From NCBI GenBank assembly GCA_045837725.1, contig JBEWZL010000018.1:1-47469 (forward strand): a stretch of 47,469 nucleotides of DNA, given 5' to 3'. This document shows positions 1-47,469 of the stretch, piece after piece; positions within the stretch are counted from its first letter, which is position 1, and every line of letters begins with the position of its first letter. A program made the translations under genes and the position numbers. Source of the stretch: Vermamoeba vermiformis. Taxonomy: Eukaryota. The notes beneath the pieces are model-generated. The model was not told the origin of the DNA and made no database searches. It was given only the letters and a program-made list of their open reading frames with translations.

Positions 1-955
1 ATGGTTGTTTTCGCGAAAAAATCGAGTTGTATGAATTTGAATGCGTCGAACAGTAATCATTTATGTGGTAAATATAAGACCAAATTAGCAGCGCAGAGCC
101 ATTAGAATTTAAAGATGTAATGTTAAACTTTTCAAGCTTCCAAGACTGACCCCGGCTTGTCTCTGGATTTGACGCGAGGTGGCCATACTCGGCGTCATCT
201 TAAACAAGTGATGATGAGTCACTCAGTTCTTAGTCTCCTAGTGTTCGTTCTACTACGTGTCGAACATTGCCTGGATGATGTAATTTGCTCGCAACAAATG
301 CACGACTCTGCAAACGAACCAGACGGAAAAAACGCATTGCCGGAGTCCCATGTTAACCTTGTGCACGGTTCTATAGCTCAGCTTTCTTAATCAGAATGGG
401 GACTGATCAACCGAAATTTCAGTACGTGGTGCATGACTGTCAATCTTTGCGGCATTAAGTGTCAATTTCAACCCGAGATTTAACGGAATTGACTTCCCCA
501 ACACTGATTTGACTTGGTGCAGCTTACACCGCGATCAAATTCTATCTAATGGCTAGTACTAATCCCGATGAATCAGTTTTAAAAAAATAATTGTGATCTT
601 GGGACAGTATTTTCAATTTGAGATGATACTATAACGTTATTTAATCTCATACAGGGCGCTATAGATGTCCCAAAGAAACGCGTTTCTTAGACGCGAACGT
701 TCAAAACTAAAATTAGTTCGATATAAATCAGCATTACTTATTGAATGAAAGAGTAGATCTACTAGAGTGACTTCTGCGCATTTGATTGTACTCCAGATAT
801 GACATAATAGGATGGAAAAATGGCACTTAACGTCAATCAGCAAATGATGCCAGCTATTTCAGGACGAATCACATTGCACGTAAATTTCAGAATGGGACTG
901 GAACGGCCGTGTCAAGGAATAACTGAAAATTAAGATAAATGCAAGAAATGTCAGC

Positions 956-996
956 TATAAATAACGCGCGATTACGCTAATCTATTCATTCAGTTC
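956..996 (+). promoter_or_regulatory. TATA box (TATAAATA) plus initiator-like TCATTCAGTT upstream of small-gene paralogue 1
   Basis: TATAAATA at 956-963 and TTCATTCAGTTC about 30 nt downstream; the same pair precedes the three minus-strand paralogues. Confidence 0.6.
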
Positions 997-1044
997 AAAG
1001 CTAAAGAACGATCAACTCAACTTACCAAATCTACCTCGAAAAAA

Positions 1045-1574
1045 ATGTCCGAACCTAAAGTTACTCTCGCTCACAAGAAGAACCTTCGCGACGCTGAAGC
1101 CAAGAAGCCTGCCCTTATTGAACGCATCAAGGCTGCTACTGGCGTTGAATACGACTTCGAACTTGAACCCAAGTTTGACGAATTTGTCGTCGGCTTGATC
1201 AAGGGCGGATCTCGCTACCACGAACAAATTGGAGACGTTCTTTACAACCCTAATGGTTACCTCGACCACGCTGCCAAGCTGTAAGTATTTTTTAAATTCG
1301 AAGAAATTTCATTACTTCCGGATCGGCAAAACGATTTCCTTTACTGACGCAATTTGGACTTAGTTTCGAGAAGAACTGCAAGGACGACATGATCAAGGAA
1401 GCTATTGTTGACGCCACTTCCAACAAGAAGATCATTCTCCGCCTCGATCCGCAAGCCTCTGTCAACTCGTGCGTTTCATTCAAGGACGGCAATTTGATCC
1501 TTACTACTACTCCCAAGAACTTCAACAACTATTTGAGCTACATGTCTGACTTCGATATTTCCAAGATTTTGTAA
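1045..1574 (+). CDS. Small (~150 aa) protein of unknown function, paralogue 1 of 4; two exons (1045-1280, 1364-1574)
   Basis: GTAAGT..TAG intron joins ...HAAKL to FEKNCKDDMIKEAIV...; sequence and intron position are shared with three other copies. Confidence 0.85.
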
Positions 1575-1657
1575 ACGAATCTCGGATCTCCGAACCTTGT
1601 AGCGTACGACGAAAGATCTGCCGGAGAATAAAATTTCGTATAAGTAATAAACTAGTT

Positions 1658-2245
1658 TTATTTCATCTGATATACATGTGTAAACTTGGCTATGACTTCG
1701 GTTGAAACATTTTTCAAGAAGACCAGGCTGGTCAGATGCATGAGCGGAAGCAAACTTAATGCCTGCTCGTCGGTTGTATCGCAATTAATAGTAAGTTGTT
1801 GCAGGTTGGTAAGTTGTGTAGCTATATTCCAAAAGCCTATACTTCGCTGCGGAACGAATAAGTACTTCAGATCCGTCATTTTTGAAATGCAGCTAATGTC
1901 GATATTGTTGCTGACGAAGTGCAAGTACGTCAATTTGGATAGTGAATATAATCCCTGAACACCTTTATCTGGATTTGGGGTGGCAAAGTGCAAAAATTCC
2001 AAGTAAAGTCAGATCCGCTACGTTCACGTCAAATTTTGAGTCGCCCCATCGATAAATTGAAAGTTCTTTTAGCGTTGTTAGCTTTGACAAGAACATTTGA
2101 TATTGTGCATTGGCTCCAACATCTTCGACTGACTTAAGTGATGTCAAGTTGGTTAGCTGGGTTAAAAAATACATGTACCAGCCGTTATTAATCGCAACAC
2201 TTTCGACCGTCATCAAAGATTAGGATAGATCCAGAGATTTCAATT
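1658..2245 (-). pseudogene. Degraded C-terminal part of a leucine-rich-repeat gene
   Basis: LTQLTNLTSL/LSKLTTLKEL/LTNLQQL repeats split over two overlapping frames (frameshift near 2000), with an in-frame TAA near 2220. Confidence 0.65.
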
Positions 2246-2348
2246 TCTATTTCACAAAGACTAGTCTTATAAGTATATCGATGAAAGAAATAAATAGCTA
2301 CGAACTCATTTCAAGTAATATAAGACTCATTTTGATCAAAATATTCCA

Positions 2349-3247
2349 ATGGAGAGCAACGCAAATTTATTTAATTCTGGATCGAGCATTGATCTTCAAG
2401 ATCAGCATGACCAAGCATCGATTTTGGATGATATTGTATCTACTCCTGATTATATCGATCATGTACCTCCTCCTGCCCCTGTTCTTCTTCCCAGATTTCA
2501 TCTACCCGTTGATCTGGTCGTCAATCGCCCTCCCGCAAAGAATTTGCGCGCTCTTCCTTATGAATTGGTAGAAGACAAATTCAATACGTTTTGCTTTAAT
2601 GCTTTTGGACATATTCCTAAAGCAGGTGATAAAGGTAAGCTCAGATCCGGGTAGATAAGTTTTTTAATGAAATTTCTATTTTAGATTGCTGGATCCACTA
2701 TGGTAACATTCATGGAGCATATTTGAATAAGAATTACCCGGCAATCTACATTGAAAAGTGCAACTATAGACTTAGTCACATTGTCAAGCTGATCTACAAC
2801 AAGATCACTATTTGGGATCTGAATGAAGACCAATCCGACTACATTGTCTGCCCTGGGCGTGTGCCTCGCATGAAGGTTGATGCATCACATATTTGCCACC
2901 ACCCTCAATGCATCAATCCAGATCATATCAATTTTGAAGCTACAGCCATCAACATTGCCCGCAACTCTTGCTTCACTAAGAATCGCTGCAATGGTCACAA
3001 AGGTGCACCACCTTGCATTCTCATTAAGAAGGTCATCGCTCAACGGGAGAATGAGAAAGATGATGAAATTTCTGATTTCGACGATGAAATTTCAACGGAA
3101 GAAGCAACCACGAAGAGCAGAACCAGACTTGGTAAGGATGCGATTCGCATCATTAAGAAGTATCAATTTGATATTAACAAAAAGGATGAAGATAAGAACA
3201 AGTCCTTAAAGACCAAGAGAAGATTATTACGTAATAACAATAATTAA
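2349..3247 (+). CDS. His-Cys box (His-Me finger) homing-endonuclease-like protein; exons 2349-2634 and 2685-3247
   Basis: Spliced product has CW..Y..H then SHICHHPQCINPDHINFE..N..RNSC..C.GH..PPC, the I-PpoI/I-NjaI-type zinc-binding pattern, and a basic tail. Confidence 0.75.
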
Positions 3248-3294
3248 TTTAATTCTCTTTTATATTTAAATACACTATTGATTTGTATTTACAG

Positions 3295-4263
3295 TCATTT
3301 TATTATTATAGTTAAAATAAATATTATGTATTCACTTAATCCGTTTTTGGGGGTAGATAAGTTAATACGGGAAATTTCCTTTGAAAATTCGACGGTTTTG
3401 GCGTTTAAGACCAATTCAGTCAGTTTCGTTGAAGTTACGTATGGCGCGAATAAACTGTCGTGAATTTCAAGTCGTCTGCTGAACGATAAAGTCTCTAGAT
3501 CTGTCAATGCTGTCAAAAACTTCATCGGTGAAATTTCTCGTCCGTCGACAGTAAAATCAATGGCCAGTGATTTCAATTTCGTTAATACTGTCAATTCGTG
3601 TGATCGTGGGTTGTCATCGGCTAACAATCTAACTTTCAAAAATGTCAAATTTGTGTTGAGATCCAATCTTTCAGGTGAAGGTTGCGGCACTATTCCGTTG
3701 CGCGTTGCTAGCTGGACATTCAAACTTTCCAAATTTGGCAATAAATGGTGCGGAAATGATTGTCCTTGATTGTTTTTCCACTCCAGGTGTTTCAGACCTG
3801 TCATACTTGCCACGACTTCGTTGTTGACGTCGATCGTTCCTTCAAAGAAAGCCACCAATGACGTAAGTTTCTCGGGAAATTTCAGGTTTTCTAAAATTGC
3901 TGCATTTTGTAACGGTTTGGAGATCGAGACGGTGAGACTTTGCAAGTTGGTCAGATGTGTCAAGAAATTTACGGTCAGTTCGTCGTAAGCGTCCACTTGT
4001 GTGATATTTGGTAAGTAAGGTAACAATTGAGAATACACGGACCGATGGGCAGGTTGTATATGGAGTTGTTGTAAGTTGGTCAAAGTTGTCAAGCGGATCC
4101 AGTTTTCGACAGGGAACTGAGTGTAGTTTCGATCCGGGATAATAAATGACAATAAAATAATGCCCGTAATTATAAAAGCACTAGCAATGCCGATCAACGC
4201 ACGACTGCAAGGCTGCAGCACTTCAGTTAAAGTGCCGGCAAACTTCTTTCCTCCTCGGCCCAT
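3295..4263 (-). CDS. Chimeric ORF: N-terminus and TM helix of a small membrane protein fused in frame to an LRR region
   Basis: 322-aa ORF; most of the first ~39 codons lie in the 98-bp segment duplicated at 12135-12232, the rest is LxxLTNLxxL repeats. Confidence 0.6.
   Translation of the reverse strand: MGRGGKKFAGTLTEVLQPCSRALIGIASAFIITGIILLSFIIPDRNYTQFPVENWIRLTTLTNLQQLHIQPAHRSVYSQLLPYLPNITQVDAYDELTVNFLTHLTNLQSLTVSISKPLQNAAILENLKFPEKLTSLVAFFEGTIDVNNEVVASMTGLKHLEWKNNQGQSFPHHLLPNLESLNVQLATRNGIVPQPSPERLDLNTNLTFLKVRLLADDNPRSHELTVLTKLKSLAIDFTVDGREISPMKFLTALTDLETLSFSRRLEIHDSLFAPYVTSTKLTELVLNAKTVEFSKEISRINLSTPKNGLSEYIIFILTIIIK
4147..4244. repeat. 98-bp inverted duplication, copy A (partner 12135-12232)
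   Basis: Reverse complement matches 12135-12232 with no mismatch seen. Confidence 0.95.
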
Positions 4264-4500
4264 TGTTAGTCGCTTTGCTTGTTACGTATGACAGAATTGG
4301 CGGTGCTGTCAGTCAAAATTCTTTTTGTTTCGTCACCGGACACGTACGAGACAAAATCTACTTTACTAATAACGAAGCTTTAAAAAAAAGATCTTTATTT
4401 TCAGCAACACTTTTAACCACGGAAAGATGCTAGCCCAGTAAATTAGTATGTTAACCGCCAGCCGCGACGGTCGCTAAGCAAAATCTGTTCATTTTCTTTC

Positions 4501-4695
4501 AGGATGCTTGATGCTCGAGGCGGTTCTTCGTCGAATTGAAATCGGATTTTCGCAGGTTCGAATCCTGTCGCGGTTGATGCCAGCCATGGCGATTGCTTAG
4601 CAAGGGCTGTGGCTGAACTTGCCGTGTGGCGGAGTGGTTAACGCGTCTTTAGAACGCCTAGCGCTGCCATCCTATGTTGTTTTCTTTTTTTTTTT
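4501..4695 (+). ncRNA. Circularly permuted tRNA or tRNA-like Pol III RNA (anticodon-like TGA)
   Basis: T arm with B box GGTTCGAATCC (4555-4565) lies upstream of D arm with A box TGGCGGAGTGG (4627-4637); CGCGGTT (4569-4575) pairs with TGCCGTG (4620-4626); termini pair (AGGATG/CATCCT); T-run follows. Confidence 0.65.
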
Positions 4696-4726
4696 GTGGA
4701 GGCAAGATCTGATCCGGATCAGTTCG

Positions 4727-7087
4727 TTAATTCATGGCAATAGATTCGTCTTCTATGATCTCTTGAATAACTTGAGCCACTTCATCAAGATCGATTGTAG
4801 TGTTATTTGGGACTGGTTCATGATTTTGATGTAATTGTAAATCAAGCACGATTTGTTTTTCTCGTGGTACTCGGTAACGTGTCAGCGTGGCTTCATGAAC
4901 TTTTTGACAGTCTTCGACATGCAAAGTAGGAAGTACTAGGCGATAGTTCTTGCTAGTCTTAAACTCGATGATCGTACTTTCAGGGTTGTTGACGATCCGC
5001 TCGACTTTTTCGGCTAGATCGGCCAAACTGACCACGGCCTCACCATTAACTTCTTCAATAACGCCACCGACAAAATCATCGTAGCTGATATTAAGATCGT
5101 TTACAAGGACCATTGAGAGCACTACGACCTGTCAAAAGAAAAGTTTAAAAAATTATGCTCGGTGACACGTGTGACCCACGTACTTCGTCAATAAATTCCA
5201 ACTTGCGCTTGCCACTCTCATCGAATAAATAGGTCAATTCTGATGGTGCCCGAGAGTACCAGTTCTAAAAATATGATTATTAACATAAGGCTAACAATAT
5301 AATAGAGAATGCTTACCGCTGAGTAGAGGGCGTGCAGCAGATCCAAACTCACTGGTTGAAATACTAAGCCACAATAGACAAAATAGCGTGGATGAACGTC
5401 AAATTTAAACAACGGAATTAAGTCTTTGAGTGGCTTTAACGGGAATGAAATTGTTTGTTCTTCGCCGTTACGCAAGATCTTCATCGTGATCAGGTCGCCA
5501 ACGAAATGTTCCATTACGAGTACTGTCGCATCTGTTCTAATACCGTGATAGTATTTAACGGTACCATTATTTTCGACAGAGTATCCATCAATTTCAAGGA
5601 TTACGTCGCCTATGAAACAAATCCGGATCAGATTCGCCCAACGTTTAAAAGAAAATAAGCTTAATAAATTTAAATTACCCTCTTTTAAATGTCCCCATGC
5701 TGAATTTTTTGCAAATACTTTCGTCACAAGGACACCACTATGATGTTCTTGCATTTTGACTCGTTTTCGCAAGATCGGGTTCTGCATCACTTCAACGCTA
5801 ATGCCCAAATCAGGAAATGCTTGGTAATTGCGTCCAAATCTCTTATTTCCTTCCAAGAAATGATTTATGATCGGAAAAGGCACGATATAGCCCTAAGACG
5901 GTTGGATCAGCAAAAAATTAATTAAGAATTTGATGCAATTGTTATACCGTATTTTCAGCGCTAGATAACGATTGAAATGCTATTCCTATAATGAACTATA
6001 TTAGAAATTTCCTAATAAGGCTATCAGAATTAACTTACCGATTAACTTTCCTTCGCGCGATAAAACTGGACCGCCACTATTACCAGCTATTATAATATTA
6101 ATACTACTTATTGAATATAGATGATATTTTGAACTTACAATTAATTGCAGCGTCTACTTGGCCCGCAAGCAATGCTTTTCTTGAATGCGAATAAACTTGG
6201 ACCTCGATCCGCGATACGATTCCTTCAGTAATGCTCAGCTATAATTAATTACTATCAATATATATAATACTACTAAGATATGTTATCTTTACCTCTTCAC
6301 CGCCAACAGGAAATCCACAAACGTTAACGCGATCTCGAAGTTTTGGCAGCGGTCCTATTTCAATTGGAGTAATGCCAGCCAGAAAACTCGGATTGGTTGA
6401 TTCTAATAGCGCTAAATCACTATCATGACACACATTCACTACTCGCGCACTAACATGGAAAATTAGTTGGATCTGATCGTGGCATTAGAAACAATACAAA
6501 CTTACCTGCATTTATTAGGATCGCTTATTTTTTGAATCTATATCGATTATATTAATATATGAAGCTGAAATACTTGTTTTGAGCTCGACTTACTTGGATG
6601 TATGTTGCTGAACTAATTACGTGAGCTGCTGTGAGAATAAGATTATCACCAATTACTGCTCCGCTACCTATATAGAGCAAATTAGTATTTAACTCTTATT
6701 TGCAAAACTAAGTTGCCAGTAACGAGCGAAAAAAAATAGATCTGCATAATTGCCTGAATTAAATTATTACAGATATAGTGATGTTTTGTTTTATTATTAA
6801 CTGTAAAAATATATTGTATATGATACGGACCTGTAGCAATTAAAATATCGGATGTCTGCCAAGGGATCGAATAATCAGGCTTTTGAGCAGTGGTAAATAT
6901 TTTAACGACTGCTGATACATTTAGAGATGGCTCTTTACTATAATAAGCACGAGTAAATACGCAAATTAAATAATTCGTCTCCAACAAAATCTTTTTTTTT
7001 TTTTTGTCAATCTGCTTACGTAGTAATTCCAAGCGCTACTTTTAATTGGTCTATATCTTCAACGCTTAAATTAGTTAAATTATCCAT
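4727..7087 (-). CDS. Deg/HtrA-family serine protease with PDZ domains, multi-exon
   Basis: SAVVKIF..PDYSIPWQ, ILTAAHV, CHDSDLALL, GFPVGG, GNSGGP, then PDZ-like GVLV..GDVILEIDG and YFVYCGLVF; start codon inferred. Confidence 0.88.
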
Positions 7088-7392
7088 AGTGATGGCGGTG
7101 TATGGTGGATAACTGTTAATGCAAAAGAAACTCAGTCAAAAAAAAATCTTGGTACTGGCACAACACGTGCGATCTCTTTTTCTTCACATATAATATACAA
7201 TATAACTGCCAAAAAATGCAATATCATGGTCAGGAAGAGGTTTGTATTTATTCAAAGCGATTTTTGAAAATTAAGATCTGCCTAATTTATTTAAAAATGT
7301 ACAATAATTCAAATAATTACGGCAATATCCCTGCGCATAATAATTGAATTATATCCGATAGATGTTGAAAAAAGCCCGCGTAATTTCGATGT

Positions 7393-7959
7393 TTACAAGA
7401 TCTTGGTGACATCGAAGTTAGCAATGCTGCTCAACCACAAATAGAACTTCTTAGGCGTGATATAGAAGTACATGTTACCGTCCTTGAATGCAACGCACTT
7501 CTCAGAGGGAACATCGTCGTTGGACAAAGCGAGGATGAGTTTCTTGTTGGGAGTGGCCTCAACGATAGCCTCCTTGATCATATCATCCTTGCAAGCAGTC
7601 TCGAAACTACATATATTAAGGTAAGTAACTTATAATTTAGTAACAAACAACAAAGTTTCAATTTGTAACGGAGCAAATCCGTTTCAAATTCTTTAGAAAG
7701 TATTATTTAACGATGATACTTACAGTTGGGCAATATGAGCGAGGTAACCGTCGTCGTTGAAGAGACCCTCACCAACGCGTTCATGGTAGCCAGATCCAGC
7801 CTTGATCAAACCAATGACAAAGTCGTCGAACTTGGGCTCAAGGTCAAAGGTGTAGTCGACGCCAGAGGCAGCCTTAATCTTAGCAAGGAGAGCGGGCTTC
7901 TTTGCTTCAGCATCACGGAAGTTCTTCTTGTGAGCGAGGGTAACTTTAGCTTCGGCCAT
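7393..7959 (-). CDS. Small protein paralogue 2; two exons
   Basis: MAEAKVTLAHKKNFRDAE.. joined to ..DDMIKEAIVEATPNKK..FDVTKIL. Confidence 0.85.
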
Positions 7960-8835
7960 TTTTGTTGGATTTGGTAAGTTGTTTTGTTGTTGTTCGTTCT
8001 TTTGTTTTGAACTGAATGAATAGACCGATCCAAATCATTCGCTATTTATACCTGGTTCTTCCACCAATTATCTTAGGTTTTGTAATTTCAATCGGGCAAC
8101 AGGCCTTTGTAATTGTCCTCTTCAAATGCGATTCAATCAGAAAAAGTTAGGATCTGCAACAGCTGTTGCCACCTCTTAGAATAGATGTTTAACGTGCTTA
8201 TACTGACCTTTATTAAACAGATATATTATCACAAGGTCGGATCAGTCATCTCCGAAGTATTTCTGACAGATCTTTTGACTTCGACTGAACGCAACAAAAT
8301 ATTCGCTAATGGAGATCCTATGCGATATAACATATACCATTAATATTGCCAATATCATCGATGCAGTTAGTCGCGTTCAACCAAGTCTCGAGATAGATTT
8401 TTTGGACGGATGCGAAATTCAGAAAAAACTTCGAACGACATCTCTCGTGCTTGAAAGTGCCGAACTTGTGGCTATAATTCACTATAACTCAACGTCAAGG
8501 ATTCCAATGCAAATGGGGATGTTGAAGTTGATCAACTCGTTAATCGGCCTTGCATACTTTGACACTCCAATAGCATTCAATTAACGCAATGTAATTTCAG
8601 TCGAACATGGAGACAATAGTTGATATCAAATAAGTGCTCTTTAAATATGAGTGATATGGAAACGAATGTATGGACTTCGCTTCCTAGCAAGTTCTAGGAT
8701 TAATGCCAGGGCTGAAAAAACGTCGCCCGATTCGTCAAACGCAAAGACAGCACCACTCGTAAGTTTAATAAAAATTCGCACAAGTTATTCTAACTTGCTT
8801 ATTAGGACTTTATTGGTTATACGCTAGCTCGCACT

Positions 8836-9432
8836 TTACAAGATCTTAGTGACATCGAACTTGGAGTAAGTGCTCATCCAAGAGAAGAAGTACTTGGGAG
8901 TGACGTAGAGGTACATGCTGCCGTCCTTGAACTCGATGCACTTGGCGTCGGGAACCTCGCCGGATGTGACCAAGCTGAGGATGATCTTCTTGTTGGGAGT
9001 GGCGTCAACAATAGCCTCCTTGATCATATCGTCCTTGCAGCTCTTTTCCAACCTATAAATATCGTAAGTAATCAATACGAAACGGTTTCAATATTTTTAT
9101 ATGAAATTTCGCGGTAATTTTTTGCCGGTACGCGAACCAATTAAATTGATATCGATTGAAGCATAACTAATTAAATTATATTATAATACTTACAGCATAG
9201 CAGCTTGTGCGAGATAGCCGTCGTCTTTGTTGTAGAACGCTTCACCAATACGTTCGTGGCTGGCAGATCCGCCCTTGATCAGAGCAATGACGAACTCGTC
9301 GAACTTGGGCTCGAATTCGAAGGTGTATTCGACACCAGTAGCAGCCTTGATTCTATCGAGAAGGGCAGGCTTGTTTGCTTCGGCATCACGAAGGTTTTTC
9401 TTGTGAGCGAGAGTGACTTTAGGTTCGGCCAT
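8836..9432 (-). CDS. Small protein paralogue 3; two exons
   Basis: MAEPKVTLAHKKNLRDAE.. joined to ..KSCKDDMIKEAIV..FDVTKIL. Confidence 0.85.
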
Positions 9433-10454
9433 TTTTTTCAAAGTAGATTGATTTTTTGTTGTTTGTTCTTTAGTTTTGAACTGAATGAATATAATCGAAG
9501 CAACCGATCGTTATTTATACGTGATATTTCTGACTATTATCTTAATTTTCAGGACGCCCGTGCAGTCCCTTCCGTCTGTGATTCAACTACGCAGCAAAGA
9601 ATTCAAAACGCAGCATCCACAAATAATTTAATATCGATAATGGATGCTTGATCGCCATATCGTCCTTGCAGATCCTTCGACAATCGGTATGTAACGTGGA
9701 TCTGGTTTCTGAAGCATTTTTTTTGAAATCGACAAGTGATTTTGCAACGTATTATTACTTCTATTATATGCCCTATAGTTAGTTTGAAGCGACAGATCGT
9801 TTCGTTTTGATCGCAATTATTAAGAACTATGTTTTTAAATTCCGTAACTTTATTACCCGTAGAACTCGATTCGTAACTTATTCTGATGCTTTTTTTGGCA
9901 CTTATTAACGTACCTTTTATTAGAACAATGCAATATACGCAACTTTTCATTGACTGCACTTCCGTTACCGAAACTCGTTATCGAATCCAGTAGATGCGTT
10001 GACGTAAAATCGCGTAATCGGCATGATTAATTATATGCAGTATAGGTACGAACAATATGGAATTGAATATCGCGCGTATTAAATTATGCAATGTATATGA
10101 ACAAACGCCATTTGTGGATGTATTTAATTGGGACGTTAACCTAACGTAGTCATAATTCGGATATTTATCTTAATTTTCAGATATTCGACGGGACTGGTCC
10201 AACTCCACAACACAACACAACACATTCTAGTATGCTATCATATGGTATTATTGCTCGTTTTCTTGGTGCTGTGCGTAAACTTCAGCTAGGACCAGATCCG
10301 CTGATCCGTTACACTACGCTGCTGATATTCATAAGAACATATCAAGCGGATGAATAGTATTATTGGCGGTAATATGTGACTTATAAACGTTTATTAGATC
10401 CAAAGTTTACACGCACAATGGATACCGAGAATAACAATCGCTGGTATCAACATT

Positions 10455-11043
10455 TTACAAGATCTGAGTGATGTCGAAGTTGGAGTAAGTGCTCATCCAC
10501 GAGTAGAAGTACTTGGGAGTGACGTAGAGGTACATGCTGCCGTCCTTGAATTGAATGCACTTGGCGTCATCAACTTCGCCGGATGTGACCAAGCTGAGAA
10601 TGATCTTCTTGTTGGGCGTGGCTTCAACAATGGCCTCCTTGATCATATCGTCCTTGCAGTTCTTTTCGAACCTAATAATTAAATATACGTAAGTACTAGT
10701 AATATTGAAATTTATCGGTAATAGTTTTTGTCGAGGCACATCCACACAAAATTTTATGCACGAGCTTGTTATATAACGTGACTGATTATTAATTATGATA
10801 TACTTACAGTTGGGCAACGTGGGAGAGATAGCCGTCGTCCTTGTAAAAGCCTTCACCAACACGCTCGTGGGTAGGAGCTGCGCCCTTGATCAAACCAATG
10901 ACAAAGTCGTCGAACTTGGGCTCGATTTCGAAGGTGTAATCGACGCCAGTAGAAGCCTTAATCTTAGCGAGAAGGGCAGGTTTGTTTGCTTCAGCGTCAC
11001 GAAGGTTCTTCTTGTGAGCGAGGGTGACTTTTGCTTCGGCCAT
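10455..11043 (-). CDS. Small protein paralogue 4; two exons
   Basis: MAEAKVTLAHKKNLRDAE.. joined to FEKNCKDDMIKEAIV..FDITQIL. Confidence 0.85.
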
Positions 11044-11324
11044 TTTTTCGTTGGATTTGGTAAGTTGTTTTGTTGTTGTTCGTTCTTTAGTTTTGAACTG
11101 AATGAATAGACTAGCGCAATAAATCGTTATTTATACCTGGTTCTTCCAGCAATTATCTTAGGATTTGTAATTTCAATCGTTCAAGCTACTAAGCCTTCCG
11201 TCACTTCCAGAAATGTGATTCAATCAGAAAAAAGTACGAAGTGTTGGTCTTTTCGTGTCTAGCCTGTAGATCCTGATGCATCCACAATTAAATATAAGAT
11301 GTTAGATCATTAGCTCCACACATC

Positions 11325-11553
11325 GAACCAGTTTGTAACGGTGCGGATCTCGTTACGAAGAATTCGTAATTTGAACATTCAAAGCTTTTTTCCAATTACT
11401 TGCAGGTGTTGGTCTTAGTTCGTAGATCGTTATGTAACCAGAATTAAATATGACGCTAGCTCATGAGGTTGAACCAAATTGTAACGGTGCGGATCACGTT
11501 AACGAAGAATTTAATTTGAACGTTCAAATCCCTTTTTCCTGTTATTTGCAGGT
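11325..11553. repeat. Two imperfect ~83-bp direct repeats (~11325-11407 and ~11471-11553)
   Basis: Both read GAACCA..TGTAACGGTGCGGATC.CGTTA..CGAAGAATT..TTTGAAC.TTCAAA..TTGCAGGT. Confidence 0.8.
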
Positions 11554-11846
11554 AATAGTATGACGGATCCAAATTTTAAAAGGTTTGGAACCACCAGCCA
11601 AAGCGACAGAATCTTATGGAACTCGCAAGTCCCGTGCAGATTTTCGAAACAAAACAAAACATTTTACTTAAAATAACATAGTAACATAAACCACGTATTA
11701 ACTGGTTATATAATAAATCAAGAAATGGTAAGTAGGAGCTTGCAACGGTGAGTGCTGTCTCGATCCTTAATGTCAAACTTAGGATAGAGTCTAATTAATA
11801 ACGTTAGCACGCGCATAATATTTGCATAATTTTAATAAAATTAAAA

Positions 11847-12140
11847 TGCTAGGATTTAAGGCCGCCGGAGATCATCCAACGGATTTTAGATTTTTCGGAT
11901 GTAAAATCGAGACTGAATTCTCGCTTGGTTTGCACTCAATGGCGAGATATTGCAGTACTAAATAATTTCGTTATAAATTACACCACAAGAGAACAAGTAT
12001 TACAGGTCATAGAGCAAATGTCGAAGTTGACACATCCGATCGGTCTTACTTTTGCCAAAACAAGGTTCAAAGAGAATGGACCGTCGGATCAATTCACAGA
12101 ACTATTGGAAATATCTCGTTTGACGAACTTAACTAGTTTG
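11847..12140 (+). pseudogene. 5' fragment of an F-box/LRR gene, cut at the inversion breakpoint
   Basis: PPEIIQRILDFSDVKSRLNSRLVCTQWRDIA (F-box-like) to EISRLTNLTSL, then runs into the 98-bp duplicate. Confidence 0.7.
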
Positions 12141-12486
12141 CCGGCACTTTAACTGAAGTGCTGCAGCCTTGCAGTCGTGCGTTGATCGGCATTGCTAGTG
12201 CTTTTATAATTACGGGCATTATTTTATTGTCAGTGTATGCTAGATTTAATTCTTACCCTAATCCAGGTTAGTATCAATTTTTAAAAAGCAAAGCAAATCC
12301 GTTAACTTGCGGATGTCCAGCTAAAAATCAGCGTTTGCTGCAATATTCAATTTAATATAAGTGGTATTTAACATTATTTTTTGGTACAATTTAGATGCTT
12401 TCATAATTTCGGGCGGTGTTCTACTTGGTTTTGGCGGTTTGCTATTGGTGGTTGGAATTTCTTTGTTAATTTGCTCTCGAAAGTAA
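12135..12486 (+). pseudogene. 3' part of a small membrane-protein gene lacking its start; includes copy B of the 98-bp duplication
   Basis: FAGTLTEV..IILLSVYARFNSYPNP, GT-AG intron, DAFIISGGVLLGFGGLLLVVGISLLICSRK-stop; the matching MGRGGKK start is at 4263 on the minus strand. Confidence 0.7.
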
Positions 12487-12538
12487 TATCCAATTTAATA
12501 GTAATAATAATGTAAATAAATGTAGTTAACTTTTATTA

Positions 12539-14648
12539 TTATTTTCTACGGAACATGTCAAAGACATTTTTAATCGTCGATTTTACCGTTGGTGTCACTA
12601 AACGAATAATAGTCGTTATTAAATAATACTAATAATAGAATTCAAATTTAACTGCCTCAACTTACCTCCGAGCTCATCCAAATACGCCAGTATGTTTACA
12701 TGACCTTTGCTCTTGGCTTTATGATACAGCTCGGGACTAAGCTTCATCTTACCACAGTGCACCATGTAACGCAACAGATCGACGTCATCACTGGTCGATT
12801 TATCGATGGCATCAGGTGACCACCGATCTTTTTATTGAAGAAAGTTAATGCACCGTGAAAAATGTCGAATGACACGTGTCACTTTTTGACACTTTGACAC
12901 TTTTGACTTACATTTGTGTTCGTGTGCGTATTTATAGCAAAGGGTATTGCCATATTCACAACCAATGGAGAATTTGATGCCTGTAGTTGAAAATTTAATC
13001 GCAATTAGTAGGAAGCGAAAATAACAGTTTTTCTGACACCAAATGTACCTTGCTTGAGCAACCAAGCCATTGACGACACATTCCTCGATTGAGTTGCAAT
13101 AACGACATGCTGTTCATCGAATTTAGCGCCGTGTTGTTTCATCCATTCAAGCACTTTGAGTGTTTCTACAGACGCAAGCGTGAGAGGTAGTCTCAACATG
13201 GAATCCTCGATCTCGAACTTCTCGATGTTGTACATGTACTCCAAAAAATCGACACCATAGCGATAGGTCAACCCCATTTCGACGTACTCAGCGTGAGTTT
13301 TTAATCTCGGTCCGAGATTTTTCTCCATGACGTACTTCACGCAATCAAAATTTGCACTAATAGCGGCCTGTAATACATCTATTCGATCTCCGTCTTCATA
13401 CTCTTTAGTATCAGTATCATAATGTTGCTCTTCAATGCACCACTTCAAAAATTCTAGATCTGCGGATTCGGCCGCTAAAGTGCCAAGAGCGTTGGGTCTG
13501 TTCACCTTGTTCACCATTGTTAAATACTCTAATATGTCCTTTTGAGCGTTTTCAGCTGCTCTTGAGAAGATTTCGGGCAATAAAACAGCGTCAGGTACAT
13601 GTTCCACGAGATATTTCAACACATCCAAAGATCCGACTGTTTCGACGGGGTATGGAATTTGCGCGCCATTCTCTATCAAGTATTTCAAGCAGTCTAAAGC
13701 GCCGTGTATTATTGCGTAGTATGCTGCTTCGCCACAAGGTGCACCGTTTTCATGGGCGTACTTCAACATCTCCAAGTCGTTCGCTTGCACTGCATTCTGG
13801 CTCGCGTAAGTCTTCCATTCGAGTCCTCGCTCATTCAGAAATTTCGCCGCTTCAAGGCTCCGAACAATGATGCAGTTCACGGGACAGCCTTCCTCCACGG
13901 CATATTTCAAGCACTCGAAACGATTGCAATTTGAAGCCATGTGTGGTATATTATCGTCCCATGGATATCCGTTCTCGTGCAAGTACTTTAAGACGTGCAC
14001 GTGTCCTGCACTAGCTGCAATACAACACAACGTTACGCCGTGGTTGGTCTTCATGTCAATCTTGTTGCTGATGTTCTCGAGACAGTACTTGAGCATTTCT
14101 AGGTTGCCAATGCGGGCTGCTTCATTAGCCACTTGTAGGTTCAATCGACATCCGTTATTTCGCAGAAATTTCAAGGCCTCAAGTTGATTGTTCACAGCAG
14201 CGGTGATTGCGAGATCTGTCGTGAAAAAGAAGTTCAACGACTTCAAATACTCCAAGCATGATATACTGCCAAGCTTGATGAAGTAAGCAGCGCATTCATT
14301 CTGATCGAGAACGAAGTGTTTGGGAAACGGATGCAGATCCAAGTGCGAGTTGAACAAAGACTTGCATGAAGATCGAAGCATTAAAGCATCGAAATGATTA
14401 GTGTGGCTTATGATAATCTTCATTATCTCATTTGGCACTCCTAACAAGCCCTGGCTATCCTAAAAAAATAAAATTAAATATTGAAAATTTCGCAAAAAAA
14501 TTGCCGTGGTGCTAGTTGCTATTAGGGCGCCAAAAATGAAACAACTAAATTAAATGACAAATTTATTGCCTACTGAAATTAAATTTCGGTTGATCGGGAA
14601 TAAAAATTACATTTTAAAATCCTTACCTGCGTAGCCTTGACCGGCCAT
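12539..14648 (-). CDS. Ankyrin-repeat protein with an F-box-like N-terminus, multi-exon
   Basis: Repeated AA..GNLEMLKY / LKYLHENGYPWD / LKYAHENGAP units; N-terminal VPNEIMKIII..LRSSCKSL. Confidence 0.8.
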
Positions 14649-14913
14649 CTGTGCCCTTTGCGTAAAGCTTTTTTCATTATAGGCGTGAGTGGTTGACTAT
14701 ACAGTAATAAATTCCAATGACCAAAATCCGTGCAATGTTGTTCCTCTATTGTGAGTTTGGGAACGAGCGACGTGTGTACTGAAAATGATGCCTATATTAT
14801 TAGCGATTCCTCCATATAAATTATTATTAGTATTAAGCAAAAAATAATTGATGACGGCAAAATTAAGGTTTTTATTGCAATAACTCGACAAAAAATCGTT
14901 CTTCAAATTCTGC

Positions 14914-15354
14914 TCAGATCTGGCGATAATCCGTCGGCGAAGGGTGACCGGAGACTCTTCTTAAGCCAATAATCGCGATACAAATTGAAACAGCAGCTAA
15001 TACGGCACCAGGAAGGGAGAATACGTAGCAGAGGTAGAGCAGATCGCCAAGCAGAGGACCAAACACGATAATATTGACGACGAGAGTGGCGATCCAAATT
15101 AATTCCAGTAAAATAGCCATAATTAACACCATGATCCAAATAGCAGGTTTGTTGAACGCATCCACACCCGGATCTTGAGCATTTTTCTTCTCTTTCATGA
15201 GCCCGACGAAGCTCATTACTAGGCCGGCAATAGCGCCACATCCAGCGATAAATAGGGCCATATGATATCCTACGATAAGGAGCTGCGGGATCCACACGGC
15301 GAGTTGAGCTAATCCAAGGAAGCCGCTGAGAATAACAAGACCTCGTAATTGCAT
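14914..15354 (-). CDS. Small multi-pass membrane protein of unknown function
   Basis: 146-aa ATG-started ORF with about four hydrophobic segments. Confidence 0.65.
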   Translation of the reverse strand: MQLRGLVILSGFLGLAQLAVWIPQLLIVGYHMALFIAGCGAIAGLVMSFVGLMKEKKNAQDPGVDAFNKPAIWIMVLIMAILLELIWIATLVVNIIVFGPLLGDLLYLCYVFSLPGAVLAAVSICIAIIGLRRVSGHPSPTDYRQI

Positions 15355-15771
15355 ATTTGAAGGTTGTAATCAATTTCGAAGTGCTATATTAAATAACAAT
15401 AAATCGCTTCATTTTTAAATGTTTTCGATTCACAAATTTACATTCCTAAGAAAAGGATTTGTTGGTCCAGGCGAAAAGTGATTTTCGAAAATTAATAATA
15501 GGGAACCGATTACCTACATTGTGATAGATGAATCTAGAAGGTTGCATCGAAAATTTGGAGAAAGATTCAGATCTGGATTCAAGTGACCTGGGGTCCCCTT
15601 ATCCGAAACTATTTTGCTTTCAATAGAATAATAATATATTCTTTTACGTATTATTTAGCCGAATAAAGTCATAAATGTTTGCCGAACGTCGCGCTCCATC
15701 CAACACTTTTAAAAAAAAGTAATATCAAATAGAGCGTTTATAGCAATTCTGGAATTTAAATAATACTAGTA

Positions 15772-18055
15772 TTATATATTATTATTATTATTGCTTGGCT
15801 TATCTGGATAAATCGTGTCCAAACGGCTGTGCTCGATTCCTCGGTCAATACTGCCCACAGCAACAACATGCCACTTTTGATTCATAATCACGAATCGACC
15901 GCACGCGTCAGTATAATCAGGATTGCGTGTCGTAAGATTCAGCGTAGTAACGGGTGCTAGTGGCTGTAGAATAACTTCCGCTTTTTCACCTACATCCGAC
16001 GTCAGATCAGTTAACCCGACCAAATGCTTGGGTTTCAAAAATTTTCAATAAAATTATAAAATAGTACGAATATAATTATTAAATAATAACGAATCACTCG
16101 TCGATTCTTCCTACGGATCGGATCTGGATCCGGATCCAATTTTAATGACTAAATTTTTGCGCTACGTACCTTTCATAATACCAAAACATTTTCTCTCTTC
16201 TTTTAATGTCTTAATATCGAGCTCATTGCCATTTTTGTCCCACACAGTCAAAATTTTTGCAACAGTTATGCTAGCGCGAATGCCGAGACTATGAATTGCA
16301 CCATTATAGCCCTATACTCTAGTTAGCATTACCTTATTTGGTTATTGAAGTTAAATTTAATTACCTCCGTTATTAGGCCGTTCCATTTGTACTCTGGCAA
16401 AATGTCGCCAACGTTCAAAAGTACAGCGTGAAAGAGTTTGTTATATTGACCAGTGTAAAAATATTCTTTAGTTATCACAGTTGATGGATAACGAACGAAA
16501 TGATATTTCTGCAAATGTTAGTTGTCACATCTAGCCTGCTACACAAAAAAAGAATTACTCGTAATGGCGGACATTGGACACTCAAAGCAAGCGTTACGTA
16601 AGAACTAGAAAATATAGCATTAGTATTAACATAAGTACTTTTCAAAGGGATTGTGACTTACTTTGCTAAAGCCATTGAACGTGAATTGTGATTCGATTGG
16701 ATCGCGATGACTTGGGCTGGGACAAAATTTTTCCTGTCGTAATAACCGAAATAGCCAAATATAGCCTCTATGACGGGCAGCTTATTGACTCCTGTTGGAA
16801 AGACCTGAATGTTATCACCGACAGAAACGCATCCGTCTGTTCTATAATTAGTGGCAAGCAAAATATGACTTGTATCATACCAATTATATAAACACCAACG
16901 ACGTGCAGTCCTTTTTTGCTCAAATTCGGGAAATGTTTCACTATTGACGCGTTGAATTTTGTAAAGAGTTTGTTGATTGACGGAGCCGCTGGTTCATTTG
17001 CAACATGGTTCAAAACACTCCATAATCCCATGCCAGTATTGTACCACGTCATATTAGTGCTTGTATCACTAGTCATTGGTGTTGACATGCCCTGAATACT
17101 CATTGGAATGAAGTGCATGCGATCCAAGCGGTGAGCACCGATCACTTTGACCGCGACCTTTTTGATGCTGTCTACGCATTTGGTATACTCTGATATATTA
17201 ATTGATGTTAGATATAGTTAATAGCCGACATCTATAGTACTACCTTGCTCGCTATATTGTACTAGATCCATTTTGTTGATAACAAATATCCACTCAACAT
17301 TGCTAGTCAGCGCGTGGTACGTGACCAGATCTTGACGCAACTTTGCTTTGAATTGCTCTATATCACCACAAGCAACTACGTATATGATTGCTTGACACTA
17401 GCATTACAAAATTAGAACTGATTCAAGAAAGTTGGTACCGGCACATCCGTGGATGGCGCGTTGACTTACTGCTCCGCAATTGGCATACATCATCTTGACT
17501 TGGTTTTTCCTCGTAGAACCGTGCCATATATTCGCTCGAATGTTTTGGAGCTGAATTCCGTTGATCTGATAAGTATTATCGTTGACGAGTTTTAATGGCA
17601 GAGTTGTGGCTTCTTTTGCTATTGATAAATTTTTAATGCGTGCGGAAAAGTCTAATTCATCTTTTAGTCGGCTGTAGAGCGTTGTGCTTCCTAAATGTAA
17701 AATTATTAATTAAAATTTCTTCGCCTAGGTACAAATTTGCCGCCATATTTTACCGTTAAATATTAATGTAATACAATAATTATTGGAATTAAAATATTAC
17801 CTGCACCAGGTAAACCAGTAACAAGAATATTTAATGAATTAGGCGCTGCTAGCCCGTCCGATAGTGTGGCTTGAATCAAATTAGCAGTTGCTTTCGAGGA
17901 CCTAAATTATTATTATTAATTCCGTTAAAAGGTTAGTCGAACAAGTAAGGCAGATGTGCCTACCTAGCGAGGCTTCGGATAATTGTATTCAGTGGCAAAT
18001 AAGAGAAGATCTTTGAATTGATCTCTCTAGGTAATACGCTAAAATAAGAAGCCAT
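15772..18055 (-). CDS. F-box-like N-terminus plus divergent EF-1alpha/eRF3/HBS1-like GTPase fold, multi-exon
   Basis: FSVLPREINSKIFSYLP; LNILVTGLPGAGSTT; FVINKMDLVQYSE; FIPMS..NMTWY; GEKAEVILQP..CGRFVI..VVAVGSI. Confidence 0.7.
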
Positions 18056-18193
18056 GTTCGTAGTGGTTACTTGTTAACGGCACAAATAAAATTCAGATGC
18101 GTTGCGATTCAATAATAGTTTTATTACTGGGATGGTGGACAAATGTTCCCAGCCACCCTGATTGCATGACAAAACTATGCTTATGACTATTAA

Positions 18194-18922
18194 TTAAATG
18201 TAAGTAATATCCCAGTGGTTGCTTTCACGAGCGTAAATGTTGCCAGCTGCGGATCTGTATTGTGCAGCACCATCAGAGCGACGACCAATGCTAGTAAAGG
18301 TACGGGTAATGTAGCTATCGATGCAGTTGTTCAAAGCAACGTCGACCTTGTAGCCATTCCAGTGAGACATAGCGTTAGGGCGGCCAGCATGACCAGTCTA
18401 TCGAACGAGAGCCTATTAATTACGGAATAAACAGCATAATAGTTTTTCTTTAGGTCATATTTAAAGAGTAAATCGAAGATAAGTTAAAAGTAACGATTTC
18501 AAGCGATTTTCGAATTGGTTTGACATTTGACCGTTTGATAAATCTCGTAGGAGGTTACAAAGTGCCACCATAAGGATATTAAATCAATTAATACTGACCT
18601 CAGTTCCTCCAGTAATGGTGATCGAGCAGCCTGAAGCGTGACGGAGAGTAATAACGCCAGTGATAGTTTGAACGCGGATGGTATCCAAAGAAGTGCAACG
18701 AGCGTTGTTTCTGTCGCTGCAACCTCCGCTCGATGATATGCCAATGCCTGTTGATGGATTAGTATCAAAATTGAATCAATTTCTGAATCCAAAAAACCGG
18801 ATGGTTTCAAACTTACCAGCGGCGCGAACGCGAGCTAGAGCTTCAGCATGGGATAGGCGTTGAGCATAAGCAATGGAAAAGATGGAGAGCAAGACAGTAG
18901 CATAAAAGATAGCGTATTTCAT
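18194..18922 (-). CDS. Small secreted protein, three exons, possible zinc peptidase
   Basis: Signal peptide MKYAIFYATVLLSIFSIAYA; SSSGGCSDRNNARCTSL..ITGGTE..GH..SHWNGYKVD..ESNHWDITY. Confidence 0.75.
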
Positions 18923-19802
18923 TGTTAGGCGTCGAATAGAGGATCGATCTATTGTTCTAGGTGCTGCGCAGTTCAAAAGTGAAGTAAAATGACAAATACC
19001 AGAGCGTCCGGGTAATTAATTGGACAATTAACGTCATTAATCATTATTGCACGCGTTGGAAAGCGATTCAATCATGGCAAAGTACAAAAAATCCCACGTT
19101 TGTGTTTTGGCGTATTATCTCATTCCGAAATGTAAATAAACAAATATCCACAATACGAACCTTATTTGTGCTATCTGGTATCTGGTGTTAAATGGCGATA
19201 GAACTGTACTAAAATAAGGTAAGATCGGATAGAATCAAATTAATTTACAACTGCTTTTCCTGTGATTATTGATAAAGAATTTTTCGTTTAATTTTTGAAT
19301 TGAATTTTTCCTATTTTTTTGGCTAGGGTATTTAAAAATTAATATTATTAAATATTTTTATGCAGATCAAGATTTTTATCAGCCTACCTTGGAGGAGAGA
19401 CAAACTACGTACGAGTTTACAAGAAATGACATATTTGATTTGGAGATTGTCCTTGATCTCCCGTCATGTTTGTTGCGATTAATGCTGAAAAATTGAGGCC
19501 TGCAAGCACGCATTTTCCTTCTCACCTTGCGATCAACTTAGATTTTCAATATTGTTCCAGGTACTAGACAATCTATTATAATAGATCTTCAATTGGGAGC
19601 ATCACAGACCAAAGTAAGTTTTGAGACACTAATCACTTTGAAGATTTTCTTAAATCGCCATAGCATATCTACGATATTAGGTGATCTCACAATAAGAGAA
19701 ACGGCAGATTCTAGAAATGGGGAAAAGGGGAAAAGGGGCCCGTGAGTTCAATCACCAAAATTTAAATAGCACAAACACCTAGACCATGAATAAGCAGCGA
19801 AG

Positions 19803-21779
19803 ATGTTGAACACAATATTGATCGGCATATTAGTAGTATTATTATCAATTTACTTGATATTTAAGAAGATCTTTCCGGATACAGCACCCCACATCCCGGG
19901 TATATCCGTTTGGCCGCAAGCATTTAACATTGCAAAATTTCAAGGTTATCTGGCACAGCAGGCCATAAAGCATGGCGGTCCGTTTTTTAAGGTTCAAACT
20001 ATTCAATCGGCGATCGTAGTCACGCAACCAGAATCCGCCAAGGTAAGTCGACTTAGCACGCTTTCCATAAAAACTACATAATATGTAATTAATTTGATTT
20101 ATTTAGTGGGTACTTTCAGAGTTGGAAGTATTTCCTAAAGCGCAAGCGCCTTTCGTCAAAGCAGTAAAAGATCTGCTAGACTACAATATTGTTTCTGCAA
20201 ACGGAGAGGAATGGAGGTACGCAATATGCTATATTAATGTTGCATTATAGCAGCGCAAGTACATAGCAAGCGAGATCTAATTCTTTGCCAAATTAGGAAA
20301 TACCGAAGTGTACTCAGTCCTCCGTTTCATTTTGATGCGATAAAGCAATGGGCTGATATATTTAGAACTGAATCGGAGACGCTATGCAATATATTCGAGG
20401 CGAACATTGAAAAACCAATCAATGTTTCGGAATGGCTTCCTAGATTCACGATCGATGTACTAGGTACAACTTAACCTTTTATATAAACATTAATATTCAT
20501 ACTTTGATTATTAGGAAAGACAGCATTTAGTTACAACTTCGATGCGATGCACGGGAATAGCGACGAGAACTTGCGAACTATGAATGCGATCTTGACTGGG
20601 TTGGACGACGTAAAACACTTGATCTGTGGATTGGTATGACTTAGCAATAAATAATAGCCTATTAATAACATCTTTTAGATCGAAAAGAAGTTCGGATTCA
20701 ATCCAGTACCCAGATTCACTCGCGATGGTGTAAACTTCAAGAATTTTTTGAAGAAATTGATTGAAGTAAGCATTAACGTGAAATTCCGATACTAAGTATG
20801 TTAATTAATGATGATCTACAGGAAAAGAGAAGAAATCCCTCCAAAGTGCAGTCAGATTTTGTCGATACATTACTCGCTGCAGATCCGCCTTTTTCAGACG
20901 ACGTTGTAAGTCCAAATAACCTATATAACAAGTAATATACCTAATATTATTACTCTAGATTATATCGAATGTGTTTATTATGATCGTTGCTGGTCATGAA
21001 ACTACGGGTAAGATCCAAAAATCATTTCCGCATTTGATTAACGACTGAATAGCTACCGCTTTGGCGTGGTTAATATACCATTTATGTAAGCACCCTGAAA
21101 TACAAGAGAAGGTTCAACAAGAGATCTTGACCAAGATCGGCAAAAACGCCGCAGTAACGAAAGACAATACTAAAGAGGTATGCAACGCGATAATATAGTA
21201 TATAAATAATTCTCGTATTATAGTTGAGCTATTTATCGCGCGTTTTGAAAGAAAATCTTCGTATTCAACCTCCTGCGGCGATGTTACCGACAAGACGAGT
21301 GGATCGCGACTGCGAGTTTGAAGGAGTTAAAATACCAAAAGGAGTATGCTTATAGGATAAATCACGTTCTAGATTAACGATCCTAATAGGCACTAATGTG
21401 GCTTGGAATCTACGCTATCCACCACAACCCTGCGTACTGGTCACATCCAGAACAATTTGACCCTGATCGATTCGAGCGCAGCGAACCATCTCATCCATTC
21501 GCTTATTTACCCTTTTCATTGAGAAGCCGCGCTTGGTAAGTAATAAGTTCGTTACTGCAATTTTTCGTAACGGATCAGATCTCTGTTGATCGAGATACAA
21601 GAGCTTTATTAATTTGAAATTGTTATAGCTTAGGCAACAACTTCTCAATGATGGAACAGATTATTTTCGCAGCTTGCTTCTTCCAGAGATTTCAAGCGCG
21701 GTTGCTCGAGTTTGAGACGGCAGCAAGCTTCGTACTGAATACACCTAAGAAGGTTGTCGTACAATTAAGTAAAGTCTAA
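19803..21779 (+). CDS. Cytochrome P450, multi-exon
   Basis: N-terminal membrane anchor; AGHETT; ExxR in KENLR; FDPDRF; heme motif PFSLRSRACLG across an intron. Confidence 0.92.
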
Positions 21780-22355
21780 TGAGCGAAGACAATACACTCT
21801 AAATGCTACAGCGAGTAAAATGTACCGTTCACTGAACCGAAATTAACCTAATTTAATCCTGGTTGAAAAAATTAGCTTAGATCTATTAGGCTTACTAAAA
21901 TTCATCGATGGCACTCCGCAGCAGCATTGTAAGGTTATGTTACAATCTGCGCAGAAAGATTAATTTTATGAATAATCCGTTTTTACCTTTATGCTTCGTC
22001 ACCGTGCGCCATTAGTTGCCACAGAGCCGTAATAATTTAGCCATAATTATGTTGCAAACTCAGATCGACGAGCAGATGCAGCAAAATCCAGCTTGAAATA
22101 GCTGAAGCAAAATTTAAAGCCCGCAGGAAAAAGAAAGCGTCATCTTTCATATTAAAAATTAAGAAAAATATAATGCAGGGCAAAATTGATACCTTTTGTG
22201 CAGATCTTGTTTGGTCTTGCTAAAAACGCAATTCAGCTAACAGAAATTTTAATTTTATGAACTGACACCAAAACAACACAACTGTTCAGATTCTGAAGAG
22301 CACATCACTATTTATACGGTGCCACCTATTTTTATTTATTTGTCGGTAGAATAAG

Positions 22356-24669
22356 ATGAGTGACACGAACGGATCTGGTGATCACCTAAAAAGTGCCGAT
22401 GAGGCAAAAGAACGAAGAAAATCGAGGTTTTTACGTCATAATAAATCAAGGGAACGTGACCACGAGAAAGATAAGGAAGAAAGAGGTTCTCCTAACGGAT
22501 CTAAGCCGACTAGCAACGAATTCAAGATCGAAGAACTTTTGCAACGAAGAGATAGCCACGGCCATGATGATATAAGTACTAAACCTAGGTCTGGTAGTTC
22601 ATCAAATAGCCATACGTCTCCGAGGAAGATGGCTCCACCGCCCCACATCCCGCTCAACAGCATAGTTCGAGATTACCATACTGACTCCGCAGACCATAAA
22701 GTCACATTCGATGCTGATTTAAATTCATCTGAAGATGTTAGCGCTATGGAGAGCTTCAGTGAAGCAAGCTTTAGCGAGAAGAGTTTTAGTTTTAGAGAAA
22801 GAAGTGGGACAACGGATACGATTGATACAGAGGCCAGAAAAAAACGGGCACGTGCCAAACATTATAGGTATGTTTATTAGAATATTAGAATATTATTATG
22901 AAAATTTTTTGAATCGATAGAATTAATTTAGAAATTCAAATTCAACGTTCGACAACAAAACAAACATTAAACACGAAACATTGAAATTGCATCAATTTTA
23001 TTATCGTTGGTCATTTTATTCGCAAATAACTGCGATATTGACTAATGTGACGGAAGCGAAGAAAATTTTTTTTGCTACTATGACGTTAACTAGCAATCTC
23101 AAATTTTAATAGCCGCAAATAATCCCCTAGATATTCTGCAGCTACTTAGATTTATCGAAATTGAATTTACAAGTCAATCAAGCGAACTAATATTTTTCTA
23201 AATTAGGAAACTCGAGATAAATCGCAGGTCAATGTCCGAGAACAACGGACCTCCACCCGACGAGCGTGTCAAAATTAACGTGGGCGGAAAATTATTCGAA
23301 ACATACGTATCAACTTTAAGGTACTTATTTGGCAACCGGACAAAACTTTTAATTAATAGCGAGATTAAGGATTCTTAATATGATGTCAGAACGAACTTAA
23401 CTTCATAACTATATTAACGTTGTTATGATAATAATTAAGTTGACATATTTCTATTATTTGTAGGAAGCATCCGGACACGTTGTTAGGCGCCATGTTTCAT
23501 CCACGAAATGCTGAAATGTTAAAGAACAGGTACGTCCATTTCGATAACTCTCTATAGTAATAGGGACCTTTAATATATCTCATTAATAGTACTGTGTTGT
23601 GATTATTAGTATTGGAGTTTCGTAGCCGCGAAGTTACGGATCCAAATTTCTTCCAAAATTCATCAATAATTTAACTTTCGATACTATTCAGATACTGTTT
23701 ACTAATATCGACATACATTATAGTAAGGATGAGAATGGCCACATTTTCTTTGACAGAAATCCTCGGTGTTTTGAAGCTCTGCTGGATTACTACCGCACGA
23801 ACAAATTAATTCCGTCGCCAGATATTCCGCTCGAGTTATTGAAAGAAGAATTGGATTTCTTTCAAATGGACATTGAAGAGTACAGCGACAACAAACGACT
23901 GTCGGTAGAGCTCATGAAACTCGAGTACCAGTACGTACAGAACTACAATAATAATATAATACATAATACCTAATAATGCTTTATTTCCATAATTAACATT
24001 TCATGAACGCGTTATTTTAAGGATCCGTAGACAAAATTCTTAAAATTCTTAACATTAGATCTACGGTCCATGACTTGTGATGTTGCCAAAACAATATTTA
24101 TATGTATTATAAGAATTGCTGATGTAATAATTAAACTTTAATAGGCGCAAGATTCATAGTGCAGACGAATACCGACGCATGGCACGATCCAAGTTGTTAG
24201 CGGACCATCACGAGACACTGATCAAAATCTTAGAATTAATTCACAAAAAGATCGAGAAAGAAGCGAAGAATGGACGCAATAGTTGCATTGTATCGTTTTT
24301 CTCGCCTCTGCATTATACGGACAGCACATCCCGCGAGATTTTCAACGTTGTCTCCTTAGATGTAAGTTTTATCCCTAATAATGCAATCATATTATATAAC
24401 TCGAACAATTTCATTATTGATTTGTTCGAAATCGAAAATTGTGTCGATGCGGATTCAATTCGGAGCCGATAAATTGTTGGATCTGGTCTAATTGATTGTC
24501 ACTTTAGGAAATGAGAGAAATTATCATGGAGTTGATGAAAGAAAAGAGTTTTCATATGAGCCAGACCTTTGAATACTCAAAAACAAAAGCTACGAATATT
24601 ATTGGTCTGTCAGATCAAGTGACCAATTACAACGACCCTAAATTCTTTTCGTTTACCGTCAAGTGGTAG
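22356..24669 (+). CDS. BTB/POZ (KCTD/T1-type) protein with a disordered N-terminus, multi-exon
   Basis: RVKINVGGKLFETY..TL..HPDTLLGAMF..FFDRNPRCFEALLDYYRT..LLKEELDFF. Confidence 0.88.
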
Positions 24670-25266
24670 AACTTTCCTGCATTATTAATCTCCTTGTAAT
24701 ATAGCTTTGTAATAAATACCTGTTTCCTTCAAGATATTCGATCGCGATTTATTTCGGATACAGATACAACAACCATGTAGATATTAGATTTGAATAATAC
24801 AGAAAACGATAAACTCCAACTAGGAATTATCAAATTGAGCGTTTCTGGGTCGACCCAATTACACATCCGAGATGCACGAACAACCAGTACTGCTTGCTAA
24901 ATAAGGTAAAATAAGGTACATAATTTTAACCTTTTTGTCTTTTAAATCTTTTTGCCTGCAGATTCAGATCATAATTTTGATTTTTTTTTAAATGAAATCA
25001 AAATTCTATTCGGTTTACTACACGTGTGCAATTTACGCAAATTATGTCGGAAAAAATTATTAACGATTTTTTAGGTAATTTCGTATTTCGCGGTTGTTGC
25101 TGCCCAAGCAGCTGCGGAATTGCGGATTTAGAGAAAAAGTCAAATTCCCTAATTCCGCTGGTACAATATTTAATGATCAAGTGGCTTATATCGCTCAAAT
25201 AATCTGTTAGAGTAACGTAAGCAAACTATTTCTTTTGCTAATCGCCTGTTGACTCGAATCTGGGAG

Positions 25267-28200
25267 ATGGCGAACGGATCTCAATTTCTGCTGCTTACGC
25301 TCAAAAATTTCAAAATCAAAGGACGTAATGGCTGTGGTACTGCTATTGAAGTAATATTTCCAGCCATTTGCTTGGCTTTCCTAATCGCTATGTTCGTCAT
25401 AGCGGTGCCTACCGAACCGAACTACGATCCGATTCCAATTGGCTTTCAACCGGTCAATTTAACATACGGACCTAATGTCGATTCGGTTCGTAGTATTCTG
25501 CTCGCTGTTGTGTATGGACAAGAAGATCTGCTGCATCCAGTGAACACGGAAGAAGAGATGGAAGAACTGATAGTCGATACAAAGAACAATATTACTGCAG
25601 GTAATTGATTATTAGTTATTTCCTATTAATTTACTTTCGGAACAATATCATTCGATTTTGATCAAAAATTGACGTTGTGAATCTAGGAGTTTTCTTTCGG
25701 TTGACGGAGGATGAGCTGGCCAACGATAAGCTCTCCGATAACGTTACCTATAGTATTCGAATGCAAGCCTATAGCGTGGCTAGACCATCAATTCTATTCG
25801 AATACGCGGCAAATACCGACTCTTCCAAAGCGTTGATGTACTACAGCTTTGTTGCAATCCAAAAGAGTGTGGATCAGGCTGTTATGTCTACAAAAATCCA
25901 AGAAAAGACTGGCACAGCAAGCAACTTAAATCTTCAAGGCTTCGCTACGAGATTTCCCAGACAAGTTCCAGAAACTGAATTGGATGTGCGCTGGCAACTT
26001 CGAAACAGCATTCTGAAGCTTATTGGTGGCACGTGGTTAACATTTTGTTTGCTATTCTCCGTGTATCGCCTCGTTGGCACAATCATCGTCGAGAAAAAGA
26101 CCAAAGTCGTAGATGCAATGCGCATGATGGGCATGCGAGTAAGAAACACTTTGAAATCTCCTAAAGATAGCCACTAATTTATGATACTAGAATGAACTTT
26201 ATTGGGTCACTTGGTTCATCGTCTCGCTAGTTCTTCTCATTCCAATTCTAGTTGCGTGCTCTGTCTTGCTCAAGTACCTCAACTTTTTCCCACTGTCATC
26301 GATTGGTTTAATCTTCATTACTTGGCTATTATACGCCGCGTCACTTATTGCATTTGCAATGATCTTTGCTGCTTCTTTGAACTCGGCTAAGGTAAAATAA
26401 GGGTGCCGTATTTGCTGCAAGTACTAATGTTCGTGCGTATAGAGCTCTGGTCTGATTACTCTGATGGTACTCGTAGTGCTTAGTATTGCAGGAGCAGGCA
26501 TTACAGCCGCAGATATGCACCCAGCGCCTAAAATTGTGCTGTCTGTCTTCAGCCCTGTTGCCTTCAACATCGCGGTCAACATTTTCGCCGAAATCGAAAA
26601 CCTTAAAATGCCAGCAGACGATCACCTATCAGGTAACTATCCTTATAGGCATTATTATCACTTTCACTTATTAATATCAAATTAGAGTACTTTGGTGGTC
26701 GACCGTCGCTTCATTCAATGATCGCCATGCTCGTAGTTGACACGGTACTTTATCTTGTCCTCGCGTGGTACATTGACGGCGTCAAGACAGGTGGTTCCAA
26801 AAGCTCGTGTTTTTGCTGCCGACCTTCGTACTGGGGCAAGCATAAAACTAACGGACAACCTGTGATGGACGAGGAAGAACTTGCTGGTCACCAAGATAAC
26901 GCTGGAGATTTCGAGAAAGTTGATCACTTCAAGCAACCTGTTGTGTCCATTCAAAATTTGCGAAAGAAATTTATGTTCGATGATCAGCCCTTTATCGCCG
27001 TTGACGGTTTTTCGTTGGACATGTACGAAGGCCAGATTCTTGCCTTATTAGGTAATTGTTAGATAATCGCACTAAAAGTCCTTATCCTAATTATATTGAT
27101 AGGTCACAACGGTGCTGGTAAAACTACGTTGATTTCAATGTTGACTGGAAGTTTGGATCCGACATCCGGTGAAGCTGAAATGTATGGCAATAGCCTCACG
27201 AAAGATTTAACTGCCCTGAAGAAGATTATTGGCATTTGTCCGCAATATGACGCTATATGGCCCCAATTGACAGTCTTCGAACACTTGCAATTGTTCGGTG
27301 GTTTCAAAGGTACGAGAAAATTACGTCTTAATTTCTGACACTTTTTTAACTATTGCCATTTTAGGAGTAAAATTTAGCAAAGTTAAAGCTGAAGCGGAAC
27401 AACTCATTCGAGATTTCGAACTTGAAGAAAAACGAGATTACCCTGCTGGAAAATTATCCGGTGGTCAAAAACGAAAGCTGTCAATTGCAATGGCGCTGAT
27501 TGGAGGATCAAAAGTCGTTTTTTTGGACGAACCTTCTGCGGGCATGGATCCTGAAGCTCGACGAGTAGTTTGGGACAATTTAGTCAAACACAAAGAAGGA
27601 CGCGTCATTATTATCACGAGTAAGTCTTAATAGTCACTATTGGAATTAATACGGTCCTAATATATCCTTCATTAGCTCATTTTATGGATGAAGCAGATTA
27701 CCTAGGCGATCGAATTGCCATTATGCGACATGGAAAATTATTGTGCGCTGGATCTTCGTTGTTCTTGAAGAATAGATTTGGTCTTGGTTACACCCTTAAT
27801 TGCGTAAGCAACTGAAATATGAACGATGCTTAATTTTTACATCTTTTAAACACGAAGCGAAATTACTTATTGAAATAATAGTGGTTAATAATTACATGGA
27901 AACTAATGAAATTTCAATAGGTCAAGACACCTACATGCAATATTGATGAGCTAACAGAGTTCTTGAAAAAATACGAGGACGTTCAAATTCTTTCGAATGT
28001 CGGGGCCGAAGCTATTTACAGAATTCCACGGGATGGCTTCCGAAATCTCCCGCGCATGTTAAGTGACATGGAGATTAGCAAAGAATCGCTCGGAGTAATT
28101 TCCTACGGAGTTGGGCAATCTACGCTCGAAGAAGTTTTCTTGGAACTAAATATGGATTCAGATCTGCAAGGAATTTCCGAAGATACGCTCAAAGAAACCG

Positions 28201-30929
28201 TTTTTATTCCAGCTTCTGATTCCTCGAACAAACGACAGCTAAATGCGCTCTTGAACAAACGAAAACAAGTTGCGAAACGAGACGTTAAGTTCTTGTTCAT
28301 TCAGTTCGCAGTGCCTATCATCTTGTGCATTGCTGCCTTTGTCGTGCAACGCTTGATGTTTACCAACACTGTTGGTGGCGAAATTGCCGTGAACGGACAA
28401 GTTTACGGTATGGATCAAGATCTAAAAAAAATTCTTAATTAACTAATTGAATCATTATTAGACGGATTCATCTCACCTTGGGCTAATTCGAATTGTACAA
28501 CCAATTATTTCTCTGCTTTGCCGAACTACACGCCAGAATTGTTCCCGAAAATTTCATTCGATGACGTCACTTCTGTGCTTAGTAACCCCGACACGTACGC
28601 ATCAGGTGCTATTATCAATTATTTCTGTATGTCTGCGGGGCCGACCCAAGTGCTTCAATACGCTCTTTATTACAACGCATCGTTGCCTCACTCTATTGGC
28701 GTTCATCAAAACCTCATCTCAAACGCTGTTCTCAACACAGCACTTAACGGCCTTGGATCCGTAACAATTAACACTATCAACCATCCCGTTGGTAAGTATA
28801 TCATATTACATAACATATTCAATGTATTGATGGTCTATTTAGGCATTCCTATTGATCTACTCACGAACCTCATTAGCGTGTTGATCTTCCTCTTAATTCT
28901 GATTGGTTCGTGCGTACTTTCGGCGTCAATCACCGCGTTTATCTTCCAAGAACGTGAGCTTGGCATTAAGCAATTGCAATTGGCCAGCGGAACTAATGCA
29001 AAGATTTACTGGCTGTCCAACTTCATCTGGGACTTCACGCTGCACATGATCGTTTTCATCGTCATAATCATCGTTACTATTGCTACAGATTATAAGACAT
29101 TTGGAGGAGAAAGAATAGGCGCCGAGGTCATATTGATCATCTTATACAGTTTGTCATCGGTCACTGCTGCTTACTTCTTCACCTTCGTCTTTTCCGGATC
29201 CGGATCTGGCCAGGGTGCCATCTTAGGTCTCTTCCTCGGCCTTAGTTTTGGCTTCTTAACATTCTTCAATGCTGTTTCCGTTGCCGTACCAGGTTCTCAA
29301 GATGCTATGAATGCATTGGGCTATGTTTTTAGAATTATCAGGTACGAGACAAACATTTTTTCACGATACGTTTGACCGACGATATTTTTCAGTCCTCATT
29401 TCCTGCTCATTGCTTCCTTCGGCCAATTGACAAACAGTATCGGCGCCACTACGAAAAATATCGTTACCGAAAACACGGACATTTTTGGAATGTAAGTTTT
29501 TGTTCGGAAATGTCACGCTTATCAGTTTCACTAAATGTTTAATCTAGTAACTATTGGGGCACATCGTTCATCATATTCGGTGGCCAATTCTTGCTTTATG
29601 GATTTTTAACATTATTACTGGAAAATATGCATCAATTCCGCTTGAAACAAAAACGATCTGCAAATCACCACGGCGAACATTCAGTCGATGAAGAAGACGA
29701 TGATGTCATGCGAGAACGAGATCTCGTACAAAATGCAAACCCGAACGATGTTGAGAACAATCTTGTATGGGTCAGTGGGCTGCGAAAAGAATTCAACGGC
29801 AAATCCAAGATCCGCAAAGTAGCGGTCAACAATTTTTCTCTACGCATCCCTCGTGGAGAAAGTTTTGGGTTATTGGGTGCCAACGGAGCAGGTAAATAAT
29901 AATACAATCATATATTTTAATATCCGGATTGACAAACATTTCCTTTTTAGGCAAAACTACTACTTTAAAAATGTTGTCAGGACAATTGTTGCCAACATTG
30001 GGTGAAGTCAGAATCAACGGAAACACGTATGAAAATCTCGATCAGATTTTACAGTCAATTGGATGCTGTCCACAATATGACTCTGTCATTCCTAAGTTGA
30101 GCGGAAGAGCACATCTAGAACTTTTCGCCGAACTTAGAGGTACGCCTATTCAATTCAAATATGACGTACTTATATATGGTATAGGACTTCCCAAGCACAA
30201 GATTCCTGCTATTGTCGATGCGTTGATTGAAACCATCCATTTGACCAAATACGCAGATCGACCTTGCGGAAAATACAGCGGCGGTAACAGACGAAAACTG
30301 TCTTTAGCTCTTGCATTAATAGGTAGGATATATCGCTTAATATTGATTACATAACCTAATATGCATATTAGGCAACCCTCCTGTTCTTTACTTGGATGAA
30401 CCTTCAACCGGAATGGATCCGTTGGCGCGAAGATTTATGTGGAATTTGATTATGGCAGTGCGATCCAATAAGGCTATTATATTGACTACGCATAGTATGG
30501 AAGAATGCGAGGCCTTGTGTACTCGTTTGGGCATTATGATTGGAGTAAGTTAAAAAAACTGAAATTTCGTTGAACTGACCAATCATATCGCAGGGAAAAT
30601 TACGTTGCGTAGGCAGTCCTCAGCACTTGAAGACTAAATTCGGAGATGGATATCGCTTGGAACTGAAGACGGATCTGCAACACGTCTATCAGATCCCTTC
30701 ATTTATTCAAAAGATTTCTCCGGAGGCCAAACTTGTCGATCAACATACAACGCTATTTAATTATGAAATTCCGATGCAGAACTTAACATTAGGACAATTA
30801 TTCGAACAAGTCGAGAACGCGAAGGAGAATTTACATATTGGCGATTACGCGGTCAGTCAAACTACACTAGAACAGATATTTATTACTATGGCGCAAGAAT
30901 ACATTAGGCCACGCGTAGTAGTGGACTAA
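25267..30929 (+). CDS. ABCA-subfamily full ABC transporter, multi-exon
   Basis: Two NBDs ([30 protein letters not shown] and [30 protein letters not shown]), two TM domains, STLEEVF and TTLEQIF motifs. Confidence 0.95.
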
Positions 30930-30998
30930 AATATAATGTAAAAATTCATGTAAAAACCTCGATCTTGACTAGTGCTAGTCATGACCACTTGCCGGCCA

Positions 30999-32056
30999 TT
31001 AATAGGAGTAGGGCAAGAGGACGCGATCGATAGTGTGCAAGACACCATTAATTGCAAGGTTATCAACAGTTAAAATGTTAGCGTCGTTCACAGTGACGGA
31101 TGCAGCACCAGGGAATTGAAGTCGTCTGAAAGTTACAGGAGGAATGTTATTGTTGTTAGCGTTAACAGGAGATGCTTGCAATCCATCGTAAAGGCTCGTT
31201 GAGTACACTGGTTTACTGTTCATGAACAAATATTAGTGACTGAAAAGAAATTTCCTGGATGTACTTACCCAGCGAGCACGTGGTACAAGAGAACGTTCTT
31301 TAGAATAGCTGGATCGGCGCTACCGATAGAAGCCAAAATTGGGTCGGTAAAGGCATCGTTGGTCGGAGCAAAAAGGGTGTATTGTGCGTTAGTACTTTGC
31401 AACACTTGATCCAAACCGGTCCTATCCAACAGCGACTTCAGAATTGAGAGTTGAGGGTTCTGAGAGACAATAGCGTAGAGGTTATCAACGGACGGTTGGA
31501 AGAATCTGAGGTCGTTGAGCAAAACTTTGTCGATCGCGTGCAAGACTCCGTTGGATGCTGCAACGTTGGCCTTAATAACTCGTGCGTTGTTCAAGGAAAT
31601 AGCTAAAGGACTGAAGTTCATGAACGGACTGCTCACTTCAAGGTTGATAGCGCTGCCTTGAGTCGTGATCAGAGTGTTGTTATTGTAGTTAGCAAGGGCG
31701 GATGAATGTAAATCTCCAGAGACGACCTAACGTTCAAATTAATATTAATGACAATTTTAATCAATATTAATATTACGTACGTGGTATTCAAGAACGCTGC
31801 TCAGCAGATTCCCATTGGCTGGATCGAGCAGGTACTTCAACGTAGCGGCAGGCACAGCATTGAATGCAGTATTGTTAGGAGCAAAGACAGTGAACAAAAC
31901 ATTTCCGTTCAAAGTCTGGTCCAAACCAGTAGCTTGAAGCAGCTTATAAAGCGTAGAAAAGTTCGGATCGGACTTGATCACTTGCGTCAGCGTCATGAAC
32001 TGAGCAGCGCTGACTGAGATTACAGCCAACAAAAGAATGGAAGTAATAAGACGCAT
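30999..32056 (-). CDS. Secreted fasciclin protein with two FAS1 domains, three exons
   Basis: Signal peptide; FTVFAPNNTAF..LEYHV..NGVLHAIDKVL; YTLFAPTNDAF..LLYHV..NGVLHTIDRVL. Confidence 0.92.
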
Positions 32057-32839
32057 TGTGTGCAGCGTATTGTACGTTGTGAACTGAAATGGCGGAAGTC
32101 TGGCATTTTAAGGTTTTTCGATTCTAATTCTAAATTTGGAAATTGCGCACTATCGCATGATATCAGGGCACATGGTAAAGCGCTTTCTTACGCCTATGAA
32201 GCGTTTTAGATACGCATGCTGATAATGTTAAACAGGGGTTACGACGTCGGTTACTATACCACGGATGTGGTAATTGTTTATGCCTAAAGAATCAGTTCGG
32301 TTCAAATAAAATTGGCTTTCAACAGAGGCCTGATCTTTGTTGCATTTCCTCGGCCTTAATTTTGCAAGATCTCCTCTTGGGGCTGCTTTCGAGCTCAATT
32401 TCAGACCCAGCCTACCTCGGAAATTCCTTCGGACATTTACACTGTTTTTTCCGACCCTCCCAATTTTAGTGATAAATCACCAAATAAGCAAAAAGATAGC
32501 GATACGACTGCTGTGGTCACGCTGCCAGGAATAGTCCAACGAACAGTTGTGCTTCTGTTCCGAAAATGCAGACCAAAAGAGTTTCAGTACTAGTATCAAA
32601 GTGATCCTGTGTTTGATACACGTTTAGGGCAGATTTAATTCGAGGCGCGATCTAATCACGATATCGCTGTCATGGACTTTTGATTCATGGGTTTTCAGGT
32701 GTATCATGAGCTAAGGTGCGAGTCGGTGTCTATACCAAGTGAGTGGCGTAACTCGCTGAAGATGAAGTATCCGCTCAATCTCGAATCTTCCAAGAAGATT
32801 ACGTATTGCGTTATAAAGCACAAGAATTATTTATCAGTG

Positions 32840-33927
32840 CTACACAGCAAGTACAACCATCAACAGCACGATGCTCAATTCAATGACAACAGCACCACTC
32901 GTCTTGCCAATTGGAGCTTTGACGGGGACAGCAACAGGAGGTGCGGGACACGTGACAGTTGAATTGCACGTGGCGGTCAAACCAAACTTGTCAAATTTGA
33001 ACGCGACAATCACATTGTTTTGATCTTTGATCTCGGTTGGATGCGCAGTCACAGTGCCACATTGCGGATTATTCACCGTGTACAACGTGTCAGTGGGAAT
33101 TGTAGTGCAATCGTCGAGTTGAATGTCTTTGCACGTCACATTGATGGCCGTTGTGAGGCACGACGAGTATATGAAGCCCTCGTTAACGGAGGTCCCAAGG
33201 TCAAACCAGGCACAATCAGCTCGCGTTGGTCATTGATGGCGACATTGAGGCCAAAGAAAACTTGCTCAGTAGCGTTCAATTGGTAGCTCTGTTGCCACAC
33301 GCCCGTGTCATTGCGTGTAATGACAACGACTTTGCCAGCTGGCCCGGATGCGTCCTTTGGTACGGTTCCGGAGTTATCCGCTGGTGCACTGACGACAAGA
33401 GTGTTCGCGTCAATGAACTTTCCTGTTTGTCCCATCAGTGCTAAGGTGCGCAAGCCAAGTGCTGCAGCCGTGATTTGCTGTCCTGTGGTCCACACGCCAT
33501 TCACTTTTTGATAAAATTTCAGGTAGCCGTAGATCTCTTGGAAATTTAGGTCCGCCAAAGAAGTCAGCACCATCGTATCGACACCGTTGTATAATGCTAT
33601 TTGATAGGTGGCCGTATCGGCTTCAATAGTCTCGATCAACTTAAATGTGGGCCCAGACGCCACAAACTCGAAAATATTGACGCTGGACGCGTTGTAAGTG
33701 ATCACAAATTTGCCGTCTTGCGTCACTTGGTCGATCGGCGCGACTATGTGATCGCCGAGATCAAAGTCTGCCACAAATGTCCATGCAGTGCCATTATAAG
33801 AATAGATGCCTAAATAGCCAGGTCGTTCACCAACGAAAACATTTCCAGGAAAAAAGGAGGTTTTGTCGTAGTCTGGGCCTTCAATCGTTTGATTCAATGT
33901 TGGTACGTTGTTTTCGAGCTTGTATAT
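32840..33927 (-). pseudogene. 3' remnant of a surface protein gene (beta-propeller-like region, Cys-rich stalk, hydrophobic C-terminus)
   Basis: Frame runs back to IYKLENNVPTLNQ at 33927 with no ATG; frameshift near 33190; ends SGAVVIELSIVLLMVVLAV. Confidence 0.65.
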
Positions 33928-34204
33928 CCCTTAAAATTCCGCATCCGGAAAATGCAGACTTTCGTTCGAGAGAGTGCGCATCGAGATTGTATGCTAAAAA
34001 AAAAGTAATAAATAATTGAAGTTAGTTTTGGTTGAAGTACTTGTTGGGCTAAAACTTGCCTACGAGCAACGATCTGGATGAAGGATCGCTCGATCTCTGC
34101 ACGGTAGCATTTTCTGTCAAGGTTTCAACACGTACAACCAATTATACATAACAATAATGTTAGAGGTAATACTATTTCCAATTTGACACGGAACTAGCCG
34201 TTTT

Positions 34205-37200
34205 ATGTCACCAACAAAAAGTTTTGCAACGGTTTTTTGTCATTTACCTTCGCCGATGGCAGAACGGAGACCACACGTGGGCGTATCTTCTTCCCTGGAG
34301 CATGGGCTAGTTGATGGCTGCGGCCGAAATGTGCCTACTGCGAACCAGATTAGATGCGCTGTTCCGTCGAAGTTCCGCTTAAAGCAGGAGGTCGGGAGAT
34401 TAATTCCCGTTTTATTCGAGCCAAATCCTACTAGTGGAAGCGAGCAAATGCAAGATCTGCATGTGAGGTAAAAGTTTTGAATTATTAAATTTTATTTTAA
34501 TTTTAGAAATTTATTGTTTCGATCGTTACTGTATTATTGGTAACGAATTATCAATTATAGATTTTAATAAGTAAATATATTGCCGGATAAAATTGGTATA
34601 ATTTATAACGGCTAGTTTTAGTCAGATGGCGGAGCTGATCCAGTCCAACATGACATCGCCACTTCCTCTTAGTGAAATCGAGCCTATAATTAAGGGGACG
34701 CTAAGAACAAATTATCGCAACAGATACTCGCAGCACACAAACAAATGCAGCCTGATTGTTAAAAGTAAGTCGATGCGCGTAACTGCAACCGTTCGTAACA
34801 TACTAATAGAATACTGATAGCGCAAAATTGTATTCAGCCAAGCCACGTTGAAATGCATGCTGCTGACTTCGATGAGGAGATTTGCGACAATTCACAAATA
34901 CAAGACAGCGTTACACTTTGCTGTGCGCGAGCAGCTGGCAACTATAACTACGCCTCATTCTCTGCGTTGCAACAACACTTAGCCGAGAGCAACTGGTCTA
35001 TTCAATTGAGCGAGTAAGTAATAAGGTGAAGGACAACGCGACTGTACCGATGTTAATTAATTCTGTAGGGTGGGCTGCGAGCAACACCTCGGGGTTACAG
35101 TCGAGTTGCTGTACAACTTCTTACCCAACGATCTTTACGCCAAATTCAAGGCTTCGCTCATGGACGACGTGATTCTTGTGTCGGAGTTGAGGAAAGAGAA
35201 TCGTGGAGCCATGTCAAGGACAAAAAGACTGTATGCAGTTTACGGTCAAGCCCAAACTGGAATAATGTACAGGTACAACACCGTTGCAATCTAGTATTTG
35301 TATTAATTGTACTGTTAGTAATTTTGCTTGGACTGCTTGCGATAGTGTTCCCGAGTGTCTTGGCATTTTATTTCATTGCCTTCACTCCCTTGGATACAAC
35401 GTTACCGAGAGAACTTGTGTAATGCTATCATTGTATCCCCCGTCCACGGTCGAGGATATTGCCGAGGCATTAAAATCTGACAGACTGAACTACATAGCGA
35501 TGGGCTTGCATAGAGATGGTAGGCTCCGTCATTTTTTGTTTTCGATACTTATTCTAGTACAGATGACGTTTATTTGGGACCGCTTTCCGGTATTCAAGTT
35601 TTGACACTATCTGGCTTTCTCGATCCCTATGATTTGATGGCAACCCCCTGTCCTGTAGGCTGGCAATTTGCAATGCAAAATGGAGCAGGTACGTGGTAGC
35701 AGCTGGCTGCTGTCGCCGTGTTTGTTGACAACACATCCTAGGCGACAAGACCCACATCAATTTGCGGGACAACATGCTGCTGGTTCAGCCGAAGGGCATG
35801 CAGGCGTTGTTGAAGCACCGCGTAATCGGAGTACACTCTCCTTTTGTTCGATGGGTTGCAACAGTCCGCGACGTTGACATTAATTTGTTTAAGCGCAGTT
35901 GCATCGGTAAAGGTAAGCGCAATGCTGAACTTAAATACCCACAGCACATCTAACATGTTACAGAGATTAACGCCGATTCGGGATGGTCCTTGCGACAATG
36001 GACTGAAGGTGAGCGGAAACAAAAATGGCTTCGCACTCTCCGTCCTCATACTCACACGAGTTTAAGAAACGAGCGCAAGTTATCTATTCTATCAATGGTG
36101 TACCCAGATGATACGCAAGCCCTGCGAAAGGCTTTACATTACAATCCCAACGTTGTATTCTGTGCTTCTTGTGATTGCTTTTGCCACGAGCAACAGCATA
36201 ACTGCCTGGCTTCTAATACTATTGTATTTGGAAAACGGCAACTAGAAGTTGGGAAGACATACTCAAAACAGCAGTTGATTGATGTAGAATTTCACGGCGC
36301 TCCCTCTCTAGACGCGGCTTTTGTGGGAGACGTAATTTTAGGTAGTTAATCTGTTTATTTTTGACTTGTACTAAGCTTCCCTCCAAAGGCTGCTCGTCTA
36401 TTGTTTTGACGAACAAGTTCGCTGGAAACGATTACTCAAAATGGCGGGATGGGACCATAGTTGTCGCAGGAGCACACAAGCACACTCTATCGGTGCTGAA
36501 ATCGGCCTTTTCCGCTAGAAACAACAAAGTCCTCGCGAGTTTGGTCCGTAAGTCACCAATTGAAGTGGTGGTGGAAGAAGAAAACGGCAGCTTTGTTTAC
36601 ACTGGTATGCGCGATGTTTGGTTTAGACTACTTACTAACCAGTTGTAGGCACGTGGTTTGTCCGACAAATGAGAGTTGATACAGACAATATCACCGACTC
36701 CGAAATTCTTGTATTGTTTGATTTGGAATCGGAGAAGCAATTTTACAATTCGCGAACTAAATTACTTGCCTCGGACCAAAATTTGAGTATGTACAATTTG
36801 TCCTGTAACAAGTCGCTAACAAAACAAGTAGACTACTGGTCGCTGGCCTATTGCAATGCAATTGCGAGTTTTACTTACAACGAAGAGGAAGAAGAATTGA
36901 CACAACATGGTCGCGAAAATCTGAAGCGAATAACTTGTGGGGCCAATGCTACAGAGGATGAATTATTGTCGTATTTATTCGATTGTACTAGTTCACTGTG
37001 TACGTTTTTTAATATTGACGCTGTCAGAGCCCCTATTAACGTGGATCAAGTGATCCAGATTTTGAACCAACTTTTTCGGTTGGGAAATTAAGACAATTTT
37101 CGAAACGATTTCTTTCAAGTTTGGTTTTAACTGTTAATAAATTAGTCGGACTAGCAGTGAAACACTAGTACCACAGCGCAAGAACTGTCCAAAAGGGAAA

Positions 37201-40200
37201 TTTATTGATGGCATCAATTCGAAGCAAGGGTAATTATTCTGCACTCCTGCGTTTGAAGACTAATTTCTAAACGTCGGCGCTAATTACTTGCACAATAGAT
37301 CTGTCCGCTTTTGGGTTGTACGAAACGCATTTACGGACTTTGGAGGCGGAATCGAGCTTAAATAGATCCCTGTCGGCATACGATTTATACCTATCTTGCG
37401 TGGCTTATCATGGGGTTGGATTTCTATCGTTCGACCAATTCTCCGATCTGCTTCGCCAAAATTTTCAGTAAGTTAAATTTAATCAGGGTCAACAATTAAT
37501 TTCAATTGATAGTGAATACGAAAGGTGCCGAGACACGTATAGGCTGCACTTTTGCGGTGTAAGTTAAGTTTTTACAAACGGTGTAGATCTAAACAAAAAA
37601 CAGGAGGAAATTCGCTGTGGTGTCCAAAATCCCAGTAAGACAACGTGCTACTTGAATGTGTTATTGATTTTATTTTGGAAATTAAAATCGATACACGTCT
37701 ATTTGTCTTACACCTCCTTCTTGCCCGCCTCTGTATTGGATGTGTTCACCCAGCTCGACAGCCAACCTTGGAATGGAGCTTCCGCAGGCAGCTTGCAGAG
37801 ACAACTTGCTGATATTGGCCGGTGGCAAGCCGGACATAGAGACGCACACGAGGTGCTAACTGAACTGCGGTCCCTAGTTCCTGCACTGTCCAACGGTTTT
37901 GGATTTTCTGTTGTGTCGCACATCACACATCGTGGAAAAATAGTCTCAGAACCACGCCACAACGAAGCCCAAGAGATTATTTTGCCCGTACATCAAAGCA
38001 TACAGCAGGCGCTGGTGTGCTTTTTCGAAGAAGAAGTGGAGTTCAGAGTTAAGCAAAGTAACAAAGTAAGAGCGACTTCCAGTTAAAATTTGGTACTAAC
38101 TCTCTTCTAACAATTATTGCAGAGGTGCAAAATGCAACGCATTATGGAATCGTATCCCGATATTTTATTTGTCGTGCTACAGCGTTTCGATGTGACAAAT
38201 GCAAAAGATAACAGCCCCATGGCAATAGATCGAATGTTGGATGTGTCTGGAACCTGCTACATTCTTTTTGCTGTCATACTTCACAGCGGTACTGCGGGAT
38301 CTGGTCATTATAAAATACTTGTCAACGAAGAACTGAAAATGAATTGGGTCCTTTATAATGACGAGCAAGCAGCTACGGTGAGTTATTGTATATTTTGAAC
38401 GTCATTATTAATAACTAACGACAAATTAGGTCAACAGCGACGAAGCGTTAGATCAGATTTCGCAAGGCTACGAAAGTGCTTACTTGGTTTTTTATGTTAA
38501 GCAGGCCAGGGCTGGCAGTGTACTGACTGCCAGTAATAAAAGAAGTTGCCGATCACATCGCAAAAGAAAACAGCCAGAGGATGGCTGGGATGAAGACTGG
38601 CAACGTGTCGGTAGTCCAAGTACGAAGATAAACTTGAAAAAAACTTGCAGTCTGTAATTAACAATTCTATAGAGAGAAGGAAAGTTGACGAATCCTCGCA
38701 GAGTAGTTTTGAACTACAAGAGACGGCGGAAAGTGACTTGCAAGAAAGCGACTTGGAAGACGCAGAAGAATCTGTCCAACTTGACAATGTTGTAGCTTCT
38801 GATTTCGATAACCCGTCTGTTGAAGAAATGGATAAAGCAACATTGCTCAATTCGGATGTCAAAATTGACAAGCCGAAGTTTAGGCAGGTCTTTAGATTTC
38901 GCGTCGTCGATGCAAGTATCTTAATTCTATAAAACCGAAGCTAATTCGAGCGCAGGACGCATATGAGTGGTTAATCCATTGGACCTTCAAAAAGGCATTG
39001 TATTTGAATTGGGTCAAAGAGCGGCAGTTTTCTATTACACTCCGAAAAATGCTACGCAAATTTCAGCTATCCAACGCAGACGAACCGTTCGGTTGGACTG
39101 ATCAGTCAAAACAAATTGAACCTCCGAAAACTATTGACTATGAATTTGACGAATCGGCTTGCGGTCCTGTTTCACCTCCTAACGATACATCGCCGCGATC
39201 TTTGTTTGAGCTATTCTTTCCTCGTATGTTTGATTTTGCCTTTTCAACTCAGTAGCTAACGAGGTCTCGTTTAGCTGAACTCCAACAACAAGTTGTCGAT
39301 GAAATCAACAGATTTGCTGTTCTAGATTTTGACACCAAGCAGAAAGAGCGGATAGATATTCGAAACAAGAGAATTGCTCGCTTCAAATCTTGGGCAAAAG
39401 AAAAAGAAGTTGAATACCCGGATTTAGTGCGCAACGACAGCTGGAAAACAAATTTAAAAGAGCTTGACGAATCAATGTCGTTTACCTATAATTTTACCAA
39501 AAACGATCGAGAAGTGCACGATTCATTGCGGCAAAATTGGGAAGATATCACACTGGCAGAATTTCAGACGTTTATTGGAATAGTCATTGCAATTCGTTGC
39601 ATAGCAAGCAAGAGATTTGAGGATTATTTTAATGAAAAAGATCCAAAATACGGCAACGAATGGATTGCGATGCATATCTCTCGGGCTCGCTTTCGTCAAA
39701 TACTAAATAACTTTCATTACGATGTTGATTTGGTGCTTGCTAAAGTTGCGGAACTCTGTCGAGACCACTGGAATCCACATCAACGGGTTGCTTTTGATGA
39801 GACAATAATGCCGTTTTTGGGAATGTTCTACGGTTTGGTATGAATTAACTAATAATTTACATTTTACTAAACGAAACAGAAACACATTCCAACAAAGCCA
39901 CACCCAAACGGAGTACTGTTACACATGCTCGCCGACTCTAAGTATTTCATTTGGGACTTCGACTTCTTTCTTGGCTTAATTCTTCCACCAAAGTGAGATC
40001 TGCACACTTTAGCAATAACGCATTGTTAACGCGTTGATAGGTATCAAATTATTGAAGTTGTTAAAAAACTGCAGCAAAAGCAAAGGCACCACGTTATTAC
40101 TACCGACTCAAAATGGGGCTCGGAGGAACTGGCTAGAGTGTTAGGTAACTTCTATCAACTCGCGCTGCTTTTTACCTCCTTTGTTTAGATGAACGACAAT

Positions 40201-40462
40201 GTCTATGTTTACTTTCGTGCAAGAAAAATTCTCCATCCTACATCTTCGACAACCTACACACACTCGCAAAAGAAGTTGGACAGTCCGGTGCAATTTATTG
40301 TAAAACAGATCAGTCAACAATAGCAGCCTGCTCTTTTCGTGACTCCAATGCCACGATGAACCTTATTTCAAACTATGTGTCGGGTAAACTGTTCTATTCC
40401 AATAAGTTGTTATTTAACCTGTCTTAGACAAATTTCATTGGTACAAGCTGGGCCCAAAAGTC
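34205..40462 (+). CDS. 5' part of a multidomain piggyBac gene: His-Me-finger-like, AlkB-like, SRA-like, USP (C19), transposase N-part
   Basis: Manual GT-AG splicing gives one frame. AlkB: KRLYAVYG, MGLHRDDD, MQALLKHRV, RWVATVR. SRA-like: FHGAP, GCSSIVL, PIEVV, FVYTGTWFV. USP: GVQN..TCYLN, RDAHE, LQRF, HSG..GHY, YNDE, AYLVFY. Transposase: SLFELFF, ISRARF, AFDE, PTKPHPNG, TTDSKWGS. Confidence 0.75.
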
Positions 40463-40553
40463 GGGACGAACTTTTAACAAGGGGAAAAATATCCCACGTA
40501 TAAAGTGTACTGTTCGAACTTTTACTGTAAACTTTACAGTATAAATAAAAAAT

Positions 40554-43345
40554 TTATTTTAAAGGCCGTAAAGGTGGAATACAAATATAAATAGTGTTTG
40601 TGTTTGCTCCCACCGAGTTCTCAAACAAGGCAAGAGAGTGTGTTACAATCCACTGATGTGCAATAAGCAGTGTTTTGTATTGCATAATATCAAACACAAC
40701 GTCCATTATTGCAAAGGAGTATTGCACTAAAGTGTAGTGTTGATGAGCTTGTTCTGGAACGGAAGCTGAAATGAGAATTGCACGCTTTTTCGAGGCAGCA
40801 GGCAACTTGACATTAGTGAAAGCCTTAGTAACTGTAGGAATGGTGTAAGTGTAAAGTTTACAGTTATACAATAAAGTTTATAGTACGTACGGTAATAAAA
40901 GTAGACATAAAGAGGAGATGAACTAGACCCTCTAGTGTTACCAGAACCACCATACAAAAATGACTTGAGTAAAAAACCCTGGCTTGTAAGCCAGAGTAGG
41001 AATTTGCCAAGCTTTGTCTCCCCTACAAGCCAGGTGAGACAAATAAAAAGTAGAGTGAAGCAACTTACACGCATCATTTTTGTCGTAGATTGTGGTGACA
41101 GTGTCTCCAAACTCATGCGAAAACTGAACAGCAGAGGAAGGCTTGTGTTCGATTTGATCTTCTTCATCACTGAGATCCCCAACCTCTCCAGCATCATAGC
41201 TGTCAGCTGATTCTTGATCACGCCTGAAAAATTGTTAATAATTGCAAAACAAGGTTGACTAAACTTACAAGACTTTTTTGAGAGATTGAACCTTATCCTT
41301 AGACTTTGCTGAGGCAGGCTTGTCTTCAGAAACCTCCATCCGCCTTTTGAGAATAAGTATAAAGTGTAAAGTTTACAGTTTACAGTGACTTACGTGCCCA
41401 AGGCTTTCTTTTTAGGCGAAGTTTTTGGAGCTTGCTCTTCATCAACATCCATGGCACTAACAAAAATTAGATCAGCATTTAAGTTCGGTCAAAATGAACA
41501 CTCACGACTTCTTTTTAGGCTTAGACTGAAGCTTATCCTTAGATTTTGCTGAGGCATGTTTGGAAACCGTCTTCTCCCTGAGAAGAATTAAATTCATTAA
41601 TTGCAAACTGGTGGCATTAATGAACTTACGAGGTGGACTTTTTTGGCTTGGTTTTTGGTGGAGGTTGTTCATCATCTGAAAGCTCCATCACCCTGCGTAC
41701 AATTAGTGTAAAGTGTAAAGTGTAAAGTTTACAGTAAAAACTTACGACTTCTCTTCATCACTTGCAATTCTTTGCTCTGCTACAAGTTAGTGTCTGGTAT
41801 GCGCTTTATCTCATGAAATACATACCAACTTCGAGAACTCTCTTTTGTTCTGCTTTGTCAACACTAAGTTTGCCCCCATGAATGTCAGTAAAACGCACTG
41901 CATCCAGCACAGTATCAAGCGTGATCTGCTGGGGCTTTTCAGTTGAAGGTTGCAGGATAATGGCACCTGAAGAAGCAGTGCGTACTATTTTCAACCAACT
42001 AACAGTTAAACGTGATGATGCCAACTTCTTCTTTGGTGGAACAGTCACCACCCCGTACCAGATCTGTTTTTTTGGACCCAAAATTGCCACAACAGATGAT
42101 TTATGTACTGTAGCCAAATCATTAGCAGCTGCATATGGCTCTGCAGAGGCTCCTTGTAATCCTAGGCGATAAGGCGGTAAGTGTAAAGTTAGTATTATAA
42201 ATGCAAACTGTAAAGTGTACAGTGTAAAGTTTACAGTTTTTACCTTCGCGCACGTTGGGTTTTTGTTTCCGCCCCGAACTGTGTTCACTCTGTTCACTTG
42301 ATTCCTGCTCGCTGGCATCATCAACAACTTGCTCTGTGAGGACCGTATCTCCATCGTCCTTTGCAGCATCATTGCTGCGATCTACAGGCGCGTGAAAGCT
42401 TACCGGGCAATTGCTTGGAACGGGAGGTTCCAGGTGCAATAGGACCCCCCTCTGCAGTAGTATCGATGGTTTTCCCATCGTTTTTTGAACCATCTCTGCG
42501 GCGATCTACAAGAGATTTGAGATTTAAAATTGAATGTAAGTTTGACAATCACTTACCAGGTGAGTCTTCGGAACGGGAGGTTCCAGGCGCGGTAGTGCAC
42601 TCCTCTGCAGTATTATTCATGGTGTTCCCATCATTATTGGGCGCGTTGGTGCTGCGATCTTCGAAAACGTTAGCAAATCTGAGTTCGGTGGATGATCGCG
42701 TGAAAGCTTACCGGGCAACTGGTTGGAGCGGGAGCTTACAGGCACGTTAGGACGCCCCTCTGTGGTATTATCGATGGTGTCCCCATCATTATTGGGTGTG
42801 TTGGTGCTGCGATCTTCGAAAACGTTAGCAAATCTGGGTTCGGTGGATGATCGCGTGAAAGCTTACCCGGTGAGTGCTCGGAATGGGAGGTGCCAGGTGC
42901 GTTAGTACGCCCCTCTGTGGTATTATTGATGGTATTCCCATCGTTATTGGATGTGTTGGTGCTGCGATCTTCGAAAACGTTAGCAAATCTGGGTTCGGTG
43001 GATGATCGCGTGAAAGCTTACCCGGTGAGTGCTCGGGATGGGAGGTTCCAGGCGCGAGAGGACGCTCATCACCCTTATTATTAGTAGTACTAATAGTGTT
43101 GGTGTTGCTGTTGTTGTCGCCATCTGGTTTTAGAAAAAAAAACACATCAGATTTAAAATTTTTAAAAAAGTCAATAAATAATTATAAAAAAATGATATCG
43201 AGTGTATAAATAATATATAAATAATATATATATTACTATTACTTACCTTTCTTTGCTTTTTTTGCTTGAATTGATTTTTCTTCCCCCGAATCTGAATCTC
43301 TTGAGCGCTTTTTCGAGTGTTTGTCGCTTGTGTGTGATCTATCAT
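40554..43345 (-). CDS. Second gene of the nested element: multi-exon charged, low-complexity protein of unknown function
   Basis: Series of minus-strand GTAAG..AG introns joining short Lys/Ser/Asp-rich exons, with globular-looking parts at ~41820-42160 and 40554-41030; start uncertain. Confidence 0.6.
42340..43060. repeat. Tandem exon-plus-intron repeats with a 155-bp period
   Basis: GCTGCGATCTTCGAAAACG at 42651, 42806 and 42961; two more diverged units near 42375 and 42500. Confidence 0.9.
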
Positions 43346-43451
43346 CTTCTGTACGCCCTTTCGAGCGCGTATTGTAAGTAGACATTATCGCCAAGTGCGG
43401 TGTTTGTTCGAGTGTTACGGTAAAACTTACAGTTTAACTTTACGGTAAAAC

Positions 43452-46222
43452 ATGGCAACCATGTCGCAAATTGTACAGGTGGAATGTGACTGTAAAGATT
43501 ACACCTGTTACCAAAAAATTAATTATGGAAAGGCTGGTAATCACAAGGTTTATTATACTTGCCAGCTTTTCAATTACAAAAAAAACGCCATCTGTGGGAT
43601 CGTAAAAAGATCCAAAAAAGAAATGAAGCAACACCAAATGGCTCAAATGCATCATGAAGGTATTGTTACAATAGTAATTTAATTAATCGAAACAATTATT
43701 TTTAATAATGTCTTTACCTAGATGTGCTGAAGCTGAGATCCAGCACCACCCTGAAAAGAGACAAAAAAATGTTGGTACCTACTGAAAAACAGCCAAAACC
43801 ACAGCCAGTGAAAATAGATACATCTTCTTCTACTCTGCTATCACCAGCTAAGGAGGAAAAACAAAAAGGTAACGGTCAGAAAGGGCGCGAAAACTTAATG
43901 CAAAGTTTACCCTTATGTTCAACTGTAAACTGTAAACTATACACTTACCAGTAAACGCAGAACCGGATCGGTTGGAGCCAGTAATTATCAATCTTGCTCA
44001 AATGTCCCTAAACAAAGAACAAGTTCCAGTTAGCAAAACGGCAGCAGATGATTTGGCTTCCTCAATCGAATCAATTCTGCCAGTGGAGTACCTTCAACTG
44101 TGGAATGCAAAGCAACCTGTGAATATGCTTTCATATGTCCCAAGACACTGTAACAAGCATCAAAAGGTAGTACTTTGATTCTAGGATTGTTGCTTTTTCT
44201 CACCAAAGGTTACTAGAATGAAAAATGTTGCAAAGTGTCATTGAATGGTTGCAATCTCAGGCACCGCTGCTATGATGTGGCCTCACCATTTATTCTGCAA
44301 TATCATCGCTATTACTGCCATTCCCATGATGTGAATTTCTCCATAATGCAATTAGATCTGCAGGACTATCAGGTGACTCCCCAAATAGTGGTATTTGACA
44401 GAACAGTGGTCACTACTCGATTACTTGACTACATATTCAATACAGTTCCTGATCATTCTTTCAACTTCACTGCACTATCTAGGGCAATTTTATCTGGGTG
44501 GGTTGCAAACTTAACGCACAAGCTTTGAATGGTAAGTGTACACTTTACAGTTTACACTTTTCACAGATCTAACCTCTACAGGCACTGTTTACACATGTCT
44601 TCACCGAAGATGACATTCCCAAAGTACTTCAATCAGTGGAGGATAGTTTTGTCATATCTCCTTCAACTTTAGAAGCACTGTACCTGTTCAAATTTCAGGC
44701 CCAACAAAAATTTTTTCATCAATACACATCTGAGTTGGTTCAGTCTACTGGCATTGTTTTGCGCATTGACCATACTTATAAAATAGCCTCTGCATTGTCT
44801 GCACTCAGTAGTGATGGCAAGAGAGTAAGAATTTCATTAATACCATAAAATGTAATGTTTACACTTTACACTTAGGTGCAGGTCAAAGCCTCCTTATTGT
44901 CAATATTAAATGAACATGGTCAAGTGTTAAGAACAACAGTAGTACCATCAGACGAGCGCAGCTATATGTTCTCTGAATTGAAGGCAATATTTGATTTGTT
45001 ACCTGCTCCTGTAACAACTCACATCTTCACTGATGATAGCCGTAAAGGTATTCACTTGCTTTAAATATGACTGCTCCCTCCCTAACAGCTTTTTAGACAA
45101 ATCTGTAATTGAAAAAGCATTCCGCACAGTGTTTCCATCCGCCAAGAAGATGCCAAAAACATGCCAAGATGTTTGGCATGTAATTCACAGAATTGACTCG
45201 GTTTTAGCCCACAACCACCCAGGTAACCTAACTTTCAACACTTCTTACCAATTTAATTCGTATTGACAGATTACTATGCTTGCAAACGGGATTTGAGTGC
45301 TATATTTGCTCACCTAGCCAACATGGAAGAACCAACAGCTGATTTCCTTGACAAAGAACTCAAATCATGGATGGAGAGCTTCAAAGCAGCAAGCAGGGAT
45401 AATGACAAAGATCTTCAGTTTTTTATTGAAAATTTGGCAGACAAGCTCGCTGGGTATGTTCACTTAAAACTGTAAACTTTACACTTTACACCTAACGACA
45501 CTTTCCAGGGGAGTTCCAAAGCTCACAGACTATCCATCAATAATTACTGACAAAGTTGAGGGTGCAGTAACCAACTTTTTGAATGAAAAAGCTGGCTACT
45601 CGGGAGCTGTTCTGAATTCTGCTTCATTAAAAGAGTACAAGAAAGGCACCAATGCTAATGAAGCATGGCATAAATATCTCAAAAGGTCATCGCCACTGTA
45701 CAGTGGTAGTTGCTCTTATGAGTTGCTTAATGCAATAATCACTCATTTACAATTTCTGTACAATTACAGGTTTGTTACGAACTGTAAACTTACCACTTTC
45801 CACTAACTTTCATTCCTTGTAGCAAAGCCAACAAGACATCAGAAAACCCCACTGTCAACAAATTGCATGACCTGGTGCATCTATCGCTGAAGCTTACTGC
45901 ACCATACCTTCTTAATCCTGGTACCACATTGTCTGAGCTGCTTACATTCAGCTCCATGGAAGATTTAGAATTTTTGAACTATACCACTCGTAAAGCAAAT
46001 TACCCCAAAGTTACTGAGGAGGATGTTCAAAAGTGCATTGCTGGTTTGCAGAGAGTCAAAGCAGAAAAACAGGGAATGTCTTTCAATCTGCTTTACTTCT
46101 TGGCACACGATATTTTTGAAGAAAAATACTCCAAAGGATATGTTAGAAAGATTGTTTATGAAGTAGCCAAGCGTACAGAATCAAACAATCCACGCAAAAT
46201 ACAAGGGCGTGCGAAAAAGTAA
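43452..46222 (+). CDS. DDE transposase of the DxxH class with an N-terminal GRF-like zinc finger; one apparent premature stop
   Basis: CDC..NHKVYYTC..C; LRIDHTYK; LNEHGQVL; IFTD; QDVWHVIHRI; KGTNANEAWH; in-frame TGA at 44526-44528 just before a GTAAGT donor. Confidence 0.8.
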
Positions 46223-46280
46223 AGTGTAAAGTGTGCAGTTTAAACGTGGGATATTTTTCCACACGTTAAAAGTTCGTCCC

Positions 46281-46919
46281 CAAAAGTCGTTGCACCAAGC
46301 CCGGGAGTAAAGGTACGGAACCATCATTTTACGAGCAGCAACTAAATTAAGACAGCATACTCCGGGGAAACCATTGTGTAACCAGGAATACACTTATGCC
46401 AAAGGGTTCGTGGACGAAGCAGCTCGTCAATTGCACACGTACGACTGGCCACATAAGACAAAAAAATGGACAGTTGCAATGTTCCACACGCTGCTTACAA
46501 TTTGTGCTTGGAACGCATTTGTCTACAGAAAATCGTTGCCGGTTAAAGACGAGAATAAGAAGTTGAAAGATTTTCGAAACTTCCTCTCCACGGTAGCCAA
46601 CCAGTTTGCAAAAGTCCAACTTCGTGACAGTAAGCACCCATCAAGGCTAATGCGCTTTCGAGACCAAGACCAGAGCATTGTTATCAAGAAGTACAATCCA
46701 TCAGTTGAAGTATCGCAGTTACACATTGCCGTCCCGCACAAGTCAATCCAACGATCAGGAGGACAGCTACGTTGGTGCCAATTTTGTCCAAAACGTAAAC
46801 GCAACAGATGTTCGAAGTCGTGCCTAGCATGCTCACTTGCTTTTGGTAAACCTGTTCCGGCTTGCCAGGGTTGCATGACAAAACACCAAAATCGTCTCAA
46901 ATGCTCTTCTTTGTTTTAA
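46281..46919 (+). CDS. 3' part of the piggyBac transposase: third catalytic Asp and C-terminal Cys-rich domain
   Basis: KPLCNQEYTYAKGFVDEA..KKW..NAFVY..F; WCQFC..CLAC..CQGCMTKH. Confidence 0.88.
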
Positions 46920-47469
46920 ATTAATAAAGTAACATTAACTCGTGCCAGTGTCTGGGCACCTGGCTCTAACGTCAAGCAACAGTTGTTTCGGCAATTTGCT
47001 TAATTCCTCTGGGCATTAGGACCTACGATGCGGGCAATAAAAAATCGCTGAAGTTTTTAAATGAAAGTGATATTCGAGCAACTAGCATTGGCCTCTTAGA
47101 TGACAAGGAGGTAACTCCAAGTGCTCAGGAGTTACTCAACCAGCAGGTGACTGCTGGTGTGGTGTGCCACTGACGGTGCAAAAATGTACTGTCAGATCCA
47201 CTATGTGGAGGACTGGGATACTCGCGCACACCTCCCCTGCGATCTAGTAACTTTACACAATATAATATTAACAAAATTAACTGGGAAGTGGGGCTTGGGA
47301 AAAAGTAAAAAATCGTTGCTTACGAGATCTAGATCTCACTGTGTGCCTAGTCAACAAGTCAATTGTCTGCTTGAATGCGATAGTCATTAGTGTCAGAATA
47401 TATTGATTACATCTTTATGAAACGTTGCCTAATAAAATTTAGAACTTTTATCTATCCGCCGTTTAAGGG

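Follow-up and report, generated by a model that had tools for sequence, protein, structure and literature searches.

Ulp1 and OTU cysteine peptidase domains are carried by DNA transposons other than the one described here. piggyBac elements and PGBD fusions such as SCAN-PGBD1 and CSB-PGBD3 share a DDE_Tnp_1_7 core and a Cys-rich tail, with an extra domain at the N terminus (Bouallegue et al. 2017, PMC5381638); in the available part of this survey, 'ubiquitin' has 0 occurrences. Fungal DNA transposons carry TET/JBP dioxygenase genes, proposed to counter silencing, and such cargo is on record for 11 DNA-transposon lineages (Kojima 2025, PMC12730594). In the accessible text of that paper 'piggybac' has 0 occurrences and piggyBac falls outside the 11 lineages. 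Fusions of an AlkBH3-clade AlkB with a divergent SAD/SRA domain are known as cellular proteins in "several fungi" (Iyer, Zhang and Aravind 2016, PMC4738411). As far as the available sections of that work go, the AlkB–SAD proteins are proposed to demethylate modified bases and the divergent SRA may recognise m6A, not 5mC.

Here we describe a locus in a window of 47,469 nt, the whole stretch of DNA that was analysed. A preliminary description had placed exon-sized open frames on the + strand, and these are present at the expected positions. It had combined them into an "epigenetic toolkit" of AlkB, SRA, USP and piggyBac parts in one protein. Such a four-part protein is probably not made, because a USP-piggyBac gene (gene 2) lies directly 3' of a separate AlkB/SRA-like gene (gene 1) and is split by a transposon. 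We consider it somewhat probable that three things adjoin at this locus: a cellular-type AlkB–SRA gene, a USP-piggyBac gene, and a MULE-like insert in an intron of the latter. The new part is the USP-piggyBac fusion, for which no published description was found; the AlkB–SRA architecture is already known (PMC4738411, available sections).

Gene 2 joins a USP domain to a piggyBac transposase

The gene 2 model and its domains are listed below; L122 is a metagenome contig.

37208..46919, + strand: gene 2, USP-piggyBac fusion, 14 exons, 1,084 codons, from ATG 37208 through GT-AG introns with no internal stop
37208-37229, 37299-37467, 37513-37558, 37604-38065, 38123-38377, 38430-38619, 38673-38915, + strand: exons 1-7
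38951-39223, 39275-39837, 39880-39992, 40041-40144, 40189-40383, 40428-40440, 46313-46919, + strand: exons 8-14
37604..38619, + strand: deubiquitinase domain (USP/UCH) containing a Cys box (...SKTTCYLN), a His box (GSGHY) and ND
38673..39223, + strand: basic patch (KRRK) and acidic linker, then piggyBac N-terminal region, from the spliced translation; homologous exons in L122
39275..46919, + strand: piggyBac (DDE_Tnp_1_7) core and C-terminal Cys-rich tail, from Pfam and library matches

Within gene 2 the exons join through GT-AG introns into one frame, as had been proposed; across gene 1 and gene 2 they probably do not. Twelve of the 13 introns measure 35-69 nt and one measures 5,872 nt. Junction 38620/38672 and those of the 35-nt intron at 38916-38950 are the least certain. 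A nonsense mutation was considered for the TAA that lies in frame at 37565 and discarded, as this TAA falls in a canonical 45-nt intron (37559-37603).

The UCH profile (PF00443) matched at 38111-38398 with E 4.5e-14 (53.1 bits against a Pfam cut-off of 23.9), and in the PDB all of the distinct sequences matched by the USP exon (33/33) were USP/Ubl hydrolases. The N-terminal exon of the domain by itself gave no match in Pfam, nor did the USP exon in a word-based search against longer proteins. The catalytic TTCYLN, GSGHY and YND were picked out by eye in the translation. The preliminary assignment of a USP with Cys and His boxes is thus borne out by the profile and the translation; the domain looks catalytically complete and is predicted to be active.

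DDE_Tnp_1_7 scored above its Pfam cut-off of 22.4 bits twice, at 39256-39843 (E 1.5e-11, 44.7 bits) and at 46311-46919 (E 2.8e-6, 27.3 bits), and was present in 36 of the 37 nearest library matches of the piggyBac part. Three Asp motifs were read by eye (FDET, TTDSKW and GFVDE), the Asp of FDET being invariant in a piggyBac alignment (A1). The Cys-rich tail is visible in the translation. The piggyBac transposase of the earlier account stands, with a putative set of catalytic Asp residues. The fourth conserved Asp, that of GGVDxxD, is replaced by Ala in gene 2 and by Val in L122.

The order of the domains is kept in related copies. Over the piggyBac exon, L122 and gene 2 share 47% identity. In L122, USP and then piggyBac follow in one frame, with UCH (1.1e-12, 48.6 bits) preceding DDE_Tnp_1_7 as in gene 2. 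This contig begins inside the USP and is collinear with gene 2 from 38120 to 46616; canonical introns, read directly, join the end of its USP to piggyBac. In the deleted copies L123 and L124, a USP-end/linker exon (E 2e-12) lies directly 5' of the piggyBac exon. The coverage of the relatives starts within the USP, and the comparison holds for the part of gene 2 from there onwards. Scans of metagenome contigs with the USP exon and of viral contigs with alignment A1 gave no match. A fusion of USP to piggyBac transposase, kept in related copies, is supported by these results, and it defines a small family.

Like the transposons bearing Ulp1 or OTU, gene 2 joins a ubiquitin-like-modifier peptidase to a transposase; unlike them, its peptidase has the USP/UCH fold and its superfamily is piggyBac. 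By analogy with those peptidases, the gene 2 transposase would cut and paste as in piggyBac, and the tethered USP would remove ubiquitin in cis, either from the transposase itself, which would be shielded from degradation, or from chromatin at the site of action. If the fusion is active, USP would join Ulp1 and OTU as a third class among the ubiquitin-family peptidases recruited by DNA transposons, and this would be the first such piggyBac case found. That a transposase may protect itself, or remodel ubiquitin marks at its site, is a testable idea. Since piggyBac accepts N-terminal fusions and is in wide use for genome engineering, a natural enzyme fusion of this kind is of practical interest. 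Gene 2 shares the core, the Cys-rich tail and the added N-terminal domain of the piggyBac and PGBD proteins (PMC5381638, available part), and differs from them in carrying a USP deubiquitinase as its extra domain and in being interrupted by 13 introns; no TTAA duplication or inverted repeats were found.

Gene 1 is a putative relative of fungal AlkB–SRA proteins

34628..37091, + strand: gene 1, AlkB-like, Cys cluster and SRA-like protein; spliced model, frame open to TAA 37089-37091
34765-34820, 35014-35068, 35273-35318, 35519-35562, 35689-35741, 35913-35963, 36342-36388, 36605-36648, + strand: eight introns of gene 1, 44-56 nt
35069..35912, + strand: AlkB-like domain (2OG/Fe(II) oxygenase) spread over 4 exons; HRD, RWVATVR, and KHRV with the distal H
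36158..36205, + strand: Cys/His cluster FCASCDCFCHEQQHNC, like half of the TFIIH p44 C1_4 zinc finger
36221..36735, + strand: SRA-like domain (SAD/YDG), divergent, spread over 3 exons, from custom HMMs

The start of gene 1 is uncertain: it may be ATG 34628, or ATG 34205 if an intron of 148 nt is spliced out. The features named in the preliminary description are found in the spliced translations: LHRD, KHRV, RWVATVR and the Cys cluster in gene 1, and the Cys-rich tail in gene 2. Taken exon by exon, the AlkB and SRA identities met with no Pfam or PDB match: six pieces of gene 1 gave neither 2OG-FeII_Oxy_2 (PF13532) nor SAD_SRA at E<=1, and four exon-level PDB searches returned chance matches alone, with no AlkB or SRA chain. 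E. coli AlkB (phmmer) and an 80-sequence E. coli-type HMM did not match gene 1 either. A custom HMM built from 44 diverse bacterial AlkB sequences gave E 0.0059 (one target), and hhalign placed gene 1 on AlkB with P 0.0049 over 130 columns. In this alignment the iron triad is in register, with the gene 1 HRD on H.D of AlkB and KH on the distal H. RWVATVR sits on the R.S.TFR columns of AlkB subgroup B (overall P 0.093), the Arg pair for 2-oxoglutarate. The real AlkB score was matched by 0/3000 shuffles in one test and by 3/3000 in another, and the profile of a control family, 2OG-FeII_Oxy_3, gave no score with gene 1. The comparison took in AlkB and 2OG-FeII_Oxy_3; TET/JBP (PF12851) is an alternative candidate. 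As the AlkB and 2OG-FeII_Oxy_3 profiles match each other's members at E<=10 (28 and 35 rows), the oxygenase may belong to another double-stranded beta-helix family. An AlkB-like identity is plausible, at statistically weak scores.

The same applies to the SRA-like (PF02182) identity, plausible from the weak collinear profile signal. An HMM of two bacterial SRA-HNH sequences matched gene 1 with E 0.0091 (3/3000 shuffles reached the score), a larger SRA HMM of 122 sequences scored worse (E 0.036), and hhalign gave P 0.12 over 104 collinear columns. The Cys/His cluster matched Pfam C1_4 with E 1.3e-4 and 22.6 bits, under the cut-off of 28.9, and its exon matched p44/SSL1 in the PDB with E 0.3-0.85. 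No match to the last exon was obtained in a word-based search against proteins of near length. Two exons compared with a protein atlas gave best scores of 0.85 and 0.79 with unrelated families, which are noise.

The putative domain order of gene 1, an AlkB-type dioxygenase and then a divergent SRA, is that of the published fungal AlkB–SRA proteins, and its SRA-like domain is divergent enough to escape Pfam, comparable to the divergent fungal SRA (PMC4738411, available sections). Gene 1 differs from them in having two additions, the C1_4-like Cys cluster and ~115 aa of C-terminal sequence. By its description gene 1 may fall in the fungal AlkB–SRA clade; it would then enlarge a family that has received little study and for which m6A erasure has been proposed. 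The preliminary description had proposed here a read-and-erase module against silencing or for chromatin targeting, with SRA domains as binders of methylcytosine. The methylcytosine logic is weakened by the argument, in the same sections of PMC4738411, that m6A may be the base recognised by the divergent SRA.

Gene 1 and gene 2 are separated by a stop codon

37092..37207, + strand: spacer of 116 nt from gene 1 to gene 2, containing AATAAA (37136-37141), read directly

The AlkB–SRA part had been described as tethered in frame to the transposase. This tether is unsupported, since gene 1 ends with its TAA, AATAAA follows, and gene 2 has its own ATG and a 69-nt first intron. The joint at 37080-37300, already named as the weakest splice of the series, turns out to be a stop codon followed by AATAAA and then ATG. 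For one transcript to encode a single AlkB-SRA-USP-piggyBac protein, an intron starting within the last exon of gene 1 would have to skip the stop. In-frame GT-AG bridges do exist, one of them 299 nt long, from 37000 (GTACGTTT) to 37298, with a CTAAT branch; the short spacer and the modelled first exon of gene 2, which holds only 7 codons, also speak for it. However, every option for bridging the two genes in frame uses a non-consensus donor and spans 299-719 nt, whereas the remaining introns of both gene models measure 35-69 nt (the uncertain 148-nt intron of gene 1 and the 5,872-nt one aside). The bridge would drop at least 30 open codons together with the stop and AATAAA, ATG 37208 with a 69-nt intron is the simpler model, and AlkB-SRA is already known as a stand-alone architecture (PMC4738411, available sections). 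A single protein is quite improbable. Co-transcription of the two genes, or an alternative fusion splice, may occur, because the 116-nt spacer leaves scant room for a promoter and the donor GTACGT at 37000 is similar to the donor used at 35689.

Element ends and mobility

A search for TTAA-flanked inverted repeats covered 1,032 TTAA pairs in the window, and the real distribution equalled that of the control. The best pair, 37088/47000, showed an 11/16 match, and 205 of 2000 shuffles reached its local alignment score; it was rejected as a chance pair. As no such repeats rise above chance, gene 2 may or may not be mobile, and no result sets the limits of an element or places gene 1 inside one. 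The window stops 550 nt past the stop of gene 2, and an element's right end could fall outside it.

The two genes could belong to one mobile element, with AlkB-SRA as an accessory (cargo) gene comparable to the fungal TET/JBP cargo. Both are tightly packed on the same strand, no element end above chance lies between them, and 11 DNA-transposon lineages are known to carry dioxygenase cargo, where, as here, the gene of a nucleic-acid 2OG dioxygenase adjoins a transposase gene (PMC12730594, accessible text). Unlike that cargo, the gene 1 oxygenase aligns with AlkB and its place inside an element is hypothetical; ends were found nowhere in the window, and piggyBac is absent from the lineages of the same text. 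The distance from ATG 34205 to a minus-strand ORF ending at 33930 is only ~275 nt. L123 carries an unrelated ORF upstream of its USP remnant, though this copy is deleted. Codon usage of gene 1 is host-like (cosine 0.933 to the other genes of the window, 0.851 for piggyBac), which is weak evidence. A cargo gene is unlikely. More broadly, it is rather doubtful that AlkB-SRA and the USP-transposase both belong to one piggyBac element, whether as two genes or as products of alternative splicing. If they did, the mobile element would bring along a reader/eraser of modified bases as well as a deubiquitinase, with which to evade silencing by chromatin. We favour the reading in which gene 1 would be a mere neighbour of gene 2.

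Whether gene 2 is a transposon gene or a domesticated, PGBD-like host gene bears on mobility, where domestication overlaps the favoured reading. The intron richness of gene 2, the loss of the fourth Asp of GGVDxxD in both gene 2 and L122, and the inverted repeats and TTAA duplication not found in the window agree with domestication, as does the capacity of piggyBac to accept N-terminal fusions and work as a 3' exon trap (PMC5381638, available part). Yet there are deleted and frameshifted copies (L123/L124), relatives with identities of 74, 54, 43 and 38% lie on separate fragments, gene 2 retains three Asp motifs as well as the Cys-rich tail that binds DNA ends, and the right end may simply be outside the window. 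We regard domestication as doubtful, and gene 2 as possibly mobile.

A MULE-like transposon is nested in gene 2

40463..46280: MULE-like DNA transposon, 5,818 nt, within a ~46-nt intron of gene 2
40463-40522 and 46221-46280: inverted-repeat arms, 60 nt, 82% complementary
40455..40462: target-site duplication CAAAAGTC, 8 bp, left copy, abutting the left inverted repeat
46281..46288: target-site duplication CAAAAGTC, 8 bp, right copy, perfect, abutting the right inverted repeat

The last GT-AG "intron" of gene 2 (40441-46312, 5.87 kb) is a transposon nested in a small intron. L122, without the insert, runs straight across the corresponding gap in gene 2. A 5-bp GGTAC duplication was also considered for the element and dropped, as the 8-bp CAAAAGTC abuts the inverted repeats.

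Like Mutator-like elements, the insert has long inverted repeats (at least 60 nt) and an 8-bp target duplication; unlike them, its exons are without a Pfam match. The search for a MULE transposase profile gave 0 families on seven exon pieces at E<=1, a weak test because the domain is split by an intron. We take the transposase motifs to be MULE-like, and together with the geometry of the inverted repeats and target duplication they lead us to call the insert MULE-like. A MULE in a 46-nt intron illustrates that a "GT-AG intron" drawn by eye can conceal an entire transposon.

Genes of its own lie on both strands of the element, and tandem repeats of 155 nt occupy 42389-43125. A 16-nt motif is scattered across its introns and subtermini.

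A USP-piggyBac fusion gene

Gene models were our own, scripted from coordinates, and the spliced proteins were analysed by script; Pfam searches were run on single stop-to-stop pieces. The DNA of the window is eukaryotic, with a GC content of ~40% and very short introns whose branch sites are often of the CTAAC type. Exon-sized open frames were found on the + strand at the positions proposed for exons in the preliminary description.

The downstream gene (gene 2, 37208-46919, +) comprises 1,084 stop-free codons over 14 exons. Its product consists of an N-terminal 80 residues, a USP domain, a basic patch with an acidic linker, the piggyBac core and a Cys-rich tail; the proposed order of USP, acidic linker, DDD transposase and Cys-rich tail was thus recovered in one frame. 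Pfam UCH is matched at 38111-38398 (E 4.5e-14, 53.1 bits, cut-off 23.9), and all 33 distinct PDB sequences matched by the USP exon are USP or Ubl hydrolases. The motifs TTCYLN, GSGHY and ND were recognized by eye. DDE_Tnp_1_7 is matched at 39256-39843 (E 1.5e-11) and 46311-46919 (E 2.8e-6), and the core contains FDET, TTDSKW and GFVDE. The least certain junctions are 38620/38672 and 38916/38950 (35 nt). TAA 37565 was considered as a disabling stop and rejected, as it falls within a canonical 45-nt intron. On the predicted protein, the USP-transposase fusion is real. It is apparently also new: no prior description of a USP-piggyBac fusion was found in literature titles and abstracts, and the word 'ubiquitin' occurs 0 times in a piggyBac survey (PMC5381638).

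Conservation of the fusion

Full HMMER searching with the piggyBac exon as query gave 37 proteins. DDE_Tnp_1_7 is present in 36 of them and UCH in none, the four close relatives (74, 43, 38 and 54% identity; all exon-sized assembly fragments) being too short to show UCH. A metagenome scan with the alignment of these four yielded four contigs. Contig L122 (3,989 nt, 47% identical) begins within a USP domain (UCH 1.1e-12), continues into a linker and then piggyBac, and follows the window collinearly over 38120-46616; canonical introns, read by eye, connect its USP end, linker and transposase. Contigs L123 and L124 are copies with deletions and frameshifts, in which the USP-end/linker exon (E 2e-12) is kept immediately 5′ of the piggyBac exon. 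Since L122 and L123/L124 keep the same order, USP-piggyBac is, as read from these predicted frames, a conserved architecture present in three lineages. The piggyBac of the fourth contig, L125, is distant and lacks a USP match. Ahead of its deleted copy, L123 holds an open frame of 130 aa (1-393) that is unrelated and has no match in Pfam.

A transposon nested in gene 2

The 5.87-kb 'intron' of gene 2 (40441-46312) holds a MULE-like transposon, labelled from its TIR/TSD geometry and from transposase motifs that we take to be MULE-like. On the outer side of each of its inverted repeats (40463-40522 and 46221-46280; 60 nt, 82% complementary) lies one copy of a perfect 8-bp duplication, CAAAAGTC, at 40455-40462 and 46281-46288. 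Once the element and a single duplicate are taken out, a 13-nt micro-exon and the last exon of gene 2 are separated by a GT-AG intron of 46 nt. The insert is absent from L122, which reads straight across this point. The element has multi-exon genes of its own on either strand; the + strand gene begins at ~43453 and has a Cys/His-rich N-terminus. Pfam gave no match on the element's exons. Two kinds of repeat were seen, the first being:

42389-43125, tandem repeats inside a minus-strand open frame of the element (five copies of a 153-155 nt unit, 64-83% identity)

The second is a 16-nt motif, GTGTAAAGTTTACAGT, with 31 matches at up to 3 mismatches (0.61 expected), all within the element (40498-46239). 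Matches occur in the two subtermini and, as read, in introns of genes of the element, where most are antisense to the gene; they may represent repeats bound by the transposase or an element borne by introns.

The AlkB-like and SRA-like gene

Exons at 35069-37091 join through 44-56 nt introns into a single frame (gene 1) ending at TAA 37089-37091. Candidate starts are ATG 34628 and ATG 34205, the latter with an uncertain 148-nt intron. The motifs HRD, KHRV and RWVATVR noted earlier are all present in the spliced frame, which also encodes the Cys/His cluster FCASCDCFCHEQQHNC and a stretch resembling SRA. Two further regions were delimited:

36158-36205 (+), Cys/His cluster separating the AlkB-like part from the SRA-like one
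36740-37088 (+), C-terminal region of ~115 residues

The cluster is similar to the C1_4 zinc finger of TFIIH p44/SSL1 over that finger's second half (Pfam C1_4 E 1.3e-4, 22.6 bits, under the 28.9 cut-off; p44/SSL1 in PDB at E 0.3). The C-terminal region has no Pfam family match and no relative by word-based search.

Six pieces of gene 1 gave no Pfam match to 2OG-FeII_Oxy_2 or SAD_SRA at E<=1, and exon-level PDB and atlas searches gave no useful match. Neither E. coli AlkB (phmmer) nor an HMM from 80 E. coli-type AlkB sequences matched. An HMM built from 44 diverse AlkB sequences of bacteria, picked among Pfam-family hits of 352 genomes, gave E 0.0059 with one target; shuffles reached the AlkB score in 0/3000 and, in a second set, 3/3000 cases. 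By hhalign (P 0.0049), 130 columns align, HxD and the distal His falling in register, and RWVATVR sits on the R.S.TFR columns of an AlkB subgroup alignment. Gene 1 received no score from a control profile built on 30 2OG-FeII_Oxy_3 proteins. At E<=10, however, the AlkB and Oxy_3 profiles each also match members of the other family (28 and 35 rows), which counts against the AlkB assignment. For SRA, E was 0.0091 with two bacterial SRA-HNH proteins (shuffles as high in 3/3000), and a 122-sequence profile was weaker (E 0.036); its hhalign alignment (P 0.12) is collinear across 104 columns, which extend from VG...H to YxG. The AlkB and SRA domains of the preliminary description thus stand as collinear profile alignments, and the statistics are weak; both assignments are plausible. 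They are strengthened by a published AlkB + SAD/SRA architecture: PMC4738411 reports SAD/SRA fusions in AlkBH3-clade proteins, the proposed mark read being m6A, not 5mC.

Relationship between the two genes

A single AlkB-SRA-USP-piggyBac protein, as originally proposed, is unlikely. In-frame GT-AG bridges from gene 1 to gene 2 do exist; all are 299-719 nt long with non-consensus donors (the best being GTACGTTT at 37000), and the remaining introns of both models measure 35-69 nt, the uncertain 148-nt one set aside. The stop of gene 1 is followed by AATAAA (37136-37141) and then by ATG 37208, which leads in frame through a 69-nt intron (37230-37298) into the next exon. Despite the short spacer of 116 nt, two separate genes would be the simpler reading.

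That these two genes belong to one element is slightly less improbable than a single protein. Gene 1 has no match in the four metagenome contigs, all of which stop short of the region upstream of the USP. AlkBH3-clade SAD/SRA fusions are in print, and gene 1 therefore matches a known cellular architecture; it is probably a neighbouring gene of known kind. Among 1,032 TTAA pairs enclosing the transposase gene, matches of the adjoining inverted 16-mers were distributed like the non-inverted control, in a search bounded on the right by the end of the window, 550 nt past the gene 2 stop codon. Blastn between the flanks of the transposase gene gave nothing significant. The best-scoring pair, TTAA 37088, which overlaps the stop codon of gene 1, and TTAA 47000, was rejected as element ends (11/16 match; 205/2000 shuffles reached the local alignment score).

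Other frames in the window

The 'host' references for codon usage were two frames that resemble, by eye only, an ankyrin-repeat protein (13005-14459, -) and a multi-exon ABC transporter (25216-30354, +). At 7531-11184, a unit of ~1.5-1.6 kb is repeated three times in tandem (70-97% identity in pieces), which suggests a small family of tandem genes.

Follow-up and report, generated by a model that had tools for sequence, protein, structure and literature searches.

The window analysed here (the whole stretch of DNA, 47,469 nucleotides) contains a nested transposon of the cut-and-paste type, 5.8 kb long (40464-46279), with 41.6 kb of window around it. Its introns and subterminal regions carry phased arrays of TGTAAA and TTTACA units, and the placement of these arrays, their palindromic unit and their conservation in homologous introns are consistent with predicted sites for a protein encoded by the transposon itself. 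The new observation, made at the sequence level, is that a partial metagenome relative, L001, keeps arrays in the same introns, together with the subterminal array and the terminal inverted repeat (TIR).

Overall organization of the transposon

The transposon is bounded by two TIRs, with arms of 60 nt that are 82% complementary, and by a 10-bp target-site duplication (TSD) that is identical at both ends; both are Mutator characters. The TSD of Mutator (MuDR/MULE) elements measures about 8-11 bp. According to our hand models, two genes diverge from one 66-bp promoter region. The main features are as follows.

40454-40463, no strand: left TSD CCAAAAGTCG, the same 10 bp as at 46280-46289
40464-40522, plus strand: left TIR (inverted repeat I1), outer ~45 bp kept in L001
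40554-43385, minus strand: second gene, about 16 exons (hand model; C-terminal exons uncertain)
43452-46222, plus strand: transposase gene, 10 exons, 756 codons (hand model; intron positions the same in L001)
46221-46279, minus strand: right TIR, partner of the left TIR, conserved in L001
46280-46289, no strand: right TSD CCAAAAGTCG, identical to the left copy

The probable affiliation with Mutator rests on the 10-bp TSD and on putative motifs of a transposase that has no Pfam family match. The transposon resembles MuDR/MULE elements in its TIRs, its 10-bp TSD, its second gene and its transposase of ~750 aa with putative D...D...E-type motifs; the motifs DHTYK, TDDSRK...FP...C..WH and NEAWH are those that we take to resemble MULE signatures. 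It differs from them in the divergent arrangement of its genes around the 66-bp promoter, in its few credible relatives, and in that a Pfam MULE or other transposase family was undetected in its exons and in the open reading frames (ORFs) of its relatives. The Pfam search of 12 exon or ORF pieces of the transposon gave only chance-level rows (E of at least 0.096, below the curated cut-offs), and 10 ORFs of relatives (up to 172 aa) reached no curated cut-off. Even with E values up to 1 admitted, neither nine of the transposase exons nor the ORFs of relatives matched a transposase family, be it MULE or another, although short exons make this a weak test. Two flanking piggyBac pieces, which served as controls, matched Pfam DDE_Tnp_1_7. 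The piggyBac reading frame across the empty site, with the element removed, is not clean. Scanning the viral contig set and the genome contig set with the TIR pattern gave 0 matches in each.

The transposase frame contains a single in-frame TGA (44526-44528), where the relative P0001 has Arg. By eye, the N-terminus of the protein resembles a zinc finger of the Cys/His type. AF2 modelled the core poorly (pLDDT 50.5), and the fold search returned only weak rows, which include retroviral integrase cores (Z 4.7-5.1). Exon 5 found seven matches among 1.84 billion representatives, three of them credible, and these are short single-contig fragments; word-indexed searches with the ORF 45468-45803 (against proteins) and with the core alignment A4 (against longer proteins) found no match.

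The second protein has a basic N-terminus, five tandem 155-bp exon-plus-intron modules (repeats D1 and D2), Lys-rich repeats and a conserved, beta-rich domain of 111 aa (encoded at 41827-42159), and it has no Pfam match. Only two relatives of the domain were found, P0008 and P0009, both unnamed and 57-59% identical over the domain; P0009 reads through the intron homologous to 42162-42243 as ...LHCKPYSANFTL..., and this stretch would fit the motif. For this domain the AF2 model reached a pLDDT of 67.7, the ESM Atlas returned unnamed clusters only, Foldseek against the PDB gave nothing at E up to 0.001, and a profile comparison with the minus-strand ORF of the metagenome locus L004 revealed no homology. 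With VIA-align, PWWP, Tudor, chromo-barrel, SAWADEE and BAH domains scored Z values of at most 5.6, less than chance models attain, and a barrel fold of the Royal-family/BAH kind is at most a lead from these models. A 22-nt intron relic lies within the second gene at 42382-42403.

Distribution and architecture of the heptamer arrays

The preliminary description had placed TGTAAAG/TGTAAAC clusters near 40525, 40850, 41365, 41705, 42180-42235, 43920, 44540, 44860, 45470, 45780 and 46220, and the motif is present at every one of these positions. Twelve clusters, nine of them in introns, extend across the whole 5.8 kb. The catalogue below, to which no strand is assigned, also includes the sole exonic occurrence.

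40498-40545: left subterminal cluster (GTATAAAGTGTAC ... TGTAAAc TTTACAg TATAAAt), from heptamer matches and phased arrays
40850-40862: array in the final intron of the second gene (40827-40941, uncertain)
41358-41384: phased array in the second-gene intron 41344-41393
41707-41733: array of 4 units in the second-gene intron 41693-41745 (TRF period 7, 100% match)
42182-42235: arrays in the second-gene intron 42162-42243, from heptamer matches and phased arrays
43415-43451: degenerate array (TTACGGTAAAAC units) between the divergent start codons (TRF period 12, 2.9 copies)
43490-43503: sole exonic occurrence, TGTAAAGATTACA, in transposase exon 1 (motif match)
43924-43943: phased array in transposase intron 2 (43869-43951)
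44537-44563: array in transposase intron 4 (44532-44581), kept in L001 at 497-517
44851-44870: array in transposase intron 5 (44825-44875), kept in L001 at 796-823
45471-45490: array in transposase intron 8 (45454-45508), with block AAACTGTAAACTTT identical in L001
45782-45804: partly degenerate array in transposase intron 9 (45770-45822), from heptamers, TRF and the L001 comparison
46218-46244: right subterminal array (GTAAAGTGTAAAGTGTGCAGTTTAAAC), overlapping the transposase stop codon and conserved in L001

In the window, TGTAAAG occurs 20 times against 8.9 expected and TGTAAAC 22 times against 8.7, counts that 0 of 100 shuffles reached. Counting of four heptamer forms (TGTAAAG, TTTACAG and their complements) gave 29 in the transposon (4.99 per kb) versus 9 outside (0.22 per kb). 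An unbiased comparison of 6-, 7- and 8-mers inside and outside the transposon likewise returned pieces of the motif as the top words at each length, with CTGTAAAC/GTTTACAG found 10 times inside and 0 times outside. All 11 window matches of TGTAAA-S-TTTACA lie within the transposon, where 0.2 are expected. With an array defined as at least two units in 7-bp phase, the window holds 12 arrays (shuffles: mean 1.48, maximum 4), 11 of them in the transposon; the sole exception is a weak two-unit match at 39856. The proposed confinement of the clusters to the element is thus borne out, apart from this match.

Exon and intron classes were taken from hand models built from the DNA by means of open frames, GT-AG ends and CTAAC-like branch sites, and the transposase exons are further backed by identical intron positions in L001. 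On these models, the 1393 intron bases contain 23 heptamers, the 214 other non-coding bases four and the 4210 exon bases two, so that 27 of 29 are non-coding (Fisher p = 2e-13). As had been described, the clusters sit in introns of both genes and beside both TIRs: arrays occupy nine of the 24 predicted introns and both subterminal regions, and the 66-bp divergent promoter holds a degenerate one. Read on either strand, TGTAAA units precede TTTACA units. The motif introns are 50-83 nt long, except the uncertain last one of the second gene (115 nt), and all nine have a common core. In the transposase half the arrays have an even spacing, matched by just 4 of 126 possible choices of five introns; those of the second gene (4 of 15 introns) are unevenly spaced, with 952 of 1365 choices as even. 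Arrays 41358 and 41707 belong to one segmental duplication of 349 bp (families D11 and D13), and the arrays are therefore not all independent of one another.

Conservation of the arrays in metagenome relatives

Conservation was assessed between one full copy, that of the window, and one partial metagenome relative, L001. The transposase exons are identical at 297 of 444 residues (67%), and four-fold sites are identical at 38 of 114 (33%), which is about saturation. All seven comparable intron positions are common to both loci. Four of these introns carry arrays in both, and the same three carry none in either; the same set would arise by chance once in 35. Identity is 63-74% in the motif introns, exceeding shuffles by 2-3 sd, and 53-57% in the motif-less introns, which is the shuffle level. 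Array positions are identical at 71 of 89 sites versus 49 of 84 at other interior intron positions (p = 0.003). At the end of the element, the subterminal array and the TIR are conserved as well. Because the same introns keep arrays in L001 despite saturated four-fold sites, the arrays are under selection, and the comparison carries a clear signature of purifying selection at saturated divergence.

Among all ten metagenome loci, the intron position after the DHTYK-encoding exon is common. In L005 and L007, which are about 26-28% identical over aligned transposase stretches, this homologue of intron 5 contains AAATGTAAAATTACATTTACATTTACA, a TGTAAA/TTTACA-like repeat. The homologous intron carries a different, ATTGGAATA-like repeat in L002 and L008 and is without a repeat in L003/L006, L004 and L009/L010. 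The TCGGAGC repeats of L002 were rejected as the same phenomenon, being part of a separate MITE-like insertion.

Proposed function of the arrays

The preliminary description had drawn on Arabidopsis VANDAL elements, whose short non-coding motifs are bound by their own VANC protein; this background holds according to Hosaka et al. 2017 (PMC5735166), in which the arrays of motifs that VANC21 binds are located in the introns, the intergenic region and the non-coding termini of VANDAL21. With a probability of about 0.5, we favor the reading that a protein encoded by the element binds the arrays as double-stranded sites, which are distributed over the element as the VANC21 targets are over VANDAL21. 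The unit would be the pseudo-palindrome TGTAAA-S-TTTACA with one to three further half-sites in 7-bp phase, and its reader a multimeric, sequence-specific protein encoded by the transposon. Candidate binders are the transposase, through its putative zinc finger, and the second protein, through its Lys-rich repeats and possible small beta-barrel domain. The arrays adjoin the inner side of both TIRs, occur in the divergent promoter and recur at intervals through the body, with gaps of no more than about 650 bp in the transposase half. In the body they take up the only sequence that coding leaves unconstrained, namely introns of ~50 nt nearly filled from the 5' splice site to the branch site. A protein bound over the full length would mark the element for self-regulation, by transcriptional activation or by protection from silencing as for VANC21 in VANDAL21, and may also help to join the two ends. 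The subterminal motif copies adjoin a conserved TIR at both ends. Such regions next to TIRs are the usual binding place of transposon-encoded proteins. The even spacing in the transposase half also favors this reading; the uneven spacing in the second gene, the homologous introns of L003/L006, L004 and L009/L010 that have no repeat, and the lack of a Pfam match for either protein speak against it.

The strand bias of the spacer base counts against a purely DNA-level palindrome, which predicts it only with the help of a splice-site argument. Of the 32 phased intronic units, 25 have C as this base on the sense strand, in both genes despite their opposite strands. The bias would suit a role in pre-mRNA, with CUGUAAAC/CUUUACAC repeats acting as splicing-regulator sites, reserve branch sites or intronic polyadenylation signals that tune the output of full-length transposase or second protein. 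The fixed place of the arrays between the 5' splice site and the CTAAC-like branch site, their restriction to specific introns that are the same in L001, and the fit of UUUAC to the yUnAy branch consensus argue in the same direction; in transposase intron 5, which has no CTAAC, a TTTACA unit may itself be the branch site. We nevertheless consider such a role unlikely. Sense-strand C can equally be explained by avoidance of AG and GT in short introns, since G would give TTTACAG and GTAAAG, cryptic splice sites. The motif also occurs outside introns, in the subterminal regions and the promoter, where the spacer reads G in the sense direction of the neighboring gene, and a role in pre-mRNA accounts for neither the TGTAAA half nor the palindromic order. 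A separate CTAAC, CTAAT or similar branch-site-like sequence lies downstream of the array in eight of the nine motif introns, and the branch-site idea was dropped on this ground; an RNA hairpin was likewise discarded, as the nine introns fold no better than shuffles (z -1.8 to +1.0) and no stable structure is predicted.

Sites for a host factor, such as a forkhead-type transcription factor, would make the arrays dispersed enhancers for the element or a means for the host to recognize it. The motif resembles the forkhead core GTAAAC, but the likeness falls a base short of the core usually given. A degenerate array in the promoter agrees with such a factor, as does a core that is kept across 33% protein difference and degenerate at about 26-28% identity, a stability exceeding the fast turnover reported for VANC targets (PMC5735166). 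However, the 41.6 kb of host sequence lacks arrays save one weak two-unit match, so the motif is not a common host regulatory element in the window, and the different repeat in the homologous intron of L002 and L008 fits lineage-specific partners better; we judge a host factor decidedly improbable. The same lack of arrays in host sequence speaks against functionless, slippage-prone heptamer microsatellites that spread through unconstrained introns by gene conversion or segmental duplication. Variation in unit number between arrays and the 349-bp duplication shared by two of them would suit that origin, but the same four introns keep arrays and the other three do without across saturated neutral divergence, and both subterminal regions of two lineages contain them, making it very improbable. 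Least credible is an origin of the motif introns from a small mobile intron, of the introner-like kind, that inserted into the transposon several times. Their common core and similar lengths are what such copying would give, but the positions shared with L001 (seven of seven) and among the ten metagenome loci mark the introns as old, the motif also lies outside introns, and a crude scan of the window yielded 20 host intron candidates, none with two or more core hexamers.

Relation to known systems and significance

Like VANDAL21, the transposon appears to be of Mutator type with several genes, among them an accessory gene with tandemly repeated exon and peptide modules, and its short motif is dense only in its introns, intergenic region and termini and sparse elsewhere. 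In PMC5735166, VANC21 motifs are arrayed in one orientation and VANC targets vary considerably between related elements, with fast turnover, whereas the present motif is 7-bp-phased and inverted (TGTAAA then TTTACA) and is kept at 67% protein identity. The introns also differ, being only ~50 nt long and almost filled by the array, and from these short introns with CTAAC-like branch sites the host is probably not a plant. Elsewhere, transposon proteins recognize subterminal repeats, as with the AAACGG hexamers of Ac/Ds and the 12-bp TnpA motif of En/Spm. For AtMu1c, the transposase is reported to bind the TIRs of the element and to switch on cognate copies (bioRxiv 10.64898/2026.08.24.746577). 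Several short motif copies in both orientations just inside both TIRs are common to these systems and the present transposon, but their sites are limited to the terminal few hundred bases, whereas nine of the 12 clusters here are in introns.

A bolder and rather doubtful proposal is a VANC-like marking of the whole element that arose independently outside plants. A zinc-finger transposase and a Tudor/BAH-like chromatin-reader partner would bind palindromic heptamer pads in certain tiny introns of a little-known Mutator-like transposon and keep it active or shielded from host silencing, the introns being selected mainly as storage for the pads and not for splicing.

Our literature search found no worked-out case of intron arrays of a transposon's own motif beyond the Arabidopsis VANDAL elements. 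The present case adds a different kind of eukaryote, a palindromic motif and clear purifying selection at saturated divergence, and its ~50-nt introns offer a compact test system in which simple inversions could tell DNA-level from RNA-level function. It also shows that the intron sequence of a mobile element can be constrained for reasons besides splicing. If whole-element marking exists in a second case that looks unrelated, it would seem to be a general transposon strategy and not a plant oddity.

The element and its genes

The motif arrays, TGTAAA/TTTACA half-sites repeated in a 7-bp phase, lie in a nested transposon (the element) whose inverted ends (TIRs) are 60 nt long and 82% complementary, with an identical 10-bp target-site duplication, CCAAAAGTCG, on each side. 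The element is inserted within a piggyBac-type transposase gene, and Pfam matches to this gene were detected in both flanks. The reading frame of the piggyBac-type gene is not clean across the reconstructed empty site, so this gene is perhaps decayed or itself interrupted by introns. The host, a eukaryote, has a G+C content of about 39%; as read from the sequence, its introns are short (about 50 nt) and their branch sites CTAAC-like. Three host genes around the element were identified by eye, and none of them carries heptamer arrays.

Features of the window (coordinates, strand, description)
13005-14459, minus strand, long ankyrin-repeat ORF (by eye), without heptamer arrays
25216-30929, plus strand, ABC transporter with many short introns (by eye), without heptamer arrays
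31265-32107, minus strand, fasciclin-like ORF (by eye), without heptamer arrays
39256-39843, Pfam DDE_Tnp_1_7 match in the left flank, E 1.5e-11
40464-46279, element carrying the arrays, 5816 bp
start at 43385, minus strand, second gene, about 16 exons (hand model), the last two uncertain
43452-46222, plus strand, transposase gene, 10 exons and 756 codons (hand model)
46311-46916, Pfam DDE_Tnp_1_7 match in the right flank, E 2.8e-06

The TIRs and the 10-bp duplication are consistent with the Mutator superfamily, and the transposase motifs DHTYK, TDDSRK...FP...C..WH and NEAWH are similar to MULE signatures. Searches of the window exons and the relatives' ORFs against the Pfam transposase families gave no match, the protein search found no long homologue of the transposase core, and the predicted structure model of this core was poor. 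We therefore describe the element as Mutator-like, rather than as a demonstrated member of the superfamily.

Both gene models were assembled manually, guided by open frames and GT-AG intron ends, giving 24 predicted introns, and the start codons of the two divergent genes are just 66 bp apart. Support for the transposase model comes from L001, one of the metagenome loci with transposase relatives, in which the intron positions are identical, the exons conserved and the introns diverged. The second gene contains five tandem 155-bp exon-plus-intron modules (42389-43125), each with a 102-nt exon and a 51-53-nt intron and encoding an Asn/Thr-rich repeat of 34 residues; tandem exon and peptide repeats are also reported for VANC genes by Hosaka et al. 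(PMC5735166). It also contains a 22-nt intron relic (42382-42403), which would leave a stop if unspliced. Because of this relic, and of an in-frame TGA in the transposase gene (44526-44528; Arg at that position in the protein relative P0001), the element copy is probably defective. Loci L005 and L004 likewise have a gene on the minus strand that diverges from the transposase gene: in L005 it lies at bases 1-250 (versus a start near 363), and in L004 it is represented by ORFs at 2665-3892 (versus a transposase gene from 4757 onward). The L004 minus-strand ORF has no detectable homology to the second-protein domain of the window.

Distribution of the arrays

The preliminary description had placed heptamer clusters in the non-coding parts of the element, within introns of both genes and beside both TIRs, and quantification bore out this placement. 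The heptamers (TGTAAAG, TTTACAG and their complements) occur 29 times inside the element versus 9 times in the other 41.6 kb (4.99 versus 0.22 per kb). In the whole window, TGTAAAG has 20 matches (8.9 expected) and TGTAAAC has 22 (8.7 expected), counts that were reached in 0 of 100 shuffles each. An unbiased k-mer comparison between the inside and the outside of the element revealed that the top 6-, 7- and 8-mers are all pieces of the motif. The core palindrome TGTAAA-S-TTTACA, with at most one mismatch, has 11 matches in the window (0.2 expected), all within the element, which also holds 11 of the 12 arrays with two or more units in 7-bp phase (shuffle mean 1.48). Within the element, 23 heptamers fall in 1393 bp of introns and 4 in 214 bp of other non-coding DNA, versus 2 in 4210 bp of exons (p = 2e-13). 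Arrays are carried by five of the nine transposase introns and four of the 15 second-gene introns, while the remaining 15 predicted introns contain no heptamer. Clusters are also present just inside each of the two TIRs, and a degenerate array occupies the 66-bp divergent promoter.

Conservation of the arrays in relatives

L001 derives from a related element and covers its right end together with the last two thirds of its transposase gene. Comparison with the window showed that 297 of 444 residues encoded by exons 5-10 are identical, and that four-fold degenerate third positions are identical at 38 of 114 sites (33%), which is about saturation. Phased arrays are present in introns 4, 5, 8 and 9 of L001 and absent from introns 3, 6 and 7, the same pattern as in the window; the same four of seven introns would be hit by chance once in 35. 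The motif introns are 63-74% identical between the two sequences, 2-3 standard deviations above shuffles, while the motif-less introns are at shuffle level (53-57%). Within the motif introns, 71 of 89 array positions are identical versus 49 of 84 other interior positions (p = 0.003), and conservation in L001 extends to the subterminal array on the right side and to about 45 bp of the TIR. This conservation at saturated divergence shows that the arrays are functional.

Other relatives are few. A search with exon 5 against 1.84 billion representatives gave only seven matches, of which three were credible; these are short fragments, single-contig entries from assembled public runs. P0001 reads through intron 4 as VSVNYTLY, and another protein relative, P0009, reads as LHCKPYSANFTL through the second-gene intron that precedes the conserved domain; either peptide fits the motif but is only a hint, because back-translation is ambiguous. 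Conservation of the second-gene arrays is hinted at by the P0009 peptide only. A metagenome scan yielded 10 loci (L001-L010), all with an intron directly after the DHTYK-encoding exon. In L005 and L007, whose transposases are about 26-28% identical in the aligned stretches, this intron holds AAATGTAAAATTACATTTACATTTACA; it holds three ATTGGAATA units in L002, and TTCCAAT...CCGGAATA, related to the L002 repeat, in L008. No repeat was found in this intron of L003/L006, L004 or L009/L010. L002, a distant relative, also has a MITE-like insertion upstream of the DHTYK-encoding exon (770-1235, about 460 bp); its inverted ends, GAGGGTGGGACGGATAGAAATGGAAGGT, are 28 bp long, and it contains a dense set of about ten TCGGAGC/GCTCCGA repeats. 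In L004, long arrays of a 36-44-bp unit with the inverted pair TTCAAGTG...CACTTGAA (1169-1846, 2237-2427 and 8691-8781) flank the distantly related transposase gene on both sides in opposite orientation, and look like subterminal repeat arrays of the L004 element.

Array anatomy and possible roles

Read along either strand, an array has one to three TGTAAA-n units and then one to three TTTACA-n units, an inverted arrangement centered on a 13-bp palindrome. The palindromic and phased structure, the presence of arrays in both subterminal regions and the promoter besides introns, the lack of arrays in the host part of the window, and their even distribution across the transposase gene (equalled by just 4 of 126 choices of five introns) suggest that the arrays serve a protein encoded by the element as binding sites on double-stranded DNA, a reading to which we assign a probability of about 0.5. 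Such evenness is absent in the second gene (952 of 1365 choices).

The spacer base is the sole asymmetry, being C in 25 of 32 intronic units on the sense strand of the intron-bearing gene (against four G, two T and one A), and this bias speaks for an action at the RNA level in splicing control. A sense-strand G would create TTTACAG and GTAAAG, resembling 3' and 5' splice sites; therefore, we infer that avoidance of cryptic splice sites in 50-nt introns can explain the bias. The two subterminal arrays have G spacers in the sense orientation of the adjoining gene. In eight of the nine motif introns, a separate CTAAC-like branch site follows the array, and RNA folding of the nine was no better than that of shuffles (z from -1.8 to +1.0). 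Since a role in RNA would leave the palindrome unexplained and the arrays also lie outside introns, splicing control is unlikely. Binding by a host factor, compatible with the stability of the motif core, seems quite improbable. Neutral slippage and mobility of the motif introns are both hard to reconcile with the conservation pattern and the intron positions common to relatives; the former is very improbable and the latter barely credible.

Candidate binders and known systems

For the preferred reading of protein-binding sites, both element proteins offer candidate regions. The transposase N-terminus has a Cys/His pattern that, by eye, forms a putative zinc finger, undetected in the Pfam search of the window exons and relatives' ORFs; similar patterns are present in L003, L004 and L005. 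The second protein contains Lys-rich SPKK-like repeats and a beta-rich domain of 111 residues with two unnamed relatives. The model of this domain (pLDDT 67.7) gave fold matches with Z of at most 5.6 to PWWP, Tudor, chromo-barrel, SAWADEE and BAH domains, and a chromatin reader may be considered as a lead, not a result.

No relevant publication came up in literature searches (supplements aside) on the motif in transposons or on transposase introns with heptamer repeats. A 2026 preprint describes binding of the AtMu1c transposase to its own TIRs and activation of cognate copies (bioRxiv 10.64898/2026.08.24.746577). The array layout in the element agrees with that of VANC21 targets in VANDAL21 as described by Hosaka et al. 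(PMC5735166). Unlike VANDAL21, where the motifs have one orientation, the Vermamoeba element has inverted arrays, tiny introns and a motif that is stable over deep divergence.
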